Shown: positions 1 through 64,000 of the stretch, one piece after another
How positions within the stretch are numbered: the stretch's first letter is position 1
Layout: each line of letters opens with the position of its first letter
Source: Coriobacteriia bacterium
GTDB lineage: Bacteria; Actinomycetota; Coriobacteriia; Anaerosomatales; SLCP01
Assembly: GCA_007121015.1 (NCBI GenBank)
Contig: SKMN01000012.1
Span: 150 to 64,149 of the forward strand
Direction of reading: 5' to 3'
DNA: 64,000 bases
The notes under the pieces: model-generated
Seen by the model: the letters and a program-made list of their open reading frames with translations, nothing else
What the model was told of the DNA's origin: nothing
The model's database searches: none
Translations under genes and position numbers: made by a program

Positions 1-2
1 TC

Positions 3-1082
3 ACCAATGGCACCGACGGTGAGGGCTTCCTCGTCGGCACTCCCATCACGTGGAGCTACGCGGTGACCAACACCGGCAATGTGACGCTGACGGACGTCAC
101 CGTCACAGACGACCAGATCGGGCACATCGGCACGATCGCGGTCCTCGCGCCTGGTGAGACCGAGACCCTCCACGCGGAGGGTGTGGCGGGCGAAGGTCCG
201 TACGTCAACATCGGCACCGTTGTCGGGACCCCTCCGATCGGCGAGGACGTTTCGGACAGTGACGAGTCCGACTACTTCGGCTCGAATCCGCAGATCTCGG
301 TGGAGAAGTCCGTCGATTCCGATCTGGTCATCGAGGGCGAAGAGGTGACTTACACGTTCGTCGTCACCAACACGGGGAACACGCCCCTCTTCAACGTGGG
401 AGTCGTAGATGACCACCTCGGCGTCATAGCAACTATCGAGATGCTCGGTGTGGGCGCCTCGCAGACCTTCACCCGTACGGTTGCGATCTTCGAGGCGACG
501 ACGAACATCGTCGTTGCGTCCGGGACCGACCAGTGGGGCAACGAGGTCTCCGATGAGGACGAGGCTTTCGTAGACATCGACGAGTTCCTCGGTTTCGGGC
601 CTGACCTTTACTCGCAGAAGTCGGGCGACAGACGGACCGCCAACCCCGGCGACATCATCACGTACACCGTTGAGATCGGAAACGTGGGCGGCGATCCGGC
701 GTACGACTACACGGTGACCGACACGTTCAACGGCCGATATCTGAGTGTCGTCGACGCGGCGGGCGGTACCGTCACGGGCAACACAATCACCTGGACGTTC
801 CCCGGCCCGCTCGCCTTCGGTGAAACGCAGACGATCGTCTACAAGCTAAAGGTCGCCGATGATATGCCGGACGGCACAACGGTTCTCGACAATGCCGTCG
901 TGGTGAGCCATCCGGAAGACGACTTCGCCGACAACGATCGCTCGACGTGGCGTGTCACCGTACGAGTGGATGAGCCGTTCCTGCCATTCACCGGAGGTGA
1001 CGCGCTGACGCTGATCGCGCTCGCGGCCGCTACTGCGGCACTCGGTGCCGCACTGCGCAGGCGCGCCCGAATGGTCTCCTAG
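3..1082 (+). CDS. Cell-wall-anchored surface protein with DUF11-type repeats (5' end lies outside the window); C-terminal LPFTG sorting signal
   Basis: The frame stays open back to position 3 (TNGTDGEGFLVGTPITWSYAVTNTGNV...). Repeated 'T(Y/W)..VTNTGN..L..V.V.D' modules. The C-terminus is FLPFTGG, then a hydrophobic stretch, then an RRRAR tail, which is a sortase-substrate signature. Confidence 0.8.
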   Translation, partial: TNGTDGEGFLVGTPITWSYAVTNTGNVTLTDVTVTDDQIGHIGTIAVLAPGETETLHAEGVAGEGPYVNIGTVVGTPPIGEDVSDSDESDYFGSNPQISVEKSVDSDLVIEGEEVTYTFVVTNTGNTPLFNVGVVDDHLGVIATIEMLGVGASQTFTRTVAIFEATTNIVVASGTDQWGNEVSDEDEAFVDIDEFLGFGPDLYSQKSGDRRTANPGDIITYTVEIGNVGGDPAYDYTVTDTFNGRYLSVVDAAGGTVTGNTITWTFPGPLAFGETQTIVYKLKVADDMPDGTTVLDNAVVVSHPEDDFADNDRSTWRVTVRVDEPFLPFTGGDALTLIALAAATAALGAALRRRARMVS

Positions 1083-1128
1083 CCTACGCTCTGGCTACCA
1101 CCACTTCGTAGGCTGAGGAAGACGCGGG

Positions 1129-1157
1129 GCCCCGGTGGGAGTGACTCCCACCGGGGC
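1129..1157. terminator. Bidirectional hairpin between convergent genes
   Basis: Perfect 12-bp inverted repeat CCCCGGTGGGAG-TGA-CTCCCACCGGGG, plus one flanking G-C pair. It lies between the stop at 1082 (+) and the stop at 1190 (-). Confidence 0.6.
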
Positions 1158-1189
1158 TCTGGCACTTCCAGCGGCAGAACTCACAGACC

Positions 1190-1900
1190 CTACCGCCTGA
1201 AGTCGTTGGCGTTCGCCGGAGGCACGTTCTCGCCCCAGTTGATCTGACCGTTGTCGCGCCAGTCGATGATGTGCCAGATCTCGTGGGCGATGATGCGCTC
1301 CAGGCTCACGGTGTGGTTCGGGTTGATGATGATGCGCGCGGACTTGTAGTAGACGATCGCTTGCGGGTTGCCGCGGCTGTCCCCGAACTCGACGGTCGTC
1401 CCTTGCAGGATCGGATAGGTGGAGACGTAGCGTGCGAGGATGGCCCGGGCCTCGGCTATCCCTCCGCTGCTCGCAGGTGCTGGCGCCGACGGCTGAGCAT
1501 TGTTCGCCGCGGCCACCGGAGCGCTGTTCGAACCGGTCGCGGCAGCGGCCGGACGGCGGACGGCGGTCCGGGTCGCCTGTGCGGGAGGAGCGACCGGCTG
1601 CGGCAGCGGAGCTGCGGTCTTCGCCGCCGGCGTGGGGGCCGGCTGAGGCATCTCTGCGACCTCTTCGGCGCTCTGTACCGGCACGATCGCCTTGGCCACC
1701 TGGATGGTAGGCACGGTCGGGACCGGCTCGAGGCGTGGTGCGAACTTCGCTTGGGCATCGACGGTCGAACGGGTCGTCTCCGTGAGTACGGTCGCCATCG
1801 CGGGTGCCGCGGCGCCCGCGAGGAGGGTCGTCGCGAGTGCGACGGAGAGGAGCTTGATGGTCGTGTCCGTGCGTTCTACGTTCCTGATCACTCTGATCAC
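1190..1900 (-). CDS. Secreted protein with a C-terminal HEXXH zinc-metalloprotease-like motif
   Basis: N-terminal signal-like sequence (IKLLSVALATTLLAGAAAPAMA), a Pro/Ala-rich linker, and AHEIWH (HExxH) near the C-terminus. Confidence 0.55.
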   Translation of the reverse strand: MIRVIRNVERTDTTIKLLSVALATTLLAGAAAPAMATVLTETTRSTVDAQAKFAPRLEPVPTVPTIQVAKAIVPVQSAEEVAEMPQPAPTPAAKTAAPLPQPVAPPAQATRTAVRRPAAAATGSNSAPVAAANNAQPSAPAPASSGGIAEARAILARYVSTYPILQGTTVEFGDSRGNPQAIVYYKSARIIINPNHTVSLERIIAHEIWHIIDWRDNGQINWGENVPPANANDFRR

Positions 1901-2213
1901 CCCTGGTACGAGCCCGTGCGCACATCGACCCGGTCCCCTCCCGTGTGGCGTGTGGGTGGGGACCGGGTCGATGGGGCGACCAGATCTCGTACCCGGCAGT
2001 CCGGCTGTCGTGGGAAGATCGCTCTTCCGTTAGACCCGTGACTTTGCGAAGCGCGCCTTTCGGCGAGCGGTGCCTTTTTCGGGGAGTCCGTCTCGATGTG
2101 CTGCTGTCAACTGCTTACACTGGGTATATCGGCACGAGAGCGGCGTGACTGAAGTTATTTCTGTAATGTACGTCACAGGGATACTCGGGTTTCCAACTCA
2201 GAGAGGACGACGA

Positions 2214-2954
2214 GTGGCATCATCACAGGTAGCGGGTGCACGCTCGCGAACACGGATCACGCTCCATGCGCTCGGTAACGTCTTTCTCGGCGTTGCCATA
2301 GGCCTTCTCACGTATTACTTGGTGACCGATGTCGTCACACGGCTGGAACAGGCTCGACTGCGCAGTGAGCTTTCGGCCCTTGGAAACTCCGGGGCACCAC
2401 CACCCGACCGGTTGGTGTCGCCGGAGGAGCCCGACGAGCCCGACGAGCCCGACGAGCCCGAAGAGCCGCCATCGGTGTGGGACACATGGCGAACCGAAGA
2501 CGTCCGCTACTGGGCGAACCTCGAAGACTACGGCGTGTTCGGACGGCTCGTCATCGAGAAGATGGAACTCGATGTGGTCGTCGTGCGCGGGGTCGATCCC
2601 GAGGCGCTGAGACGAGGACCGGGCTGGATGCCCTACACCGACATACCCGGGGAGACGGGCAACGTCGGCATCGCCGGTCATCGCACCACGTATGGAGCAC
2701 CCTTCTTCCGGCTCGACGACCTCGAGCCAGGCGATGCCATATACTTCTACTCGCCGTTCAGGCGCTACACGTACGTCGTGTCCGAGAAGTACCAGGTGAC
2801 GCCCGACCAGGTGGAAGTCGTAGCGCCCACCGAGGAGCCTCGTCTTACCCTCTCGGCGTGTCATCCACCGTATAGTGCTCGATATCGACTGATCGTCCAC
2901 GCAGACCTCACCGAGGTCGACTGGCTCGAAGATACGTCCGAACCTGCGTCGTAG
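2214..2954 (+). CDS. Sortase family transpeptidase (class E-like)
   Basis: One N-terminal TM helix (VFLGVAIGLLTYYLV). Motifs VGIAGHRTTYGAPFFRLDDL and TLSACHP (a TLxTC variant with the catalytic Cys). GTG at 2214 is preceded by GAGAGGA; alternative starts are ATG 2166 and 2070. It lies next to an LPxTG-type substrate gene. Confidence 0.8.
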   Translation: MASSQVAGARSRTRITLHALGNVFLGVAIGLLTYYLVTDVVTRLEQARLRSELSALGNSGAPPPDRLVSPEEPDEPDEPDEPEEPPSVWDTWRTEDVRYWANLEDYGVFGRLVIEKMELDVVVVRGVDPEALRRGPGWMPYTDIPGETGNVGIAGHRTTYGAPFFRLDDLEPGDAIYFYSPFRRYTYVVSEKYQVTPDQVEVVAPTEEPRLTLSACHPPYSARYRLIVHADLTEVDWLEDTSEPAS

Positions 2955-2964
2955 GGAGACGTGC

Positions 2965-3897
2965 ATGCGCATCATCGTCACCGGGGGAGCCGGGTTCATC
3001 GGCTCGAACCTCGTCCACGTGCTCGTTCAGGCACACGAGGTGTGCATCGTCGATGACCTGTCGAGCGGCAGACCGGAGAACCTCCACCCTGCGGCCATGA
3101 TGCGAACGATGGACATCCTCGACCAGCGACTTCCCGGGGTGTTCGAAGAATTCGCCCCGGAGGCCGTCGTGCATCTGGCGGCACAGCCGAGCGTCACGGC
3201 ATCGTTCGCCGACCCAGAGCGTGACCATGCCGTGAACGTCGAGGGGACGCGAGCGGTGGCGCGCGCTGCCCGTGCGGCCGGCGCACGCAGGGTCCTGTCA
3301 GCCTCTTCTGCAGCCGTCTATGGCGAACCCGCCGAGATACCGCTGCGCGAGGAGTCGCGCACCGAGCCGGCCAACCCGTATGGGACCTCCAAACTCACAG
3401 CCGAGAGCGTGCTGGCGGAAGAGCTTGGCGGATCTGAGTGCGATTTCGCGTCGTTGCGCTTTGCGAACGTGTATGGCCCGAGGCAGGACGCGGCAGGTGA
3501 GGGAGGGGTCGTCGCGGTGTTCTGCAGCGCACTGGCCGAGGGGCGTGCTCCGGTCATCCACGGTAACGGGATGCAGACGCGCGACTTCATCTACGTCGGC
3601 GACGTTGTTGGCGCGCTCGTCACGGCGGTGGCTCACGAGGGGGCTCTCGGTGGTGAGGGCATACAGGGCGTCTACAACATCGCCACGGGCGTGGAGACGA
3701 CCATCCAGGCGCTCGCCGACACACTCCGGCCAGCGGCTCAGTTCTTCGGTCCGTTCGAGCATGTCCCCGAGCGCGAGGGCGACGTGCGTCGAAGCGCGCT
3801 CGACCCGGCGAAAGCAGCCGACACGCTCGGATGGCAGGCGGCGGTCCCGCTTGCGACGGGGCTTGGCGCGACGTTCAGGTGGTTCGCGCGGCGATGA
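2965..3897 (+). CDS. NAD-dependent epimerase/dehydratase (UDP-glucose 4-epimerase-like)
   Basis: N-terminal Rossmann motif MRIIVTGGAGFIGSNLV, a YGTSK (YxxxK) catalytic motif, and an RBS GGGAGA upstream. Confidence 0.8.
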   Translation: MRIIVTGGAGFIGSNLVHVLVQAHEVCIVDDLSSGRPENLHPAAMMRTMDILDQRLPGVFEEFAPEAVVHLAAQPSVTASFADPERDHAVNVEGTRAVARAARAAGARRVLSASSAAVYGEPAEIPLREESRTEPANPYGTSKLTAESVLAEELGGSECDFASLRFANVYGPRQDAAGEGGVVAVFCSALAEGRAPVIHGNGMQTRDFIYVGDVVGALVTAVAHEGALGGEGIQGVYNIATGVETTIQALADTLRPAAQFFGPFEHVPEREGDVRRSALDPAKAADTLGWQAAVPLATGLGATFRWFARR

Positions 3898-4457
3898 GTC
3901 CGAGCAGCGCGGATCGAGCGAGCGCGCACGAACTCGAAGCAGCGTTTGTGGCGAAGGCCGAGGAGGAGTTGCGGTACGCGGATGGCGTTGCCGAGGGGGG
4001 CGAGGCCGTCCCGTGGAGCGGGGACGTGTTCGCCGAGGTATTCCTCGTCAAAGGAGATCCTGGTCCTGCCGAAGTCGCGGGTGGTCCCGCGCTCAGTGGA
4101 CCGGACGGACAGGCCGCACGCAAAGCACTTGAGGCACTCGGTTTCGATCCAGCGTCGGTCTTCGCGAGCGTTGCACGCCCAGAGCCCGATCTCGAGCGAG
4201 AGGCGCTCTACGCGCGCCTGCGGATTCAAGTGGAGACGGTCGATCCCTACACGGTGGTCGCACTCGACCGGGTCGCAGCCGAGTTCGTGTGCGCAGCGTT
4301 CGGACTGAGAGCGTTTCGGCCTGGTCGGCCCGCGCACGCGCACGGCAGGGTGTTCGTGGCAGTCGACGGGTTGGAGGAATCTCTCGCGGACGCGGGTCTC
4401 AAGCAGCGAGTCTGGCGACAACTCAAGACCTTGTCGCCACGGCCCCCCTCATTCTGA
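3894..4457 (+). CDS. Uracil-DNA-glycosylase-superfamily-like protein (divergent)
   Basis: ATGA start/stop overlap with the epimerase gene. The stretch LVKGDPGPAEVAGGPALSGPDGQAARKALEALG resembles the family-4 UDG GE(A/G)PG...G.PF.G.AG..L motif but is degenerate. Confidence 0.4.
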   Translation: MSPSSADRASAHELEAAFVAKAEEELRYADGVAEGGEAVPWSGDVFAEVFLVKGDPGPAEVAGGPALSGPDGQAARKALEALGFDPASVFASVARPEPDLEREALYARLRIQVETVDPYTVVALDRVAAEFVCAAFGLRAFRPGRPAHAHGRVFVAVDGLEESLADAGLKQRVWRQLKTLSPRPPSF

Positions 4458-4509
4458 GTGGACGGGGCGCCCTGATAGTCCGAGGCGACGGCCCGTTCAG
4501 GCCCCCGGC

Positions 4510-4698
4510 TCAGTCCTCTTCGATCTCGCTGATCGCGCCCATCGGACACTCTTCCAAGCACGCGGCACACGCGGTGCACTCGTCGTCTTTGACCGGCTCC
4601 GCAACATCGCCTACGAGTTCGAGGACGTCTTCCGGACAGACGTCGACACATATCCCGCAGGCGGAGCATTCCTCTTGTACGATGATCGGTCGGGGCAT
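4510..4698 (-). CDS. 4Fe-4S dicluster ferredoxin
   Basis: Two CxxCxxC...CP motifs (CSACGICVDVCP and CTACAACLEECP). GAGGAGG lies upstream of the ATG at 4698. Confidence 0.85.
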   Translation of the reverse strand: MPRPIIVQEECSACGICVDVCPEDVLELVGDVAEPVKDDECTACAACLEECPMGAISEIEED

Positions 4699-4917
4699 CG
4701 ATCCTCCTCGCATGACGCGCGGACGGTGGAGCAGGCCTCCAAGTCCTGCCGTACCTTATCGGCCATCTGTCGGGCTGTAAAGGGGCGATTCCGATACCGT
4801 GCCGGGGCTTTCGTGCAGGACCCAGGATCATCCAGCGAGCGAGCTGAGGTGAACGCTCGGTACCAGCCTGTTTTGGCCGATGGTAGGATGGGTATAGAGG
4901 AAGCGTTGCCACAAAAC

Positions 4918-4946
4918 TTGACAACGAAACACTTAGATTCTAGGAT
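4918..4946 (+). promoter_or_regulatory. Sigma-70-type promoter of the dnaK operon
   Basis: TTGACA (4918-4923), 17 nt spacer, TAGGAT (4941-4946). It sits about 100 nt upstream of the dnaK ATG. Confidence 0.55.
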
Positions 4947-5045
4947 TTGTCGGGCGGCGCGGTCTTGATCCACAGGGCCGCGCCTGCTCGCATGAGACAT
5001 GTGCTGCGCCTGTGGGGGCGCAGGCGCCAGAAAGGAGAACACACG

Positions 5046-6959
<1,914 letters not shown>

Positions 6960-6961
6960 TC

Positions 6962-7555
6962 ATGGCTAGGAAACACCGTGACGCACACGAGGAGTCCCGC
7001 GCACACGAAGACCGGGACACGCCGGTCGACCCCGAGCTCGAGGCGGATCTCGGCGAGGAGTTCGAGCTGCGCGGTGACCAGTTGATGGCGGAGATCGAGG
7101 CGGCGCGTGGGGAAGCGGCGCGCCATCTCGAGACCGCCCAGCGGGTGCAGGCCGATTTCGACAACTACCGTAAGCGCATGGCCCGCGACCACGCCGATGC
7201 GGTGAAACGGGCGGGCGAGCGTATCGTCGAGAACCTGCTGCCGGTCGTCGACAACCTCGAGCGAGCAATAGCGCACGCCCAGGAGGGCGGCGACGTCGCA
7301 GAGTTGCGGACCGGGGTCGAGATGGTCCTCGGCCAACTGCGTGACGTACTCGCAAAGGAGGGCGTCATCGAGGTGGACCCCGTGGGCCAGCCGTTCGACG
7401 CGCTCGTGCACCAGGCGGTGGGCCAGAAGGAGGACACGAGTGTGCCCGAGGGCACGGTCACCGAGGTGTTTCAGAAGGGCTACGAGATGCACGGGCGAAC
7501 CGTTCGTGCCGCGATGGTCGTCGTGTCCACCGGAGGTCCTCGAGCCGAGGAGTAG
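6962..7555 (+). CDS. grpE: Nucleotide exchange factor GrpE
   Basis: Position between dnaK and dnaJ. Motifs RVQADFDNYRKR and the GrpE C-terminal beta domain. Confidence 0.93.
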   Translation: MARKHRDAHEESRAHEDRDTPVDPELEADLGEEFELRGDQLMAEIEAARGEAARHLETAQRVQADFDNYRKRMARDHADAVKRAGERIVENLLPVVDNLERAIAHAQEGGDVAELRTGVEMVLGQLRDVLAKEGVIEVDPVGQPFDALVHQAVGQKEDTSVPEGTVTEVFQKGYEMHGRTVRAAMVVVSTGGPRAEE

Positions 7556-7558
7556 ACG

Positions 7559-8701
7559 ATGCCCGCCACCAAGGACTACTACGACATCCTCGGCATCAAG
7601 AAGAGCGCTTCGGCCGACGAGATCAAGAAGGCCTTCCGCAAGCTCGCGCGCAAGCACCATCCGGACGCCGGCGGCTCCGAAGAGAAGTTCAAGGAGCTCA
7701 ACGAGGCCTACGAGGTCCTGTCCGATCCGGAGAAGCGCGCGCAGTACGACCAGTACGGCGCGTACTTCGGCGGAGCAGGCGCCCCGGGTGCCCCAGGCGC
7801 CCCGGGCGGTCCGAGTGGAGCTCCCGGCGGGTGGCCCGGCGGCGGCGGCGGGTTCGGCTACGAGCACGTGGATCTCGGTGACCTGTTCGGTGACATCTTC
7901 GGCGGCGGCGGGTTCGCAGGAGCGCGCTCCGGAACACGTGCCGAACGCACCGCGCGTCGCGGACGCGACCTCACGTACGAGATCACGCTCGGGTTCGACG
8001 AGGCGTTCTCCGGCGTGTCGACCAAGGTCGACGTCCAGCGTGCCGAGACGTGCTCGGTATGCAAGGGGGCTGGAGCCAAGCCCGGGACCTCCGTGATCGC
8101 GTGCCCCACGTGCGGCGGTACCGGCCACGTGAGCCAGGGGCAAGGTGGCATGTTCGCGTTCTCGCGCACGTGCCCGCGATGTGGCGGCTCCGGAAGCGTC
8201 ATCGAGGACCCGTGCACCGCGTGCAAGGGGGCAGGGCGGGTGACGCGGGTCAAACCGGTCACCGTCAACGTCCCCCCAGGCGTGACCGACGGTGGCAAGC
8301 TCCGCTTCAAGGGGAAGGGCGAGCCAGGAGAGGCTGGCGCACCTGCGGGCGATCTCTACGTCGTGACGCACATCGAATCGCACCCGTACTTCAAGCGGGA
8401 CGGCGCCGACGTGGTGATGGAGCTTCCTATCACGATGGCCGAGGCGGCGCTTGGCGCAGAAGTCACGATCCCGGTGCCTGGCGGCGGCAAAGTCAAGCTC
8501 AAGATTTCCTCGGGCACGCAGGACGGGACCGTGCACCGCCTGAAGGGCAAGGGCGCGCCTCGCCTCAAGGGTGCCGGCCGAGGAGACCTCAAGGTCAAGG
8601 TGAAGGTCGTCGTACCGAGCGCCCTGACCGCCGAGCAGAAAGAACTGCTCAACAGGTTCGCGTCATCGCAGGAGGACGACGTTCGCGCGCACATCACATA
8701 A
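7559..8701 (+). CDS. dnaJ: Co-chaperone DnaJ
   Basis: J-domain with HPD (KHHPDAGG), a G/F-rich region, and four CxxCxGxG zinc-finger repeats. Confidence 0.96.
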
Positions 8702-8759
8702 CGGTCGCAGGATGCGGCCGCCACACGCGGCGGTCGAGTGCGATCCGAGGAGGACGACA

Positions 8760-9158
8760 GTGGCTACTCGCAACAACGACATCGGGAAGTCCCGGCCGCT
8801 TTACATGATCAGCGTGGCGGCGGAACTGGCGGGGGTGCACCCGCAGACGTTGCGTATCTACGAGCGCCGCCGGCTCATCAGACCGCAACGCTCCTCAGGT
8901 AACACTCGTCTGTACTCCGAGGCCGACATCGAGCGGCTCAAGACGATCCAGCACCTGACCCAGGCCGAGGGTATCAACCTCGCAGGGGTCGAGCGCATCA
9001 TGGAACTCGAGCGCACCGTCGAGTCGATGCGCACGGAGATCGAGCGGCTCCGGCGTCACGCTGAGGAGGCCGCCCGCAGCCGCCCGGCGCACTCCGCGGT
9101 GAAGGCGAGTATCGTTATGGTACGGCGTGGTTCCCTCGCACGGAAGGAAGACCGATGA
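8760..9158 (+). CDS. hspR: MerR-family heat-shock repressor HspR
   Basis: [47 protein letters not shown] is a MerR HTH. Its position after dnaJ is the classic actinobacterial arrangement. The GTG at 8760 has GAGGAGG 7 nt upstream; the ORF-track start at 8712 is probably too early. Confidence 0.88.
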
Positions 9159-9607
9159 GTCCTGTCCGACAGAACATCTGGTTCATCGTGGTAGGCGTTG
9201 TGTTGCTCGCGGCCCTCGTCGGCTCGCGTGTCGCGGGAGATTTCGGCAGGGGTGCGGCAGAGCCTACGGCCCCTTCGCCCACAGAACAGGGTTCAGACAC
9301 CGCGGACCCCGGCGCAGACGGTACGTCGAACGGCGGCGGGCAGACCGGCACGGACGAGGGTGTCACCGATGGTGGCGACGACTACGACTTCGAGGCCGTT
9401 CCGGTGGCGCTCATCTACCAACTCGTAGATAAGCTCCGTGCGGCAGGTATCCCTCCGGTCATGCCGGCAGACGTCGCCGTCGAGTACGTCGACGGGTACG
9501 AGACTATCGTGATGAGCGGCGAGTTCGAGAACACGTCGGCCACCGAGGCCCGTTTCGCGTGGAGCGATGGCACGTGGTATCTCATCGAGCCGTCCGGACC
9601 GGAGTGA
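9155..9607 (+). CDS. Hypothetical membrane-anchored protein, translationally coupled to hspR
   Basis: ATGA overlap with the hspR stop, RBS GGAAGGAAG, one N-terminal TM helix ([17 protein letters not shown]), then an acidic Gly/Thr-rich linker and a small globular domain. Confidence 0.6.
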
Positions 9608-9665
9608 GATGGATGGCAGGGTGCATCGCTGTGACGGCTGTCGGCGGCCGATGGAGGACTGAGAC

Positions 9666-12251
<2,586 letters not shown>

Positions 12252-12336
12252 GGGCATACCGGTTCAGGTGCCGAATGCAAGCTGCCGCCGTTCGCCATGA
12301 CGGCGGTGTGCTCGATACAACGGAGGTGATGTAGCC

Positions 12337-12801
12337 ATGGCGATCATGCGTTGGGACCCGTTCGGCGAGATGCTGCGCATGCAGCGTGATATGGACCGCA
12401 TCTTCTCGCGGATGGGAACGGCAGAAGGCAGGGGAGAGAGCGCGTCCGCCGTTGCGTGGATGCCCAAGATCGACGTGAAGACCAAAGGCGACGACATCGT
12501 GGTCCGTGCCGAGCTCCCCGGCATCGACCCGGATGGCGTCGACATCGAGGTGACCGACGGCGTGCTCACCATCAAGGGCGAGCGAAAGGCCGAGGAGGAG
12601 CGCGAGGACGAAGGCTGGCTCATACGCGAATCGAGCTACGGTGTCTTCGAGCGTTCCATGGTGTTGCCCGAAGGAGTGAACGCCGAGGACATCAAGGCAG
12701 ACTACAACGACGGTATCCTCGAGGTGCAGGTGCCCAAGGCGCTCGAGGCAGCGAAACCCAAGAGCACCAAGATCGCGATCGGCGAAGGCAAGACGAAGTA
12801 G
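12337..12801 (+). CDS. Small heat-shock protein (Hsp20/alpha-crystallin family)
   Basis: MRWDPF..., LPGIDPDGVDIEVTDGVLTIKGER and ADYNDGILEVQVPK, which are alpha-crystallin domain motifs. RBS GGAGGTG. Confidence 0.93.
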   Translation: MAIMRWDPFGEMLRMQRDMDRIFSRMGTAEGRGESASAVAWMPKIDVKTKGDDIVVRAELPGIDPDGVDIEVTDGVLTIKGERKAEEEREDEGWLIRESSYGVFERSMVLPEGVNAEDIKADYNDGILEVQVPKALEAAKPKSTKIAIGEGKTK

Positions 12802-12834
12802 CGAGAAGCGCGAGACGAACCCCGAAGCACTATA

Positions 12835-12862
12835 GAAAGGCCCTGCTATGGCGGGGCCTTTC
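12835..12862 (+). terminator. Hairpin downstream of hsp20
   Basis: GAAAGGCCC, 10-nt loop, GGGCCTTTC (9-bp stem), 34 nt after the hsp20 stop. Confidence 0.5.
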
Positions 12863-12934
12863 GCATTCCGCAGTGCCGCACGAAGTCACAACGTATCGGT
12901 TGTATACGGCGTCGACGGGGGTATCATCAAGGGC

Positions 12935-13528
12935 ATGGGGAGCCTTCTGGACATCGGTCACCTGCTCGTGCATGCGCGGCAGAAGCGCGGCATGTCCCAG
13001 CGCGAACTCGGGGAGGCAGTGGGGGTCAAGCAACAACAGGTCGCACGGTGGGAGACAAGCGCGTACCGCACCGCGTCGCTGGAGAGGGTGAGCCGGGTCG
13101 CAGAGGTGCTCGACGTCGGGCCGGTGCGCAAGCGCAGGCAGCAAGAGGGGCAGGCCGCGACCGCGGACCAGTCGCCCGCCGCCCACGCGCCTTCGTCCAC
13201 GCCCGTCACGGCGGCGCGTTCCGGACCGGTCAGCGATCTCGATGAGATCGCCGCGCGCGTACGCGAGCACGGTCCGGTCCTCGCGGAACGCTATCGCGTC
13301 GTGAGCATCGACGTCTTCGGCGCGTTCGCCCGCGGCGAGCAGAGCGATACGAGCTTCGTGGGGCTCATAGTCGAGCTCGAGGAGCCGACGTTGCCCGTGA
13401 TGATCGACTCCGAGGTCTACCTGCAGGAGGTGCTCGGCAGGCGGGTACAGGCCGGGCCGCTCACTTCTATATCCGAAGGGATACGGACCGAGGTCGAGTC
13501 CGAGAGGGTGCGGGTCTGGCCCATCTGA
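12935..13528 (+). CDS. XRE-family HTH fused to a nucleotidyltransferase (MNT-like) domain
   Basis: The N-terminus RQKRGMSQRELGEAVGVKQQQVARWE is an HTH_3. The C-terminus VSIDVFGAFARGEQSDTSFVGLIVELEE resembles the GSxxRGxxxxSDxD minimal NTase fold but is degenerate. The start was moved to ATG 12935 because the ORF-track start overlaps the hsp20 terminator. Confidence 0.6.
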   Translation: MGSLLDIGHLLVHARQKRGMSQRELGEAVGVKQQQVARWETSAYRTASLERVSRVAEVLDVGPVRKRRQQEGQAATADQSPAAHAPSSTPVTAARSGPVSDLDEIAARVREHGPVLAERYRVVSIDVFGAFARGEQSDTSFVGLIVELEEPTLPVMIDSEVYLQEVLGRRVQAGPLTSISEGIRTEVESERVRVWPI

Positions 13529-13656
13529 CACGGGAGCGACGGATCGGGAGGATGCGCACCGAAGATGCGGACCTGCGGCGTCCGATGAAGTAAAGGTATC
13601 GGTGCACAAGCGGCGAAGAAAGTCCGAAACGGCACGGTGCGACTGATGGAGGTGCG

Positions 13657-15816
13657 GTGTCGAACGAGGAGCGCAGACAGGATGCCCGGGTGCGCGCGCT
13701 CATGGGCGCTTCGCATGAGGGCTTCGTCGTCATCGACTCCGAGGACCGCATCCGGCTCTTGAACGAGGCTGCGGAGACGCAGCTCGGTGTGGAGCGGATC
13801 GCGGTCATGTACGCCCACGCGAGCGCGCTGGAGGCCCCCGAACTCGAAGCGGCACTGGTCGAAGCACGGGTCAACGGCCCGTGGGACTCCTCGGCCGCCA
13901 CGCTCGACGTCAAAGGACGCTCCCTTGCGTGCACGCTCATCCCCTTCGCCGACGTCGAGCGAGGGGCGGGGGAGAGTGTGGCGATCGTGCTGCGCGACGA
14001 GGCGCGCTCGATGGATGACCTGGAGCGCGCGGAGGCGATCCTCGATGCGACAGGCGACGGCATGCTCGTTTTCTCGCCCGACGGTGCGCTGACCTATTTC
14101 AATCCAGCCGCCCGCGACATCATCGGGCCTCGCATCGACGACTACGTAGGCACTCACGTGACCCTGGCCGAGATCCTCGATACCGAGCCCCTGTTGCCGG
14201 AGGGCGCGGAAGCCACCGGGGCGGCGTGGGAGGCGACACTCGTGGAGCCGGAGCACCGCATCGTCCAGGTGCGGACGAGTCCCGTCCTCGACTCGAGCGG
14301 AGCGTCGATAGGGACGGTCTCCAACATCCGCGACATCACCACCGAGCGTGAGATGGCGATGATGAAGAACGAGTTCGTCTCGACCGTCTCGCACGAGCTG
14401 CGCACCCCGCTGACGTCCATCAAGGGCTACGTCGACCTCATCGTCGACGGCGAGGCAGGCGAGATCAACGAGATCCAGCGCGAGTTCTTGGAGATCGTGC
14501 AGGAGAACTCCGACCGACTCGTGAGCCTCATCAACGACATGCTCGACATCTCCCGTATCGAGTCGGGACGCATCCACCTGAAAGTCGAGCCCATCGAGAT
14601 CACCGACTTGATAGTCGGGGCCGCCGGGACATTCAAGACGATGGCCGACCAGTCCTCGGTCGAGCTTGTCACGTCGGTCACCGAGGACATCCCTCGGGCC
14701 GCCGGCGACCGGGATCGGATCGGCCAGGTGCTCATGAACCTCGTGAGCAACGCCATCAAGTATTCACCGGGTGGAGGTACGGCGACGATCGCCGCACGGC
14801 GTGACGGGGACGATGTCATCGTCGAGGTGAGCGACACCGGTATAGGCATCAAGCCTGAGGACCAGGCGGGACTCTTCTCCAAGTTCTACCGGGTCGATTC
14901 ATCGCTGACCCGCGACATCGGCGGCACGGGCCTCGGACTCTCGATCTGCAAGAGCATCGTCGAGCTGCTCGGTGGGAGGATCTGGGCCGAGAGCGAGTTC
15001 GGCGAAGGCAGCACGTTCGGGTTCAGCCTGCCGGTCGCGCCGCCGGACCTCGTGCGGACCCCGGCGGTCGAAGGGCCCGACGCGGCCGCGGGCACCGTGC
15101 TCGTGGTCGACCGCGACCCTGATGTTGCGAGCCTGATCGAGACCTACCTCGCCAAGCGCGGCTACGACGTGTTGACCGCTCACTCGGCTCAAGCGGCCGC
15201 ACAGCTCGCTGCGCAGCACCGTCCGCGGGCCATCACACTCGACGTCATGCTCGACGACAGCGACGGCTTCGACCTGTTGCAGCAACTCAAGGGCAATCCG
15301 GAGACCGCCGACATCCCGGTGCTCGTGCTGTCGGTCGTGTGCGACGAAGGTAAGAGCATGCGGCTCGGCGCTGCCAACTACCTGGAGAAGCCGGTCAACC
15401 AGAAGCGGCTGGTGGACGTCATAGACGGGCTCGTCGGATCGGTCGCCTCACCGCTCGTGCTCGTTGTCGACGACGACCGGGGCATCGTCGACTCGATCAG
15501 CCGCGTGCTCAAGGCGAAGGGCTTCGCGGTCATGCCGGCGTACGACGGCAAGGAAGCGATGGCCGCGGTGAGGCGAAAGCGCCCGCATCTGATGCTACTC
15601 GACCTCAAGATGCCGGAGATGGATGGCTACCAGGTGATCCAGGAGATCAAGACGGACCCCGAGATGTCCGACATCCCCATCGTCGTGATGACGGCACACC
15701 GGATCGACCATTCAAGAATGGGCATCATAGCTATGGCGGCCGAACAAGTCCCCAAGCCTTTTTCCGCAGAAGAGCTCGTGGAGCGGGTCGAATCGCTCCT
15801 GACCGAGGAAGCGTGA
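13657..15816 (+). CDS. Hybrid sensor histidine kinase (PAS-PAS-HisKA-HATPase-REC-REC)
   Basis: H-box SHELRTPLTSIKGY, N/G boxes (NLVSNAIKYSP, DTGIGI, GGTGLGLSI), and two C-terminal receiver domains (VLVVDRDPD... and VLVVDDDRG...). Confidence 0.9.
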   Translation: MSNEERRQDARVRALMGASHEGFVVIDSEDRIRLLNEAAETQLGVERIAVMYAHASALEAPELEAALVEARVNGPWDSSAATLDVKGRSLACTLIPFADVERGAGESVAIVLRDEARSMDDLERAEAILDATGDGMLVFSPDGALTYFNPAARDIIGPRIDDYVGTHVTLAEILDTEPLLPEGAEATGAAWEATLVEPEHRIVQVRTSPVLDSSGASIGTVSNIRDITTEREMAMMKNEFVSTVSHELRTPLTSIKGYVDLIVDGEAGEINEIQREFLEIVQENSDRLVSLINDMLDISRIESGRIHLKVEPIEITDLIVGAAGTFKTMADQSSVELVTSVTEDIPRAAGDRDRIGQVLMNLVSNAIKYSPGGGTATIAARRDGDDVIVEVSDTGIGIKPEDQAGLFSKFYRVDSSLTRDIGGTGLGLSICKSIVELLGGRIWAESEFGEGSTFGFSLPVAPPDLVRTPAVEGPDAAAGTVLVVDRDPDVASLIETYLAKRGYDVLTAHSAQAAAQLAAQHRPRAITLDVMLDDSDGFDLLQQLKGNPETADIPVLVLSVVCDEGKSMRLGAANYLEKPVNQKRLVDVIDGLVGSVASPLVLVVDDDRGIVDSISRVLKAKGFAVMPAYDGKEAMAAVRRKRPHLMLLDLKMPEMDGYQVIQEIKTDPEMSDIPIVVMTAHRIDHSRMGIIAMAAEQVPKPFSAEELVERVESLLTEEA

Positions 15817-15820
15817 TCGG

Positions 15821-16189
15821 ATGGCTCGAATCCTCGTCGTCGATGACGAGCCGCATATCTTGAGACTCATCTCCTTCTCGCTCGAGAAGGCGGGCCACGA
15901 GGTGCTGTCGGCTCCCGACGGTCCGACCGCAATCTCCACCGCCAAGGATAGCGAGCCGGAACTCATACTCATGGACGTGATGATGCCGCTCATGACCGGA
16001 TACGAGGCGGTGGAGCGCCTCAAGGCTGCGCCGGAGACCGCCGACATCCCGGTGATCATGCTGTCGGCCAAGAGCCAGCAGTACGAACAGGAGAAGGGCA
16101 TCGAATGCGGGGCGGCTCGATACATCTGCAAGCCGTTCACCCCCAAGGAGCTTGTCGAGCAGGTAACCGAGTTCCTCGAGACGCGCTAG
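15821..16189 (+). CDS. Single-domain response regulator (CheY-like receiver)
   Basis: MARILVVDDEPHI...LILMDVMMP...KPF; 122 aa with no output domain. Confidence 0.9.
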   Translation: MARILVVDDEPHILRLISFSLEKAGHEVLSAPDGPTAISTAKDSEPELILMDVMMPLMTGYEAVERLKAAPETADIPVIMLSAKSQQYEQEKGIECGAARYICKPFTPKELVEQVTEFLETR

Positions 16190-16210
16190 TGCGGGAAGGA
16201 GCACGTCGAC

Positions 16211-16663
16211 ATGGCCAAGATACTGTCCGTCGATGACGAGCCGTCCATCGTACGTCTGGTGACGGCGACACTGACGGCGCGCGGGCACAGCGTCACGGGC
16301 GCACACTCCGGGGCCGAGGCGCTTGCCCTCGTCAAGACCGACAAACCCGACCTCATCGTGCTCGACATCATGATGCCGGGCATGGATGGTCGCGAGGTCT
16401 ACCGGCGACTCGCGGCCGATCCGGCCACCAAGGACATCCCGATCCTGTTCCTCTCGGCCATCGGCGAGTTCGCGAGCCAGATCGACACCGTGGAGATGGG
16501 TGAGGCGGAGTACATGACCAAACCGTTCACCCCCAAGGACCTGGCCGAGCAGGTAGCGACGATGCTCGATCCGACCGCCGCCGAAGAGCGTGCGTCGCGA
16601 CGACACGCGCAGCTGAGTAAGTTGCGCATGATGGTCACGATCATGCATCGCGAGCACGATTAG
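16211..16663 (+). CDS. Receiver-domain response regulator with a short C-terminal tail
   Basis: MAKILSVDDEPSI...LIVLDIMMPGMDG...KPF; 150 aa with no recognisable DNA-binding domain. Confidence 0.88.
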   Translation: MAKILSVDDEPSIVRLVTATLTARGHSVTGAHSGAEALALVKTDKPDLIVLDIMMPGMDGREVYRRLAADPATKDIPILFLSAIGEFASQIDTVEMGEAEYMTKPFTPKDLAEQVATMLDPTAAEERASRRHAQLSKLRMMVTIMHREHD

Positions 16664-16884
16664 CCACTGCCAGCAGGGCATGAGACGCTCGGGTCTGTCT
16701 GGGCCCCTGTGATGGTCGACGGGCACCGTTCACAGATTCGTCGCTACCGCTCACCTGATGGCTGCGGCTCGATTGAGGCGCGATACGGACGTCTCAGCGA
16801 TACTGAGATGTTGAATGCATGGACGCGCCCGGGGGCGCTTCTCATCGCACGATCGTTGCCAGCTCAACGGGAGGGACGACCGTT

Positions 16885-18216
16885 ATGGCTCGGGGGTTTT
16901 TTCTTGCGCGCGGATGGATAGTCACGCTCGCGGGCCTCGGCATCAACTGCGCACTCGGCGTCTTGTACGCCTGGAGCGTCGTGGCGAAGACCCTGACCGC
17001 CGAATGGGGCTGGTCTGCCGGTGAGGCGAGCTTGCCCTACGCGCTCGCCGTGGGCGTGTTCGCGCTGTCGATGGTGTTCGCCGGCAGGGCGCAGGACCGC
17101 CTGGGGCCACGAGTCGTGGCCACGCTCGGTGGCGTTCTCACAGGCTCCGGGCTCATGCTTGCGGGACTCGCCGGCCCCGACCGCGCGTGGCCCGTGGTAG
17201 TGGGGTTCGGCTTGCTCGCCGGGATGGGTATCGGGCTCGGTTACGCGTCTGCCACCCCCGCTGCCGTCAAGTGGTTCCCGCCCGCCCGCAAAGGGCTCAT
17301 CACCGGCATCGTCGTGTCGGGCTTCGGTCTTGCGAGCGTCTACATCGCGCCTCTCACCAACGCGCTTCTGGCGAGTCGAGGGGTCGCCGAGACCTTCTTC
17401 ATCCTCGGCGGGGTGTTCCTCGTGGTATGTGTCGCACTCGCCCAGCTGTTGAGCAACCCGCCCGCCGGATACGTGCCTAAGGGGGCGGTCGCCCCCGCCG
17501 TCACACAGCCCGCGTCGACGCCCGCCGTCGCCGTCGCTGGAACGGCGGCCGTCGATCCCCCCGCAGATGCTGACCACGACCCTGACTATGACTGGCGCGA
17601 GATGGTCCGTACGCGCCAGTTCGCGCTGCTCTGGCTCATGTACGCGTTCTCGGCGTTCGCGGGACTGATGATCATCGGCCACATGGCGAACATCGCTGCG
17701 GAGCAGCTCACCGGTATAGAACTCGGGTTCCTGCTCGTCGCCGTGCTGGCGATCGGCAACGCGGCGGGCAGGATCGTGGCTGGCGTCGTGTCCGACCGCA
17801 TCGGCGAGCTCAAGACGATGTTCGCCGTCTTCGCGCTGCAGGCCGGTCTCATGCTCGCGCTCGCGCAGGCGACCACGACCGCTCTGCTCGCGCTCGCGGC
17901 TGCCGCCGTGGGCTTCTGCTACGGCGCGAACCTCTCACTCTTTCCGTCGACGACCGCCGGCTTCTTTGGCACGAAGCACCTCGGCGTGAACTACGGACTC
18001 GTCTTCACGGCGTGGGGCTTTGGCGGCGTGTTCGGATCGATGACGGCGGGAACAATCGTAGATACGACCGGTTCGTATTCGACCGCGTACGTGGTCGCCG
18101 CCGTGTTGTGCCTGCTGGCCGCCGGGCTGACGTTCGTCACGCGCCCGCCGGCGCCGAGGGCCGTGGCGACGGTGCGCCCGATCGCGCAGCCTGCCGAGGA
18201 GCGCTCCGTGGCGTAA
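16885..18216 (+). CDS. MFS transporter, oxalate/formate antiporter (OFA) family-like
   Basis: About 12 predicted TM helices. The N-terminus LAGLGINCALGVLYAWSV is typical of the OFA family. ATG 16885 is preceded by GGGAGGG. Confidence 0.75.
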   Translation: MARGFFLARGWIVTLAGLGINCALGVLYAWSVVAKTLTAEWGWSAGEASLPYALAVGVFALSMVFAGRAQDRLGPRVVATLGGVLTGSGLMLAGLAGPDRAWPVVVGFGLLAGMGIGLGYASATPAAVKWFPPARKGLITGIVVSGFGLASVYIAPLTNALLASRGVAETFFILGGVFLVVCVALAQLLSNPPAGYVPKGAVAPAVTQPASTPAVAVAGTAAVDPPADADHDPDYDWREMVRTRQFALLWLMYAFSAFAGLMIIGHMANIAAEQLTGIELGFLLVAVLAIGNAAGRIVAGVVSDRIGELKTMFAVFALQAGLMLALAQATTTALLALAAAAVGFCYGANLSLFPSTTAGFFGTKHLGVNYGLVFTAWGFGGVFGSMTAGTIVDTTGSYSTAYVVAAVLCLLAAGLTFVTRPPAPRAVATVRPIAQPAEERSVA

Positions 18217-18279
18217 CGCGCGGGGACCGTCCCCGCAGGCCGCGTGCCGAATCCGTGCGGCCGAGGAGGGTGGTCCGAC

Positions 18280-19440
18280 GTGTACGAGATATCGACGCAC
18301 GGCGTGCCTATCAAGGTGTGGGGCGCTGATCCCGACGAGCAGACGCTCGCCCAGACGCGCAACCTCGCACAGCTGCCGTTCGCGCATCGGCACATCGCGC
18401 TCATGCCCGACGCGCACGTGGGGTACGGCATGCCGATAGGCGGCGTGCTCGCGGCGCTCGGCCAGGTGATCCCGCACGCGGTCGGCCTCGACATCGGGTG
18501 CGGCGTGCGTGCGTGGTCGACGGGGATCGCGCATCGCGAGTTCGCCTCGGCCCGTGACGGCATCTTGAACGACGTCCAGCGCTCGGTACCCACCGGCTTC
18601 GAGTGGCACCGCGCACCGCAGACCGACCGCACCGCGCTCTTCGACGACGTGCCCGACATCGCCCCGCTGCGCGCCGAGGTCGACAAGGCCGTGCGCCAGG
18701 TGGGCACCCTCGGCGGCGGCAACCACTTCATCGAGGTGCAGGTCGACCCCGAGGGCGTAGTCTGGGCGATGGTGCACTCGGGCTCAAGGAACCTCGGCAA
18801 GCAGATGGCCGAGCACTACGACGGGATCGCCAAGGCCGAGAACCGGGCATCGGACTCGCCCGTGCCGCCCGAGTGGGGCCTCGCGCACCTCGCCGCGGAG
18901 TCGGAGGCCGGGCGGGAGTACCTCGAGGTGATGGGGTTCTGCCTGCGGTTCGCCCGTGAGAATCGTAGGCTCATGGCAGAGGCGGTGCGCACGGCCATCG
19001 AGCGCAGGTTTCCCGGGACTCCGGTGCAAGACGAGGTCGACGTGCATCACAATTACGCGGCCGCCGAGGAGCACTTCGGCGCAGAGGTGATCGTGCACCG
19101 CAAAGGCGCGGTGCACGCGGTGGGGACCGTGCTCGTGCCCGGCTCGATGGGGACCGCCAGCTACGTCTGCCGAGGCCTGGCCAACCCCGAGTCGTTCGAG
19201 TCGTGCAGTCACGGGGCCGGGCGGGCGATGGGGCGCAAAGCGGCGATGCGGGCGTTCCCGCGCGAGAAGGTGCTCGCCGACCTGCGAGACCGCGACATCC
19301 GCCTCTTCAAGGCGAAGAAGCGCGACGTGTCCGAGGAGGCGCCCGAGGCCTACAAGGACATCGAGGACGTCATGCGCCACCAGCGTGACCTCGTGGAACC
19401 GCTCGTGCGGCTCACGCCGATCGGGGTGGTGAAGGGGTGA
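18280..19440 (+). CDS. rtcB: RNA ligase RtcB
   Basis: MPDAHVGYGMPIGGV, GGGNHFIEVQ, HSGSRNLG, HHNYA and SHGAGR motifs. GTG 18280 has GAGGAGG 10 nt upstream; an alternative GTG is at 18244. Confidence 0.9.
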   Translation: MYEISTHGVPIKVWGADPDEQTLAQTRNLAQLPFAHRHIALMPDAHVGYGMPIGGVLAALGQVIPHAVGLDIGCGVRAWSTGIAHREFASARDGILNDVQRSVPTGFEWHRAPQTDRTALFDDVPDIAPLRAEVDKAVRQVGTLGGGNHFIEVQVDPEGVVWAMVHSGSRNLGKQMAEHYDGIAKAENRASDSPVPPEWGLAHLAAESEAGREYLEVMGFCLRFARENRRLMAEAVRTAIERRFPGTPVQDEVDVHHNYAAAEEHFGAEVIVHRKGAVHAVGTVLVPGSMGTASYVCRGLANPESFESCSHGAGRAMGRKAAMRAFPREKVLADLRDRDIRLFKAKKRDVSEEAPEAYKDIEDVMRHQRDLVEPLVRLTPIGVVKG

Positions 19441-19512
19441 TCGGCGACGGCGGAAACGCCCGGCGCGCGGCGCGCATGCACCCTGGGCGCGCTGTGCGCG
19501 GCATCCTGTTCG

Positions 19513-20985
19513 TTACTCCCACTCGAGCAGACGCCGCTGCCCCTGAAGCGAGCGCACGTGCGTGGCATCCTGCACCACCTCGAGGCAGCCGCGGTACGCG
19601 CCCTCGGCATCGCGCAGCGCGTAGTAGCGGATGTGGATGAACGTGCCGCCGAGCTCGATCCAGAACTCGGCGAGGTCCTTCTCACCAGCCTTGAACGCTG
19701 CGAGGATCCGCTCGACCACGTCGACACTCTTGGGCGGGTGGCAGTTCTTCACTTCCCGGCCGATGACCGCGGGCGAGCGCGGGAAGACCCGGTCGCCTTC
19801 CGAGTAGAAGCGTACGCGGTCGTGCTCGTCGACGTAGGTGACGTCGAACGGGAGCGCGCGCACCATGAGGTCGATCTGTTCGAGCGTGAGCGCGCCGGTG
19901 GTGAGGGGCAGGTGGGCGTCGCGTCCGGAGGCCGCGCCGGTCGTTGTCTCACCGACGGCCGCTGGACCCGGCGTTGCCGCGCGGGCGGGCGGCTCGATCC
20001 ACGCGAACCCGATCTCGGACTCGCCGGCGGCCATCGCCTCCCACTCTCCCTCCGAGAGCGCTTCGAGCGCGGTCGGGAAGAGTATCTTCTCCTCCTTGTA
20101 GATCATGTCCTCGACCATGCCGAGGGTCTTCGGGAGTTCGCCGAGCAGCGTCGCGACATCGCCGGAACGCGCCGTCGTGAGGTCGGCTTTGAGGCGTGCG
20201 CGGATGTCGTCGTCGATACCCCACATGACCTTCGTGGGCCCCTCGATGCCGTGGTTCTCGAGCATCGGGAATAGCTGGTTCTCCTTGCGCGTGTAGTGCA
20301 CGGCGAGGCCGTCGAGCAATCGCTCGATCCCGGTCGCGAGCGCCTCGAGCACGGTCGCGGAGTCCTCGGCGGCAAGCGACTCCACCTCTTCGAGCCCGCA
20401 CCGCACCGACGACACGATCTCGCCCGCGACCTCGTTCTCGCGCCGGTATGTCGTGACAGGGTGATTGGACGGGAGCTCGGTCTCCTCGGCCGATTCAAGC
20501 GACTCTTTGAACACGGTTACGTGCACGTCGCAGAGGCGCTGTACCTCGGCGACGGGCATGCCCTCGGCGATGAGCGCCTGCTCCATGGCGGCGATCTCGG
20601 CCGCGTCGACCTCGGAGGCGAGGGCATCGAAACGCGCCTTCACGTCGTCGACGGAAGCCCCCTCGTGAAGCTCGCGGATGATCTCCTTGAGGACGGCCTG
20701 GCGACGGGTGCGCGACTCCTCATCCGCTGCCCCCATGCTGGATGAGGGCGCCTGCGTGTGGATCTCGTGCCGGGCGATCTCGTCGGTTACAGCCACGACG
20801 AGCTCGTCTGCGTCCATGTCGCCCATCTCGGCGACGGTGCTCAGGCTTGCCACGCGTGCGACGGTGGTGCGCAGCACCGGGTTCTTGAGCTTCGCGAACT
20901 CGGGACGGAGCCCGGCGAGGAAGTCGAGCATGAACGGATAGGCTTCGATAAGGTCGTGGACCTTCGTCTCGCGCGTGACCTGCAT
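19513..20985 (-). CDS. DUF1858 / hemerythrin-like / DUF438-PAS domain protein
   Basis: N-terminal DUF1858-like sequence (VHDLIEAYPFMLDFL), central HHE-type helical repeats, and a C-terminal DUF438/PAS sequence (FDVTYVDEHDRVRFYS...GREVKNCHPPKS). RBS GAAGGAG upstream of ATG 20985. Confidence 0.7.
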   Translation of the reverse strand: MQVTRETKVHDLIEAYPFMLDFLAGLRPEFAKLKNPVLRTTVARVASLSTVAEMGDMDADELVVAVTDEIARHEIHTQAPSSSMGAADEESRTRRQAVLKEIIRELHEGASVDDVKARFDALASEVDAAEIAAMEQALIAEGMPVAEVQRLCDVHVTVFKESLESAEETELPSNHPVTTYRRENEVAGEIVSSVRCGLEEVESLAAEDSATVLEALATGIERLLDGLAVHYTRKENQLFPMLENHGIEGPTKVMWGIDDDIRARLKADLTTARSGDVATLLGELPKTLGMVEDMIYKEEKILFPTALEALSEGEWEAMAAGESEIGFAWIEPPARAATPGPAAVGETTTGAASGRDAHLPLTTGALTLEQIDLMVRALPFDVTYVDEHDRVRFYSEGDRVFPRSPAVIGREVKNCHPPKSVDVVERILAAFKAGEKDLAEFWIELGGTFIHIRYYALRDAEGAYRGCLEVVQDATHVRSLQGQRRLLEWE

Positions 20986-21082
20986 CGGGGACTCCTTCCG
21001 GGGTGGGCCGCCAACGCGGCTCGCGCACGCGCGGGCCGCTACGAAGGTGTGTACCCGATGAGGCGGGAGTCGGCGCGGTCGC

Positions 21083-21688
21083 TCACGAGCCGGTCCCACC
21101 GTCCTGCTCCGCGTCCGGCGCGGCGATCGAGCGGCCTATCGAGAAGGCGTCGGCAACGACCGGTCCGAGCGCGCGATACTCCCGGCTGCCCGCGATGTAG
21201 ACGAGCGGGTCGAGCAGGCCGACGTCGACCTTCTCGCCGGTCGCGTCGAGGACGTGTTCATCGGCGTGTGTCTCGACGACCTCGCCCACGACGAGCGTGT
21301 AGTGGCCGATGTCGACCTCGTGGGTCACACGGCACTCCATGTTGTACGGGCACTCGGCGATGATGGGGGTGCTCACGACCGCGGCGGGCACGAGGGTGAG
21401 CCCGGTCGCGGCGAACTTGTCGGTGGCCTTCCCGCTCGTGATGCCGCAGAAGTCGACCTCGGCGGCGAGGCGGGTGGCGGGGATGTTGACGGTGAATTCG
21501 CGTCCGTCGCGGATGAGAGCGAGCGTGTGCCGAGTGTCGCGGAGCGCCATCGCGACACTCGGGGGTGAGCCCGCGGCTATGCCGATCCACGCGACGGCGA
21601 GCGTGTCGACCTGCTCGCCGCTGCCGCCTACCACGAGAGGGCAGGGCATCGGGTAGAGGCGGTCGGACGGTCCGAGACGCTTCTTCAT
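21083..21688 (-). CDS. Flavin reductase-like FMN-binding domain protein
   Basis: LYPMPCPLVVGG...FTVNIP...CGITSGK, a pattern typical of flavin reductase domain proteins; 201 aa. Confidence 0.7.
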   Translation of the reverse strand: MKKRLGPSDRLYPMPCPLVVGGSGEQVDTLAVAWIGIAAGSPPSVAMALRDTRHTLALIRDGREFTVNIPATRLAAEVDFCGITSGKATDKFAATGLTLVPAAVVSTPIIAECPYNMECRVTHEVDIGHYTLVVGEVVETHADEHVLDATGEKVDVGLLDPLVYIAGSREYRALGPVVADAFSIGRSIAAPDAEQDGGTGS

Positions 21689-21838
21689 CGGGTGCTCCTT
21701 GCGACGGTACGGCAGGTTCGGCAGCGCGGCGAGGTGGCGTGAGCCGGCCGACCGCCGCGCGTGTCGAGAGTGTACTTCAGCGTCCGCACGTGCCGAAAGG
21801 TGAGCCGGCCCGGTATGGGATGTCAGGGCTATCCCGAC

Positions 21839-21867
21839 TTGACGGATGCGGCCGAGGCGGTCAGGAT
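21839..21867 (+). promoter_or_regulatory. Possible promoter for the met leader
   Basis: TTGACG (21839-21844), 17 nt spacer, CAGGAT (21862-21867). This has the same architecture as the dnaK promoter (TTGACA-17-TAGGAT). Confidence 0.3.
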
Positions 21868-21972
21868 GCAGAGCACGTTACGTGGACTGGCCTGCCGTTT
21901 GCAGGACGGTCACCCCCTACGAGATGGCGGAAGGAGGTGCGGTACCAACAGCCATGGTTCGCTACTCTGTGT
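21867..21972 (+). promoter_or_regulatory. Candidate SAM-I-superfamily riboswitch aptamer upstream of metY-metX-metW
   Basis: - Possible four-helix layout.
- P1: CAGAG (21869-73) with CUCUG (21965-69).
- P2: GUG(G)AC...GUCAC enclosing the hairpin CCUGC-CGUUU-GCAGG.
- ACUGGCC...CGGUCACC resembles the SAM-I core ACUGGCCC...CGGCAACC.
- P3: CACCCCCU...AGGAGGUG, containing a GGUGC element.
- P4: ACCA...UGGU.
- Context: it lies directly upstream of a methionine biosynthesis operon.
- It was not checked against a covariance model. Confidence 0.45.
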
Positions 21973-22094
21973 TCGCGATGATGATGGAGATGATGATGAC
22001 CCAGCCCGGGTCTCGTTGCGCATGCGACGGGTCTGGGCGCCTCGGCCACCCGGCCGGACGCTAGGTCGGGTACATCTATCCTCAGCATCGATGA

Positions 22095-24633
<2,539 letters not shown>

Positions 24634-24637
<4 letters not shown>

Positions 24638-25251
24638 CCGCGGCAGACCTCCTGCGCTCGGACCTGCGCCTCATCACCGAGATGGTCCCGCCGGGGAGCC
24701 GCGTACTCGACCTCGGGTGCGGCGACGGCTCGCTCATGGCGCACCTGCGTGACGAGAAGGGGTGCACCGTGCGCGGTGTCGACCTCAGTCCGGAAGACAT
24801 CGCGAGCGCGCTCGCGCGGGGGCTCTCGGTGGTACAGATCGACCTCGACGAGGGGCTCACCGGTTACCGGGACGACTCGTTCGACTTCGTCGTGCTCTCC
24901 CAGACGCTGCAGGTCGTGCGGAGGCCGGCGTTCGTCGTGCGCGAGATGCTCAGGGTGGGGTGCCACGGCATCGTCACGTTCCCCAACTTCGGGCACTGGC
25001 GCGTGCGGGGCTACCTGGCGCTCCGCGGTCGCATGCCGGTGTCGCGGTCGATCCCGTTCACGTGGTACGACACGCCCAACATCCACCACACCACGATCAC
25101 CGACTTCCGGGAGTTCGTGACCGCGAACGGCGCTGTCATCGAGAGGGAGGTGCCGCTCGCCACGAGCGGGTGGGCCGGATCCGCCCGCCCGGTCCGCGTG
25201 TGGCCCAACCTGCTTGCCGACACCGCGGTCGCGCTCGTGAAGCGGGCGTAG
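24634..25251 (+). CDS. metW: Methionine biosynthesis protein MetW
   Basis: LRSDLRLITEMVPPGSRVLDLGCGDGSLMAHL and FPNFGHWRVR. ATGA overlap with metX. Confidence 0.9.
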
Positions 25252-25322
25252 GCGCCACCGGGTATGGCACGCGTGCGCGACACGCCTCGCGCGAGCGGGG
25301 TATCCTGTACGACGTGTCCACA

Positions 25323-26441
25323 GACGACCACAACGCCGCGGTCCCAGACGCCGCGCCCCAGGGCGCAGCGCCGCCGCGCGACCTTCCCGCCCTCGGCTTC
25401 ACCGAGCGCTTCGAAGCGCTCTTCGCCCCGCTCGCCCCAGGCGGCCTGATCCCCGGCAGGGTGAGCCGCATCGACCGCGGCCAACCCCTCGTGTTGACCG
25501 CCGATGGGCCCCTCCGTGCCGAGCTCGCCGCGCACCTGCGCGGAGTCGCCGACGCCGCGATCGCGGTCGGCGACTGGGTCGCGCTCGCTCGCCCCGAAGG
25601 CCACGACCTCGCCATCGTCGAAGCGGTCCTGCCGAGGACCTCGGTGTTCACCCGCAAGGATCCGGGCGACCACGCGGTCGAGCAGGTCGTCGTGGCCAAC
25701 GTCGACACCGTGTTCGTCGTGCAGTCCCTCGCGCCGCGCGGCCCCAACCTGGCGCGGCTCGAGCGCGAGCTCGTGCTGGCGTGGGAGAGCGGCGCCCAGC
25801 CCGTCGTGCTCCTCACGAAGCCGGACCTCGTCGACGACCCCGAGGCCCTGCGGGCCGAGGCGGCCACCGTCGCGCTCGGCGTCGACCTCCACGTCGTCTG
25901 CCCCATCACCGGTGAGGGGTTCGACATCCTCGCCGGTTATCTCGGCCCGGGTCGAACGGTGGCGTTCTTCGGCGCGTCGGGGGTGGGCAAGTCCACCATA
26001 GTGAATCGGCTCGTGGGAACGGACGTGCAGGAGACCGCCGAGGTACGAGACGCCGACGGCAAAGGCCGCCACACCACCGTCGCACGCGAGATGTTCTTCA
26101 TCCCCGGCGGGGGCATCGTCATCGACACGCCGGGCATGCGCGCTCTCGCGCTCTGGAACGCCGAGGAGGGCATCGCATCGGCGTTCCCCGACGTCGAGGA
26201 GCTGGCCGGGGGATGCCGTTTCGCCGACTGCGCCCACACGGTCGAACCCGGCTGCGCGGTGCGGGAGGCGGTCGAAGCCGGCACGCTGCCTGCGCGGCGG
26301 CTCGAGAGCTACCTCGCGCTCCGCGAGGAGCTCGAACGGTTGGCCGTCAAGCAGGATGCCCGGGCGCGGGCAGACAAGCACCGGTCCGACAAGGCGTTCG
26401 GCCGCCAGGTGAAGAACTTCTACAAGCAGCGTGAGAGGTAG
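25323..26441 (+). CDS. rsgA: Ribosome small-subunit-dependent GTPase A
   Basis: Circularly permuted GTPase motifs (LLTKPDL, then FFGASGVGKSTIVN, then DTPGMR) and a C-terminal zinc motif CRFADCAHTVEPGC. The upstream part of ORF 24762..26441 overlaps metW and is not coding; the GTG 25323 start is approximate. Confidence 0.85.
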   Translation, partial: DDHNAAVPDAAPQGAAPPRDLPALGFTERFEALFAPLAPGGLIPGRVSRIDRGQPLVLTADGPLRAELAAHLRGVADAAIAVGDWVALARPEGHDLAIVEAVLPRTSVFTRKDPGDHAVEQVVVANVDTVFVVQSLAPRGPNLARLERELVLAWESGAQPVVLLTKPDLVDDPEALRAEAATVALGVDLHVVCPITGEGFDILAGYLGPGRTVAFFGASGVGKSTIVNRLVGTDVQETAEVRDADGKGRHTTVAREMFFIPGGGIVIDTPGMRALALWNAEEGIASAFPDVEELAGGCRFADCAHTVEPGCAVREAVEAGTLPARRLESYLALREELERLAVKQDARARADKHRSDKAFGRQVKNFYKQRER

Positions 26442-26543
26442 CATTCTCGCTGGTCTGGCTTGTAAGCGCACGTGGTCAGGGCTATGCTGACCGAGGGTGT
26501 GAGAGCACGCTCGGTCACCGCCGCACCTCATGGAGGGTCATCC

Positions 26544-26672
26544 ATGCGCGTCTATCGGTTCCACAACCCGCTCCAGCACTGGCTCAGGGGGTTGCTCGCC
26601 GAGCTTCTCGCGCTCGTCTCTTTCGTCGCGTCGATGTTCGTGATCGTGTGGGTGGTCATGTGGCTGCGGTAG
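26544..26672 (+). CDS. Small hydrophobic protein (42 aa) immediately upstream of trkH
   Basis: GGAGGG lies 6 nt upstream of ATG 26544. One TM helix (LLALVSFVASMFVIVWVVMWL). The stop is 1-10 nt before the trkH start. Confidence 0.4.
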   Translation: MRVYRFHNPLQHWLRGLLAELLALVSFVASMFVIVWVVMWLR

Positions 26673-26673
26673 G

Positions 26674-28197
26674 GTGTCGCCTATGTGGATGAGGTTCCAC
26701 CCTTCCGACATACGGATCATCCTGCACTTCGTGGGCATGCTGCTCCTCGGCATAGGCATCGCGATGACGGTTCCGTTCGTGACGGGGCTCGTGACCAGGG
26801 AGTGGAGTGCGGCCCTCGACTATCTCGCCGGTATGGGCGTGGCGACAGCGGTCGGTGCGCTGCTCATGCACGCGGACCCGTCACCTCGGCAGATGACCCA
26901 CACGCACGCGCTCGCGATCACCGCGCTCGGCTGGGCGGCGGCGGCCGCGGTCGCAGCGGTGCCGCTCTCGCTGTCGGGCCACTACCCGAGCTACCTCGAT
27001 GCGGCTTTCGACGCTGTCAGCGGGCTCACCGTCTCGGGACTGACCGTCGTGGTCGACCTCGACCACATGGCGCTCACCCACAACATGTGGCGCCACCTCA
27101 CGCAACTCATCGGCGGACAGGGCATCGTCGTCGCGGCACTATCGCTCGCCGTCGGTCTGCGCGGTGGCGCGTTCTCGCTCTACCTGGCCGAGGGGCGCGA
27201 CGAGCGGATCCTTCCCAACGTGCTGCACACCACGCGCTTCATCTGGGTCGTCACCGCGGTGTACGTCACGCTCGGGACACTCGCGTTCCTCGCGATCGCC
27301 ACGTACCTCGGCATGTCGCCCGGCCGAGGTGCCCTTCACTCGTTCTGGCTCGCCGCTGCGGCGTTCGACACGGGCGGGTTCGCCCCGATGCGGATGAACC
27401 TCATGTACTATCACAACTACCTGTTCGAGGCGGTGGCGCTGCTCCTCATGATGGCCGGATCGATAAACTTCGCGTTGCACGCCCATGTGTGGAGGGGCGA
27501 TCGTGTCGAGCTGCGCAAGAATCTCGAGCCCAAGGTACTCGCGTTCGTCGTGGCGACCATGTCGGCGCTCGTGGCCGTCGGACTCACGCACAGTGCTTCG
27601 TTCGCCGAGCCGTTCGGAGTGTTCCGCAAGGGTGTGTTCCAGGTGATATCGGGTCATAGCGCCGGCCACCAGACCGTCTACGGTCATCAGCTCGCGACCG
27701 ATTTCACCGGCGTGGGCCTCATCGCCATCATGATAGGCATGGCGGTGGGCGGCTCGCTCTCCTCGACAGGGGGCGGCGTGAAGGCGCTGCGCATCGGCGT
27801 GATCACCAAGTCGATCGTCTTGCATGTCAAGCAGGCGCTCGCGCCGCGGAGCTCGGCGATGGCCGTGCGCTACCACCACCTCGGCGAGCGGATCCTCACG
27901 CCGGAGGTGACCGGCGCTGCCGCGACGGTACTCATCCTGTACCTCGGAACGTACCTTGTCGGGGGAGTCGCTGGTGCCGCATACGGCTACGGGGCTGCCG
28001 AGGCGATGTTCGAGTCGATCTCTGCGACGGCCAACTCAGGGCTCTCGATCGGTATCACATCCGCGTCGTTGCCAGCGGGACTGAAGTTCGTCTACATGTT
28101 CCAGATGTGGGCAGGCCGGCTCGAGTTCATCGCCGTGCTCGTGCTCATGACCCAGCTGGCGCTTGCGGTCGATATGAGGAGGCTGCGCAGCGCATGA
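26674..28197 (+). CDS. trkH: TrkH/KtrB-family potassium uptake membrane protein
   Basis: Polytopic membrane protein with repeated selectivity-filter-like GLTVSG, TGGFA, SSTGGGVK and ANSGLS segments. The start could be ATG 26683. Confidence 0.85.
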   Translation: MSPMWMRFHPSDIRIILHFVGMLLLGIGIAMTVPFVTGLVTREWSAALDYLAGMGVATAVGALLMHADPSPRQMTHTHALAITALGWAAAAAVAAVPLSLSGHYPSYLDAAFDAVSGLTVSGLTVVVDLDHMALTHNMWRHLTQLIGGQGIVVAALSLAVGLRGGAFSLYLAEGRDERILPNVLHTTRFIWVVTAVYVTLGTLAFLAIATYLGMSPGRGALHSFWLAAAAFDTGGFAPMRMNLMYYHNYLFEAVALLLMMAGSINFALHAHVWRGDRVELRKNLEPKVLAFVVATMSALVAVGLTHSASFAEPFGVFRKGVFQVISGHSAGHQTVYGHQLATDFTGVGLIAIMIGMAVGGSLSSTGGGVKALRIGVITKSIVLHVKQALAPRSSAMAVRYHHLGERILTPEVTGAAATVLILYLGTYLVGGVAGAAYGYGAAEAMFESISATANSGLSIGITSASLPAGLKFVYMFQMWAGRLEFIAVLVLMTQLALAVDMRRLRSA

Positions 28198-28706
28198 GAC
28201 GGATCGTGACGACCGTGCTCTTGGCATCGGCGCTCCTCGGGGCGGGTGCGTCCGCAGCCCTAGCGCAGTTCGCCACCGCGCCGATGTCGCCTGCCGAGGT
28301 CGTCGTCATCGACCGCGTGCGCGACGGTACGATGATCACGGTCCAAGGCGAGGCGATCGGCGAGCATCTGAGAGCGATGGGTGGCGGCCGGTGGGTCAAC
28401 ATCCTCGGTGATGACGTGGGTCTCGGCATCTGGGTGACCGACGAGATGGCCGAGGAGATAGAGTACTTCGGCGACTACCGGCACGACGGCGACATCGTGC
28501 GCGTGACCGGGATACTGAACGTGGCGTGCGAGCAGCACGGCGGCGAGTTCGACGTGCACGCGCGCGATTTCGAGATCGTCGAGCGCGGGGGACCTCGCGA
28601 GCACGACATCCAACCGCTCAAAGGCCTGATAGGCATCGCCGGACTCGCGGTCGCGTTCGGTCTGTGGCGCCACTACGTGCGGCGCCGCGACCGCCGCCTC
28701 GTGTAG
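28194..28706 (+). CDS. Hypothetical exported protein with a C-terminal membrane anchor
   Basis: ATGA overlap with the trkH stop. Signal peptide MRRIVTTVLLASALLGAGASAALA, and a C-terminal TM helix plus basic tail (LIGIAGLAVAFGLWRHYVRRRDRR). Confidence 0.6.
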   Translation: MRRIVTTVLLASALLGAGASAALAQFATAPMSPAEVVVIDRVRDGTMITVQGEAIGEHLRAMGGGRWVNILGDDVGLGIWVTDEMAEEIEYFGDYRHDGDIVRVTGILNVACEQHGGEFDVHARDFEIVERGGPREHDIQPLKGLIGIAGLAVAFGLWRHYVRRRDRRLV

Positions 28707-28763
28707 CTGGCGCAACCTCGAGCCGCACGATACAGCTGGTTGTCACGACAGGAGCAGATACGC

Positions 28764-29501
28764 GTGCCCAACGAACGACAGACTGGCTCCTCCGCGCTCG
28801 TCTCTCTCCGCGACGTCGTGAAGGTCTACGATACCGGCGAGGTCCCCTTCACCGCCTTGCGTCACGTCGACCTCGACGTACGCAGCGGCGAGTTCGTCGG
28901 GCTCATCGGCAAGTCAGGTTCGGGCAAGACGACGCTCATCAATATGATAACCGGCATCGACCGGCCCACGGCAGGTGAGGTCGTGGTCGGCGACACTCCG
29001 GTGCACGCGCTGAACGAGAACCAGCTCGCGATGTGGCGCGGGCGGACCATCGGCGTGGTGTTCCAGTTCTTCCAGCTCCTGCCCACACTGACCGTTATCG
29101 AGAACGTCATGCTGCCCATGGATTTCTGTGCGATGTACTCACCGGCCGAGCGCCCCGAGCGCGCGATGCACCTGCTCGAACAAGTCGAGCTCGCAGACCA
29201 GGCCCACAAGCTCCCCTCGGCCCTCTCGGGTGGCCAGCAGCAGCGCGCAGCCATCGCCCGCGCGCTCGCCAACGACCCGCCGATCCTTGCCGCAGACGAG
29301 CCTACCGGAAACCTCGACTCCAAGACCGCCGATGCGGTCTTCCACCTGTTCGAGGAGCTCGTCGAGGCGCACAAGACGATCATCATGGTCACACACGACA
29401 CCGATCTTGCGACCCGCGTGCGCCGCTCGCTCGTTGTGAGTGACGGTGAGATCACCGACGAAACCATCCACCGGCCGCGGGCCGAGCGCACCGGGCTATG
29501 A
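28764..29501 (+). CDS. ABC transporter ATP-binding protein (MacB/LolD-type)
   Basis: Walker [10 protein letters not shown], signature LSGGQQQR and Walker [16 protein letters not shown] 28764 follows AGGAG. Confidence 0.92.
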
Positions 29502-31906
29502 GCGCACTCGCCCCCAGGTGGCGCAAAGTCGTCCGTGACCTCTCCAGCCATCGGTTCCGGACGCTGCTCGTGGTGCTCTCTATCGCGGTGGGCGTCTTCG
29601 CGATCACCGTTGTCATGGGTGGCCGAGGGATCCTGCTCCGCGAGTTCGAGGCGGTCTACGCCGCCTCGGCGCCCGCCACCGTCTCCTTCACGGTCGACGC
29701 TGCGGACGCACACGTCGTGCGTGCGGTCGAGCGGTTCGAAGGCGTGCGCTTCGCCGAGGGGCGTCGCACGCTCGCGGTACGCTACACGGAGGGCGAGCAG
29801 CCCGAGACCGCTTCCTCGGCCGGGTGGGACACGCTCCAGGTCCGGGCGATGCCGGAGTTCGAGCGCAGCCGTATGGACCTGGTCACCCTCGAGAGCACCG
29901 GCTCCTTCCCTCCGGCCCCCGGCGAGCTATTCCTGGAGCGCTCGGTCAACATGGTCGCCGACTACGCCGTGGGGGATGTCGTCAGCGTCGAGACGCCCGC
30001 CGGCGCACGCGTGCTCCTGCGGGTCACCGGCATCGTGCACGACATAAACGCGTTCCCGGCGACGTTCGTGGCCACGGCGACCGGGTATGTGTCGATGGAC
30101 ACGTTGCGCCTGCTCGACCAGCCGGCGCACTTCAACGAGATACACCTCATCGCCGAGGGCGCACCGACGCGCGCCGAGGCGAGCAGGCTGGCGACCGCCA
30201 TCCGTGACGACGTGCTCATGGCGCGCGGTGTCCGCGTGTTGCAGACGAGCGTCCCGGAGCCGGGCAGCCACTTCCTCGGCGACATCTTCAGAGCGGTCTC
30301 ACTCCTCTTGCTCGCGCTCGGCGTGCTGAGTCTTGCGCTCTCCGGCTTCCTCGTCGTCACGACCGTGCAGGCGATCATGGCCCAGCAGGTGAGCCAAGTC
30401 GGGATCATGAAGGCTATCGGCGGTCGTGCCGACCAGGTCATGAGGATGTATCTCGTGATGGTCGCGGTCTACGGTGTTCTCGCGGTGGCGGTAGGGCTGC
30501 CGATCGGTGCCGTGGCGGGCCACTGGTTCACCGGGTACGCCGCCGACCTGCTCAACTTCCGCATCACCTCGTACGCACCACCTCCGTACGTCGTGGCGCT
30601 CGGAGTGGCCGTCGGCCTCGCGGTCCCGCTCCTCGCGGCGTTCGTGCCGGTACGGCTCGGTACGCGGATCAGTGTTGTTCGGGCCCTCAACGCGACCGGG
30701 ATGTCGGGAGCGTCGTTCGGACACGGTCTCATCGACCGGGCGCTCGGGTTGGTGCGCGGACTCCCCCGGCCGGTCGCGCTCTCGCTGCGCAACACCTTCC
30801 TGCGCAAGGGTCGGCTCGCACTCACGCTCGTGACGCTCACGCTCGCCTCGGCGGTGATCATGTCGGTGATGAGCGTGCAAAGCTCGATACTTGCGACCGT
30901 CGACGAGGTCGACATGTGGGACTTCGATGCGCAGATGTGGTTCGCCGTGCCGCAGGGCCGAGAGGCGGTCGAGCGGATCGCGTCACGGGTCGAGGGCGTG
31001 GTCGCGGTCTCGGGCATGCCCGAGTACAGGAGCGTCTTCACGCGTGCCGACGGCACCGAGTCCCAGCCGATCGACGTCATCGGCGTCCACCCGGAGTCCG
31101 ACTTCGTGGCACCGCGCATCTCGGAGGGTCGCTGGCTTGCACCCGGAGATCGTGCGGCGATCGTCCTCAACGCCGACGTCGCTAAAGACGAACCCGAGCT
31201 CACCGTGGGCTCCTCGGCCACGTTCAACGTGCTCGGCGAGGGCCGTGAGTTCGAAGTCGTGGGAGTGGTGACGGCAGGGCTCATGGGGCCGGTCGGCTTC
31301 GCGCCCGTGCAGCATGTCGACAGCATCACCGGCGGCACCGGGGCGATCACGCGACTCCAACTGCGTGCCACCTCGAGCGACCCGTGGGAGCAGGCGCGCA
31401 TCGCCCGTGTCGTCGAGCGCAGGCTCGAAGAGCGCGGTGTGCCGGTGGCATTCGCCCAGACCGCTGCCGACCAGCGAGAGCAGGTCGCGAATCAGCTCGG
31501 GATCCTCGTGACGTTCCTCGCGATCATGGGGGCGATCCTTGCGGCGGTCGGGGTCATCGGGCTCACCGGCACGATGACGATCAACGTGCTGGAGAGCACG
31601 CGCGAGATCGGGGTGATGCGCGCTATCGGGGCATCGCACGGGTCGATCTACCAGATCTTCGTGACCGAGGGGGTCGTCATCGCGCTCATCGCGTGGTTCT
31701 TCGGGGTGCTCGCATCGTACCCGATGAGCGTCGCTCTTCTCGACATGCTGGAGGGCGCGATGGGGCTGCCGCTCGTGTTCGACTACGCGTGGAGCGGGAT
31801 GGGAATCTGGCTTGCGGCGGTCACGGCGATCGCCGTCTTAGCGAGCCTGTTGCCGGCGTTCCGTGCCTCGCAGGTGAGCGTGCGCGACGCGATCGCCTAC
31901 GAGTAG
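29498..31906 (+). CDS. ABC transporter permease with two FtsX/MacB-type domains
   Basis: 802 aa. It contains two large extracytoplasmic loops, each followed by an FtsX-like 3-TM bundle (GIMKAIGG and GVMRAIGAS motifs). ATGA overlap with the ATPase gene. Confidence 0.88.
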
Positions 31907-31972
31907 CAGGGCGGCCGCGCCGCGCACGGCGCGATTCTCGCTCCTCGGCCGGGAACGCGAGGGATGGTCGAT

Positions 31973-32770
31973 CTACGCGTCCATCTCGACGGCCGAGACG
32001 AGGAACCCTTCGCCGCTCCCATCCCGCTCGAGAGCGATGTTGAGCTGGAACTGCGAGTCGGTGAACTCGACCGTGTCGCTCATTCGGATGAACACCCAGT
32101 AGCTGCCCTCATGCTCGGCGACGTTCGTTATCTGAGCGAACACCACACCGCCTTCGCGGAGGTAGTCTGTAGGTTGCTCGGCGATGTGCTCGGCAAGTGC
32201 GGGGGTTGCGAGCGCTTGGAGCACGTCCTCGTCCCCGCCGTACATCGCACGCACGAAGGCTATAGCGTGCTCCTGCGCGAGCGTGTTGTCGGCCGCATCG
32301 AGCACCGGCTCGGTCTCGACGAGCGTGACCTGTTCACCGTCGACCTCTGCGAGGCGCACCTCCAACTCGGCGACCTGCGCGGAGAGTTCGGCCGTGTCTG
32401 CCTCGAGTGCGGCGATCTCGCGTGTCACCGGCAGCAACGGCACCTGTTTGGCGAGCGCAGGCACGGTGAGCAGCGTGGCCGAGGCGACCGTCAGCGCCGC
32501 GAGCGTGGCAGCCACCGCGATCCAGCCGCGTGAGACGCGTATAGGGGTGCGGTCAGGCGGGGGCGCACTTGCGAGTGGCACCATGCTCGCGGCGGGCTGC
32601 AGGGCTTCTCCGGCATCGAGCAGCATCGTCACGAGCGTGCGCGTGTCCTCGTATGCGGCCTGACACCGTTCGCACCCGGTCAGGTGCTCGGCGACCGCAC
32701 GTGTCTGGTCGGTCGCGAGTTCACCCCGGATGTAGGGCTCGAGGACCTCATCGATATCGCGGCAGTTCAT
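31973..32770 (-). CDS. Anti-sigma factor (zf-HC2) with TM helix and extracytoplasmic domain
   Basis: N-terminal H-x3-C-x2-C motif (HLTGCERCQ), a TM helix (IAVAATLAALTVASATLLTV), and an ATGA overlap with the upstream ECF sigma gene. Confidence 0.8.
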   Translation of the reverse strand: MNCRDIDEVLEPYIRGELATDQTRAVAEHLTGCERCQAAYEDTRTLVTMLLDAGEALQPAASMVPLASAPPPDRTPIRVSRGWIAVAATLAALTVASATLLTVPALAKQVPLLPVTREIAALEADTAELSAQVAELEVRLAEVDGEQVTLVETEPVLDAADNTLAQEHAIAFVRAMYGGDEDVLQALATPALAEHIAEQPTDYLREGGVVFAQITNVAEHEGSYWVFIRMSDTVEFTDSQFQLNIALERDGSGEGFLVSAVEMDA

Positions 32771-33297
32771 CGGGAGCTCACCTCCATGTCGGCGGTGGCA
32801 AGCAGCTCCTTGAGCCGGGCCATCGCACGGTTGATGCGGGACTTCACGGTGCCGGCCGGTATCCTCAAGACCTCCGCGATCTCATCGACCTTGAGGTCGG
32901 CGAAGTAGCGGAGCGCCACCACGGCCCGGTGGTCACTGTCGAGTCGTCTCACGGCCTCGATGAGTACGAGACTTGTCTCGGGGCCGATCACCTCGTGCGC
33001 CTCTCGCTCAGGTACCTCGTCCACCACCACGAGGCGTTTCGTCTTCCGTCTCGCAGAGTGACACTTGTTCACGACGATCCGCGCCATCCACTGCGCGAAA
33101 CTGGATGGGTCGCGCAGTGCCCCGATCTTCGTCCATGCTTCCAAGAACGCATCCTGGCAAGCATCCGAAGCGTCCCAGCTCGAGCCGAGGATGGCGTACG
33201 CCGTGGCATACATCCGTCGCTCGTTGCGGCGCACGAGCGCCGCGAACGCACGCTCGTTGCCCTTCTGGGCCGATTGCACGAGCATCATGTCGTCCAC
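32767..33297 (-). CDS. ECF-type RNA polymerase sigma factor
   Basis: Region 2 (FAALVRRNERRMYATAYAIL...DACQDAFL) and region 4 (EIAEVLRIPAGTVKSRINRA). GTG 33297 lies 7 nt after GGGAGG; the ORF-track start at 33348 is probably too early. Confidence 0.88.
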   Translation of the reverse strand: MDDMMLVQSAQKGNERAFAALVRRNERRMYATAYAILGSSWDASDACQDAFLEAWTKIGALRDPSSFAQWMARIVVNKCHSARRKTKRLVVVDEVPEREAHEVIGPETSLVLIEAVRRLDSDHRAVVALRYFADLKVDEIAEVLRIPAGTVKSRINRAMARLKELLATADMEVSSR

Positions 33298-33435
33298 ACG
33301 CACACCTCCCTGATCGGTCCGTTCGATACGTAAGACGCAACCGGGCAAGCATATCGTTCCCGGGTGTCGTGGTTTCGCCGCGGTGCGGCTCTGGGAACGA
33401 ACCGTGCAGGGTGTCCCTCAGACCAGGAGGTCGAG

Positions 33436-34059
33436 ATGGTGTACGACGCGTACACGTCGAACCGGGGAGCGTCCGCAGTCCTGATCGCGGCGGTCATCGT
33501 CCTCGGCATGCTGATGTTCGCGGGCTGTGCGCCCGATGCCGCCGAGCAGCCCGTCGCGCCGCCGTCTGCCGTCGACGAGGCACCGGCTCCCCCGGAGCAG
33601 CCCGCCGAGGAGTCCGAACCGTCTGCGTTCCCGTGGCTCGACGTGGAACTGGAAGACGTCCAGACCGGTGAACGGTTCCGCATCGCAGACTTCCGAGGGC
33701 GGCCTGTGCTCATCAAGTCGTTCGCTGTGTGGTGAAGCGTGTGTCGCCGCCAGTTGGCGGAGACGACCAAGCTTGTGCGCCAGGCCGATGACGCGGTGGT
33801 GATCGCCATCGACGTCGACCCTAACGAGGACGCCCAGATGGTCCGCGATCACATCGCGCGCAACGATTACGAAGGCATGTTCGTGGTCGCGCCGATCGAG
33901 ATGACCGAGATGCTGCGCGAACAGTACGGAAGCTACATCATCACACCGCCACTCTCGCCAAAGGTCGTCGTGAACGCGGACCAGACGAGCGCCGAGACGA
34001 TGGGGCGAGGCGTCAAGTCCGCCGAGGACCTCCGCGTGGCCCTCGAGGAAGCAAGGTAG
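33436..34059 (+). CDS. TlpA/ResA-like thiol-disulfide oxidoreductase lipoprotein with in-frame TGA (33733-33735) at the first CxxC position; candidate selenoprotein (U-S-V-C)
   Basis: ORFs 33364..33735 and 33739..34059 share one frame and are separated only by TGA. Read-through gives DFRGRPVLIKSFAVW-U-SVC-RRQLAE...VVIAIDVDPNED, which matches the thioredoxin-fold W-C-x-x-C context. AGGAGG lies upstream of ATG 33436, and there is a lipobox MFAGC. The alternative is a pseudogene or split gene. Confidence 0.6.
33743..33764 (+). promoter_or_regulatory. Candidate bacterial SECIS hairpin
   Basis: GUC-G-CCGCC-AGUU-GGCGG-A-GAC. The 5-bp GC upper stem starts exactly 11 nt after the UGA. The tetraloop contains GU, and a 3-bp lower stem lies below a G/A mismatch. 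Confidence 0.5.
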
Positions 34060-34070
34060 GTGCGCTCCAC

Positions 34071-34739
34071 GTGACGTTCCTCGCCGACCTCGCGTTCACT
34101 TTCTGGCTCGGCGTGCTCACGCCCACGACCGCGCTGTGCGTGATCCCGCTGTACCCGGCGTTCCTCTCGCGCCTCGCGCGCACCGTGGGCGAGCACCACG
34201 ACTCTCGCCGCTACCTCGCGCTGTTCGGGGTGCTCGTGAGCGCGGGGGTGATCGCGTTCATGGGGCTCGTGGGCGTGGTCTTCACGTTCTGGCTTCAGGA
34301 GTCGCTCACACGGGTGATCGGTATCGTCTCTCCGATCGCGTTCGCTATCATCATCGTCGCAGGCGCGCTGCTCATCGTGGGCTGGAAGCCCAAGCGGAAG
34401 GTGCGCCCGAACCGTATCGCCAACCCTTACGTCGCCGCAGTGGCGTACGGTTTCTTCTTCGGCGCCATCGTGATCCCGTGCAACCCGGCGCTTATCGCGG
34501 CCTTCTTCGCCCGCGTCGTCGCGGTCGCCGACGCGGCCGCCAACCTTGCGCTGTTCACAGCGTTCACCCTCGGCATCTGCACGCCGCTCCTCGCGTTCTC
34601 GCTTGCGAGCCGTGCAGCGAGCCGCTGGATGGTCAACGCGCTCGTACGCCACGAGCGATCCATCGGCATCTTCGCGGGGGTCGTGATGATCGGGGTCGCC
34701 GTGTACTACCTCGTCTGGGTGTTCGAGGTATTCGGATAG
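34071..34739 (+). CDS. ccdA: Cytochrome c biogenesis / thiol-disulfide electron transporter CcdA (DsbD family)
   Basis: Six TM helices with the two conserved membrane Cys motifs (TALCVIPLYP and VIPCNPAL). Confidence 0.85.
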   Translation: MTFLADLAFTFWLGVLTPTTALCVIPLYPAFLSRLARTVGEHHDSRRYLALFGVLVSAGVIAFMGLVGVVFTFWLQESLTRVIGIVSPIAFAIIIVAGALLIVGWKPKRKVRPNRIANPYVAAVAYGFFFGAIVIPCNPALIAAFFARVVAVADAAANLALFTAFTLGICTPLLAFSLASRAASRWMVNALVRHERSIGIFAGVVMIGVAVYYLVWVFEVFG

Positions 34740-34869
34740 ACGGTTCGAGCCTGCGGGTATGTGGTTTTTCCCGGTATTCACAGGTTCGCAATACACAATC
34801 TTCCACAACACGCTACAATACTCGCTTAACAGGTTGCATCAGCAACAGGGTCAGAAAGGGGTTGGAAAT

Positions 34870-36063
34870 ATGTGGCACGAGCGAACACGTAAGATTCTCG
34901 CGTCCACGCTCGCCATCGCGCTCGCGCTCAGCATGCTTGGTCTGGGTGGATGCGGGCCAGCGGACGAGCCGGACGATGAGGACGAGGACGTCGCACGGAC
35001 CGAGACGGTCAAGATCGGCGTACATACGTCGCTGACGGGTGGCCTCGCCGACTACGGCTTCGCCGCGGCTGAGGCGCTCAAGATCGCCGCCGAGGACTTC
35101 TCGGGCTTCGAGGTCGACGGTGTCGTCTACGATATCGAACTCGTCATCCGTGACGACAAAGGTGAGCCGGCCGAGGCTCCCGTCGTCGCCCAGCAGCTCA
35201 TCGATGAGGGCGTCGTTGGCGTCATCGGAACGCTGACCTCTGGCGCGGCCAATGCGGCGCTCCCGATCTACCAGGGTGCCGGCATCCCGATGATCTCGGG
35301 TTCCGCGACCGCTCCCGACCTCACCGAGCAGGGTTACGAGAACTTCTTCCGTACCTGTCTGCGCGATGACGTGCAGGGCGAGGCCCTCGGTCTGTGGGCC
35401 GCAGAGCTTGGCGCCGAGAGGGCCGTCGTCATGGACGATCGCGGTGATTACTCTGTCGCGCTGGGCAACGAGGTCGAGCAGACCCTCGAGGCCGAGGGCG
35501 TCGAGGTACTGCGTCAGTCCGGCCAGGAGGGAGATGTCGACTTCTCCGCTCAGGTCAGCAGCATGATGGCGTTCGATCCCGATGTCGTGATCTTCACCGG
35601 GTACCACCGTGAGGCGGGCCTGCTGTTCAAGCAGCTCCGCGAGGCCGGTTCCGACGCCCAGTTCATGGGCGGCGACGGCATCAAGTCGAACGAGATCGCC
35701 GAGGGCGCTGGTGGCGCCGAGAACGTGGAGGGCACGTACTCGACGTTCGGTGGCTTCGCACAGGAGGGCATGCCCGGTTACACTGAGTTCGCCGCGAGGT
35801 TCGAGCAGGAGACCGGCGTCGAGGCCGGCCCGTACGCTGAGAACAACTACGACGCACTCGGTGCGCTCGTAGAGGCGATCACCACTGCCGGGTCCTTCGA
35901 CGGGGCCGACATCATCGACGCGCTCCACGAGATCACGTATGCGGGCGTCCAGGGCACCCTCTCGTTCGACGAGAAGGGCGATGTGTCCGTTCCGGGTGGC
36001 GCGGGCACCGACCTGATCCCGCGGTTCCAGTTCAGCGACGGGAACTGGGAGTTCATCGGTTAG
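34870..36063 (+). CDS. Branched-chain amino acid ABC transporter substrate-binding lipoprotein (LivJ/K-like)
   Basis: Lipoprotein signal LSMLGLGGC. Type-I periplasmic-binding-protein fold motifs (KIGVHTSLTGGLADYG, VGVIGTLTSG). It lies upstream of livHMGF. Confidence 0.88.
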   Translation: MWHERTRKILASTLAIALALSMLGLGGCGPADEPDDEDEDVARTETVKIGVHTSLTGGLADYGFAAAEALKIAAEDFSGFEVDGVVYDIELVIRDDKGEPAEAPVVAQQLIDEGVVGVIGTLTSGAANAALPIYQGAGIPMISGSATAPDLTEQGYENFFRTCLRDDVQGEALGLWAAELGAERAVVMDDRGDYSVALGNEVEQTLEAEGVEVLRQSGQEGDVDFSAQVSSMMAFDPDVVIFTGYHREAGLLFKQLREAGSDAQFMGGDGIKSNEIAEGAGGAENVEGTYSTFGGFAQEGMPGYTEFAARFEQETGVEAGPYAENNYDALGALVEAITTAGSFDGADIIDALHEITYAGVQGTLSFDEKGDVSVPGGAGTDLIPRFQFSDGNWEFIG

Positions 36064-36087
36064 TCTATCGTTTCAAGCACGCGATAC

Positions 36088-36114
36088 GGGGGCCGGACGA
36101 TACGTCCGGCCCCC
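36088..36114 (+). terminator. Strong hairpin between the binding-protein gene and livH (intra-operon attenuator/terminator)
   Basis: Perfect 12-bp stem GGGGGCCGGACG-ATA-CGTCCGGCCCCC, 25 nt after the stop at 36063. Confidence 0.55.
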
Positions 36115-36203
36115 GGCGTGCGCTCCTCTGGTACAGTGTGTGACACTGAAATGCGAATGTGGACGCCGGTAGCGCATCGGCATGCGTGAATGGAAAGGCT
36201 TCT

Positions 36204-37424
36204 ATGTCCCCAGAGCACATCTTCGGCCTGACGGTCTCTGGCCTGACGGTCGGCATGATCTATGCGCTCATCGCGCTCGGCTACACGATGGTCTACGGTG
36301 TCCTGCAGCTCATCAATTTCGCCCACGGTGAGGTGTTCACGATAGGCGGATACATCGCCGCGAGCACGCTTATCTGGATCGGTGTAGACGCCACTACCCC
36401 GCTTGCGGTCAAGGTGCTCTACTTCACGGTCGCGGTGCTCGTTTCGCTCGTGCTTACTGCGACACTCGGCTGGTTGATCGAACGCGTGGCCTACCGCCCT
36501 CTACGGGGGCAGACGCGCATCATCGCGCTGCTCTCCGCGATCGGCACCTCGATCTTCCTGCAGAACATGATCGTGATCATCTTCGGCCCGCAGCCCATCA
36601 TCATGCCGACGGCGATAGTGCCGACCGGCTTCGTCGAGATCTTCGGGGCGCGCATCCGTATACTGCAGATCGTGATCATCGTCGTGTCGCTCCTTCTCAT
36701 GGGGTTGCTCACGTGGATCGTCAAGGGCACGCGCATCGGCAAGGCGATGCGCGCTACCTCACAGGACCGTGAGGCTGCCGAGATGATGGGCATCGAGACC
36801 AATCTCACGATCTCGTTCACTTTCGTGATGGGTTCCGCGCTCGCTGCTATAGGCGGCTTCCTGGTGGCGATGTACTACGGGTCGCTCCAGTTCAACACCG
36901 GGTTCCTCTACGGGCTCAAGGCCTTCACCGCAGCGGTCCTCGGAGGCATCGGCAACATCCCGGGAGCTGTTGTCGGCGCGCTCATCCTAGGCCTTGCCGA
37001 GAACTGGGGCGTAGGACTTTCGCTGGGCGTTCTCGCGTGGCTATTGGTCGCAGGGCTCGGCCTCGGGCTCTACTTCCAACTGGTGCGGGCCCCTCGGCAA
37101 CGCATCTCTCACATAGCCGATGAGTTCCGCACGCCGGCATATGAGCGCCAGGTGCGCAACGTCTACCGGTTCGCCCCGGTCCTCGCCGTGAGGACGTTGC
37201 TCTCGGAGCGTACGGACGCTCTCGTTCACGTGTCTGCGCAGCACGCGCTGCGTCTCATGGTGGGCAACATCATCATATTCGGGCTCGCGATCGTCTTCTT
37301 CGCGAGCGGCGATATGCAATTCGCATCGAAGTGGCAACACGTCATCTCGTTCGTCGTGCTCATGGCGATACTCATGTTTCGGCCGTCGGGCATCCTCGGC
37401 GAGAACATCCAGGAGAAGGTGTAG
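36204..37424 (+). CDS. livH: Branched-chain amino acid ABC permease LivH, with an insertion of about 100 aa near the C-terminus
   Basis: VGMIYALIALGYTMVYGVLQLINFAHGEV at the N-terminus, and LMFRPSGILG at the C-terminus. It is 406 aa against about 300 aa for typical LivH. Confidence 0.88.
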   Translation: MSPEHIFGLTVSGLTVGMIYALIALGYTMVYGVLQLINFAHGEVFTIGGYIAASTLIWIGVDATTPLAVKVLYFTVAVLVSLVLTATLGWLIERVAYRPLRGQTRIIALLSAIGTSIFLQNMIVIIFGPQPIIMPTAIVPTGFVEIFGARIRILQIVIIVVSLLLMGLLTWIVKGTRIGKAMRATSQDREAAEMMGIETNLTISFTFVMGSALAAIGGFLVAMYYGSLQFNTGFLYGLKAFTAAVLGGIGNIPGAVVGALILGLAENWGVGLSLGVLAWLLVAGLGLGLYFQLVRAPRQRISHIADEFRTPAYERQVRNVYRFAPVLAVRTLLSERTDALVHVSAQHALRLMVGNIIIFGLAIVFFASGDMQFASKWQHVISFVVLMAILMFRPSGILGENIQEKV

Positions 37425-37426
37425 CC

Positions 37427-38569
37427 ATGGCAGCGATCACGGCACGCATCTCCAGCTTCTTCGGGCGCGTACCGCGCTGGGTCTACATCGTCGCAGTGCT
37501 CGCCTTCGCGATCGCGTTCCCGATGCTCGAGTACTTCGGCCTCATGCAGACCCTCTGGCTCAGGGTCGGCACCCGGGCGCTCGTCTACGTGCTCCTGGCG
37601 GTCGGACTCAACCTCGTGCTCGGCGAGACGGGCCTGCTCCACCTCGGATACGTCGCGTTCTTCGCCGTTGGGGCGTACACCACGGCGATCCTGTCCTCCC
37701 CGCGCTTCGACATACAGTGGAACTTCTGGGTGATCATCGCGATCGCCATGGGTCTCGCGATGCTGTTCGGGTTCCTCATCGGCGTGCCGACGTTACGGTT
37801 GCGCGGCGACTACCTGGCCATCGTCACGCTCGCGTTCGGCGAGATCACCCGGATGACGCTCAACAACTGGGAAGGTCTCACGAACGGTCCGGGTGGCATC
37901 CCGGGCATCTACCCGCCACAGATATTCGGCTGGACCGTGGATTCACCCGCCGAGTTCTTCTACTTGCTCCTTGTCACAGTGGTGATAGTCGTGTGGTTGC
38001 TCAACAACCTCAAGAACTCGCGGATCGGCCGCGCGTGGAACGCCTTGCGCGAGGACGAGATCGCGGCACACCACGCGGGTGTGGGACCCACGCGGGCGAA
38101 GATGCTCGCCGTAGTCATGAGCTCGGGCATCGCGGGCCTTGCCGGGGCGATCTTCGCCTACTATCAGCAGTTCATCAATCCCACGTACTTCCTGTTCATG
38201 CAGTCGGTGATCGTGGTCTCGATGGTCGTCATCGGTGGAATGGGTTCGATACCCGGCGCCATACTGGGCGCGGTCGTACTCGATACGACGCCGGAGATCA
38301 TCCGGCAGACGTTCACATCGTGGCTGCCAGCCGCCATCGGACCCGACTTCCTGCCCGGTGTGCAGGCGGCGATGCAGACGGAGTTCGACCGGTACAGGAT
38401 GGCGATATTCGGACTCGTGATCGTGCTCATGGTCGTCTTCAGACCCGAAGGCCTGCTTCCCAACAAGCTGTGGCGCCGAGAGATGCACGAAGAAGACCCG
38501 CGCGAGCTCGAGAAGACGGGCCAGCACCTCTTCGACTTCGAAGAGGGCACGCAGGACCTGGAGGTGTAG
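37427..38569 (+). CDS. livM: Branched-chain amino acid ABC permease LivM
   Basis: LNLVLGETGLLHLGYVAFFAVGAY and TLAFGEI motifs. ATG 37427 lies 3 nt after the livH stop. Confidence 0.88.
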   Translation: MAAITARISSFFGRVPRWVYIVAVLAFAIAFPMLEYFGLMQTLWLRVGTRALVYVLLAVGLNLVLGETGLLHLGYVAFFAVGAYTTAILSSPRFDIQWNFWVIIAIAMGLAMLFGFLIGVPTLRLRGDYLAIVTLAFGEITRMTLNNWEGLTNGPGGIPGIYPPQIFGWTVDSPAEFFYLLLVTVVIVVWLLNNLKNSRIGRAWNALREDEIAAHHAGVGPTRAKMLAVVMSSGIAGLAGAIFAYYQQFINPTYFLFMQSVIVVSMVVIGGMGSIPGAILGAVVLDTTPEIIRQTFTSWLPAAIGPDFLPGVQAAMQTEFDRYRMAIFGLVIVLMVVFRPEGLLPNKLWRREMHEEDPRELEKTGQHLFDFEEGTQDLEV

Positions 38570-38572
38570 ACG

Positions 38573-39364
38573 GTGGCAGAAGTGATCCTCGAGGTACGCT
38601 CCGCCACCAAGAACTTCGGCGGTCTCAAGGCGGTCAACAACCTTTCGTTCGATCTCCACAAGGGCGAGATCGTCTCGCTCATCGGTCCGAACGGTAGCGG
38701 AAAGACCACCACGTTCAATCTGATCACCGGGCTCTACGAGCCCGACTCCGGCGACATCCTCATGCAGGGTGAGTCGATCGCGGGCCTCAAGCCCGGTCAG
38801 ATCTACGCACGCGGCATCTCACGCACATTCCAGATGCTCCGGCTATTCTCCAACATGAGCGTCCTCGAGAACGTGCTCGTCGGCATGCACGGGCGGACCA
38901 AGGCCAACGTCATCGACTGCATGTTCCGCACGCCGAGGATGCGTCGCGAGGAGGAGGCTTCGATCGTCCGCGCACGGGAGATCCTCGCGATGTTCCCGGG
39001 ACGCTTCCCGCTCGCGCGGCACACGCAGCCGGCTGCTTCGTTGTCCTACGCCAACCGGCGTCGTCTCGAGATCGCTCGCGCGCTCGCCGGCGAGCCGAGG
39101 CTACTGTTGCTCGACGAGCCGGTCGCTGGCATGAACCCTGCTGAATCGATGGAGGTCATGCGCCAGATCCGTGACCTGCGAGATGCTGGATACACCATCC
39201 TCATGATCGAGCACGACATGAACGTCATCATGGGCGCATCGGATCGCGTGATCGCGATGGACCACGGCATCAAGATCGCCGAGGGCGCGCCCGTCGATGT
39301 AGCGAACGACCCGGCCGTTGTGGAGGCATACCTTGGTAGACGAGGCGCGGACACCGCTTCTTGA
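38573..39364 (+). CDS. livG: Branched-chain amino acid ABC transporter ATP-binding protein LivG
   Basis: Walker A GPNGSGKTT, LSYANRRRLEIARAL and Walker B LLLLDEP. GGAGG lies 8 nt upstream of the GTG. Confidence 0.92.
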   Translation: MAEVILEVRSATKNFGGLKAVNNLSFDLHKGEIVSLIGPNGSGKTTTFNLITGLYEPDSGDILMQGESIAGLKPGQIYARGISRTFQMLRLFSNMSVLENVLVGMHGRTKANVIDCMFRTPRMRREEEASIVRAREILAMFPGRFPLARHTQPAASLSYANRRRLEIARALAGEPRLLLLDEPVAGMNPAESMEVMRQIRDLRDAGYTILMIEHDMNVIMGASDRVIAMDHGIKIAEGAPVDVANDPAVVEAYLGRRGADTAS

Positions 39365-40061
39365 GTTCAGGGGCGTCAACACGCACTACGGACGCATCCC
39401 GGTCCTCAAAGACGTCAACTACAAAGTGCAACCAGGCGAGATCGTGTGCCTGCTCGGCGGCAACGCCTCGGGTAAGTCGACGACCATGAAGACGATCCTC
39501 GGCATCGTCAAGCCCACCACGGGCGAGGTGATCTTCGAGGGTAAGGTCATCAACAACCTGCGTACCGCAGAGCGCATCAAGCTCGGGATCGCGACCGTGC
39601 CCGAGAACCGGCGCCTCTTCCCCCACCTGACGGTGCTCGAGAACCTCGAGATGGGTGCGTACACGAGGCGCGATGCCGATGCCATCGCCGAGGACCTCGA
39701 GAAGGTCTACCAGGTCTACCCGCGCGTCTACGAGCGTAGGACGCAGCGTGCCGGCACCCTCTCCGGAGGCGAGCAGCAGATGGTGGCGTTCGGGCGGGCG
39801 CTCATGAGCCGCCCGCGCCTCATCATCATGGACGAGCCCTCGATGGGGCTTGCGCCCGCTCTCGTCGACCAGTCATTCGACACGATCGCCGAGATCAACA
39901 AGCAGGGGGTCGCGGTGTTCGTCGTCGAGCAGAACGCGACAGCCGCTCTCTCGATCGCCGACAGGGGCTACGTCCTGCAGAATGGCACCGTCGTGCTCGA
40001 GGGGAGCGCGCGCGAGATGCTCGAGAACGAGGAGCTCAAGCGGGCGTACCTCGGCGGGTAG
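39333..40061 (+). CDS. livF: Branched-chain amino acid ABC transporter ATP-binding protein LivF
   Basis: Walker A GGNASGKST, LSGGEQQM and Walker B LIIMDEPS. TTG 39333 lies 6 nt after GGAGG; the ORF-track start is 39318. Confidence 0.9.
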   Translation: MVDEARTPLLEFRGVNTHYGRIPVLKDVNYKVQPGEIVCLLGGNASGKSTTMKTILGIVKPTTGEVIFEGKVINNLRTAERIKLGIATVPENRRLFPHLTVLENLEMGAYTRRDADAIAEDLEKVYQVYPRVYERRTQRAGTLSGGEQQMVAFGRALMSRPRLIIMDEPSMGLAPALVDQSFDTIAEINKQGVAVFVVEQNATAALSIADRGYVLQNGTVVLEGSAREMLENEELKRAYLGG

Positions 40062-40085
40062 GGTCGAGCGCGGACATCGACGGCG

Positions 40086-40787
40086 TCACGGTCTCCCGAT
40101 CGGCAGGATGTAGAGCGGCTCCTCTTCGGCGGGCAACTCGAGTAACGCAGCCACAGGGTCGTCGCGGAACGCTCCGACCGGCACCGTCCCCAATCCCAGT
40201 GAGACCGCCTGGAGCGCGAGGTTCTGGGCGGCGTGCCCGGCTTCCATGTGCACGTAGCGTTCCGCACGGTCCCCGTACCGCTGTTCGGTACGCGCGTACG
40301 CGCAGGCGATGACGATACTCGCCGGCGCCTCAGCGATGAAGCTTTGCGAGAGTGCCGCAGCAGCGAGGTCGTTTCGGACGTCCCCGGCCCCGGTCTGGGC
40401 GAGGCGGTGCGTTCGCGGGTCGTAGCGGTAGATGCCCGCCGTAAGGCCGCTCACGTCACCGGCGACCAGATACGTCTCGAGCGGATACGTGGCTCCGGCC
40501 GAGGGGGCGGTGCGCAGGCCCCGCGATGTGTCGGTCACACCCTGGGTCGCCCACAACAGTTGGGCCACGTCCTCCAGACGCAGCGGCTCCGCGCCGAACG
40601 ATCGCAGCGATCGTCGTCCCACGATGGCTTCCTCGAGTGACGCTCGACCGGTGTGCGCCGCCTCAGGGAGGACCACTTCTTGCACCGCGTCTTCATCGGT
40701 CGCGGGAATAGCGCCGTCTCCGGGCTCGACCGGCACGCATGCCACGAGACCGAAGCCACAGACGGGCAGTACCAGCCCGAGCATCAT
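40086..40787 (-). CDS. SagB-type/nitroreductase-family protein with a lipoprotein-like signal
   Basis: RRSLRSFG...LLWATQGV...RTAPSAGATYPLETY...GIYRYDP (SagB-type dehydrogenase domain). N-terminus MMLGLVLPVCGFGLVAC. Confidence 0.7.
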   Translation of the reverse strand: MMLGLVLPVCGFGLVACVPVEPGDGAIPATDEDAVQEVVLPEAAHTGRASLEEAIVGRRSLRSFGAEPLRLEDVAQLLWATQGVTDTSRGLRTAPSAGATYPLETYLVAGDVSGLTAGIYRYDPRTHRLAQTGAGDVRNDLAAAALSQSFIAEAPASIVIACAYARTEQRYGDRAERYVHMEAGHAAQNLALQAVSLGLGTVPVGAFRDDPVAALLELPAEEEPLYILPIGRP

Positions 40788-40902
40788 GGAGCGTGACACG
40801 CGACCACCTCCTGCTGTTTCGCGTGCACCGTGGACTTGCATTATCCGCAGTGCTCATACGATCAAGCTTCCCGGGAAACGGGGGTCTGAACCGATTGTGC
40901 GC

Positions 40903-41232
40903 TTACCCCACGAAAGCTTGGCCCACCCACAGTACCGCCATACCGCCGAGCATCGTCGCCATCACGCTCTTCGTTCGCACCGCTATGAGCAGCGCGATGC
41001 AAGCCGCCACCACACGTACCGGCGCGAACTCGTAGTCGCCGTCTGCGCGCACGTACAGCGAGCCGGGCACTACGAGTGCGGTCAGCGCCGCTGCCGGGAC
41101 GTACCGCAAGAACCGGTCGACCCACGGCGGCATGAACGAGCGTCCGTGGAGCCACAGCGGGATGCTGCGCATGAGGAACGTGCCTGCGGCGAGGACCACG
41201 ATCACCGCCCAGAAGCCAGCCACCTCATTCAC
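40903..41232 (-). CDS. azlD: Branched-chain amino acid transport protein AzlD
   Basis: Small 4-TM protein (GTFLMRSIPLWL...). GTGAATGA overlap with the azlC stop. Confidence 0.75.
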   Translation of the reverse strand: MNEVAGFWAVIVVLAAGTFLMRSIPLWLHGRSFMPPWVDRFLRYVPAAALTALVVPGSLYVRADGDYEFAPVRVVAACIALLIAVRTKSVMATMLGGMAVLWVGQAFVG

Positions 41233-41974
41233 GTCCCGCCACCGCCTCGGCGCCTGCCTCGTGGTGGCGGAGTGCACCCCAACCCATACCGGCGGCTATC
41301 GCGGCCAGTAGTCCCGTCTGCATCGGCAATGTCGGTACGAGTAGCGCAGCGGCAAACGCGGTCACCAGTGCGACCTCGACATCGGTACGTCGCTTGAGCG
41401 CGGGGACGAGCATCGCAAGGAAGACGAGCGGGACGGTGAAGTCGAGCGACCACTCGGGAGGGACGAACGAACCCGCGAGCGCCCCGACGATGTTCGAGAC
41501 CTGCCACAGCGACGCGAGGATGAGCCACGAGCCGACGTAGTACGGAACCACGTCGACGTCGGTACGGAACCGCCCTCGTGTCATGGTCACCGCGTAGGAT
41601 TGGTCCACAAGCGGATGGCCGAGGAGGACCCGGCCGCGGCGGCTCGTGTGCGGCACGACGACCGGCGCGAACGACGCCGCGTAGATGAGCATACGCGCGT
41701 TGATGACGAGCGCGGTGCCGATGGCGATCCACAGCGGTGCGCCCTCGGCGAAAAGTGCCGTCGCGGCGATTTGGGATGCACCGGCGTTCACCAGCAGCGA
41801 CATCCCCACCGCCTCGATCAACCCGAAGCCGGCCTCGACGACGGCCGCGCCCGCTACGAGACCGAACGGGACGATGCCGAGGATGATCGGGGAGACATCC
41901 TTGGCTCCCGCGAGCATGCTCCGCACGGTGCGGGCACGGCCGGGGGCGGCGTGTGCGGCAGTCCGATCGGGCAT
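41225..41974 (-). CDS. azlC: AzlC-family branched-chain amino acid permease component
   Basis: ILGIVPFGLVAGA...LLVNAGASQ...GHPLVDQSYA, a pattern typical of AzlC; paired with azlD. Confidence 0.8.
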   Translation of the reverse strand: MPDRTAAHAAPGRARTVRSMLAGAKDVSPIILGIVPFGLVAGAAVVEAGFGLIEAVGMSLLVNAGASQIAATALFAEGAPLWIAIGTALVINARMLIYAASFAPVVVPHTSRRGRVLLGHPLVDQSYAVTMTRGRFRTDVDVVPYYVGSWLILASLWQVSNIVGALAGSFVPPEWSLDFTVPLVFLAMLVPALKRRTDVEVALVTAFAAALLVPTLPMQTGLLAAIAAGMGWGALRHHEAGAEAVAGRE

Positions 41975-42097
41975 ACGTCAGGCCACTCCTCGGCAGTTCG
42001 GGTTCAGCGGATGTGGTTCACGTCTCGCCGAGGCATGAGATCCGAGCGAGGCGCCGTCTCGGCCGCCGACCACGGCGGCGATCATCGAACTGTACGC

Positions 42098-42559
42098 CTA
42101 TCGTGTTGTGAGACTCAATATGTTGCCCTCGGAATCCTTGAACCAGGCGATCTTCATGTCGCCGAACGAGGCCACACCCGCCTCGGTCTTAAGACCGATC
42201 TCAGGTATGTCGTACTCCTCGAACTCGACACCGCCGCTGCGCAGGTCGTCCATGGCGGTATCGATGTCGTCTACGGAGAATCCGAGTGTCGTGTTCTCCG
42301 GCGCCGGCATGCCCGGGCGCTCGTAGAGCAGGATCGTCGATCCGTCGTCGGTCTTCGCGACACCTTGGCGCGTCGGATCACCCGGGATGTCTTCGACATC
42401 GAGGCCGAGAACCTCCGAATAGAATCGTCGTGCGCGGTCGTAGTTATCCACTTTCAGTACCGCGCTCGCGGTCGCCCCTGCCAGTCCTCCCACTGCGATC
42501 ACCCCTCCCGTGCTCCGCCCCACCGAGGAACGGAGTTCGACATGCGTATGACAGTCCAT
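42098..42559 (-). CDS. VOC (glyoxalase/bleomycin-resistance) family protein
   Basis: VDNYDRARRFYSEVLGL...GFSVDDIDTAMDDLRSGGVEF...AWFKDSEGNILSL. The start is uncertain. The long upstream part of ORF 42098..43006 is antisense to the cupredoxin gene and is not coding. Confidence 0.7.
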   Translation of the reverse strand: MDCHTHVELRSSVGRSTGGVIAVGGLAGATASAVLKVDNYDRARRFYSEVLGLDVEDIPGDPTRQGVAKTDDGSTILLYERPGMPAPENTTLGFSVDDIDTAMDDLRSGGVEFEEYDIPEIGLKTEAGVASFGDMKIAWFKDSEGNILSLTTR

Positions 42560-42673
42560 ACCCACATGGAGCGCAGGTGTCGCAGGAGGCCGAGTCGAAG
42601 ATGTGTTTCCGGCGAAACCGGGAGGACGGTCCGAGATATTGGGTACCTGTACCTTACGGCCGTAGTGCGTGGC

Positions 42674-43039
42674 ATGAAACGGGTGATCGCTATGAAGCTC
42701 ACTTCTATTATCATCGTCGCACTCGTGGGGGCCGTGTTGCTGCTTCCCCTCGGGTGCGCTCCCGACGCAGACATCGACGTCGAGGACGTGGTCCCGGGTG
42801 ATGTCACGGTCGGGATGGCGGGATCGACGTTCCAGCCCTCGAACGTGACCATCACGGTGGGAGAGAGTGTGACGTGGGCGAATGACGACGCGGTGATCCA
42901 TACCGTGGTCGGCGAAACGTTCAGCAGCGGGAATATCGCTCCGGGAGCTACATTCACGCACACCTTCGATGAGCCCGGTATCTACGAGTACGAGTGTACG
43001 ATCCACCCTGGGATGATAGGTACCGTCACCGTCGAGTGA
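42674..43039 (+). CDS. Cupredoxin (plastocyanin/amicyanin-like blue copper) lipoprotein
   Basis: Lipobox LLPLGC. Type-1 copper ligands H (AVIHTV) and C-x2-H-x2-M (YECTIHPGM). Alternative start at ATG 42692. Confidence 0.8.
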   Translation: MKRVIAMKLTSIIIVALVGAVLLLPLGCAPDADIDVEDVVPGDVTVGMAGSTFQPSNVTITVGESVTWANDDAVIHTVVGETFSSGNIAPGATFTHTFDEPGIYEYECTIHPGMIGTVTVE

Positions 43040-43123
43040 TGCCGTGCGAGGCCGCCCAAGAAGCGGACTTGGGCATCGCTCTGCTCAGGAATGCGTGCTC
43101 CGATCGTGAAGGGAGGTGCAACT

Positions 43124-43408
43124 ATGGCGAAGGTACTAGAGGGCCACGTGCTGACCTGTTCGGCACTCGACTGCTCGTACAACGATGAGCGCTGCTGCAG
43201 CGCTCCGAACGTCGAGGTGGGCTCCGACCACCCCAAGTGCGACATGTACACGACAGCTCCGGTGGAGCGCTCGTCGATCGAGCCGATGATCTCAGGATGC
43301 GCGATCAGCGAATGCGCGTTCAACACATCGGACGACTGCCGCGCAGCGGCCGTGACGATGATGCCGCACAGCGGGCATGCGGACTGCGGCACGTTCCGTA
43401 CCGCGTGA
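43124..43408 (+). CDS. DUF1540 domain protein (two Cys-rich repeats)
   Basis: Two repeats of C..(L/I).C.(Y/F)N....C.A..V... (VLTCSALDCSYNDERCCSAPNVEV and ISGCAISECAFNTSDDCRAAAVTM). GGGAGG lies upstream of ATG 43124. Confidence 0.7.
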   Translation: MAKVLEGHVLTCSALDCSYNDERCCSAPNVEVGSDHPKCDMYTTAPVERSSIEPMISGCAISECAFNTSDDCRAAAVTMMPHSGHADCGTFRTA

Positions 43409-43537
43409 TGAGGGACGTGGATGACGTCCGGGGCGGGGTCGCACGCTGTCTGCTGGCGTCCGGTCCCGCCGTTCGCGGACGAGGCTTCCCTTCAATGGCC
43501 ACGTCCTGCAGAAGGCACGACGAAAGGTCTGATCGAC

Positions 43538-43846
43538 ATGGGTGTCGCGAAGCGCAGTGGGCGGGAGGAGCGGGACTCCTCTCGCCGGGGCCACGGCGAT
43601 GCGCGCAAGCGGCCACAAGGGCGCGGCGAGACGGACGAACCGGGCGCGCAGGACGAGATATGCGCCGATGAGGTCGAGCCGGACCGTCCCGCGACCCCGG
43701 ATGCCCTCGAGGGCTCGACGTTGAGCGTCGGGGCAGCGGTCGCGGGAGTGATGCCGGTAGGAGAGGACCGCCCGGCACGACCCGAGCCGGACGAACGCGA
43801 CATCGACGCGCCGGTGAAGCCCCCGCCTCGGTCGTGCGGCTCGTGA
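43538..43846 (+). CDS. Hypothetical highly charged, probably disordered protein
   Basis: Strong G/C bias at the third codon position in this frame. 102 aa rich in R/E/D/G. No recognisable domain. Confidence 0.3.
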   Translation: MGVAKRSGREERDSSRRGHGDARKRPQGRGETDEPGAQDEICADEVEPDRPATPDALEGSTLSVGAAVAGVMPVGEDRPARPEPDERDIDAPVKPPPRSCGS

Positions 43847-43925
43847 TTCTCGGAAACACACTCACGTGGACACGGCCGGTCTGGAGGGAGCGTCTTGACA
43901 CCCTCGTCGCGAGTGGAGAGTGACC

Positions 43926-44018
43926 TCACATCGTGCGCACGAGCGCCACGCCTAACGAGACGGCGAGGACTAGAGTGACGGTCGCCACGACCAGCATGTC
44001 CGCGTAACGGTGGCGCAT
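43926..44018 (-). CDS. Small hydrophobic peptide (30 aa) translationally coupled to the NOX-like gene
   Basis: Not in the ORF track because it is under 60 aa. TAA-GGGGGCCCG-ATG junction after the stop at 44028. It encodes MRHRYADMLVVATVTLVLAVSLGVALVRTM, a single TM helix. Confidence 0.35.
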   Translation of the reverse strand: MRHRYADMLVVATVTLVLAVSLGVALVRTM

Positions 44019-44027
44019 CGGGCCCCC

Positions 44028-45362
44028 TTAGGCGATCTCGAAGCGTTCGTAGTGGAGTAGCTTCCGATCGACGCCCATCTCTCCCAGTGCACGTTCTACG
44101 CCGTCGATCATCGCGGGTGGGCCACAGATGAGATACTCGTAGGCGTCGACATCGTCTATGGCTCTCTTGAGGAGATCGTCGGTGATGACGCCGACCTCGC
44201 CGTCCCATCCTTCCGGGGGGTTCTCGAGGACGTACGTGATCTCGAGATCCAGTCTCTGGGACAGTTCATCGAGTTCCCCGGAGAAGACGAGGTCTTGCTT
44301 CGCAGCGGCGCCGTACACGAGGACCATCGGTGTCGGGTCACCGCGTTCGGCGGCGTCACGGATCATGCTCATGATCGGCGTGATGCCGACGCCGCCGGCG
44401 ATGAACGCGTAGCGATCTGCCGTGTGGCGGTCGGTGGTGAACGCCCCGAAGGGGCCATCGACGTACGCCATTGTGCCGGGAGGATACTCGCCGATCTTCG
44501 ATGTGAAGTCGCCGAGCTCCTTGATGGTCATGTCGAACCCGCCGTGCTCGCGATCGGGGCTGGACGAGAACGAGAAGGGGTGCTCGGTGAGTGAGAACGG
44601 GGAGCGGCCGATGGTGACCCATGCATGCTGACCGGGCCTGAACCGGATACCCGGATGACCGTCCGGACGGAACGTGAGCGTCCACACGTCGGGTGATTCC
44701 TGCCGCACCTCGGTCACGCGGTATGGGTTGCGGAGCTGCCGGAGCGGTTTACCGACCCGGATGTAGCCGAGCGTCCCGACCCATATCGCCGCGTACGCTA
44801 CGAATGCATGCGTCTTCCAGTCGCTCGTGTAGACCCCGGTGTTCAACGTGTGGAGTGCCGCCAGAACCAGGATGGTCAAGGCACCGAGGCCGTGGCTGAA
44901 CCGCCACAGTTCGTAGCGCAGACGAACCTCACGGCGCCATACCGAGATCGCGACGATGCCGGCCACACCCAACACGGTCGCCACCGCGTACCGTGCCGAC
45001 CATGGTGCCGTGATCACGTTGAGCAGCTCGACACGATCCGGGGTCACCACGAACAGAAGTATCGGATGCGTGAGCACGAGTGCGAGCGCGACGAAGGCCA
45101 TCCGCCGGTGGAAATAGTACACGGCATCGATCCCGTAGGGTGCCTTGAGGCGGCCCACACGGGCGGATATGGCGAACTGCGTGCCGAGGATACCTACCGC
45201 TACGAACCCGAGCGCCACCGCGAACTCACGCAAGAACTCGCGGCCAGGTTCAAGCGGCGAGAGGAGCATGAGCGAGACCGGAGCGAGGACGAGCGCCAGG
45301 TACACGGCTATGCCGAGTGCGGCACGCCGCCGATAGGCCTGCCGTCCGATCCGATGTGCCAC
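44028..45362 (-). CDS. Ferric-reductase-domain (NOX-like) flavocytochrome: 6-TM heme domain fused to an FAD/NAD(P)H-binding domain
   Basis: Two TM helices each carry a His pair spaced by 13 residues (FHRRMAFVALALVLTH and SHGLGALTILVLAALH). FAD motif HPFS, NAD(P)H motif GGVGITP, and a C-terminal CGP motif. Confidence 0.8.
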   Translation of the reverse strand: MAHRIGRQAYRRRAALGIAVYLALVLAPVSLMLLSPLEPGREFLREFAVALGFVAVGILGTQFAISARVGRLKAPYGIDAVYYFHRRMAFVALALVLTHPILLFVVTPDRVELLNVITAPWSARYAVATVLGVAGIVAISVWRREVRLRYELWRFSHGLGALTILVLAALHTLNTGVYTSDWKTHAFVAYAAIWVGTLGYIRVGKPLRQLRNPYRVTEVRQESPDVWTLTFRPDGHPGIRFRPGQHAWVTIGRSPFSLTEHPFSFSSSPDREHGGFDMTIKELGDFTSKIGEYPPGTMAYVDGPFGAFTTDRHTADRYAFIAGGVGITPIMSMIRDAAERGDPTPMVLVYGAAAKQDLVFSGELDELSQRLDLEITYVLENPPEGWDGEVGVITDDLLKRAIDDVDAYEYLICGPPAMIDGVERALGEMGVDRKLLHYERFEIA

Positions 45363-45373
45363 CGTTGGCTTCC

Positions 45374-45790
45374 TTATGCCTCGGCATCACTCTTGCGCGC
45401 AAGGACTGAAAGCTGCTCCTCGGCGATGTCCTTCATCACCTTGGCGCGGGCGATGGGGTCGAGACGTCCGAGTTCCGCCCGCACGGTCTCCTCGGCGACC
45501 TCGATCCGCTCTTCTCGGATCTGAAGCGCTCCAGCGATGAGGAGGGACGCTCCACCGGTGAGCAACACCGCAGGAAGGAACCACGCCCACATGCCCCGCC
45601 GGCCGCTGAGCGACGTCCACACAGCGGCGACTGCTCCCAGTCCGAACATAGCCGCACCCGCTGCAGTCTCGATGACCTCGGGCTCCGGCAGTTCCTCGCG
45701 CCACTCGTCTATGCGCTCCCGTATCTCCGGGATACGGTCTTTGTACTCGTCGATGCGCTCTCGATACACGTTCATGTCCATACCGATCAC
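45374..45790 (-). CDS. Hypothetical membrane protein (charged helical ends flanking a 2-TM core)
   Basis: 138 aa. It has an N-terminal (R/E/D)-rich helix, two TM segments, and a C-terminal charged helix. Its stop lies 11 nt upstream of the NOX-like gene. Confidence 0.5.
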   Translation of the reverse strand: MIGMDMNVYRERIDEYKDRIPEIRERIDEWREELPEPEVIETAAGAAMFGLGAVAAVWTSLSGRRGMWAWFLPAVLLTGGASLLIAGALQIREERIEVAEETVRAELGRLDPIARAKVMKDIAEEQLSVLARKSDAEA

Positions 45791-45864
45791 CTCTCGGGCC
45801 GATTCACCGTCATAGAGGGAGTGTTCCCGTTCCGGGGCGTGCTACATCATGTGGGATCGCTGAA

Positions 45865-46230
45865 TCAGGCAGCGTGCTCGACCTCGGCGAGCGAGACGGC
45901 AGGTGTCGCGCCGGTGCGCACGGCCCGGGGGAGCGAAAGCAGGCGCATCCCGGCAGGGCGGGCACCGTACGTGAGGATGAGGCTCACCATGGCGACGCTG
46001 AACAGCAGGCTCACGCTGTTGGTGAACAGTACGGCGATGGTCCCGGTGGTGAGAAGCAGGTGGACGGCGTAGACCTCCATCGCGAGGAGGCCTGCAAAGA
46101 CGCTGAGCCACATCGACAAGCTGAGGTCGTGGGCCGAGCGCGTGGTGATGATGCGCCGGATCTGAGGGACGTACCCCGCACACAGGATGACGCCGCCGCC
46201 GATCTGAAGAAGTTCCATGATGCTTCCCAT
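45865..46230 (-). CDS. PQ-loop (SemiSWEET-like) membrane protein
   Basis: LCAGYVPQIRRI is a PQ motif. There are three TM helices. The start was set at ATG 46230 (MGSIMELL); the ORF-track start at 46380 is upstream. Confidence 0.6.
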   Translation of the reverse strand: MGSIMELLQIGGGVILCAGYVPQIRRIITTRSAHDLSLSMWLSVFAGLLAMEVYAVHLLLTTGTIAVLFTNSVSLLFSVAMVSLILTYGARPAGMRLLSLPRAVRTGATPAVSLAEVEHAA

Positions 46231-46402
46231 CGCAGTGCCTTTCACACGCCTGCCCGCCTCATGTCGGTTGCAGGAGCCGTCGTTGCACGCCGAGCATAGG
46301 ATGCGGAGGTCAGCCACCGCCAGATGGCGTTGCCATTCTGTCACCGAGCCGGGGCCGGGGCGAGAACGAGGGCGGCTCAACGGTAGGCGAAACGACGGCT
46401 CT

Positions 46403-49048
46403 TCATCGGCCCGAACCGGCGACTATAGCGGTCATCACGAGAAGGAACACGACCACGATCGCTGCGATACCAAGACTCGTGTCGCGCGCGTATCGCTGGA
46501 TCTGTCGCCGGGTCTTGAGTACTGTGTCGGGGTCGATCTGCTGAGGAACGGACCAGCGCGAATGTTCTTCGGTGGCCGCCTCGATGACAAGCCGTACGAG
46601 CTCGATACCCCAGCGTAGGAACGCTTCCACCCGGCCGAACCAGCGGACTCGCAACCGGCCCAGTGCGCCGGTGGCGCGAGTTACACCTTCGCCGAGAGAG
46701 TCGTGGACGCCAGGGTGGGTAGGGGGTAGATGGTGCCTGGCGGTGCGGAGCCGTTGGTCGAACCGCTCTTCTTCGGACAGGCGGTCGACCGCGGCGGACA
46801 TCTGATCGACGACGTCGAGTCCGCACATGCGTTGTTCGGCCAGTTCGAGAGCGGTGTGGGCGACCTCACTGCGGAACACCCGGATGTCGTGCAGCGCGTG
46901 CTCGAATCCACGCCGGACAGCCTCTACCTCGCCGGATCGCACCATCTCTGCGAGAGCCCGTGTGCGCTGCCCGTGCTGACGCCTGGTCATGTGTGCCGCT
47001 ATGTCCCGGACGGCTTCCAGTGTCTCGTGAGCACGTTGAGCACTGAAGTCATCGCGTTTCTGGAGCCAGGTGTGGGCCTTCGTCACCGCGTAGCGCACGG
47101 TCACCTCGCGCTCCCTGTCAAGCGCGGCATGGGCGGTTCTAACGAAGTGCCGCCCCTTGATTCCAGGCGTGCCGGCGGCGACGACAACAGCGAGGTGGTC
47201 GATGTCCCTCTCGAGGAGGTGCCACAGCGAACGAATCCCGAGTAGCGCGTTGCGGACGGAACGAGAAACCGCATCCAGGTAGGCGCGGTGCGCACGGCCC
47301 GCCCACGACGACCAGTCGATGAAGCCGTTCGCGAAGGCGCGATACCAATAGTGTACGCCGAACCAGGAGGGGGCGCGCAGGTGGAACAGGCCGAACCGCA
47401 TACCTATGGCGTAGGCTACAGCGCCGATCGCGAACGCGATCACCGTCGACATGAGGTCGGCGGGACTTAGGAAGTACACATCGAGGTAGTAGTCGAGCCC
47501 GTCTGCGGGGAGCGCCCACGCAATCAGGCCGGGTCCCAGCAGTCCCTTCAGGAGAAGTCCGGGCCTCACGCCGAGGACGACGATCGCGGCCGCAAGTATG
47601 CCGAGCGCGACGAGCATCCTCGGCGGCGGGTCTGCGACTTCGGGTCCGTACTCGCGCTCCGGTTTCCCGAAGAACACGAGACCTATCAGCTTGATGAACG
47701 AGCACGCGGTGCCACCGCAGGTGACGAGGTATATCTTCTCGGCGATGTCGAGCGATGCGAGGTGCTGGACCTCGTAGGCCTGCTCGAGCGCGTGGTGGAC
47801 GAGGCACTTGCTCACGAACCCGTTGAAGAGCGGCACGCCCGTGATGCCCGCGGCGGCGACCAGCATGAACGCAAAGGTCCACGGCATCTTGCGCCACAGT
47901 CCGCCGAGTTCATACATATCGCTCCGTCCGGTGCGGTAGACGACCGCCCCGATACCGAGGAACAGCGCGCTCTTGAAGAGTGCGTGGTTTGCGGCGTGGA
48001 AGAGTCCACCGGCGGTCCCCATGGCGCCCTCGAGCCCTATATAGCCGGCGGCGCCTATGCCGACAAGGATGAACCCCATCTGGCTCACGCTGTGGTAGGC
48101 GAGCATCCGCTTGGCGTCGTGCTGGCCAAGGGCGAGTACGACGCCGATCGCCATCGTGGCTATGCCGAGCCAGAGCACCGTAAGTCCGAACGAGGCGGTC
48201 ATGTGCCAGAGCTGTTCCGACACGTCGGCGACGACCTCGGGACGGAAGAGCGCGCTGACCGTGCGGAAGATGCCGTATGCGCCCGCCTTGATCATCACGC
48301 CCGACAGAAGCGCACTCGCGGGCGCCGGTGCGACCGGATGCGCATCGGGGAGCCACACGTGTACCGGCACCATGCCGGCTTTGACGCCGAACCCGCCCAC
48401 GAGTAGGCCGAACGTGATCCACCGGAGTGTTTCGGGGCTGTCCGAGAGGGGCAGTGGGCCGAGCGAGGCGTCGCCTCCTAGCGCCTGCGTCAGGAAGATG
48501 CCGCCGATGAGAGCGAAACCACCGAGCACCGTCATCCACAGGTACGTGACGGACGCCCGTGATGCTTCTGCTGTACGCGCGTGGATCACGAACAGGAATG
48601 CGACGAGTCCGAGAGCCTCGAAGAACAGGTAGAGCGTGACGAGGTCGCCGGCAAGCACGACACCGAGCATCGATGCGAGTACGACGAGGCTCGTGCTGTG
48701 GTACAGGTCGCGGTGTTCGTGGTGCTTCAGGTAGTCGAACGAGTACAGGGTGGCGCAGAACCACACGAACGTCGCGAAGAGCGCGAACACCATACCGAAC
48801 GGGTCGGCTACGAACGTCAGCCTTCCGATCATCGCCGGGATCTCAGCACCCACCCGGTGGTTCGCTGCGACGAGCGGGAGGAGGGCGGCCGCTCCGAGCA
48901 GTGTTGTCCCGCTTACGCCGAGTACATATGCGTTCCGGAGACGAGGACTCCATCTGCCGAGCGGCCGAACGGCTGCGGCCGCCAACAGTGGTCCGAGTAC
49001 GAGGAGCACCGGTAAGGGGTGCGAGGCTATGTCGGCGATCCCAGTCAT
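46403..49048 (-). CDS. MrpA/NuoL-like antiporter subunit with a long C-terminal helical extension and a terminal TM helix (881 aa)
   Basis: The N-terminal ~550 aa form a proton-conducting-membrane-transporter fold (LYLFFEALGL with the TM5 Glu, GFGVKAGMVPVHVWLPDAH with the TM7 Lys). About 300 aa of charged helical sequence follows, then IAAIVVVFLLVMTAIVA. Confidence 0.85.
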   Translation of the reverse strand: MTGIADIASHPLPVLLVLGPLLAAAAVRPLGRWSPRLRNAYVLGVSGTTLLGAAALLPLVAANHRVGAEIPAMIGRLTFVADPFGMVFALFATFVWFCATLYSFDYLKHHEHRDLYHSTSLVVLASMLGVVLAGDLVTLYLFFEALGLVAFLFVIHARTAEASRASVTYLWMTVLGGFALIGGIFLTQALGGDASLGPLPLSDSPETLRWITFGLLVGGFGVKAGMVPVHVWLPDAHPVAPAPASALLSGVMIKAGAYGIFRTVSALFRPEVVADVSEQLWHMTASFGLTVLWLGIATMAIGVVLALGQHDAKRMLAYHSVSQMGFILVGIGAAGYIGLEGAMGTAGGLFHAANHALFKSALFLGIGAVVYRTGRSDMYELGGLWRKMPWTFAFMLVAAAGITGVPLFNGFVSKCLVHHALEQAYEVQHLASLDIAEKIYLVTCGGTACSFIKLIGLVFFGKPEREYGPEVADPPPRMLVALGILAAAIVVLGVRPGLLLKGLLGPGLIAWALPADGLDYYLDVYFLSPADLMSTVIAFAIGAVAYAIGMRFGLFHLRAPSWFGVHYWYRAFANGFIDWSSWAGRAHRAYLDAVSRSVRNALLGIRSLWHLLERDIDHLAVVVAAGTPGIKGRHFVRTAHAALDREREVTVRYAVTKAHTWLQKRDDFSAQRAHETLEAVRDIAAHMTRRQHGQRTRALAEMVRSGEVEAVRRGFEHALHDIRVFRSEVAHTALELAEQRMCGLDVVDQMSAAVDRLSEEERFDQRLRTARHHLPPTHPGVHDSLGEGVTRATGALGRLRVRWFGRVEAFLRWGIELVRLVIEAATEEHSRWSVPQQIDPDTVLKTRRQIQRYARDTSLGIAAIVVVFLLVMTAIVAGSGR

Positions 49049-49055
49049 GGTGGAC

Positions 49056-50552
49056 CTAGCGGAAGAAGGCGTCGACGGCGAGTTGCGCGAGTGAAAGCGG
49101 GGAGCCGGGCACGGTGGCAGCCAGGCCGAGCGCGAGGGTCATGAGCGATGCGACGATCGTGGGAACGAGCATGCCGGCGGGAGCCTCGGACTCAGTGTCG
49201 TCGCGCTCGGCCGACGAAGACGGCGGCTCTCGGAAGTAGGCGCTGTAGATGATCGGCAACAGGTAGACCGCCGCTATCAACGAGCCACCCAGCAGAACCG
49301 CCAAGTAGAACGGCTGGCCCGCATCGAGTATCCCGAGGCCGAGGTACCATTTACTGATGAAGCCGGCGAGTGGGGGCGTGCCGATCATGCCGAGCGATGC
49401 GAGGGAGAACGCCGCCATCGTCCACGGCATGCGCCGGGCCACACCCGCCATCTCGCTCACGCTCCGGATGCCCGCACGCTTGCTCAGGAGTCCAGCACAC
49501 AGGAAGAGGGCACCCTTCATGAAGGCGTGATTCGTGATGTGTACGAGTGCTCCGACCGCCGCGCCCGCGCCCAGCAGGGCGATGCCGAGTGTCACGTATC
49601 CCATCTGGCTGATCGTCGAGTACGCGAGACGGCGCTTGATACCGTCCTCGCTCACGGCGAGCACTGCCGCGAAGAACACCGTGAATGCGGCGAAAGCCGC
49701 GACATACGGCATCACGCCTAGATGTGTGAGAATCTCGATTCCAAACACCTGGAACACCACGCGTGCTATCCCGAAGGTGCCCGCCGCGACCATCACGCCC
49801 GACAGCACCGCCGAGAAGGGCGCCGGCGCAGCCGGGTGCGCGTCGGGCACCCACCCGTGCAGGGGTACGATGGCGGCTTTGACCCCGAAGCCCGCGATGA
49901 AGCACCAGAAGATCGCGCGCAGCACGCCCACGTCCGTCTCGCTGCCAAGAAGTCCGCCGGCAGTGAGTGTCTGATCTCCAGCGACGAAATAGGTGAACAC
50001 CACACCCACGAGGACAAGGCTGCCGCCGATCAGGATGTAGACGATGTACTTGGTGCCTGCCGCCAGCGCGGCCGGGGTCTCATCGTGGACGATGAGGGGG
50101 TAGGTCAGTATCGAGAAGAGTTCGTAGAAGATCAGAAAGGTGAGCAGGTTTCCCGCGTAGGCGACGCCCATCATACAGCCGAGGCACAACATGAGGAACG
50201 CGTAGAAACGGTTCAGACGATGACTGTCCGCCATATGTGATAGCGAGTAGACGAGCACGAGCACCCAGAGGCCGGCCACCGTCGCACCGAACAGGACGCC
50301 GAGCGCATCGACGCGCAGATGCAGCCAGATCTGCGGGGTCACGCGTAGCAGGTACGCCTCTCGGATCTCACCGGTCATCGTTGCCGGTACGAACGAGAAC
50401 GCGAGTGCCGCAGTGACGGCGCAGGCCACCACTAACACCACATTTCGGGCACTCCTGGACGTGCGCCCAAGGATCGGCGCAAGCATGGCGCCGGCGATCG
50501 GCAGGAGCACCGCGAACACCGGGGCGGTCGAAGACATCAGTGAGTCGTCCAC
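49056..50552 (-). CDS. MrpD/NuoM/N-like antiporter subunit (third tandem copy in operon order)
   Basis: FLIFYELFSILTYPLI (Glu) and GFGVKAAIVPLHGWVPDAH (Lys). The start is GTG 50552 or ATG 50537. Confidence 0.88.
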   Translation of the reverse strand: MDDSLMSSTAPVFAVLLPIAGAMLAPILGRTSRSARNVVLVVACAVTAALAFSFVPATMTGEIREAYLLRVTPQIWLHLRVDALGVLFGATVAGLWVLVLVYSLSHMADSHRLNRFYAFLMLCLGCMMGVAYAGNLLTFLIFYELFSILTYPLIVHDETPAALAAGTKYIVYILIGGSLVLVGVVFTYFVAGDQTLTAGGLLGSETDVGVLRAIFWCFIAGFGVKAAIVPLHGWVPDAHPAAPAPFSAVLSGVMVAAGTFGIARVVFQVFGIEILTHLGVMPYVAAFAAFTVFFAAVLAVSEDGIKRRLAYSTISQMGYVTLGIALLGAGAAVGALVHITNHAFMKGALFLCAGLLSKRAGIRSVSEMAGVARRMPWTMAAFSLASLGMIGTPPLAGFISKWYLGLGILDAGQPFYLAVLLGGSLIAAVYLLPIIYSAYFREPPSSSAERDDTESEAPAGMLVPTIVASLMTLALGLAATVPGSPLSLAQLAVDAFFR

Positions 50553-50562
50553 GGCCCTCACC

Positions 50563-52038
50563 TCACATCCTAAAGACGAAGCGCACGGCAGCCTCGGCGA
50601 GCGAGAACGGCATCCCGGCCACCTCTGACGTCGTTCCAAGTGCGATCACCCATATCGCGCACACGAGTGTCGGAACGAGGAGCGTCGGGCGCGCCTCCTT
50701 CATGGGCGCTGCGGCGCCCCGCGCCGGCTTGAAGAAGGCAAGGTACACGATGGGCAGGAAGTAGGCGGCGTTCAGCAACGAGCTCGTGATCATCACGAGC
50801 AGGAACCACCACTGCCCCGATTCGAGTGCACCGAGTGAGATGTACCACTTGGTGATGAATCCGGCGAACAGCGGCATGCCGATGAAGCTCAGCGACGCGA
50901 CGGTGAACGCACCCATCGTCCACGGCATCTGATGGCCGATACCGGCCAGTTCGTGGACGTTCGTCTTTCCGGTGGTCCGCTGGATGGCTCCCGCAACGAA
51001 GAACATGGTGATCTTCGCGAGTGCTTGGTTTGCGAAGTGCACGATCGCCGCGGTCGCCGCGAATGGCGTGAGCATGCTTGCCGCCAAGACGATGTAGGAG
51101 ATCTGGCTGATCGTCGAGTACGCGAGGCGGCGCTTGAGGTCGTCTTGGAAGATGGCGATGACGGACGCTGTGATGATGGTGAATGCAGCAAGCGCAGCAA
51201 GGGGGAGTGTGAATCCCAGACCGTCCAACAGGTCGACACCGAACACGTTGTAGACCGTGCGCACGATGCCAAATGCCCCGGCCTTCACCACGGCCACTGC
51301 GTGCAGCAGTGCGCTGACCGGCGTAGGGGCCACCATCGCTCGGGGGAGCCAGCCATGCAGCGGCATCAGCGCTGCCTTGGTCGCGAACCCGATCACGAGC
51401 AAACCGAAGATGAACCCGAGCCTACCAGTGCCTATGCCGGCGTCCAGGATGCCCGGATGACCCAAGCTGATCGTGCCGGTAGCGTCGTGCACCATCACCG
51501 TTCCTACGAGCACGAAGGCCCCTCCGATAAGCGTGTACGTCAGGTACGCCCGCCCCGCACTCAGTGCCTCAGGCGTCTCGTAGTGGATCACGAGGGGATA
51601 GGTGCAGATGGTAAGCATCTCGTAGAAAAGGAAGAAGGTCAGGAGGTTCTCGGCGAACGCGATGCCCACCGTCGTGGAGACACACAGCGCAAAGAATCCG
51701 AAGAAGCGGACGCGTTTCTCATCCTCTCTCATGTAGCCGATAGCGTAGACGGTCGTCGCCACCCACAGGCTCGAAGAGACGAGAGCAAAGAACATCCCCA
51801 GGGCGTCGGCACGGAATCCAAGACCGATGCCACCTGTGAAGTCGACAAGATCGAACGTGTAGACGACGCCCTGAAGCGATCCGGGCAGCATGGACAGCAC
51901 GATGAGCATCTTGATGGTTGCGGCAGACAGCATCCAGAAACGGCGCCAATGCGTCTTGCGGCCGAACAAAAAGACCATGCCGGCGCAGGCGAAGGACATC
52001 GCGGGTGCGAGCAGCGGCCGGATGTCCACTACTTCCAT
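50563..52038 (-). CDS. MrpD/NuoM/N-like antiporter subunit (second copy)
   Basis: FFLFYEMLTICTYPLV and GFATKAALMPLHGWLPRAM; 491 aa. Confidence 0.88.
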   Translation of the reverse strand: MEVVDIRPLLAPAMSFACAGMVFLFGRKTHWRRFWMLSAATIKMLIVLSMLPGSLQGVVYTFDLVDFTGGIGLGFRADALGMFFALVSSSLWVATTVYAIGYMREDEKRVRFFGFFALCVSTTVGIAFAENLLTFFLFYEMLTICTYPLVIHYETPEALSAGRAYLTYTLIGGAFVLVGTVMVHDATGTISLGHPGILDAGIGTGRLGFIFGLLVIGFATKAALMPLHGWLPRAMVAPTPVSALLHAVAVVKAGAFGIVRTVYNVFGVDLLDGLGFTLPLAALAAFTIITASVIAIFQDDLKRRLAYSTISQISYIVLAASMLTPFAATAAIVHFANQALAKITMFFVAGAIQRTTGKTNVHELAGIGHQMPWTMGAFTVASLSFIGMPLFAGFITKWYISLGALESGQWWFLLVMITSSLLNAAYFLPIVYLAFFKPARGAAAPMKEARPTLLVPTLVCAIWVIALGTTSEVAGMPFSLAEAAVRFVFRM

Positions 52039-52039
52039 C

Positions 52040-53539
52040 TCAGCCTCCCAGCGGGGCGAGGAGTCGAGCGACCCCGGGCTCGATGAATGTGAGGGGTACG
52101 CGGCCGAGGATGCCCATGATCAGGCAGAGGCTCGCGAGCACCAATGTGGGCAGGAGCATCGACACGGGGGCATCTTTCGCCTCGGCCACCTCGGCATGAA
52201 CCGGCTCTCGGAAGTAAAACGCGTTCACCATCCTGATGTAGTAGATGAAGATGAGGAGCGCCCCGAAGATGAGCACGAACCCGAAGAAGGGCCGATCGGC
52301 CTGGAAGGCGCCGAGGGCGATGTACCACTTGCACAAGAAGCCGGCGGTTGGCGGGATGCCGACGATGGAGATGGCCCCGACAGAGAGCGCCACCGCGGTC
52401 AGAGGCATGGCCCGTCCCACACCTCGCAGGTCGGTCAGGGTGCGGTATCCGGTCCGATAGATGATCGCGCCGACGGCGAAGAAGAGCGTCGCCTTGATCA
52501 GGGCGTGGTTGAAGATGTGCACGCTTGCGCCGATGACGCCATAGGTGGTTGCAAGTCCGAGACCCATGACGATGTAGCCGATGTTGGATATGGTCGAGTA
52601 GGCGAGCATGAGCTTCACGTCGTCTTGGAAGACTGCGAAGAACGCGCCCATCACGATCGATATCGCACCGAGCCATATCAAGACGAGGTTGAGCACGGTG
52701 AGGTCGAACATGCCTGAGCCGTAGTAGATCCGGTACACACGGATCATCCCGATGACCCCGACCTTCACCACGAGTCCTGATAGCACCGCACTCACCGGGC
52801 TCGGTGCGGCAGCGTGGGCATCCGGCAGCCAGACATGAAGCGGGAAGACCGCCGCCTTCGTGGCGAAGCCGACGACCAGCATGCCGAGTGCGACTGCCGC
52901 AGGTGCAGTGGGTCCCTCGAATCCATGAAGCCGCGCGGTCACGTCGGCGATGTTGAGAGTGCCGGTGATGCCGTAGAGAAACCCTATCGCGAACAGCACG
53001 AGTAACGACGAGATAGCACCCATGAGCAGGTACTTGAAGGCGGCCATCTCGGCGATGCGTTCCCCTCCCACGGCTACGAGCGCGTACCCGGAAAGCGAGA
53101 GGACCTCCATGAAGACGAAGAGGTTGAAGAGGTCGCCCGTGACGGTGAAGCCGATCATCCCGCCACAATTGAGCAGGAGTAGCGTGTAGTAGTAGGGCGT
53201 GCGGCCTCGCGCGAACTCGGGCAACGAGTCGGTGTATCGGCTGGAGAAGAGGACCGCCAGCCAGCCTACGAGACAGATGACGCCGACGACCGCACTGAAC
53301 TCGTCGAAATGCAACTCGATGCCGTACGGGGCGGTCCATCCTCCAGGGACATACGAGAACGGCCCTTCATGGAAGATGCGCAGCACAAGCATGGTCGCGG
53401 CGAACGACGTGACCGTCATTGTGCTGAGTGCCCACCACGTCGGTGTCCGACGGTCGATCAGGGCTACGACGGGAGTGAGCGCCGCTCCGACGAGCGGCGT
53501 CAGCACGATGAGCGCGAGCCAGTGAGGCCAGAGGTGCAC
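52040..53539 (-). CDS. mrpD: MrpD/NuoM/N-like antiporter subunit (first copy)
   Basis: LFVFMEVLSLSGYALV and GFATKAAVFPLHVWLPDAH; 499 aa. Confidence 0.88.
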   Translation of the reverse strand: MHLWPHWLALIVLTPLVGAALTPVVALIDRRTPTWWALSTMTVTSFAATMLVLRIFHEGPFSYVPGGWTAPYGIELHFDEFSAVVGVICLVGWLAVLFSSRYTDSLPEFARGRTPYYYTLLLLNCGGMIGFTVTGDLFNLFVFMEVLSLSGYALVAVGGERIAEMAAFKYLLMGAISSLLVLFAIGFLYGITGTLNIADVTARLHGFEGPTAPAAVALGMLVVGFATKAAVFPLHVWLPDAHAAAPSPVSAVLSGLVVKVGVIGMIRVYRIYYGSGMFDLTVLNLVLIWLGAISIVMGAFFAVFQDDVKLMLAYSTISNIGYIVMGLGLATTYGVIGASVHIFNHALIKATLFFAVGAIIYRTGYRTLTDLRGVGRAMPLTAVALSVGAISIVGIPPTAGFLCKWYIALGAFQADRPFFGFVLIFGALLIFIYYIRMVNAFYFREPVHAEVAEAKDAPVSMLLPTLVLASLCLIMGILGRVPLTFIEPGVARLLAPLGG

Positions 53540-53893
53540 TTACTCCAGCTCCCTCAGTTCGTCCGCCTCGATGGTCCCGAAACGGCGATAGACGCGGATG
53601 ATGAGAGTGAGCGCAAGCGCCGTCGTCGAGACGGCGACCACGATGCCTGTCAGCACGAGCGTCTGCGGCAACGGGCTTGCGAACGGACCGTGAGCATCGC
53701 CGGTCATGATGGGCGGTTGGCCGTCCTCGATGACTCCGAGCGCGATGATAAAGGCGAACACCGCAGTCTCCATGATGTTCAAGCCGAGGAACTTCTTGAT
53801 GAGGTTGTTCTTAGCGATGACCACGTACAACCCGATACAGAAGAGCACTACCGAGGCCACGTAGTCGATGTTGTGCCAGAGGGCAGTGAGCAT
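53540..53893 (-). CDS. mrpC: MrpC/MnhC (NuoK-like) subunit
   Basis: VVLFCIGLYVVIAKNNLIKKFLGLNIMETAVF...LVLTGIVVAVSTTALALTL. ATGA overlap with the mrpB stop. Confidence 0.88.
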   Translation of the reverse strand: MLTALWHNIDYVASVVLFCIGLYVVIAKNNLIKKFLGLNIMETAVFAFIIALGVIEDGQPPIMTGDAHGPFASPLPQTLVLTGIVVAVSTTALALTLIIRVYRRFGTIEADELRELE

Positions 53894-54642
53894 CAGCTCG
53901 CCTCCATCTGCAGAAAGATCATGGCGAGGACGGCAGCGCCACCCAGGGCGATTCCGACCTCGAGAGCGATCAGCATGAGGTCGCGAACGATGCGGAGCGA
54001 GGGGTCGACAGGGAAGCCCAGGTAGACTCCGGTCAAAAGCGCACCGACGGCGCCAACCGCAGCGAACGTGAGTACCGCCGCACCCTGCATCCACGGGGCG
54101 AGAACCGGGCGTACGAGCGGTCGGGTCCGTTCCTTGCCGAGCACCATGGTGAGGGCGATGAACAGCCCGCCGAGAATGGCACCGCCCTGGAACCCACCAC
54201 CCGGGGTCACGTGACCGTGCAGTATCACGTACGCCGCGTAGAGGGCTGTGAACGGTGCGATGAGCCGCACGACGAAGTGCACGATGGGGCTCACCGGATG
54301 ATCGGGATGTCGCCTGTCCGCATCGCTTCGCCGAACACGGCCGTCGTGGTTGCTCGCGTCAGCATCTCGCGTGCTAGCAACGGTGAGCACGGCGAGTACG
54401 GCGATGAGCGCCGTGAAAATCACCGTGACCTCACCGGCAGCGTCGAGTCCACGGTAGTTCAACAAGACGCCCGTCACGAGGTTGGACGCGCCGGCCTCTT
54501 CCACGCCATGCTCGATGTATCGTGCCGACACGTGAGTGTGTACGGGTGCGGAAGGATCGCCGTGGACTGGAAGTCCTGCTACTCCCGCCAGCAGAGGGAC
54601 AGCAGCGAGAAAGGCGAGGGATATGGCGATGGGCCTCCTCAC
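53893..54642 (-). CDS. mrpB: MrpB/MnhB subunit
   Basis: NLVTGVLLNYRGLDAAGEVTVIF...HVTPGGGFQGGAILG. GTGA overlap with the preceding gene. The upstream part of ORF 53893..55221 is not coding. Confidence 0.82.
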   Translation of the reverse strand: MRRPIAISLAFLAAVPLLAGVAGLPVHGDPSAPVHTHVSARYIEHGVEEAGASNLVTGVLLNYRGLDAAGEVTVIFTALIAVLAVLTVASTRDADASNHDGRVRRSDADRRHPDHPVSPIVHFVVRLIAPFTALYAAYVILHGHVTPGGGFQGGAILGGLFIALTMVLGKERTRPLVRPVLAPWMQGAAVLTFAAVGAVGALLTGVYLGFPVDPSLRIVRDLMLIALEVGIALGGAAVLAMIFLQMEAS

Positions 54643-54881
54643 TTCTCTCGCCTCGTCGTCCGGCCGATGGCTACGAGGAAGAGAACGGTCGTGATGCCGG
54701 CACCGACCGCCGCTTCGGTCATCGCCACGTCCGGTGCCCCGCGATACTGCCACAGCAGGCACAGCGCGAGACCGTAGGAGGAGAAGACGATCGACGCGGC
54801 GAGGAGGTCTTTGGCACGCGCGACCACCAGCGCTGCCGCGATCAGGTAGAGAAGCAGGAAGATGTCGAAGGTCAGGCTCAT
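54639..54881 (-). CDS. DUF4040 protein (stand-alone equivalent of the MrpA C-terminal domain; MbhD-like)
   Basis: 80 aa with three TM helices (LLLYLIAAALVVARAKDLLAASIVFSSYGL...PDVAMTEAAVGAGITTVLFL). It lies between mrpG and mrpB. Confidence 0.7.
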   Translation of the reverse strand: MSLTFDIFLLLYLIAAALVVARAKDLLAASIVFSSYGLALCLLWQYRGAPDVAMTEAAVGAGITTVLFLVAIGRTTRREK

Positions 54882-54884
54882 GAC

Positions 54885-55211
54885 TCACTCCTCCTCGGCA
54901 TGCCAGGGGACCAATCCTGTGCGGTGAGCAGCTCGTGCCAGTGCGTGCCCCGTAGTGGGGCTGGAGAGCAGCACGAGGCCAGCAAGGACGATGATCTTTG
55001 CGGTGGAGGGCTCTGCCCCGTTGAGGACGATGAGAGCAGTGAGCAGCAGGCCGGCGCCCACCGTGTCGCACTTCGTGGCCGCGTGTACGCGAGAGAAGAA
55101 GTCGGGTAGTCGCAGCAGCCCCACCGTCCCGAGCAGGAAGAAGGCCGCTCCGGCGGCAGCGAGGACGACGATCGTCGCGAAGCGGATGTCGCCGACACCG
55201 ATCATGACCAA
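54885..55211 (-). CDS. mrpG: MrpG/MnhG subunit
   Basis: LLGTVGLLRLPDFFSRVHAATKCDTVGAG is the MnhG signature. Confidence 0.88.
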   Translation of the reverse strand: MVMIGVGDIRFATIVVLAAAGAAFFLLGTVGLLRLPDFFSRVHAATKCDTVGAGLLLTALIVLNGAEPSTAKIIVLAGLVLLSSPTTGHALARAAHRTGLVPWHAEEE

Positions 55212-55477
55212 TCACCAGCAAGACGTCCGGTCTCGAGAAAGCGGCTGGCAGTGATGGTGATGACGAAGTTCAACAACCCGTAGACGAGTGCGACATCGAG
55301 AAGCATGTCCCTGCCGAAAGCCATCGCCAGGACCACGAGTAGGACGAGGGTCTTGGTACCGATGATGTTCACGGCAAGTACGCGGTCCACCACCGTTGGG
55401 CCCGTTGTGGCCCGCCAGAGACACGCGAATGCATTGACGAGCAGGAATATCCCGAGGCCCCATACGAGCGTTACCAC
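55202..55477 (-). CDS. mrpF: MrpF/MnhF subunit
   Basis: ATTGPTVVDRVLAVNIIGTKTLVLLV is the MnhF signature; 91 aa. Confidence 0.88.
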   Translation of the reverse strand: MVTLVWGLGIFLLVNAFACLWRATTGPTVVDRVLAVNIIGTKTLVLLVVLAMAFGRDMLLDVALVYGLLNFVITITASRFLETGRLAGDWS

Positions 55478-55483
55478 AGGTCG

Positions 55484-55972
55484 TCACTCCTCGAAGATGC
55501 GGGAGATTCGTCGCGCAAGATCACCGCGCGAGATGTCATCGGCGAAGCTGGCGTCGAGACAGTGGATGAGAAATCGGTCGTCTTCTACGTCGATCACCAC
55601 CGCACCTGGCGTCATGCCGATCGAGTTCGCGTACGCGACACGCGAAACCTCGCGCTCGAATCTGGCGCGGTGTTCGACCGTCACCGGGGCCAACGGCATG
55701 CGAGGGTCGAGGACGATGCGGGCAACATGTGTCGCTGCGAGAAGCATGTGTGCGAGCAGGTAGGGGACGAATAGCAGCAGTCGGGATGTGTGTCCGAGAG
55801 TGAGCAGGGGGGCGTCGTCTGTCCACAACAGCCGTGCCGCGAGTACGCCGAGGAGGCTGGATAAGGCGAGTCCCGTGACCAGGTCGGCTGCAGCGATCGA
55901 TCCGGTCAGGACGAGCCAGAACGCGAAAAGCGCCACCGATGCCTGCACGGCCTTCACTGTCGGCCTCCTCAA
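55484..55972 (-). CDS. mrpE: MrpE/MnhE subunit
   Basis: ALFAFWLVLTGS...NSIGMTPGAVVIDV is an MnhE-like pattern. It is the first gene of the minus-strand operon. Confidence 0.8.
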   Translation of the reverse strand: MRRPTVKAVQASVALFAFWLVLTGSIAAADLVTGLALSSLLGVLAARLLWTDDAPLLTLGHTSRLLLFVPYLLAHMLLAATHVARIVLDPRMPLAPVTVEHRARFEREVSRVAYANSIGMTPGAVVIDVEDDRFLIHCLDASFADDISRGDLARRISRIFEE

Positions 55973-56031
55973 GCCTTGGCGGAAACTCCCGTCAGGCCTC
56001 CCTCATACTGGCTCAGCCACAGTCGTCTACG

Positions 56032-56052
56032 GTGCTCATACCCGTTGAGCAC
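56032..56052. promoter_or_regulatory. Perfect 7-N7-7 palindrome in the mrpE/gltS divergent intergenic region (candidate operator)
   Basis: GTGCTCA-TACCCGT-TGAGCAC, 60 nt upstream of the mrpE start and 73 nt upstream of the gltS start. Confidence 0.45.
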
Positions 56053-56124
56053 ACGTTGCACCTGCGCAGCTCGTCGACGTCATCCGGCACAAGCAATCGC
56101 GCGCATTGGGTAATACACACCTAC

Positions 56125-57546
56125 ATGGGAGTCGCGCAGACACTGATAGCGCTCGGGTGGGCGACGGGGTTCGTGGTGGCGGCGAAGGTCGCTCACCGGC
56201 ATGTGAAGGTGTTTCGGACGCTCTTCATCCCGAGTTCGGTCATCGCCGGCATCGCGGCGCTGCTCATCGGGCCGCAGGTGCTCGGTGCGCTCGCGACGTC
56301 GCTGGAGTGGGGCGACCCCTTTGCGGGCGGGCTCGTTCCAGAGAGCGTGCTCGACGTGTGGTCGGCGATACCTGGACTCCTCATCAACGTGGTGTTCGCC
56401 GCGCTCTTCCTCGGCAAGAGGATCCCGCCGCTGCGCGACATCATCCGAATCGCCGGTCCGCAGGTCGCGCTCGGCCAGAGCATGGCGTGGGGGCAGTACG
56501 TCGTGGGCATCCTGCTGGCGATCGCGGTCCTGCAGCCGGTGTTTGGGATGAACCCGGCAGCCGGGGCGCTCATAGAGATCGGCTTCGAGGGTGGCCACGG
56601 CACGGCTGCCGCGCTCGAGTCGACGTTCGCGGAGTTCGATTTCGCCGAGGGCTCCGATCTCGCGCTCGGGCTCGCGACGTTCGGGCTCGTCGCAGGAGTG
56701 CTCTCGGGGCTCGCGATCATCAACTGGGGTCTTCGCACCGGGCGGATCGACCGCGAGCTGATCGAGGGCGACGGGATGCCTGCGGAAGAGGAGGCGGAGT
56801 CGCTCGGAGAGTTCGACGAGCGCGAGCATGATCAGGGCGATCCTCACGAGGACGTCGCGATCGATCCGCTCTCGGTGCACCTCGGGCTCATCGCCGTGGC
56901 CATCGCGCTCGGCTGGCTGCTGCAGCAGGGGCTCATCGCGCTCGAGGCCGCGACGTGGGCGCGCGATGACGGACTCGAGCTGTTCCGCCATATCCCGCTC
57001 TTCCCGCTCGCGATGATCGGGGGTCTGGCCCTCCAGATCGGGCTCACCCGGCTCGGCGACGCGGGACCGCACGTCGATCGCGCACTCGTGAACCGCGTCT
57101 CCGGCGCTTCGCTCGATCTCGTCATCGTCACGGCGCTCGGCACACTCTCGCTCGCGGTGCTCGGGGACAACATCGCGCCGCTGCTCATCTTGGCGGTAGC
57201 CGGACTCACCTGGAGCGTCGTCGCATTGCTGGTGCTTGCCCCGCGCATCGTCCCGGACCACCCTTATCAGCGGGGATTGGCGGATTTCGGGCAGTCGACC
57301 GGCATGACCGTGACCGGTCTGCTCCTCGTACGGATGGTCGACCCCGATGGCCGCACGAAGGCGATGGAGGGCTTCGGCTACAAGCAACTCCTCTTCGAGC
57401 CATTCGTGGGCGGCGGGCTGTTCACCGCGATCTCCGTGCCGCTCATCGTGCAGCTTGGCCCGTGGCCGGTGCTCGGCATCACCGCAGCTCTCATGGTCAT
57501 CTCGATGGGGGTCGGGATCCGCTTCTTCGGCCCGGACGGGCGCTAG
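56125..57546 (+). CDS. gltS: Sodium/glutamate symporter GltS-family protein
   Basis: FIPSSVIAGIAALLIGPQVLG and IEIGFEGGHGTAAAL motifs. It is polytopic. The ORF-track start at 55939 is upstream of the likely ATG 56125. Confidence 0.75.
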   Translation: MGVAQTLIALGWATGFVVAAKVAHRHVKVFRTLFIPSSVIAGIAALLIGPQVLGALATSLEWGDPFAGGLVPESVLDVWSAIPGLLINVVFAALFLGKRIPPLRDIIRIAGPQVALGQSMAWGQYVVGILLAIAVLQPVFGMNPAAGALIEIGFEGGHGTAAALESTFAEFDFAEGSDLALGLATFGLVAGVLSGLAIINWGLRTGRIDRELIEGDGMPAEEEAESLGEFDEREHDQGDPHEDVAIDPLSVHLGLIAVAIALGWLLQQGLIALEAATWARDDGLELFRHIPLFPLAMIGGLALQIGLTRLGDAGPHVDRALVNRVSGASLDLVIVTALGTLSLAVLGDNIAPLLILAVAGLTWSVVALLVLAPRIVPDHPYQRGLADFGQSTGMTVTGLLLVRMVDPDGRTKAMEGFGYKQLLFEPFVGGGLFTAISVPLIVQLGPWPVLGITAALMVISMGVGIRFFGPDGR

Positions 57547-57569
57547 GAACGGGCTGTAAAGGCCCGGTT
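57546..57569 (+). terminator. Hairpin at the gltS stop
   Basis: GAACGGGC-UGUAAAG-GCCCG(G)UUC, followed by GCACCCGUUUGUU. Confidence 0.4.
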
Positions 57570-57578
57570 CGCACCCGT

Positions 57579-57587
57579 TTGTTATGA
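57579..57587 (+). promoter_or_regulatory. Extended -10 promoter element upstream of ablA
   Basis: TGtTATGAT (TGnTATAAT-like), about 83 nt upstream of the ablA start. Confidence 0.4.
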
Positions 57588-57669
57588 TAGAAGGGACTCA
57601 AGGGTGCACATTTCGGGGTAGACGTGTGCGCCCGAGCCCTGTCCCCGGCCTTTGGGAGGCCCTATAGCT

Positions 57670-58992
57670 GTGGGTATACACGAGACCCGGCTCGAAGCCG
57701 TCGCCGCGCGCATCGAAGGCGCCGACGACCCCGCCCGCTGGCGGGACTGGCGATGGCAGCTCCGTAACTCGCTTACGACCCTCGACGCTGTCGAGGAGGC
57801 GCTCGGCATCGAGTTCGATGCGGCCGAGCGCGTACTGCTCGAGGAGACACTCCAGCAGTTCCCGTTGTCGGTGACCCCGTACTACCTCTCGCTCATCGAC
57901 ACCGGCGACTTCCGAAACGACCCTGTGTTCCGGCAGGCGCTCCCGTCAGACGAGGAGATCGTCGTCGAGGAGCACGACATGGTCGACCCGCTCGCCGAAG
58001 ACCAGGACAGTCCGGTACCGCTCATCACACATCGGTATCCTGACCGGGTGCTCTTCCGCGTGAGCAACACGTGCTCGATGTATTGTCGCCACTGCACGCG
58101 GAAGCGCACCGTGGGAGACAGGGACTGCGTCCCGACGACAGAAGAGCTCGCGGACGCGCTCGACTACATCCGCGCCACGCCGGGCGTGCGCGACGTGCTG
58201 CTGTCCGGCGGCGACCCGCTCATGCTCTCCGACGACCGCCTCGACGAGATCCTCTCGGCGCTCGACGCTATCGAGCACGTCGAGGTGGTGCGGATCGGTA
58301 CCCGTATGCCAGCGGTGCTCCCGTACCGCATCACCGACGAGTTCTGCGAGATGCTTCGGCGCCATCGGCCGGTATGGCTCAACACGCATTTCAACCATCC
58401 CAAGGAGCTCACGCCTGATGCCGAGGAGGCCCTTGCGCGGCTCGCAGACGCGGGCGTACCCCTCGGCAACCAGACGGTGCTCCTCGCAGGCGTCAACGAC
58501 TGCTCGCGCATCATGTTGCGGCTCGTCCAGCGTCTTGTCGCCAACCGCGTGCGACCGTACTACCTCTACCAGTGCGACCTCTCTGAAGGACTCTCGCACT
58601 TCCGCACGCCGGTCGGTAAAGGCATCGAGATCGTCGAGAGCCTCATAGGTCATACGAGCGGGTTCGCGGTACCTACGTACGTCGTGGACGCCCCGCACGG
58701 GGGCGGCAAGATCCCGGTAATGCCCAACTACATCGTGTCGTGGGCATCGGACAGGGTCGTGCTGCGCAACTACGAGGGCGTCATCTGCACGTATCGCGAG
58801 CCGGATCGCTACAAGCGCGCAGCGTGCAACGAGGAGTGCGACGACTGCGAGCGCTCGGTCGCCGCAGGCTGCCGCGGCCACGAGTCGAGCGGGGTCGCCG
58901 GACTGATGCGTGAGTGCGACCCGGTCGAAGCGCTCGTGCCGAGCACCAACGAGCGGCACCAGCGCCGCGAGGGAGTGTCCGCCGATGAGTGA
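57670..58992 (+). CDS. ablA: Lysine 2,3-aminomutase (radical SAM, KamA/AblA)
   Basis: [12 protein letters not shown] (the CxxxCxxC radical-SAM cluster), [10 protein letters not shown] and [11 protein letters not shown] 57670 lies 9 nt after GGGAGG. Confidence 0.9.
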
Positions 58993-59863
58993 CGCGACCG
59001 CATGTGCCGTCGCACGCGACCGCACGGAACCCATCGGCGGCGCGCTCGTGCATCACGGGACGGCGAGCGACCGAGCCTACCTCGTGAAGGCAGGTCCCGA
59101 CGCGGCCTCCGATGTAGCCGTGCTCGAGCGGCTTGCCCGCGAGCACGGCTACGGCAAGCTGTTCGCGAAGATCACCACGGAGGCCCTCGAGCCGTTCCAG
59201 GCGGCGGGCTTCGCGGTCGAAGCACGGGTCCCGCTCGCCGACCGTGACGACGAGCTGCTGTTCTGCTCGCGCTTCGTCGATCCGGAGCGTGCTCGGGGAG
59301 GCGACCGCGCACGCCTGGAGCAGGTGCTGGCCGAGTGTGCCGTCGCCAACGTGCATTCTCAGGTCGACGACGGTGCCACCTCTCCGCCGGTCGACGTGCG
59401 CGTCGCCGGTCCGACCGAGGTGGACGAGATCGCCCGGCTCTATGCCGAGGTGTTCGAGAGCTACCCGTTCGACATCGACGATCCCGGATTTCTTGCGGAT
59501 GCGATGAGCGAAGGCACCGTGTTCGCCGTCGTGAGCGAGAAAGAGCGTATCGTTGCCGCCGCATCCGCGGAGATCGATGTGGCCACCGCAAGCTGTGAGA
59601 TGACCGACTTCGCCACCGCTCCTGCCCGGCGCGGCCGGGGGCTTGCATCGTCGCTGCTCCACGCGTTGGAGACCGAGGCAGCCGCTCGTGGCTGCGCGAC
59701 CGCATACACGATCGCGCGGGCGACCTCGGCCAGCATGAATGTTGTGTTCGCGCGGCGCGGCTACGGGTTCGGCGGGACGCTCGTCAACAACACGGGGATC
59801 TGCGGTCGTGTGGAGAGCATGAACGTGTGGTACCGCAGTTTGCATATCGATACTCACGGTTAG
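58985..59863 (+). CDS. ablB: Beta-lysine N6-acetyltransferase (GNAT, AblB-like)
   Basis: The start overlaps the ablA stop (ATGAGTGA). About 290 aa with a C-terminal GNAT core ([18 protein letters not shown]) and a terminal motif [10 protein letters not shown]. The pairing with kamA is the abl operon arrangement. Confidence 0.75.
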
Positions 59864-60081
59864 ACTATACTGTACGCGTCGAGTGCCTGTACCGGGGGCC
59901 GAGCGGCTCGTTCGTCGACGGCTCCCCGCTCTGATCGAACACCCGCACCGGACCCATGAGGTGCGGCTGCTGCGAGACCGCCTGGAGCGACCGCCGTATC
60001 GCGGCGCCTCAGTTCCGGCCAGTGTAGGCGGTGGTGTGCGGCGCGAGTGCGGGTGCGATAGCGAACCGATAGGGAGTGAGA

Positions 60082-61443
60082 ATGCCGAAGACCGATGCCA
60101 ACCTGGAGAGGTGGAGCCGGATCGCCGAAGCCAATAGCGGTTTCGATCCGGAGTACTTCGTCAAGCACGACGTGAAACGCGGCCTGCGGGACGAGTCAGG
60201 TCGAGGAGTCGTAGCGGGGCTCACCCAGGTGGGCGACGTCATCGGCTACTCGACCGACACAGGTACGAGCCACCCGGCGCCTGGAGAGCTGCTCTACCGG
60301 GGCATCGAGGTCACCGACATCGTCAATGGGTTCGCGTCAGGCGGGCGTCAGGGCTTCGAGGAGATATCCTACCTCCTGCTCTTTGGGGACCTGCCCGATC
60401 CAACCGAGCTCCATGAGTTCGAGCAGACGCTCGCCTCGTACCGGAAGCTTCCCCGGCAATTCGTCCACGACGCGATCCTGGACATGCCGAGTAACGACGT
60501 CATGAACGCGCTTGCGCGTAGCGTGCTCTCCCTCTACACGCTCGACAAGCGAGCCGAGGACCTGTCGATCCCCAACGTGCTGAGGCAGAGCCTGCACCTC
60601 ATCTCCAAGATGCCGATGCTCTCCGTCTACGCGTACCAGGCGTATCTCGATGCGGTACACGGCCGCAGCCTTGTCATGCACCGCCCGCTCCCCGAGCTCT
60701 CCACCGCCGAGAACTTCCTGCACATGCTACGGCCGGACAGCAAGTACACCGAGCTCGAGGCCACGCTGCTCGACCTCGCACTCGTCGTCCACGCCGAGCA
60801 CGGTGGCGGCAACAACTCGACGTTCACGACCCGCGTCGTCACGTCGACCGGTACGGACACGTACTCGGTGGTCGCGGCCGCGCTGGGGTCGCTCAAGGGT
60901 CCCCGGCACGGTGGCGCCAACATCAAGGCGCTGCAGATGCTCGAGGACCTGCGCAAGAGGGTGCGCGACTGGCAGGACGAGGACGAGATCGAGGCATACC
61001 TCCTCGGCGTGTTGAACAAGGAGCGCTTCGACAAGGCGGGCCTCATCTACGGTATGGGACACCCGGTCTACTCGATCTCCGACCCGCGTGCGGTCATCCT
61101 CAAGCAGTACGCGGAGATGCTCGCCCGCGAGAAGGACCTCGAGCCGGAGTTCGAGTTGTTCGAGCGCGTCGAACGGCTCGCGCCTCAGACGATCGCGAAG
61201 CACCGCACGATGTACAAGGGTGTCAGCGTGAACGTCGACTTCTACTCGGGCTTCGTGTACAAGATGCTCGGTATCCCGCAAGAGTTGTTCACGCCGCTGT
61301 TCGCCATCTCGCGCGTGGTGGGGTGGTGCGCGCACCGGATCGAGGAGATCGCGACCGGCGGGAAGATCATCAGGCCCGCCTACAAGGCCGTGGGGCCTCG
61401 TCGGACATACGTGCCGATAGGCGAGCGTCCGCCGGTGCAGTGA
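60082..61443 (+). CDS. Citrate synthase (or 2-methylcitrate synthase) family enzyme
   Basis: HAEHGGGNNSTF, GPRHGGAN, GMGHPVY and a VNVDFYSG-type motif. GGGAG lies upstream of ATG 60082. Confidence 0.88.
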   Translation: MPKTDANLERWSRIAEANSGFDPEYFVKHDVKRGLRDESGRGVVAGLTQVGDVIGYSTDTGTSHPAPGELLYRGIEVTDIVNGFASGGRQGFEEISYLLLFGDLPDPTELHEFEQTLASYRKLPRQFVHDAILDMPSNDVMNALARSVLSLYTLDKRAEDLSIPNVLRQSLHLISKMPMLSVYAYQAYLDAVHGRSLVMHRPLPELSTAENFLHMLRPDSKYTELEATLLDLALVVHAEHGGGNNSTFTTRVVTSTGTDTYSVVAAALGSLKGPRHGGANIKALQMLEDLRKRVRDWQDEDEIEAYLLGVLNKERFDKAGLIYGMGHPVYSISDPRAVILKQYAEMLAREKDLEPEFELFERVERLAPQTIAKHRTMYKGVSVNVDFYSGFVYKMLGIPQELFTPLFAISRVVGWCAHRIEEIATGGKIIRPAYKAVGPRRTYVPIGERPPVQ

Positions 61444-61447
61444 GGCG

Positions 61448-61996
61448 TTAGAGCCAGCCGAGGCCTGCGGCTACGCCGATACCGATAAGGAGTGCCCCCG
61501 AGACGATCTTCGCGCGGCGCTCCCAGTGGCGCCGCGACGCGTTCCCGATCTCGAGTCCGAGGAGCGTGAACGCCACGGCGAACACAGCGATGGTCGAGGC
61601 GACGAGGAGCGGGTTCGCTTTGGCGAGTCCGAGACTGAATCCGACGAGGAGGTTGTCGAAGCTCAGTCCGGCCGCAAGTAGGATGGTCCCACGCCAGCTC
61701 GTGATCTGGGAGGCGAGTGCGTCGGAGTGTTCGTGCAAGCGGGTCCCTGCCACGATGGTCCACACGCCGAGCGTCACGATAAGGACGGCGCCGATCGTGC
61801 CCGCTATAGTGCCGATGCGCTCGGCGACCGTCGCACCGAGCCAGATACCGAGGAGGGGGATCGCGAACTCGAATGCTCCGAACACCGGGACCACGCGGCC
61901 GCGGCGCTCGCGCTGCCCGTGGGCTCCGAGCGCGAGTGCGACCGCGAAGTTGTTCGAGCCGATGACGAATCCAAGTACGAGAAGGCTCCAGGCCAC
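61448..61996 (-). CDS. mntP: Manganese efflux pump MntP (DUF204)
   Basis: Two DUF204 repeats (GSNNFAVALALG and GLSFDNLLVGFSLG). GTG 61996 lies 5 nt after GGAGG. The upstream part of ORF 61448..62341 is not coding. Confidence 0.8.
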   Translation of the reverse strand: MAWSLLVLGFVIGSNNFAVALALGAHGQRERRGRVVPVFGAFEFAIPLLGIWLGATVAERIGTIAGTIGAVLIVTLGVWTIVAGTRLHEHSDALASQITSWRGTILLAAGLSFDNLLVGFSLGLAKANPLLVASTIAVFAVAFTLLGLEIGNASRRHWERRAKIVSGALLIGIGVAAGLGWL

Positions 61997-62114
61997 GCTG
62001 CCTCCGTGTGATCGTAGGGGCGTAGGCCTGAGTCTAGAAGGCGCGACCGGGTATCCACAACCCGGACTGCATCTGATAGCTGTACACGAGCGATCGCTCA
62101 TGGAGGTATGACAC

Positions 62115-63236
62115 ATGGAACCTGTGACCGGCATGCTGTGGGGGCTCACGACGTGGCGGGATGTCGCCATCTCGGTGGGGCTCGTGCTTGCTGCGGTGGT
62201 CGTCGGCATCGTGGTGCACGCGATCACGTATGCGATCCTCGGGAAGGTCGCCCCCAAGGCGCGTACGCCGTGGGCCGAGCGGGCCATACGGTATTCCCGC
62301 AAGCCCAACAGGCTCATCTTCCCGCTGCTCGTCATCAGCATCGTCGTGCCGTCGCTTCAGCTGCCTCCGCGCGCCGTGGGGATCATAGGACACCTCACGA
62401 GCTTGCTGTTCATAGCGGCCATCGCATACTTGTTCATCAGCCTCATACAGGTCCTTCGCGACCTGCTCCTCGCGGGCCACAAATTCGACACGACGGACAA
62501 TCTGGCCGCTCGCCAGGCCCACACACAGGTGCACGTGCTCGAGAAGGTGCTCTACGCGGTGGTCGTGGTGGCGACCGCCTCTTTCATGCTCATGACGTTC
62601 GATGGGGTCCGGCAGATCGGCGTGAGCATCCTCGCGTCGGCGGGTATCGCGGGCATCGTCCTTGGCTTTGCGGCACAGAAGACGCTCGGGACGCTCCTCG
62701 CCGGGATCCAGATCGCGATCACCCAGCCGATCCGTCTGGACGACGTGGTGATCGTCGAGGGCGAGTGGGGCTGGATCGAGGAACTCACACTGACCTACGT
62801 CGTGGTGCGCATCTGGGACCAGCGCAGGCTCGTGCTCCCCATCACCTACTTCATCGAGACGCCGTTCGAGAACTGGACGCGGCGATCCGCCCAGATCCTC
62901 GGGACGGTGTTCCTGTACCTGGACTACACCGTGCCGGTCGAGGCGATACGGCAGGAGCTGAACCGGCTCGTCGACGGCAACGATCTGTGGGATGGCCGGG
63001 TGGCCACCGTGCAGGTGACCGACGCGCGCTCCGATGCGCTCGAGGTCAGACTGCTAGTGAGTGCGTCCGACTCGGGAAAGGCATGGGAGCTGCGCTGCCT
63101 GCTGCGCGAGAAGATGATCGAGTTCGTCCAGCGAGAGTATCCGGAGAGCCTCCCGCGCGTCCGTGCACGGCTGGAGCGGGAAGAGGGCGGCGGCGGGCCC
63201 GCCGTGCAGATGGCATCCGAGGGCTACGAAGCCTGA
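62115..63236 (+). CDS. Mechanosensitive ion channel (MscS family)
   Basis: GIAGIVLGFAAQKTLGTLLAGIQIAITQPIRLDDVV and GWIEELTLTYVVVRIWDQRRLVLP (pore helix TM3 plus beta domain). Confidence 0.88.
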   Translation: MEPVTGMLWGLTTWRDVAISVGLVLAAVVVGIVVHAITYAILGKVAPKARTPWAERAIRYSRKPNRLIFPLLVISIVVPSLQLPPRAVGIIGHLTSLLFIAAIAYLFISLIQVLRDLLLAGHKFDTTDNLAARQAHTQVHVLEKVLYAVVVVATASFMLMTFDGVRQIGVSILASAGIAGIVLGFAAQKTLGTLLAGIQIAITQPIRLDDVVIVEGEWGWIEELTLTYVVVRIWDQRRLVLPITYFIETPFENWTRRSAQILGTVFLYLDYTVPVEAIRQELNRLVDGNDLWDGRVATVQVTDARSDALEVRLLVSASDSGKAWELRCLLREKMIEFVQREYPESLPRVRARLEREEGGGGPAVQMASEGYEA

Positions 63237-63937
63237 CCTCCCGCTTCGTTGCGGGCACATACCGACATCGTGTGCGCTCGCTGGAGCGGTTCGGGTACGC
63301 GATGACGCTCGCTCGACCACGCAAGGGCGAGCGCGATGGCGCCGTCCAGATCGATCCGGTGACCGGGCGACACGTAGACCGGTTTCACGCCTGACTTCAG
63401 GCGTATCGACGCACCCTCGGCGCCCCACTCCTTGGTGAGCACGTAGTAGTCGCCTCGCCGCAGACCTGGCTCGTGGTCGATGGCGTGGAACGGCGTCTTG
63501 GGCACACCGATGGCGGGGAGATCGAGCAGCACGCCGATGTGTGATGCGAGGCCGAGGCCGCGCTCGTGCACCACGCCGTGGCCGTCGAGGAATACGACGT
63601 CGGGCTCGACGTCGAGGCCGAGGAGTGCTTCCAGCGTGAGCCGACCCTCCCTGAAAGCGAGGTAGCCGGGAGCGTAGGGGCCGTCCGGCTCGCCGTGGAC
63701 GGCGTGAGAGGCGACCACCCGGAAGCGCTGGTCGAGAGCGACGGCCACGGCCCACGCGTGCGTGCCGTCCTTCGTATACGCGACGTCGACCCCGGCTGCG
63801 ATGTGCGGTTCGAACGGCTCGGTGGCGCGTGACGAGTGAAGTTCGACGTGAGCGGCGAGACGTCGTTGGATGTCAGCCGCCGCGGCGTGCGACACCCGCC
63901 AGGGGTGTGCGAGATCGGTACGTAGGCGTGGCGTCAT
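63224..63937 (-). CDS. nfi: Endonuclease V
   Basis: AAGVDVAY (catalytic Asp), PYAPGYLAFREG, LDGHGVVHERGLGLASHIG and IGVPK motifs. The start is ATG 63937; the ORF-track start is 63991. Confidence 0.88.
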   Translation of the reverse strand: MTPRLRTDLAHPWRVSHAAAADIQRRLAAHVELHSSRATEPFEPHIAAGVDVAYTKDGTHAWAVAVALDQRFRVVASHAVHGEPDGPYAPGYLAFREGRLTLEALLGLDVEPDVVFLDGHGVVHERGLGLASHIGVLLDLPAIGVPKTPFHAIDHEPGLRRGDYYVLTKEWGAEGASIRLKSGVKPVYVSPGHRIDLDGAIALALAWSSERHRVPEPLQRAHTMSVCARNEAGGQAS

Positions 63938-64000
63938 CGGCAGGGGTCCGCAGCGTTCAGGGCGGTGCAGATCGCCGTCGCTCGCTTCCACGGTTCGGCC

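Follow-up and report, generated by a model that had tools for sequence, protein, structure and literature searches.

Leader-peptide attenuation is known for tryptophan, histidine, leucine, threonine, isoleucine/valine and phenylalanine, and for cysteine in mycobacteria. The textbook modes of control for methionine genes are SAM riboswitches, T-boxes and repressors. The closest described system to the one presented here is a group of leaderless polycysteine short ORFs in mycobacteria, in which stalled ribosomes block a structure sequestering the ribosome-binding site (RBS) of the next gene (Canestrari et al. 2020, 10.1101/834739). The same paper describes ermCL and cat, where a ribosome held on the leader remodels mRNA pairing and frees the downstream Shine-Dalgarno (SD) sequence (10.1101/834739). 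In a 2005 survey of Actinobacteria (PMC1262725), genes for Trp, Cys and Leu/Ile-Val were found to have leader peptides, and for methionine operons neither a leader peptide nor any other RNA element was reported. The available part of PMC2965389 has nothing on Met leaders, the word "methionine" is absent from the uORF4u paper, and within the literature searched there was no report of a methionine leader peptide, a Met-codon run, or a Coriobacteriia leader or riboswitch of such a kind. The locus analyzed here is probably a methionine-responsive, ribosome-mediated attenuator of metY-metX, which would act mainly at translation initiation by means of a helix that pairs the start region of a short leader ORF with that of the gene.

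The leader lies within a 64,000-nucleotide stretch of a Coriobacteriia contig, which is referred to below as the window. It precedes metY (22113..23456, + strand), a gene of 447 codons for O-acetylhomoserine sulfhydrylase (PF01053, E 1e-127; TIGR01326, 639 bits vs 495), the stop codon of which is overlapped by metX (23453..24637, + strand), encoding homoserine O-acetyltransferase (NF001209, 510 bits vs 331). The initial annotation had described a mini-ORF of 28 codons in front of metY. Its reading of the frame as ATGATGATGGAGATGATGATGACC from 21978, open until a TAG at 22062-64 and ending 48 nt before the metY ATG at 22113, was confirmed, as was the observation that six of the first seven codons of the run are Met (ATG ATG ATG GAG ATG ATG ATG, 21978..21998, + strand). 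The stop codon was also correctly placed, but the start was not. Comparison with relatives puts it at a conserved ATG at 21954, which is 8 codons 5' of the Met run, and the mini-ORF (21978-22064) forms the 3' three-quarters of a leader ORF, or uORF, of 36 codons plus the TAG (21954..22064, + strand) with the predicted product MVRYSVFAMMMEMMMTQPGSRCACDGSGRLGHPAGR. The frame upstream of 21978 is open as well, as part of a listed ORF at 21846-22064. In addition, the initial annotation had noted no convincing Shine-Dalgarno sequence, yet a strong one, AAGGAGGTG, is found at 21931..21939 (+ strand) in front of the conserved start.

A possible promoter, proposed tentatively, consists of TTGACG (21839-44), a 17-nt spacer and a weak -10-like CAGGAT (21862-67), together spanning 21839..21867 on the + strand. 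TTGAC and TAnnnT-like hexamers align in several relatives, and a consensus promoter scan made no call at 21839..21867. Contig cover from the RNA library is confined to 21856-23679, and a 248-nt metatranscriptome contig spans 21905-22152 without differences, bridging the leader and metY. The run was made on the sample that also gave the best-matching DNA run. Because its depth was low and the library may contain DNA, the contig is taken only as a weak hint that the leader and metY are co-transcribed. Elsewhere in metY, contig depth in two DNA runs rose to ~900-1300 at 22312-22425, compared with 10-40 outside this interval, which probably reflects a conserved stretch common to other organisms in the sample. 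Upstream of the leader are a gene for a DUF1858-DUF438-hemerythrin-PAS multi-domain protein (19513-21099, - strand) and, following it, one for a flavin reductase (21083-21688, - strand); the pair is transcribed away from the metY leader. Downstream, an ORF of 559 codons (24762-26441, + strand) encodes an RsgA-type GTPase in which the RsgA domain begins only at residue 289, so that either the protein has a long N-terminal extension with no domain assigned to it or the start was called too early.

The leader is conserved well beyond this genome, to a degree that chance would not produce. A comparison of the leader DNA with 61 related genomes (own genome included) returned matches in 34, with similarity beginning only at window positions ~21915-21932 (query 216-233). 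When ~185,000 species-representative genomes were scanned with an exact core pattern, 61 stretches matched. Their titles name Coriobacteriia, Anaerosomatales or Actinomycetota MAGs or "uncultured Eubacteriales", and all 61 have a metY homologue (69-92% identity) just 3' on the same strand. A looser pattern applied across the class was detected in 78 of 401 genomes, with none for the reversed-pattern control; it was present in 72 of the 145 other genomes of the same order and in 5 of 255 from the other orders of the class. The 1.94-Mb genome from which the window derives holds a single copy: the core motif has one exact match (reversed-pattern control, 0), and two further places with 2 mismatches to the motif are not leaders. 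Among five near-complete genomes of the same order that lacked a DNA match, two contain metY with a diverged leader, one of them reading ..SVMNMMMRSPG.., and in the other three no metY was found with this query. Genomes of the same order with two metY-type leaders were also observed (L079/L086 and L045/L088; G111 and G237), each leader lying 5' of a metY-like ORF of ~430-445 codons. The metY genes concerned may thus be paralogues that share one mode of control.

Removal of duplicates from 91 loci left 67 distinct leaders, on which the following counts are based. The initial annotation had proposed a Met-codon leader peptide before metY and had called for a comparison of the leaders of related genomes. 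In that comparison the ATG run and its frame proved to be conserved, and start, frame, Met run and stop are kept in every one of the 67, which strongly supports the proposed leader peptide. The motif GGAGGTG of the SD is likewise invariant (67/67). The spacer between SD and start measures 14, 13, 12 or 11 nt (10, 37, 19 and 1 leaders, respectively), changing in single-base steps. On the other side of the start codon, which was taken as the first ATG or GTG found 8 nt or more past GGAGGTG, the distance to the Asp/Glu codon of the run is 33, 30, 27 or 24 nt (49, 16, 1 and 1 leaders), a multiple of three in all 67. Start codons are ATG in 64 leaders and GTG in 3. Stops are TAG (50), TAA (12) or TGA (5), located at eight different distances from the run, and the first stop triplet of any frame after the hairpin P1 described below is the in-frame one in 61 leaders. 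The openness of the frame is in itself weak evidence for coding, since the other two frames after the run are mostly open too (stops in 8/67 and 4/67 leaders). A protein search with the 72-aa stop-bounded ORF as query found no candidates among proteins of 39-126 aa, a result that is uninformative either way.

At the codon level, the second ATG triplet never changes among the 48 leaders that align without gaps, and neither does the last Met codon of the first one. The codon in the middle of the run varies (GAC, GAG, GAT, GGC, GCG or AAC). The number of Met codons within the 7-codon run is 4-6 across leaders, and a divergent leader from the same order has altered flanking codons and retains M-N-MMM. 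Codons 2-8 vary in the 48 ungapped leaders without three-base periodicity (entropies of 0.92, 1.02 and 0.92 by codon position), and their amino-acid sequence is therefore not under visible selection, which is neutral for translation of the ORF or counts against it. The synonymous sites of the ACC, CCC and GGG codons, on the other hand, never vary, which indicates a constraint at the level of the RNA. As read from these alignments, selection is on translation signals, Met codons and RNA pairing, with the rest of the peptide not visibly selected. This is the pattern that would be expected of a leader peptide.

The predicted RNA fold is dominated by a long helix, P0. Its 5' strand (21951..22002, + strand; identified from the minimum free energy (MFE) structure, individual folds and covariation) contains the uORF start codon, codons 2-8, the Met run and the ACC codon. 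Its 3' strand (22068..22118, + strand) contains the CAUC-rich partner of the Met run, the region preceding the SD of metY, the SD-like GGAAGUGAGA (22098-22107) and the metY AUG (22113-15). P0 encloses a hairpin, P1 (GCCCGGG...UCUGGGC, 22004..22038, + strand, with an inner stem at 22012-19/22024-31; MFE and covariation), and two small hairpins (22043..22067, + strand; MFE), the second of which carries the uORF stop (22062-64) in its loop. Leaders folded individually share this architecture, and in 53 of the 67 a local hairpin has the stop codon in its loop. The outer stem of P1 is nearly invariant, and 4 of the 5 inner-stem pairs are changed on both sides. Because RNAalifold returned only 14 pairs on the MAFFT alignment, the structure was derived from individual folds and tested separately. 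The P0 duplex has a mean energy of -42.3 kcal/mol (z = -5.1 relative to shuffled partners, with all 67 leaders below z = -1.64), compared with -35.8 when partner strands were taken from other leaders. On the MAFFT alignment, built from sequence only with no structure imposed, standard pairs make up 82.8% of 2849 cells vs 30-44% with the partner slid by 1-3 columns. Covariation is 0.163 vs 0.05-0.09 for the slid partner, and on four of five measures none of 500 shuffles reached the observed values. Eighteen P0 pairs are changed on both sides.

The changes are distributed unevenly along P0. Where uORF codons 5-8 pair with the stretch preceding the metY SD, 8 of 12 pairs are changed on both sides. 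In the sub-helix formed by the Met run, 5 of 8 pairs are changed on one side only, and because the Met-run columns are nearly invariant, these changes sit on the partner strand. A fixed Met-run strand opposite a drifting partner indicates that something other than pairing holds the strand, and a need for the AUGs as codons is the simplest candidate. The initial annotation had regarded a location of the tract in a helix as an argument against a leader peptide. The tract is indeed paired, in P0, but the argument does not follow, since the tract is fixed and its partner varies, as codon constraint predicts. The coding RNA of the leader is in a conserved pairing that bears on the gene downstream, with the SD and AUG of metY inside P0.

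A homologous leader was also found in front of another type of methionine gene. A scan for M3-x-M3 across 401 genomes of the phylum matched in 8, and in two of these, which belong to a species-rich genus of another order, as well as in two more genomes of that genus, a homologous ORF of 36 codons is present. Its sequence in this genus is MFTTAAHMMMVMMMPSPGHFAMP..ETGRLR, and the GCCCGGG..CCGGGCG hairpin is again present. A covariance model built on the Met run and P1 was then run over 150 genomes of the class, where it recovered the metY leaders at 53-96 bits and a further series of ~85-nt matches at 32-45 bits. Of twenty of these places that were inspected, fifteen have a Met-rich short ORF (mostly ..MMMVMEMPSPG..). 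The other five, the low-scoring matches L182 and L188-L191, were dropped as false, having neither a Met-rich short ORF nor a MetN-like gene downstream. In total, homologous leaders precede genes for a MetN/MetI-like ABC transporter at 19 loci (L131, L135, L139, L140, L172-L181 and L183-L187), from families f31, f29 and f27 of the same class and one genome of the same order. That last genome has a metY leader and, in addition, a diverged copy, MSAFETPMTMCMSMPEPG.., ~205 nt before such a transporter. The peptide conforms to MF/ITTAAH..MMMVM[ME]MPSPG.. at 17 of the 19 loci, L186 and L187 being more divergent.

The gene following all 19 of these leaders is a homologue of one ABC ATPase (53-94% identity; the query's own locus and 18 of the 23 subject loci). 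Four of the ATPases were compared with NCBIfam, and each matches MetN best, at 294-322 bits, with the next family at ~230. These scores are below the cut-off of 499.7, and the match takes in only roughly the first 240 positions of a model of 343. At L135, the one locus checked with NCBIfam for the following gene, a MetI-like permease comes next (175 bits vs a cut-off of 212). The transporter is a probable methionine importer. In both forms of the leader, SD-led and transporter-type, a short 5'-leader ORF with its own translation start signal stands before an amino-acid operon, and its codon cluster is for the amino acid that the genes downstream make or import (metY-metX or MetN/MetI-like). 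The start signals differ. A TAnnnT hexamer ends 7 nt (17 loci) or 8 nt (1 locus) 5' of the ATG in all 18 transporter-form leaders tested, a set that excludes L186, and an SD-like motif was seen in none of these 18. On this basis the transporter form is probably leaderless, and the same start codon would be served by two ways of starting translation, one SD-led and the other promoter-adjacent. The transporter-form leaders fold alike, the 5' half of the uORF pairing with the SD and GUG start of the transporter gene. To find one design before both methionine synthesis and probable import genes is, in comparative work, the classical argument that an element responds to methionine.

The locus offers conserved ORF signals, a Met run, a covarying P0 and a link to methionine genes. 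As for the control itself, we infer that the uORF is translated and that ribosomes stall on it, as well as the direction of the effect and its level (translation or transcription). The Met run would be the sensing part of the translated 36-codon leader ORF controlling metY-metX. On an mRNA free of ribosomes, the uORF's 5' half would pair with the SD region and AUG of metY to form P0, hiding both start sites. With ample methionine, a ribosome loading from the strong, exposed SD would open P0 briefly and run to the stop, after which P0 would re-form. When charged Met-tRNA is scarce, ribosomes would dwell on the AUG run and probably queue over codons 1-8, holding the 5' strand of P0 and leaving the metY start region open, such that metY-metX is translated. 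In particular, a trailing ribosome loaded from the exposed SD or the 5' end and parked over codons 1-8 could keep P0 open. The outcome would be no different with a stall early in the uORF, or if P0, in a race with transcription, could not form as long as ribosomes occupy the leader.

This scheme was examined with equilibrium folding models in which a ribosome was represented by a 29-nt footprint; the models took in 57 of the 67 leaders, and the remaining 10 were left out (metY AUG off the aligned column, or end of the stretch reached). In the free leader, the predicted probability of being unpaired is 0.15 for the metY AUG, 0.05 for the uORF AUG and 0.77 for the uORF SD. The predicted value for the metY AUG is 0.62 with a ribosome at the uORF start, 0.55 with one at codon 5, 0.24 with one at codon 8 (first Met in the A site) and 0.16-0.21 with ribosomes at later Met codons; the footprints in these models are displaced by one base, the Asp codon having been indexed 1 nt off. 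For the wider metY start region, the corresponding predictions are 0.34 for the free leader, 0.42 at the first Met, 0.34 at Met 4-6 and 0.52 with the whole 5' strand covered. Opening of the metY start by a single ribosome stalled at Met 4-6 was discarded, equilibrium folding showing no change (0.34 to 0.34). As a lone ribosome on the Met run hardly affects access to the metY start, the scheme would need queued ribosomes, a stall early in the uORF or an effect during transcription. In silico, it is occupancy of the first eight codons that opens metY, and the Met run lies one ribosome length further on. The models lend only modest support to the proposal that stalling opens P0. The fixed spacing of 12 codons from the start codon to the second Met triplet may mean that the active state consists of two queued ribosomes.

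The same Met leader peptide might instead act mainly on transcription, through intrinsic or Rho-dependent termination as classical attenuators do, rather than on initiation of metY translation. The arms of P1 and of the downstream hairpin are alike and would allow alternatives of the 1:2, 2:3 and 3:4 type, an untranslated metY would be open to Rho, and two of the transporter-type leaders (L131 and L140) have a GC hairpin followed by a U run past the stop codon. In the window, however, a scan of 21900-22113 for intrinsic terminators found no terminator-like site and no U tract after the hairpins, and the best-supported conserved pairing is the one that directly hides the metY start region. We therefore consider this reading unlikely as the main mode of control, although a transcriptional component is possible given the hairpin and U run of some transporter-type leaders.

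It is less probable still that the RNA itself binds a ligand, with the junction of P0, P1 and the small hairpins sensing SAM, methionine or another metabolite to stabilize P0, and the reading frame being incidental. Such a reading would fit the junction-like fold with its invariant nucleotides near the junction, the invariant synonymous sites and the lack of codon periodicity in codons 2-8, and OFF riboswitches are usually built with a closing helix that conceals the start. What it leaves unexplained is the invariant SD in one form of the leader and the promoter 7-8 nt before the ATG in the other, the occurrence of indels in threes inside the ORF and as single bases in the spacer, the in-frame stop in 61 of 67 leaders and the fixed Met run opposite a variable partner strand. 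Nor does the element correspond to any family in Rfam 15. The initial annotation had placed a SAM aptamer just 5' of the ORF. This was not borne out: no Rfam family reaches threshold in 21650-22200, where even at E<=10 only 8 chance-level matches were returned (the best at 17.5 bits vs a gathering score of 45), none of them to a SAM or T-box family and none to a Met-specific T-box covariance model. In addition, the region of the supposed aptamer is not conserved, as shown by the point at which similarity to relatives begins. A SAM riboswitch covariance-model match at the gathering score was absent from the whole window, in which the only above-threshold Rfam match is a c-di-GMP-I riboswitch at 1992-2084 (- strand; 57.4 bits vs a gathering score of 35). 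With the aptamer lacking support from both the Rfam search and conservation, the suggested "dual sensor" of SAM and Met-tRNA is not supported either. The genome's only SAM-I-like element (42.7 bits vs an Rfam cut-off of 44.4, E 1.6e-8) is located directly upstream of metK, the gene for SAM synthetase, on another contig (C74; L129, 1501-1616, - strand), and SAM-IV was not found in the genome. The genome appears to use the SAM-I-like sensor for metK and the Met leader for metY.

There is also a slight chance that ..MMMDMMMTxPGS.. acts, as a nascent chain, as an arrest peptide and stalls the ribosome in response to free methionine or SAM, in the way TnaC does with tryptophan, and not in response to the supply of Met-tRNA. 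M-D-MMM-T-x-P-G is almost invariant within the order and P-G follows the run in both leader forms, but the middle residue is variable (D, E, G, A, N or V) and the transporter form reads MMMVMEMPSPG. Moreover, RNA pairing can account for the conservation of the Pro-Gly codons, which fall on the invariant 5' arm of P1. Finally, a chance (GAT)n-like repeat without function, a notion suggested by the tract reading as GAT repeats in another frame, has practically no likelihood and is already refuted by conservation of the tract and its flanks in 67 distinct leaders, always before metY, with a reversed-pattern control of 0.

Returning to attenuation by the Met leader at translation initiation, the two forms of the leader lead us to lean, with some reserve, toward a methionine "ribulon" in the Coriobacteriia, in which SD-led and leaderless Met-codon leaders would switch on metY-metX and a MetNI-like importer according to Met-tRNA supply. 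The ribosome would be the sensor of this supply and would unzip the long helix that pairs the leader start with the gene start. A Met version would fill a gap in leader-peptide attenuation and, if true, would be the first methionine-specific leader-peptide attenuator, built on a codon that also starts translation; AUG, the start codon, could then serve as a hunger codon. One sensor would then exist in nature as both an SD-led and a leaderless version, and the SAM-I-like element of metK together with the Met leader of metY would split SAM sensing from the sensing of charged tRNA. The element also flags small ORFs that lack annotation, together with a probable methionine importer, in little-studied Coriobacteriia, environmental ones among them.

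Set against known systems, the leader resembles SAM riboswitches and Met T-boxes in being a cis-acting 5' leader for methionine genes with a closing helix that hides the start; it differs from them in lacking a covariance-model match and in that a ribosome at AUG codons would read the signal. With the trpL, hisL, leuL, thrL and ilvL attenuators it would have in common a translated leader, regulatory codons and coding RNA engaged in the decisive pairing. Classical attenuators of the trpL type have an intrinsic terminator with a competing antiterminator, which was not found at 21900-22113; here no terminator hairpin with a U tract precedes metY, and the conserved pairing hides the start region instead. 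In ermCL and cat the stall depends on an antibiotic and the nascent peptide, whereas here it would depend on the supply of charged tRNA (10.1101/834739). The likeness is closest to the polycysteine ORFs as described in the same paper (10.1101/834739): these too are short ORFs with a run of codons for what the pathway finally makes, they are leaderless, as the transporter form appears to be, and several loci share one signal. The differences are that the amino acid here is methionine and not cysteine and that the form in the window is SD-led. In addition, conserved hairpins lie inside the ORF here, and the masking helix is very long, with ~50 nt per strand, and pairs the AUG of the leader with the AUG of the main gene.

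Follow-up and report, generated by a model that had tools for sequence, protein, structure and literature searches.

The ten genes packed tightly within positions 46403-55972 of the analysed DNA, a 64,000-nt window from a Coriobacteriia bacterium (GCA_007121015.1, contig SKMN01000012.1, forward-strand positions 150-64,149), all lie on the minus strand and on balance appear to encode one Mrp (CPA3) complex, a membrane-potential-driven secondary Na+(K+)/H+ antiporter of the MBH/MBS-like 'group 3'. All Mrp parts (TC 2.A.63), namely the A N-domain, the A C-domain, B, C, D, E, F and G, were found encoded together by Pfam and NCBIfam searches. No gene unites the MrpA N- and C-domains and four genes are MrpD/MbhH-like, which places the cluster in group 3. 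PMC8415708, following Swartz 2005 and Ito 2017, describes members of this group as being without full-length mrpA, as having large subunits of the mrpD type only, sometimes in several copies, and as occurring stand-alone or in respiratory complexes. A first-pass annotation of this DNA had already read the genes as an Mrp-like complex that stands alone and has four antiporter-like subunits, a reading supported by the domain assignments, the conserved gene order and the lack of a redox partner. Canonical Mrp usually has two proton-channel subunits; by domain content, MrpA is split here into three genes and the group 3 set is enlarged by an extra pair of modules, D2 and D3, whose genes stand between those for D1 and L.

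The operon starts with mrpE (MNHE, 55484-55972; Pfam PF01899, E 1.4e-28), mrpF (MrpF_PhaF, 55202-55477; PF04066, E 1.7e-16) and mrpG (PhaG_MnhG, 54885-55211; PF03334, E 6.2e-25), followed by an 80-aa MbhD peptide (formerly DUF4040, 54639-54881; PF13244, E 2.8e-21), a 249-aa mrpB-like MbhE+MnhB fusion (53893-54642; PF20501 and PF04039) and a 118-aa, NuoK-like mrpC (Oxidored_q2, 53540-53896; PF00420). The large subunits are D1 (499 aa, 52040-53539; Proton_antipo_M, E 2.3e-66), D2 (491 aa, 50563-52038; Proton_antipo_M and Proton_antipo_N), D3 (~494 aa, 49056-50540, with the raw ORF extending to 50639; Proton_antipo_M and Proton_antipo_N) and L, an MrpA-N/NuoL/MbsH'-like terminal subunit (881 aa, 46403-49048; Proton_antipo_M over residues 133-423 only). 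All four thus match Proton_antipo_M in Pfam, an HMM assignment that had been suggested as a check. The ten minus-strand genes are all present where they had been annotated as a single operon, and their junctions agree with this: a GTGA overlap, read directly from the sequence, joins the MbhD stop to the GTG start of the mrpB-like gene, an ATGA overlap at the mrpB/mrpC junction was deduced from coordinates, and the other junctions have gaps of 0-25 bp by coordinates. The divergent intergenic region between mrpE and the Glt_symporter gene (55958-56124, from the sequence and the gene calls of the source record) is only a presumed promoter region, because no sigma-70 consensus site was found in it. 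No convincing terminator was found between L and the downstream PQ-loop gene, where the counts did not exceed chance expectation, nor was a regulatory RNA found ahead of the operon, the sole Rfam match in the window being 54 kb away. The true start of mrpE is probably the GTG at 55957, which is preceded by a GAGGAGG ribosome-binding site and would give a 157-aa protein.

The small subunits were compared with a list of Mrp-essential residues compiled from PMC5703873 and PMC9568556. Residues essential for antiport by mutagenesis are conserved, with one exception: at the site of MrpF Asp38, 63/63 sequences have Asn. MD simulation has tied this Asp to the handling of Na+ (PMC9568556), and the transported cation may therefore differ. 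MrpE, whose best PDB match is MbsA (6u8y_A), has its T121/P122 motif invariant in 62 orthologues, D31/R32 of MrpF are invariant in the orthologue alignment, and MrpG scores above the TIGR01300 cut-off and keeps P85 in 60/61 sequences. The MbhD peptide aligns with MrpA residues ~600-690 (NCBIfam) and corresponds to MrpA TM17-19; its TEAAVGAG motif, including E56, is invariant among aligned orthologues. By the same kind of assignment, the N-terminal MbhE part of the mrpB-like fusion corresponds to MrpA TM20-21 and the remainder is MnhB (MrpB), with D67/E71 (MrpA D776/E780) and F151 (the counterpart of MrpB F41) both invariant. MrpC reached 128.8 bits with NF005621, whose cut-off is 126.

Each of the four large subunits does contain the TM5 Glu and TM7 Lys that had been annotated in it. 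In D1, D2 and D3 these two residues and the TM12 Lys do not vary among 58-60 orthologues; in L, the TM5 Glu and TM7 Lys are missing from one or two full-length orthologues only, any other exceptions being alignment gaps, and the set of three is kept in all but one to three sequences; E144, K223, K254 and K414 of L are invariant across 99 homologues. Affiliation was taken from ranked PDB and NCBIfam scores, as a proxy for a phylogeny against MrpA/D, NuoL/M/N and HyfB/D/F. D1, in which E145, K228, K259 and K404 are conserved, matched MbhH (6cfw_H, 259 bits), then MbsH, then MrpD, and on these scores is an orthodox MrpD/MbhH-type subunit, with D2 and D3 as extra antiporter-like subunits. D2 matched NF005561 and NF006236 best (~500 bits) and is 42% identical to D3, whose best PDB match is MbhH. 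L matched MbhH and then MrpA in the PDB, and MrpA chains were the top Foldseek matches of its AF2 model (mean pLDDT 86.9); functionally, L is the counterpart of MrpA TM1-16. When whole-protein scores were compared with the curated cut-offs of the equivalog families (NF009305, NF005561/NF006236 and NF009310), all four subunits fell below them (D1 348 bits of 700, D2 504 of 718, D3 407 of 718, L 268 of 564) and therefore belong to related families, not the same ones. NCBI names D1-D3 monovalent cation/H+ antiporter subunit D proteins and gives L the generic name 'complex I subunit 5 family protein' or 'NADH dehydrogenase'.

The part of L beyond the antiporter domain (residues ~553-881, 46403-47392) was described from AF2 secondary structure and hydrophobic moments as two amphipathic helices (565-624 and 789-854) on either side of a soluble helical bundle (630-773), followed by a terminal TM helix (857-879), with both ends amphipathic and net positive charge. 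It had no match in Pfam or in a fold search of the PDB (best E 0.03), and its profile matched only 62 clusters among 1.84 billion. The cytoplasmic helical domain may be lineage-specific. The ~300-residue helical insertion had been overlooked in the first-pass annotation. Short-L variants of 651 and 690 aa, without residues ~600-830, still lie in an E-F-G-MbhD-B-C-D-D-D-L operon, and the insertion is dispensable for the four-module layout. The idea that the extension acts as a ruler spanning three extra modules was rejected because these variants keep the full operon.

Identical ten genes in identical order were found in 61 other loci from species-representative genomes, which puts the arrangement far beyond chance; the order is intact in 62/83 loci, the remaining ones being cut by contig ends. 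Intact sets span at least two phyla (Coriobacteriia/Actinomycetota and Gammaproteobacteria), and the single loci from Gemmatimonadota and Truepera hold truncated or reduced versions only, the former (L073) apparently with one D2/D3-type gene. A 1427-aa ORF of Thioalkalivibrio sp. XN8 that could be taken for a D3-L fusion was ruled out as such; D3 and L are in different frames, and the ORF is an upstream open stretch of L's frame. By their isolate labels, many relatives are MAGs from soda-lake sediment ('CSSed') or belong to haloalkaliphilic genera (e.g., Thioalkalivibrio and Wenzhouxiangella), and further family members come from organisms with no obvious alkaliphily, such as thermophilic subsurface Fe(III) reducers (PMC9686372). 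This wide spread, over ~60 other species, had gone unnoticed, and the earlier statement that the layout is not a standard described architecture overstated its oddity, because the exact gene set is common and its D subunits are already named by NCBI. A literature search returned no account of an Mrp that stands alone and combines three D subunits with L, and no experimental data on activity, expression or stoichiometry for any family member; judged by the refuting condition of the first-pass annotation, a gene set both common and already characterised as an Mrp subtype, the set is common in these 61 further loci, yet uncharacterised in the literature searched.

The best sequence matches of every subunit are to P. 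furiosus MBH and MBS (6CFW, 6U8Y), which share the Mrp-type gene order, and the MBH/MBS-like character that the first-pass annotation had read from the E-F-G-first order and the split-off MbhD peptide agrees with the best solved-structure matches, MbhH, MbsH and MbsA/B/C. MBS further resembles the present set in possessing an H' subunit, in which TM15-16 and a lateral helix are found. In contrast to MBH and MBS, which have one and two antiporter-like subunits, respectively, the present set has four and is without an MbhJKLMN/MbsJKLMN hydrogenase-like module. The stand-alone group 3 Mrp of P. furiosus (mrpEFGBB'CD, PF1147-53), for which Na+/H+ coupling was shown physiologically (PMC8415708), is similar in its E-F-G-first order, its MbhH-like MrpD, its lack of a redox module and the placement of the MrpA C-terminal domain in separate B-type genes, but it has one antiporter-like subunit rather than four and no MrpA-N/L, whereas L here carries a lateral-helix region and a terminal TM helix. 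All functional parts of canonical group 1/2 Mrp (mrpABCDEFG; 6Z16, 7QRU, 7D3U) are present, as are the residues MrpA-E140/K223, MrpD-E137/K219, MrpA-E780, MrpB-F41, MrpF-D32/R33, MrpE-T113/P114 and MrpG-P81; differences from canonical Mrp are the gene order, the three-gene MrpA, the two additional modules, the Asn for MrpF Asp38, and an acidic residue of the MbhD segment placed one helical turn earlier (TEAAVGAG here vs LTQLLVE). Cyanobacterial group 3 Mrp is likewise stand-alone with duplicated mrpD, as in Aphanothece halophytica, whose mrpCD1D2EFGAB conferred Na+/H+ antiport in E. coli (PMC5703873), but it differs in gene order, in having two D subunits where three D and L are found here, and in subunit lineage. 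Extra pump subunits are also known from the Nitrospira 2M complex I, the rhizobial green complex I and Complex_I_3 of Ca. Manganitrophus (PMC9040806). These enlarged complexes share with the present one a chain grown to four or five modules by duplication, read as a changed ion/energy ratio; they are redox-driven, with NuoH/B/C/D/I, whereas there is no redox module here, and their L-type helix lengthens by ~26 residues per added module, whereas here the length of the extension does not follow module number.

The operon might instead encode the ion arm of a redox-driven or otherwise energised pump (MBH/MBS/Fpo-like, with split loci) whose input module comes from another locus or differs from lineage to lineage, which we regard as unlikely. 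Such a pump would fit the closer similarity of every subunit to MBH/MBS than to bacterial Mrp, the partial nuo loci held elsewhere by Anaerosomatales genomes (PMC9686372) and the conserved cytoplasmic bundle of L as a possible docking site; the short-L variants, however, keep the same operon without the bundle, and P. furiosus shows that a functional stand-alone group 3 Mrp exists (PMC8415708). The first-pass annotation had stated that no redox genes occur for more than 10 kb on either side. Downstream this held, with none in 16 kb; upstream the window extends 8 kb, also without any, and the claim was therefore checkable at that distance downstream only. No NuoB/C/D/H/I-like, hydrogenase or formate dehydrogenase gene was found within window positions 29.5-64 kb, and a Pfam search of 234 ORFs flanking ~60 loci (122 upstream, 112 downstream) found no member of the Nuo, hydrogenase or formate dehydrogenase families, so that the lack of an adjacent redox module is borne out both here and in ~60 related loci. 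Specifically, neither the NiFe-hydrogenase-like MbhJ/K/L/N with MbhM that marks MBH, MBS and Mbx (window 29.5-64 kb and the flanks of ~60 loci) nor the NuoH with adjacent NuoB/C/D/I and NuoA/J that marks complex I and its 2M and green forms was found, MrpE/F/G/B being present instead of the latter, and in none of ~60 loci does a NuoH/MbhM-, NuoD/MbhL- or NuoB/MbhJ-like gene lie adjacent. Same-strand redox genes do lie downstream in some lineages and would favour a redox-driven pump, but each candidate is limited to one subclade: a NOX-like oxidoreductase here (Ferric_reduct, FAD- and NAD(P)-binding domains; 44028-45362, on the operon's strand, 1 kb downstream), probably also one in the closest relative (L004), where a 444-aa ORF has the same size and position and the Pfam scan covered the PQ-loop gene and a 156-aa ORF only, and a 280-aa 2x[4Fe-4S] (Fer4) protein in nine loci. 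The NOX-like gene had been absent from the first-pass annotation.

It is also quite unlikely, in our estimate, that two assemblies are encoded, a minimal group 3 Mrp (E, F, G, MbhD, B, C and D1) and a separate D2-D3-L trimer, e.g., a NuoLMN-like cation or CO2/bicarbonate-related module. P. furiosus Mrp functions with just one MrpD and without an MrpA N-domain (PMC8415708), D2 and D3 make up an NCBIfam clade of their own (NF005561/NF006236) at a clear distance from D1, and the one D2/D3-type gene apparent in the Gemmatimonadota locus could point the same way. Against a separate trimer, gene order and close packing do not vary among 62 loci, the flanks of ~60 loci hold no DabA-, CupA- or other partner gene beside D2-D3-L, and neighbouring modules of one complex are clamped, in all relatives of solved structure, by the lateral helix and terminal TM helix of the L/MrpA-type subunit (established knowledge; PMC9568556). 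That D2 and/or D3 are non-conducting structural spacers in an ordinary two-channel Mrp is similarly doubtful. The Lys position of D3 TM8 is Ala in 59/60 orthologues and the second TM11 His of D2 is Gln in 60/60, so not every module need conduct protons, and the view that all four are plausible ion translocators holds for the key charged residues with D3 as the deviating case. These substitutions are, however, fixed paralogue signatures rather than scattered decay, the TM5 Glu and the TM7, TM11 and TM12 Lys remain invariant in D2 and D3 across ~60 orthologues from at least two phyla, and no other protein of the operon is as conserved as D2 (at least 68% identity among the 120 best matches).

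In the single enlarged group 3 Mrp that we favour, MrpE, F, G and B would form the cation module, all four antiporter-like modules retain the Glu/Lys/Lys set needed for proton transfer, and the subunits would line up as E/G/F/B - C/MbhD/MbhE - D1 - D2 - D3 - L, as in Mrp and complex I, with the amphipathic C-terminal helix and terminal TM helix of L clamping back along the cytoplasmic face. Up to four proton channels could then serve each Na+ expelled, vs about two proposed for canonical Mrp, and more channels would mean a higher H+/Na+ 'gear ratio'. Alkaline pH homeostasis has been argued to require electrogenic antiport with H+ in excess of Na+ (PMC7419157), and a model for two-module Mrp gives 2 H+/Na+ (PMC9568556). 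From the module count, the complex probably expels Na+ at a raised H+/Na+ ratio when the proton-motive force is low, which would make Na+ extrusion and cytoplasmic acidification possible with a small proton-motive force and a steep Na+ gradient, would suit soda-lake, alkaline-subsurface and low-energy anaerobic habitats, and would be one way for cells to withstand high pH, high Na+ and low-energy metabolism together. A more specific proposal, offered tentatively, is that module number sets the gear ratio of Mrp, much as enlarged c-rings do in ATP synthase, and that the ten-subunit complex, with four channels and no redox driver, moves 3-4 H+ per Na+; if true, anaerobes and haloalkaliphiles could in this way drive Na+ out and acidify their cytoplasm even when the proton-motive force is very low. 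Long-distance coupling of antiporter-like subunits is the key problem shared by Mrp, MBH and complex I, and a four-module chain without a redox module would be a natural test of whether one proton passes per module per cycle and of the path the signal takes.

Among the neighbours of the operon, Na+-coupled symporter genes adjoin it (Glt_symporter here, SSF in L084) and the osmolyte genes ablA/ablB lie near it, both in keeping with the Na+/H+ antiporter reading. Directly upstream in ~80% of related loci is a degenerate-GGDEF membrane protein, also overlooked in the first-pass annotation, and this membrane-anchored protein may be an eleventh, regulatory partner of the complex.

Ten ORFs lie on the minus strand of the window (G+C ~65%) between 46403 and 55972, and their genes were assigned by using Pfam and NCBIfam as mrpE (55484-55972; MNHE), mrpF (55202-55477; MrpF_PhaF), mrpG (54885-55211; PhaG_MnhG), an 80-aa MbhD peptide (54639-54881; MbhD, formerly DUF4040), a 249-aa mrpB-like fusion (53893-54642; MbhE+MnhB), mrpC (53540-53896; 118 aa; Oxidored_q2, MrpC/NuoK-like), three MrpD-like subunits termed D1 (52040-53539; 499 aa), D2 (50563-52038; 491 aa) and D3 (49056-50540; ~494 aa), and an MrpA-N/NuoL-like terminal subunit, L (46403-49048; 881 aa), the last four each matching Proton_antipo_M. 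The junction between the MbhD peptide and the mrpB-like gene is a GTGA overlap and that between the mrpB-like gene and mrpC an ATGA overlap; by ORF coordinates the remaining junctions are gaps of 0-25 bp. The most likely start codon of mrpE is GTG 55957, which has a GAGGAGG ribosome-binding site in front of it and is also the start annotated in the source record. Because ORF coordinates, domain assignments and junctions agree, the gene list, sizes and overlaps of the first-pass annotation are correct. The operon holds every part of an Mrp antiporter together with the residues that such antiporters need, and no redox module.

All four large subunits scored higher against MbhH of the P. furiosus membrane-bound hydrogenase (MBH) or its MBS counterpart MbsH than against bacterial MrpD/MrpA or NuoL/M/N. 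D1 (259 bits against MbhH; 200 against MrpD) is the orthodox MrpD/MbhH equivalent. D2 and D3 share 42% identity with one another and 34-36% with D1, and fall in a separate NCBIfam clade (NF005561/NF006236; ~400-500 bits, under the cut-offs); L is 30-33% identical to D1, D2 and D3, and a Foldseek search with its model returned MrpA chains as the nearest structures. Residue conservation was scored over 58-60 orthologues per paralogue. The TM5 Glu, TM7 Lys, TM11 Lys and TM12 Lys are invariant in D1, D2 and D3, and in L they are kept in 54/59 (5 gaps), 57/59 (1 Arg, 1 gap), 58/59 (1 Arg) and 55/59 (1 Ser, 1 Val, 2 gaps) sequences, respectively, so the orthologues bear out the earlier reading that each large subunit retains the TM5 Glu and TM7 Lys. 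The TM8 Lys is found in D1 (56/58; 2 Asn), D2 (60/60) and L (57/59; 1 Pro, 1 gap) and is replaced by Ala in D3 (59/60); the second TM11 His is kept in D1, D3 and L and is Gln in all 60 D2 sequences. In these alignments the D3 Ala and the D2 Gln have the character of fixed paralogue signatures, not of decay.

The products of mrpE, mrpF and mrpG likewise have MBS/MBH subunits as best matches, with bacterial Mrp behind. Key residues were taken from Mrp lists based on mutagenesis or structure (PMC5703873, PMC9568556) and scored in ~62 orthologues: MrpF D31/R32, MrpE T121/P122, MrpC E43, D67/E71 of the MbhE segment (corresponding to MrpA D776/E780) and F151 of the MnhB segment (MrpB F41) are invariant or nearly so, as is MrpG P85 (60/61). 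The MbhD peptide carries the MBH-type TEAAVGAG motif, with its acidic residue one helical turn ahead of the position of MrpA E687. Residue 37 of MrpF is Asn in 63/63 family sequences, whereas MbhB, MbsB and A. flavithermus MrpF have Asp at the corresponding position; the equivalent Asp38 of B. pseudofirmus has been implicated by simulation in Na+ handling (PMC9568556), and the substitution may bear on cation handling.

To describe the C-terminal extension of L, we used an AlphaFold2 model (99 homologues; mean pLDDT 86.9), which contains a 14-TM core, TM15 (529-552), a 60-residue helix (565-624), four helices with pLDDT mostly >90 (630-663, 670-704, 708-741 and 747-773), a less confident helix (789-826), a further helix (840-854) and a terminal TM helix (857-879). 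Three of these helices (565-624, 789-826 and 840-854) have a strongly amphipathic character, with hydrophobic moments of 0.44-0.55 and a mean hydrophobicity of ~0; the helices in the middle are hydrophilic, and overall the segment carries a net positive charge (47 K/R vs 38 D/E). The model fits a cytoplasmic-face lateral element like that of NuoL/MrpA into which a soluble helical bundle would be inserted. The extension had no Pfam match and no significant PDB fold match, and out of 1.84 billion representatives its profile matched no more than 62 clusters, in every case at the C-terminal end of ~840-970-aa proteins or in fragments. In complex I variants, a 26-residue HL insertion goes with an extra NuoM (PMC9040806), and we considered whether the length of the extension is likewise set by the extra modules. 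Two related loci carry short forms of L (L084:10001-12073, P0113, 690 aa; L085:10001-11956, P0088, 651 aa) that lack residues ~600-830, comprising the soluble bundle and the second amphipathic helix. Because the ten-gene operon, its three D genes included, is kept at both loci, the length relationship was rejected, and the bundle is a lineage-specific insertion. An SSF Na+:solute symporter gene lies directly upstream in L084, and genes for a Na_H_Exchanger and a Fer4 protein lie downstream in L085.

A protein identical to L is encoded on contig SLCG01000089 of MAG GCA_007125935.1, and at least 119 homologues (43-79% identity; mostly near full length at ~840-940 aa, with a few shorter or partial) were found, mainly in MAGs of Coriobacteriia, Anaerosomatales and other Actinomycetota, under annotations such as ‘complex I subunit 5 family protein’, ‘NADH dehydrogenase’ and ‘hydrogenase-4 component B’. 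With each GTDB species represented by a single genome, scanning yielded 498 stretches encoding relatives, from which the best 80 loci were taken, and the ten window proteins were mapped onto 83 loci. All ten genes occurred in the same order in 62 of the 83 (the window’s own contig and 61 others); in the rest, contig ends or frameshifts interrupt the set. Further carriers include Coriobacteriaceae bacterium EMTCatB1, Thioalkalivibrio sp. XN8 and Gammaproteobacteria such as Wenzhouxiangella, and single Gemmatimonadota and Truepera loci hold truncated or reduced versions. All ten genes are under strong purifying selection across phyla. The ten-gene set is widespread; its D genes are largely auto-annotated as Mrp subunits and L only generically. 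Many carrier MAG names include ‘CSSed’ isolate labels, which we read as soda-lake sediment samples. One Gemmatimonadota locus (L073:1-5236) apparently encodes only D1, one D2/D3-type protein and L, and may represent a form of this family with three modules. In gammaproteobacterial loci (L072:14711-23303; also L054, L063, L070 and L071), a second, divergent Mrp-like cluster follows directly after the first, with E, F, G, MbhD, MbhE+MnhB, (C), two D-type genes and genes for a 515-aa protein without a Pfam match and a 691-aa Proton_antipo_M protein.

In the window, the operon is followed on the same strand by a PQ-loop protein gene (45865-46380), a small ORF and a gene for a 444-aa NOX-like membrane oxidoreductase (44028-45362; Ferric_reduct+FAD+NAD(P)-binding), and beyond it by genes for a cupredoxin-domain protein, AzlCD and a branched-chain amino-acid ABC transporter. 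The cupredoxin-domain protein (41600-43039, plus strand; 479 aa), encoded between the NOX-like gene and azlCD, has a C-terminal plastocyanin/azurin-like domain and no second Pfam match. The closest related locus (L004) has a PQ-loop gene, a 156-aa ORF and a 444-aa ORF at the same positions, the last equated with the NOX-like gene by size and position alone. Upstream and divergent are genes for a Glt_symporter-family protein, a lysine-2,3-aminomutase (radical SAM + LAM_C) and a GNAT acetyltransferase (together 55939-59863, plus strand), and farther out for citrate synthase, MntP and MscS; the aminomutase-acetyltransferase pair we take to be ablA/ablB-like and suggestive of N-epsilon-acetyl-beta-lysine osmolyte synthesis. 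From 29.5 kb to the window end, no NuoB/C/D/H/I-like, hydrogenase or formate dehydrogenase genes were found. The first-pass annotation had claimed their absence for more than 10 kb on either side, which holds downstream and, upstream, over the 8 kb present in the window; the NOX-like redox enzyme next to the operon was missing from it.

Pfam scans of ~60 loci covered the two ORFs closest to the operon on either flank. The 122 upstream ORFs included GGDEF (49), HlyIII (15) and DUF4118 (13) matches and no Nuo- or hydrogenase-type redox family; the 112 downstream ORFs were of mixed content, including histidine kinases, PfkB kinases and MFS transporters. In ~80% of loci (~49/61), a same-strand gene precedes mrpE, often with a 4-bp overlap (e.g., L001:2243-3088, L003:2234-3100 and L085:2227-3135). 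Its product has three or four TM helices and, after them, a GGDEF-fold domain; the gene was not found in the window or in L004. Because the GG(D/E)EF motif is missing (8/8 proteins inspected), the product is a degenerate and probably non-catalytic GGDEF protein, which could act as a regulator or as an eleventh subunit. Since flanking ORFs are otherwise heterogeneous, the conserved unit is the ten genes, with the upstream GGDEF-like gene in ~80% of loci. Nine loci (L025, L026, L031, L032, L036, L037, L038, L040 and L046) carry, ~0.1 kb after L on the same (plus) strand, a gene for a protein of ~280 aa, which has a 2x[4Fe-4S] domain at its C-terminus and ~210 N-terminal residues without family assignment and is a possible subclade-specific redox partner.

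By analogy with solved Mrp, MBH and complex I structures (PMC9568556, PMC7419157), the ten subunits would form one linear complex, with the cation module (E, G, F and B, with MbhD/MbhE and C) at one end followed by D1, D2, D3 and L, and with the lateral element and terminal TM helix of L clamping the chain. Since a two-module Mrp has been modelled at 2 H+ per Na+ (PMC9568556), and alkaline pH homeostasis requires electrogenic exchange of more H+ than Na+ (PMC7419157), four modules could push the H+/Na+ ratio to 3-4. With such a ratio, cells could still expel Na+ and capture protons at a small proton-motive force and a large Na+ gradient. Contextual support comes from the habitat labels of many carriers, from Na+-coupled symporter genes adjoining the operon (GltS-type in the window; SSF in L084) and from the ablA/ablB-like osmolyte genes nearby in the window.

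The operon could instead specify the ion-translocating arm of a pump, with the genes for the energising module located elsewhere, as the MBH/MBS affinity of its subunits and the redox neighbours of certain subclades would suggest; this reading is weakened by the lack of a conserved partner and by the fact that a stand-alone group 3 Mrp (the MBH/MBS-like type without full-length mrpA) is known to function (PMC8415708). A division into a minimal Mrp and a D2-D3-L trimer is disfavoured by the invariant gene order and the lack of an accessory gene, and the view of D2 and D3 as inert spacers by their invariant charged positions and by the conservation of D2, the highest of any protein in the operon. 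The operon encodes neither a hydrogenase-like nor a Q module and so falls outside MBH/MBS and complex I; among studied systems, its nearest relative is the single-module, stand-alone mrpEFGBB'CD of P. furiosus. Pump chains enlarged to four or five modules are known only in redox-driven complex I variants (PMC9040806), and the literature searched contained no account of a stand-alone Mrp that combines three D subunits with L. The interpretation given in the first-pass annotation is supported in part: the enlarged architecture is real, stand-alone and not described in that literature, but it is not rare and lies inside a recognised, loosely defined Mrp group. It offers a natural system for module-number-dependent stoichiometry and long-range coupling with no redox driver.

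The sole Rfam match in the window is a c-di-GMP-I riboswitch (1992-2084, minus strand; RF01051; 57.4 bits; E-value 1.4e-8), which lies 54 kb from the operon and is noteworthy only since related operons have the GGDEF-like gene.

Follow-up and report, generated by a model that had tools for sequence, protein, structure and literature searches.

The last gene of a ten-gene operon in the window analyzed here (64,000 nucleotides of contig SKMN01000012.1) encodes an L-type (NuoL/MrpA-type) subunit of 881 aa (46403..49048, minus strand; ORF and translation, Pfam PF00361 and PF00662). An antiporter core of about 555 aa, which includes TM15, is followed by about 300 residues rich in Arg, Ala, Glu, and His and by one terminal TM helix. 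What is this tail, and is its length connected with the number of antiporter-like subunits encoded beside it? The lateral helix (HL) of complex I and Mrp is a much-debated element, considered to be either a piston or a brace. On the N side it connects TMH15 with TMH16, and it has been described as an element that “braces” both Mrp and complex I (PMC7419157; PMC3274701). A preliminary description of the locus proposed that the tail is a several-fold longer version of this helix that clamps a longer membrane arm.

The operon is encoded on the minus strand in the order E-F-G-MbhD-MbhE/MnhB-C-D-D-D-L. It begins with MrpE (55484..55972, PF01899), MrpF (55202..55477, PF04066), and MrpG (54885..55211, PF03334). 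The following MbhD-like small subunit of 80 aa (54639..54881; ORF and translation) is assigned by position, as PF13244 is found at the equivalent gene in loci L001–L004, L057, and L058. A fusion of MbhE (DUF4040 part) with MnhB (53893..54642; PF20501, PF04039, start codon) is equivalent to the C-terminal domain of MrpA plus MrpB, and it precedes an MrpC/NuoK-like subunit (53540..53893; PF00420, NF005621 above its cutoff, start codon). Three MrpD paralogues come next. The first (499 aa, 52040..53539) and the second (491 aa, 50563..52038) are assigned by PF00361 and NCBIfam, and the third (49056..50561; PF00361, start-codon scan) probably starts with GTG at 50561, giving 501 aa, compared with 499–504 aa in its homologues. 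The third paralogue adjoins the L gene, with a gap of 7 nt after its stop codon. No terminator was found downstream of the L gene in a scan of the minus strand.

All the families of MrpA (N and C parts), B, C, D, E, F, and G are thus encoded together (Pfam and NCBIfam; MbhD by position), and from this gene content the operon is predicted to encode an Mrp (CPA3) multisubunit cation:proton antiporter. The Pfam and NCBIfam assignments agree on four antiporter-like subunits, as the preliminary description had stated. Its count of three extra subunits should be corrected to two extra antiporter-like subunits relative to classical Mrp (MrpA and MrpD). The gene order is invariant across about 40 loci with enough flanking sequence. 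Redox or peripheral-arm genes (NuoB/D/H-like, hydrogenase) are absent from the operon; the window flanks and loci L001–L004 and L057–L058 were checked as well. The host genome is of the OPB41/Anaerosomatales type of Coriobacteriia.

The antiporter core of the L subunit (residues 1–528, TM1–14; 47465..49048, minus strand) is modeled by AF2 with pLDDT mostly above 90. Proton_antipo_M covers residues 133–423 (PF00361, E = 5e-56) and Proton_antipo_N residues 77–114 (PF00662), and the charged positions E144, K223, K254, H355, K359, and K414 are invariant across 102 aligned homologues. The closest structures identified by Foldseek are the MrpA chains 6z16_A (E = 2e-25) and 7qru_A, with E values of about 1e-25, while Nqo12 (4he8_F) matches with E = 3e-20 and a target TM score of 0.75. 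The best core alignments also include NuoL and MbhH structures. From these sequence assignments, the protein is probably the distal L-type (NuoL/MrpA-N-like) subunit of a four-antiporter-subunit Mrp (CPA3) complex.

It should be established that the tail belongs to the protein. The ORF 46403..49048 has no internal stop, and all three peptides quoted in the preliminary description are present in its translation. A stop-free stretch alone is weak evidence here, because the DNA is 65% GC and many spurious long ORFs overlap in this region. However, the tail shows the same codon signature as the core, with GC3 above both GC1 and GC2, and more than 100 homologue clusters align over 95–100% of the L protein. 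Together with the conserved residues and the held length of the tail, these observations indicate that the tail is real coding sequence. Conservation, the GC3 signature, and the in-frame terminal TM rule out a GC-rich artifact or a gene fusion as the source of the long ORF.

The tail can be divided into several segments. TM15 (residues 529–555; 47384..47464, minus strand, as are all segments below) is evident from hydropathy and corresponds to an AF2 helix at 529–552. No hydrophobic segment is found between residues 558 and 852, and a single strong TM is present at 857–879. The tail composition is 13.5% R, 12.5% A, 9.8% V, 8.9% L, 6.4% E, and 5.8% H. An N-terminal lateral-helix segment (residues 560–624; 47177..47371) opens with a conserved aromatic interfacial motif, AP-WFGVDYWY, followed by a predicted 60-residue amphipathic helix (565–624 in AF2); the hydrophobic moment of the segment is 0.83. 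A Gly/Pro turn follows at residues 625–629 (GTPGI, family consensus TGAPGPR; 47162..47176), where G626 is conserved in at least 90% of the sequences and the AF2 helix breaks at 626–628 with pLDDT below 50. The core of an inserted all-α module (residues 630–773; 46730..47161) consists of AF2 helices at 630–663, 670–704, 708–741, 747–761, and 763–773. Residues 636–766 reach pLDDT 95–98 in the model of the extension alone, and the conserved motifs in this module core are LERERQ-TVR-AV, DAVRDIA-YMA-R, and RRM-GE ... ERFD. The lengths of the helices, the short loops, and the confidence values suggest that the module would pack as an antiparallel bundle.

Beyond the module core lies a variable loop (residues 774–793; 46670..46729), which is probably disordered (pLDDT below 50) and falls in a gappy part of the alignment with insertions. 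Tandem duplicated peptides are visible at this loop in homologues P0004, P0020, and P0009/11/14. The C-terminal lateral segments (residues 794–854; 46487..46669) are predicted as helices at 794–826 and 840–854 with low to medium confidence, and the motif W----R-D---V--TR--IQRYARD is conserved in this region. It leads into the RYARD basic motif and the terminal TM, the equivalent of TM16 (residues 852–879; 46412..46495; hydropathy peak 2.98). R852, Y853, R855, and D856 are fully or almost fully invariant, and RYARD with the terminal TM is kept in all short forms of the protein. The helix boundaries agree between the full-length AF2 run (pLDDT 84.5) and the extension-only run (pLDDT 82.5, pTM 0.58). 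Basic residues on the flank of the terminal TM (KTRRQIQRYARD) are consistent with a linker on the cytoplasmic side.

Translation, Pfam, hydropathy, and AF2 therefore bear out a charged helical extension of about 300 residues with one terminal TM after a core of about 555 aa. Its location between TM15 and the C-terminal TM, on a core whose best structural matches are MrpA, is that of HL and TM16 in NuoL and MrpA. The proposal of a single extra-long amphipathic lateral helix that takes up the whole region, grows in proportion to the extra MrpD subunits, and clamps the arm has this topological position in its favor, as well as an amphipathic region that is fully helical in prediction. A precedent also exists: in the Nitrospira “2M” NuoL and the Ca. 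Manganitrophaceae Complex_I_3 MrpD2, HL insertions accompany additional antiporter-like subunits, as here, and each extra pumping subunit adds about 26 HL residues (PMC9040806). Those insertions are helical and scale with the subunits, whereas the insertion here amounts to about 190–230 residues and does not scale. Moreover, AF2 predicts 7–8 helices rather than one, in the order of a 60-residue helix, the conserved Gly/Pro turn, 4–5 helices of about 34 residues, the disordered loop, two helices, and the TM. In the AF2 monomer, the middle stretch of about 145 residues forms separate helices of about 34 residues. Three hundred helical residues would also span about 450 Å, far above the 120–150 Å needed for three MrpD subunits, a requirement calculated from the literature value of about 26 residues for each subunit added.

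The number of antiporter-like subunits does not account for the length of the extension either. Across loci that share the identical ten genes, three of them for MrpD, the L subunit measures 577, 651, 668–721, or 846–973 aa, and L subunits of 690 aa are also found in operons with four antiporter-like subunits. At this constant subunit number, the linker measures about 60, 68, 108–139, or 273–358 residues, which departs from the increment of about 26 residues that scaling would predict for each extra antiporter-like subunit. One contig carries two tandem operons with equal subunit numbers, one with the long and one with the short L version. Since four-antiporter operons carry L subunits of 577, 651, and 690 aa, the extension does not scale with the number of MrpD genes. 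The preliminary description had suggested checking for such a correlation and had named beforehand, as a case that would speak against its proposal, four-subunit operons with much shorter L subunits; such operons exist. A single, several-fold longer lateral helix is thus very improbable. Linker length as a simple readout of the number of pump subunits is an attractive idea that is corrected here.

A natural deletion delimits the insert further. In the DNA comparison of L002 with L014 (98.7–99.8% identity), a clean in-frame gap of 690 bp corresponds to the module, equivalent to residues 601–829 (46562..47248, minus strand) of the protein studied here. The deletion product, P0089, has 651 aa, and two contigs carry this shortened form. 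Given these two contigs and the clean in-frame junction, an assembly error is an unlikely origin of the 651-aa form, with a small doubt retained. The linker of the deletion variant has 68 residues, shorter than the 108–139 residues of the natural short-form clade (108 in P0114), so the variant may represent a damaged allele and need not show that the module is dispensable. This deletion and a neighbor-joining (NJ) tree of the cores indicate at least two losses of the module from operons that persisted. The module is unnecessary for reaching across the extra subunits.

The conservation of the tail differs between its ends and its middle. Both end motifs (AP-WFGVDYWY, and TR--IQRYARD with the TM) are common to all relatives, long and short, while in the short forms the middle of the tail is missing or replaced. 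The distance from end motif to end motif has a median of 299 residues with an interquartile range of 297–301. Identity across homologues is 25–49% in the extension and 46–79% over the whole protein, and the extension therefore diverges much faster than the core; R681, R695, and R855 are nevertheless invariant, and the TGAPGPR turn is conserved. Within the module, the invariant charged positions are R681, R695, R740, and E761. The NJ tree of the cores suggests that the module is of ancient origin and has persisted in two divergent clades; P0127, P0180, and P0201 belong to the second long-form clade.

Such rapid divergence could be expected if the extension were near-neutral filler, arising in a permissive linker through slippage or duplication and having no function of its own. 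The tandem duplications that some homologues carry in H1 and the variable loop, as well as the loss of the module in some lineages, are compatible with this origin. In contrast, AF2 models most of the module (630–770) with confidence, invariant residues occur in this part, the length of the module is kept within narrow limits, and its helices show no detectable internal repeats, all of which makes filler extremely improbable. Among the pairs of predicted helices compared with hhalign, H3/H5 scored best (probability 18.5%, E = 0.0013) and the other pairs remained below 3%. Mean-field DCA contacts computed from 126 extension sequences (Meff about 100) were discarded, as recurring hub positions dominated the top pairs.

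The module is also rare. Among 1.84 billion representative proteins, only 59 give a match, and the module occupies the same position in every full-length one. A query with the extension alone in a word-indexed protein database returned a single match; this result was misleading and was overturned by full-length and profile searches, which revealed the family. Residues 555–881 contain no Pfam or NCBIfam domain. Against the PDB, neither a sequence profile (best E = 0.47) nor the fold (Foldseek, best E = 0.099, TM score at most 0.2) gave a significant match to the extension, in agreement with the earlier statement that it holds no known soluble domain. The module is an unannotated domain family, absent from Pfam, NCBIfam, and the PDB.

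We favor, with some confidence, a canonical strap that carries a dispensable cytoplasmic all-α insert of about 230 residues. The C-terminal third of the protein would then be the normal strap of the family, an amphipathic cytoplasmic linker that runs from TM15 along the neighboring MrpD subunits and is pinned at its end by the final TM helix, with the module built into its middle. Helix 565–624 (about 90 Å) together with helices 794–826 and 840–854 (about 70 Å) could span the three MrpD subunits. At the TGAPGPR turn, the chain would depart from the membrane surface into an antiparallel bundle of roughly 50-Å helices (630–773), from which it would come back via the variable loop. The insert is probably a structural buttress, a passive cytoplasmic bundle that may make the strap of this unusually long membrane arm stiffer or thicker, and its loss would leave the reading frame and the anchor intact. 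Insertions into the HL of complex I are tolerated at several sites and mainly affect stability (PMC3274701). Tight packing of the module on the MrpA-N/MrpD face is not obviously favored, because this cytoplasmic surface is positively charged (PMC7419157), as is the module, with a median net charge of +5.

The held length and the invariant Arg, Glu, and Gly residues exceed the needs of a spacer, so a specific partner or function is possible. The bundle might be a functional cytoplasmic domain, either a docking platform or a regulatory or sensor element, that modulates or couples the antiporter by binding a nucleotide second messenger, a further Mrp complex, or some soluble partner. The four invariant charged residues of the module and its apparent age and retention in two divergent clades are in line with such a role. 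A GGDEF gene lies directly upstream of mrpE in 9 loci and overlaps it in L001. Conversely, no catalytic or ligand-binding motif or domain was recognized in the module, no neighboring gene is conserved beside the operon in more than 13 of 55 loci, the window contains no GGDEF gene, and the operon persisted where the module was lost. We consider a functional domain of this kind rather unlikely. It is doubtful, to a somewhat greater degree, that the module is specifically a docking or regulatory device gating the four-pump Mrp arm or coupling it to a signal or soluble partner whose gene lies elsewhere in the genome. If true, this would represent a previously unrecognized control or energetic coupling of an Mrp-type arm through the lateral helix.

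It has also been considered that the module mediates oligomerization, for instance by bringing Mrp arms together in dimers or higher-order assemblies, or shapes the membrane via its long helices. Mrp complexes are dimers with a functionally important membrane deformation (PMC7419157), and the weak Foldseek neighbors of the module are long helical bundles, including BAR-type domains. These matches are insignificant, though, with E values of at least 0.1 and TM scores of at most 0.2, and the known Mrp dimer interface is formed by the MrpE/G end, which is distant from the L subunit (PMC7419157). The module sequence lacks internal repeats and a heptad-repeat signature beyond ordinary amphipathicity. 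A role in oligomerization or membrane shaping is therefore very unlikely. The buttressed strap remains our preferred reading, and under it the module is a lineage-specific curiosity and not a new machine. Its significance lies in a structured module of about 230 residues inside the HL, fixed in length in dozens of species and cleanly removed in at least one near-identical genome.

Comparison with known systems places the strap in context. NuoL/Nqo12/ND5 of complex I share with the protein described here the 14-TM core, TM15, a cytoplasmic (N-side) amphipathic linker, and the TM anchor, and the role of the HL there is bracing rather than that of a piston, with insertions tolerated (PMC3274701). 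Truncating E. coli NuoL at Y590 eliminates TM16 alone (PMC3274701). The linker of complex I is essentially one kinked helix over two subunits, whereas here about 300 residues form 7–8 helices with a bundle-like insert, and the operon lacks a redox arm and a NuoH-like gene.

The membrane-bound hydrogenase of Pyrococcus is related through MbhH (6cfw_H), which is among the best structural matches of the core, and through the MbhD and MbhE Pfam families, which are also present in the operon. In this hydrogenase, the lateral helix is located on a separate small subunit (MbhI), and a hydrogenase module is attached. Neither a separate lateral-helix subunit nor a hydrogenase module is encoded here.

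The solved MrpA structures from Anoxybacillus flavithermus (6z16), Bacillus pseudofirmus (7qru), and Dietzia (7d3u) provide the best structural matches for the core. Their HL runs from TMH15 to TMH16 and braces the complex (PMC7419157), and all seven Mrp subunit families are represented, as in the present operon. Canonical MrpA continues after TM16 into a fused MrpB-like domain, and its HL passes over one MrpD. In contrast, the present protein stops at TM16, the C-terminal domain is encoded apart (MbhD and the MbhE/MnhB fusion), three MrpD genes are found, and the strap contains the module of about 230 residues. The Group 3 Mrp clusters, such as mrpFGBCDDAE of Microbacterium sp. TS-1 and the cyanobacterial mrpCD1D2EFGAB, resemble the present operon in their irregular gene order, in having more than one mrpD, and in MrpA/B parts that are split or rearranged (PMC5703873). 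The review of these clusters does not describe a long-linker gene of the L type (PMC5703873). The present operon differs from them in carrying three mrpD genes and the L-type gene at its 3′ end.

The L-type (NuoL/MrpA-type) antiporter-like subunit, 881 residues long from its open reading frame and translation (46403..49048, minus strand), is encoded by the last of ten tightly packed minus-strand genes in an Mrp operon. The other nine are MrpE (55484-55972), MrpF (55202-55477), MrpG (54885-55211), MbhD-like (54639-54881), an MbhE/MnhB fusion (53893-54642), MrpC/NuoK-like (53540-53893) and three MrpD paralogues (52040-53539, 50563-52038 and 49056-50561). No NuoH/B/D-like or hydrogenase genes occur within these ten. 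The operon has the defining features of an Mrp/CPA3 operon, and its last product those of an L-type antiporter-like subunit; a 'Group 3' class already exists for irregular Mrp clusters in which mrpD is duplicated (PMC5703873).

Pfam assigns residues 77-114 of the L subunit to Proton_antipo_N and residues 133-423 to Proton_antipo_M. A hydropathy scan places the last core TM segment at 529-555 and a single very hydrophobic helix at 857-879, with no hydrophobic segment between residues 558 and 852. The long tail reported in the preliminary description is confirmed by the 881-residue frame, which contains all three peptides quoted there; arginine makes up 13.5% of the tail, and A, V, L, E and H are also abundant. 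The length of an open reading frame is weak evidence for a gene here, since overlapping frames (up to 479 aa) are numerous in the non-coding strands and frames of 38000-58000, as is typical of 65% GC DNA. The tail is genuine coding sequence, because its GC1/GC2/GC3 pattern is similar to that of the core, homologues in more than 100 clusters align over 95-100% of the protein, and the terminal TM helix is conserved in this frame, as is the basic motif that precedes it.

Two independent AlphaFold2 runs, one on the full-length subunit with 102 homologues (pLDDT 84.5, pTM 0.71) and one on residues 557-881 with a diverse set of 27 homologues (pLDDT 82.5, pTM 0.58), concur on the helix layout of the tail. 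TM15 (529-552) is followed by a 60-residue helix (565-624) and a Gly/Pro turn (625-629; family consensus TGAPGPR, with G626 at least 90% conserved). Helices at 630-663, 670-704, 708-741 and 747-761/763-773 come next, then a disordered loop of variable length (774-793), two helices of lower confidence (794-826 and 840-854) and the terminal TM helix (857-879). Residues 636-766 reach a pLDDT of 95-98 when the extension is modelled alone. Conservation peaks at the aromatic start motif AP-WFGVDYWY, within the helical module (LERERQ-TVR-AV, DAVRDIA-YMA-R, RRM-GE and ERFD; R681 and R695 are invariant) and at the end motif TR--IQRYARD, directly before the TM helix. In topology, the tail thus runs from TM15 to a final TM helix, with conserved ends and a segmented helical stretch between them. 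Otherwise the extension diverges much more than the protein overall, with 25-49% identity compared with 46-79% for the whole protein. The variable loop (equivalent to 46670-46729 in the window) carries tandem peptide duplications in the homologues P0004, P0020 and P0009/P0011/P0014, for example AHIQQLGTRAQDL twice, and in P0024 a piece of the first helix occurs twice (WYERYLAAVSR-LRS), so local duplication lengthens the linker. A search for internal repeats among the predicted helices was negative, and direct coupling analysis (DCA) of the extension sequences returned noise only, with no helix-helix contacts.

The earlier statement that no known soluble domain is recognised in the extension was borne out. 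Residues 555-881 match no Pfam or NCBIfam family, and when the 27 aligned members were all scanned with Pfam, no family was common to more than two of them. The best hit of an extension profile among PDB sequences has an E-value of 0.47, and Foldseek matches of the model to the PDB (best E 0.099, TM ≤0.2) are generic long helical proteins only. Searched exhaustively with a profile, 1.84 billion representative proteins yielded 59 matches; in the full-length ones the region always lies directly after the ~550-residue antiporter core, and the shorter ones resemble fragments of the same protein. A word search of proteins with the extension alone was a misleading gauge of the family. The module is therefore a rare, unannotated element confined to the L-subunit family. 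In the literature searched, no account of this insert in the lateral helix (HL) was found.

The proposed correlation between extension length and the number of MrpD paralogues does not hold, as operons of identical gene content, three MrpD genes included, end in subunits of 690 (P0114, P0119), 651 (P0089), 577 or 899 aa. The last two lie on one contig (L058:3071-22248, JGI 3300025135) that carries two tandem ten-gene Mrp-like operons: the first ends in an L subunit of 899 aa that has the long module, the second in one of 577 aa whose linker is ~60 residues long. At another locus, L057, the second operon copy is split into many short genes, by pseudogenisation or sequencing frameshifts. Measured from one end motif to the other, the spacing is 68 residues in P0089, 108-139 across a small clade of short forms and 273-358 in long forms, where the median is 299 and the interquartile range 297-301. 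On the published scale, HL lengthens by ~26 residues for each pumping subunit that is added (PMC9040806), so three MrpD subunits would need roughly 80-100 residues, consistent with the short forms. This length may also correspond to helices 565-624, 794-826 and 840-854 together (108 residues), possibly by coincidence. In 2M complex I the HL extension scales with subunit number, whereas in the window L subunit it does not.

A natural deletion removes the module. The DNA of loci L002 and L014 is 98.7-99.8% identical over some 20 kb, and L002 is shorter (at 11800/11801) by exactly 690 bp, a clean in-frame loss of 230 codons that are present at L014:9767-10457; no repeat is evident at the junction. 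The missing segment equals window residues 601-829, that is, the helical module. The 651-aa product (P0089), recorded on two contigs, retains the strap start, the RYARD motif and the terminal TM helix; this allele might be defective, because its 68-residue linker is shorter than those of the short-form clade. In a neighbour-joining tree of the cores, which is distance-based and carries no support values, the deletion variant is nested within the Coriobacteriia long-form clade and a 668-721-aa clade falls between two long-form clades. These positions are suggestive of a module ancestral to the family and lost at least twice. A second, divergent long-form clade (P0127, P0180, P0188 and P0201; 853-907 aa) has a homologous module (P0127 against the extension profile, E=1e-60), and one of its members carries a Gammaproteobacteria MAG label. 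Its anchor motif differs (RYARDVALNI), and for this reason the clade escaped the GTDB scan.

In established structures HL joins TMH15 to TMH16 along the cytoplasmic (N) side, bracing the antiporter-like subunits and connecting their TM7 breaks (PMC7419157). Mutagenesis indicates that it stabilises the complex instead of acting as a piston, and that insertions are tolerated at several positions (PMC3274701). Given this topology and tolerance, we interpret the tail as a canonical strap carrying a structured insert. We propose that the first helix and the last two would span the three MrpD subunits, with the terminal TM helix anchoring beside the proximal MrpD/small-subunit module. Residues 630-773 would pack into a bundle of antiparallel helices, either projecting from the cytoplasmic face or resting on it, as a buttress. 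A linker already known as plastic here hosts a conserved, domain-sized module; this is not a new mechanism. The insert provides a natural means of probing the role of the strap, and a host in culture is available.

The tightly conserved length of the module and its invariant charged residues could instead reflect a more specific role, for instance regulation or the docking of a partner. A gene for a GGDEF protein (diguanylate cyclase) directly 5' of mrpE on the same strand in nine loci (including L001:2243-3088, where it overlaps mrpE by 4 bp, and L002:2227-3135) points the same way. However, the window has no such gene, its operon being preceded by a divergently oriented Glt_symporter-like gene (55939-57546, plus strand), and we consider such a role rather unlikely.

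Across the homologous loci no conserved neighbour gene was found, and no minus-strand terminator match lies 3' of the L-type gene. Downstream of the operon, on the minus strand, three genes follow. The first (45865-46224) encodes a small membrane protein of the PQ-loop/SWEET-like type. The product of the second (45374-45790) is 138 aa long, has a charged helix at its N terminus and two TM segments, and matches no family; that of the third (44028-45362) is a ferric-reductase-like flavocytochrome of 444 aa with TM, FAD and NAD parts. None of the three is a conserved neighbour of the operon at other loci. The window also encodes, unrelated to the L-subunit tail, a DUF1540 Cys-rich small protein (43091-43408, plus strand) and a radical-SAM lysine-2,3-aminomutase-like protein (57652-58992, plus strand).
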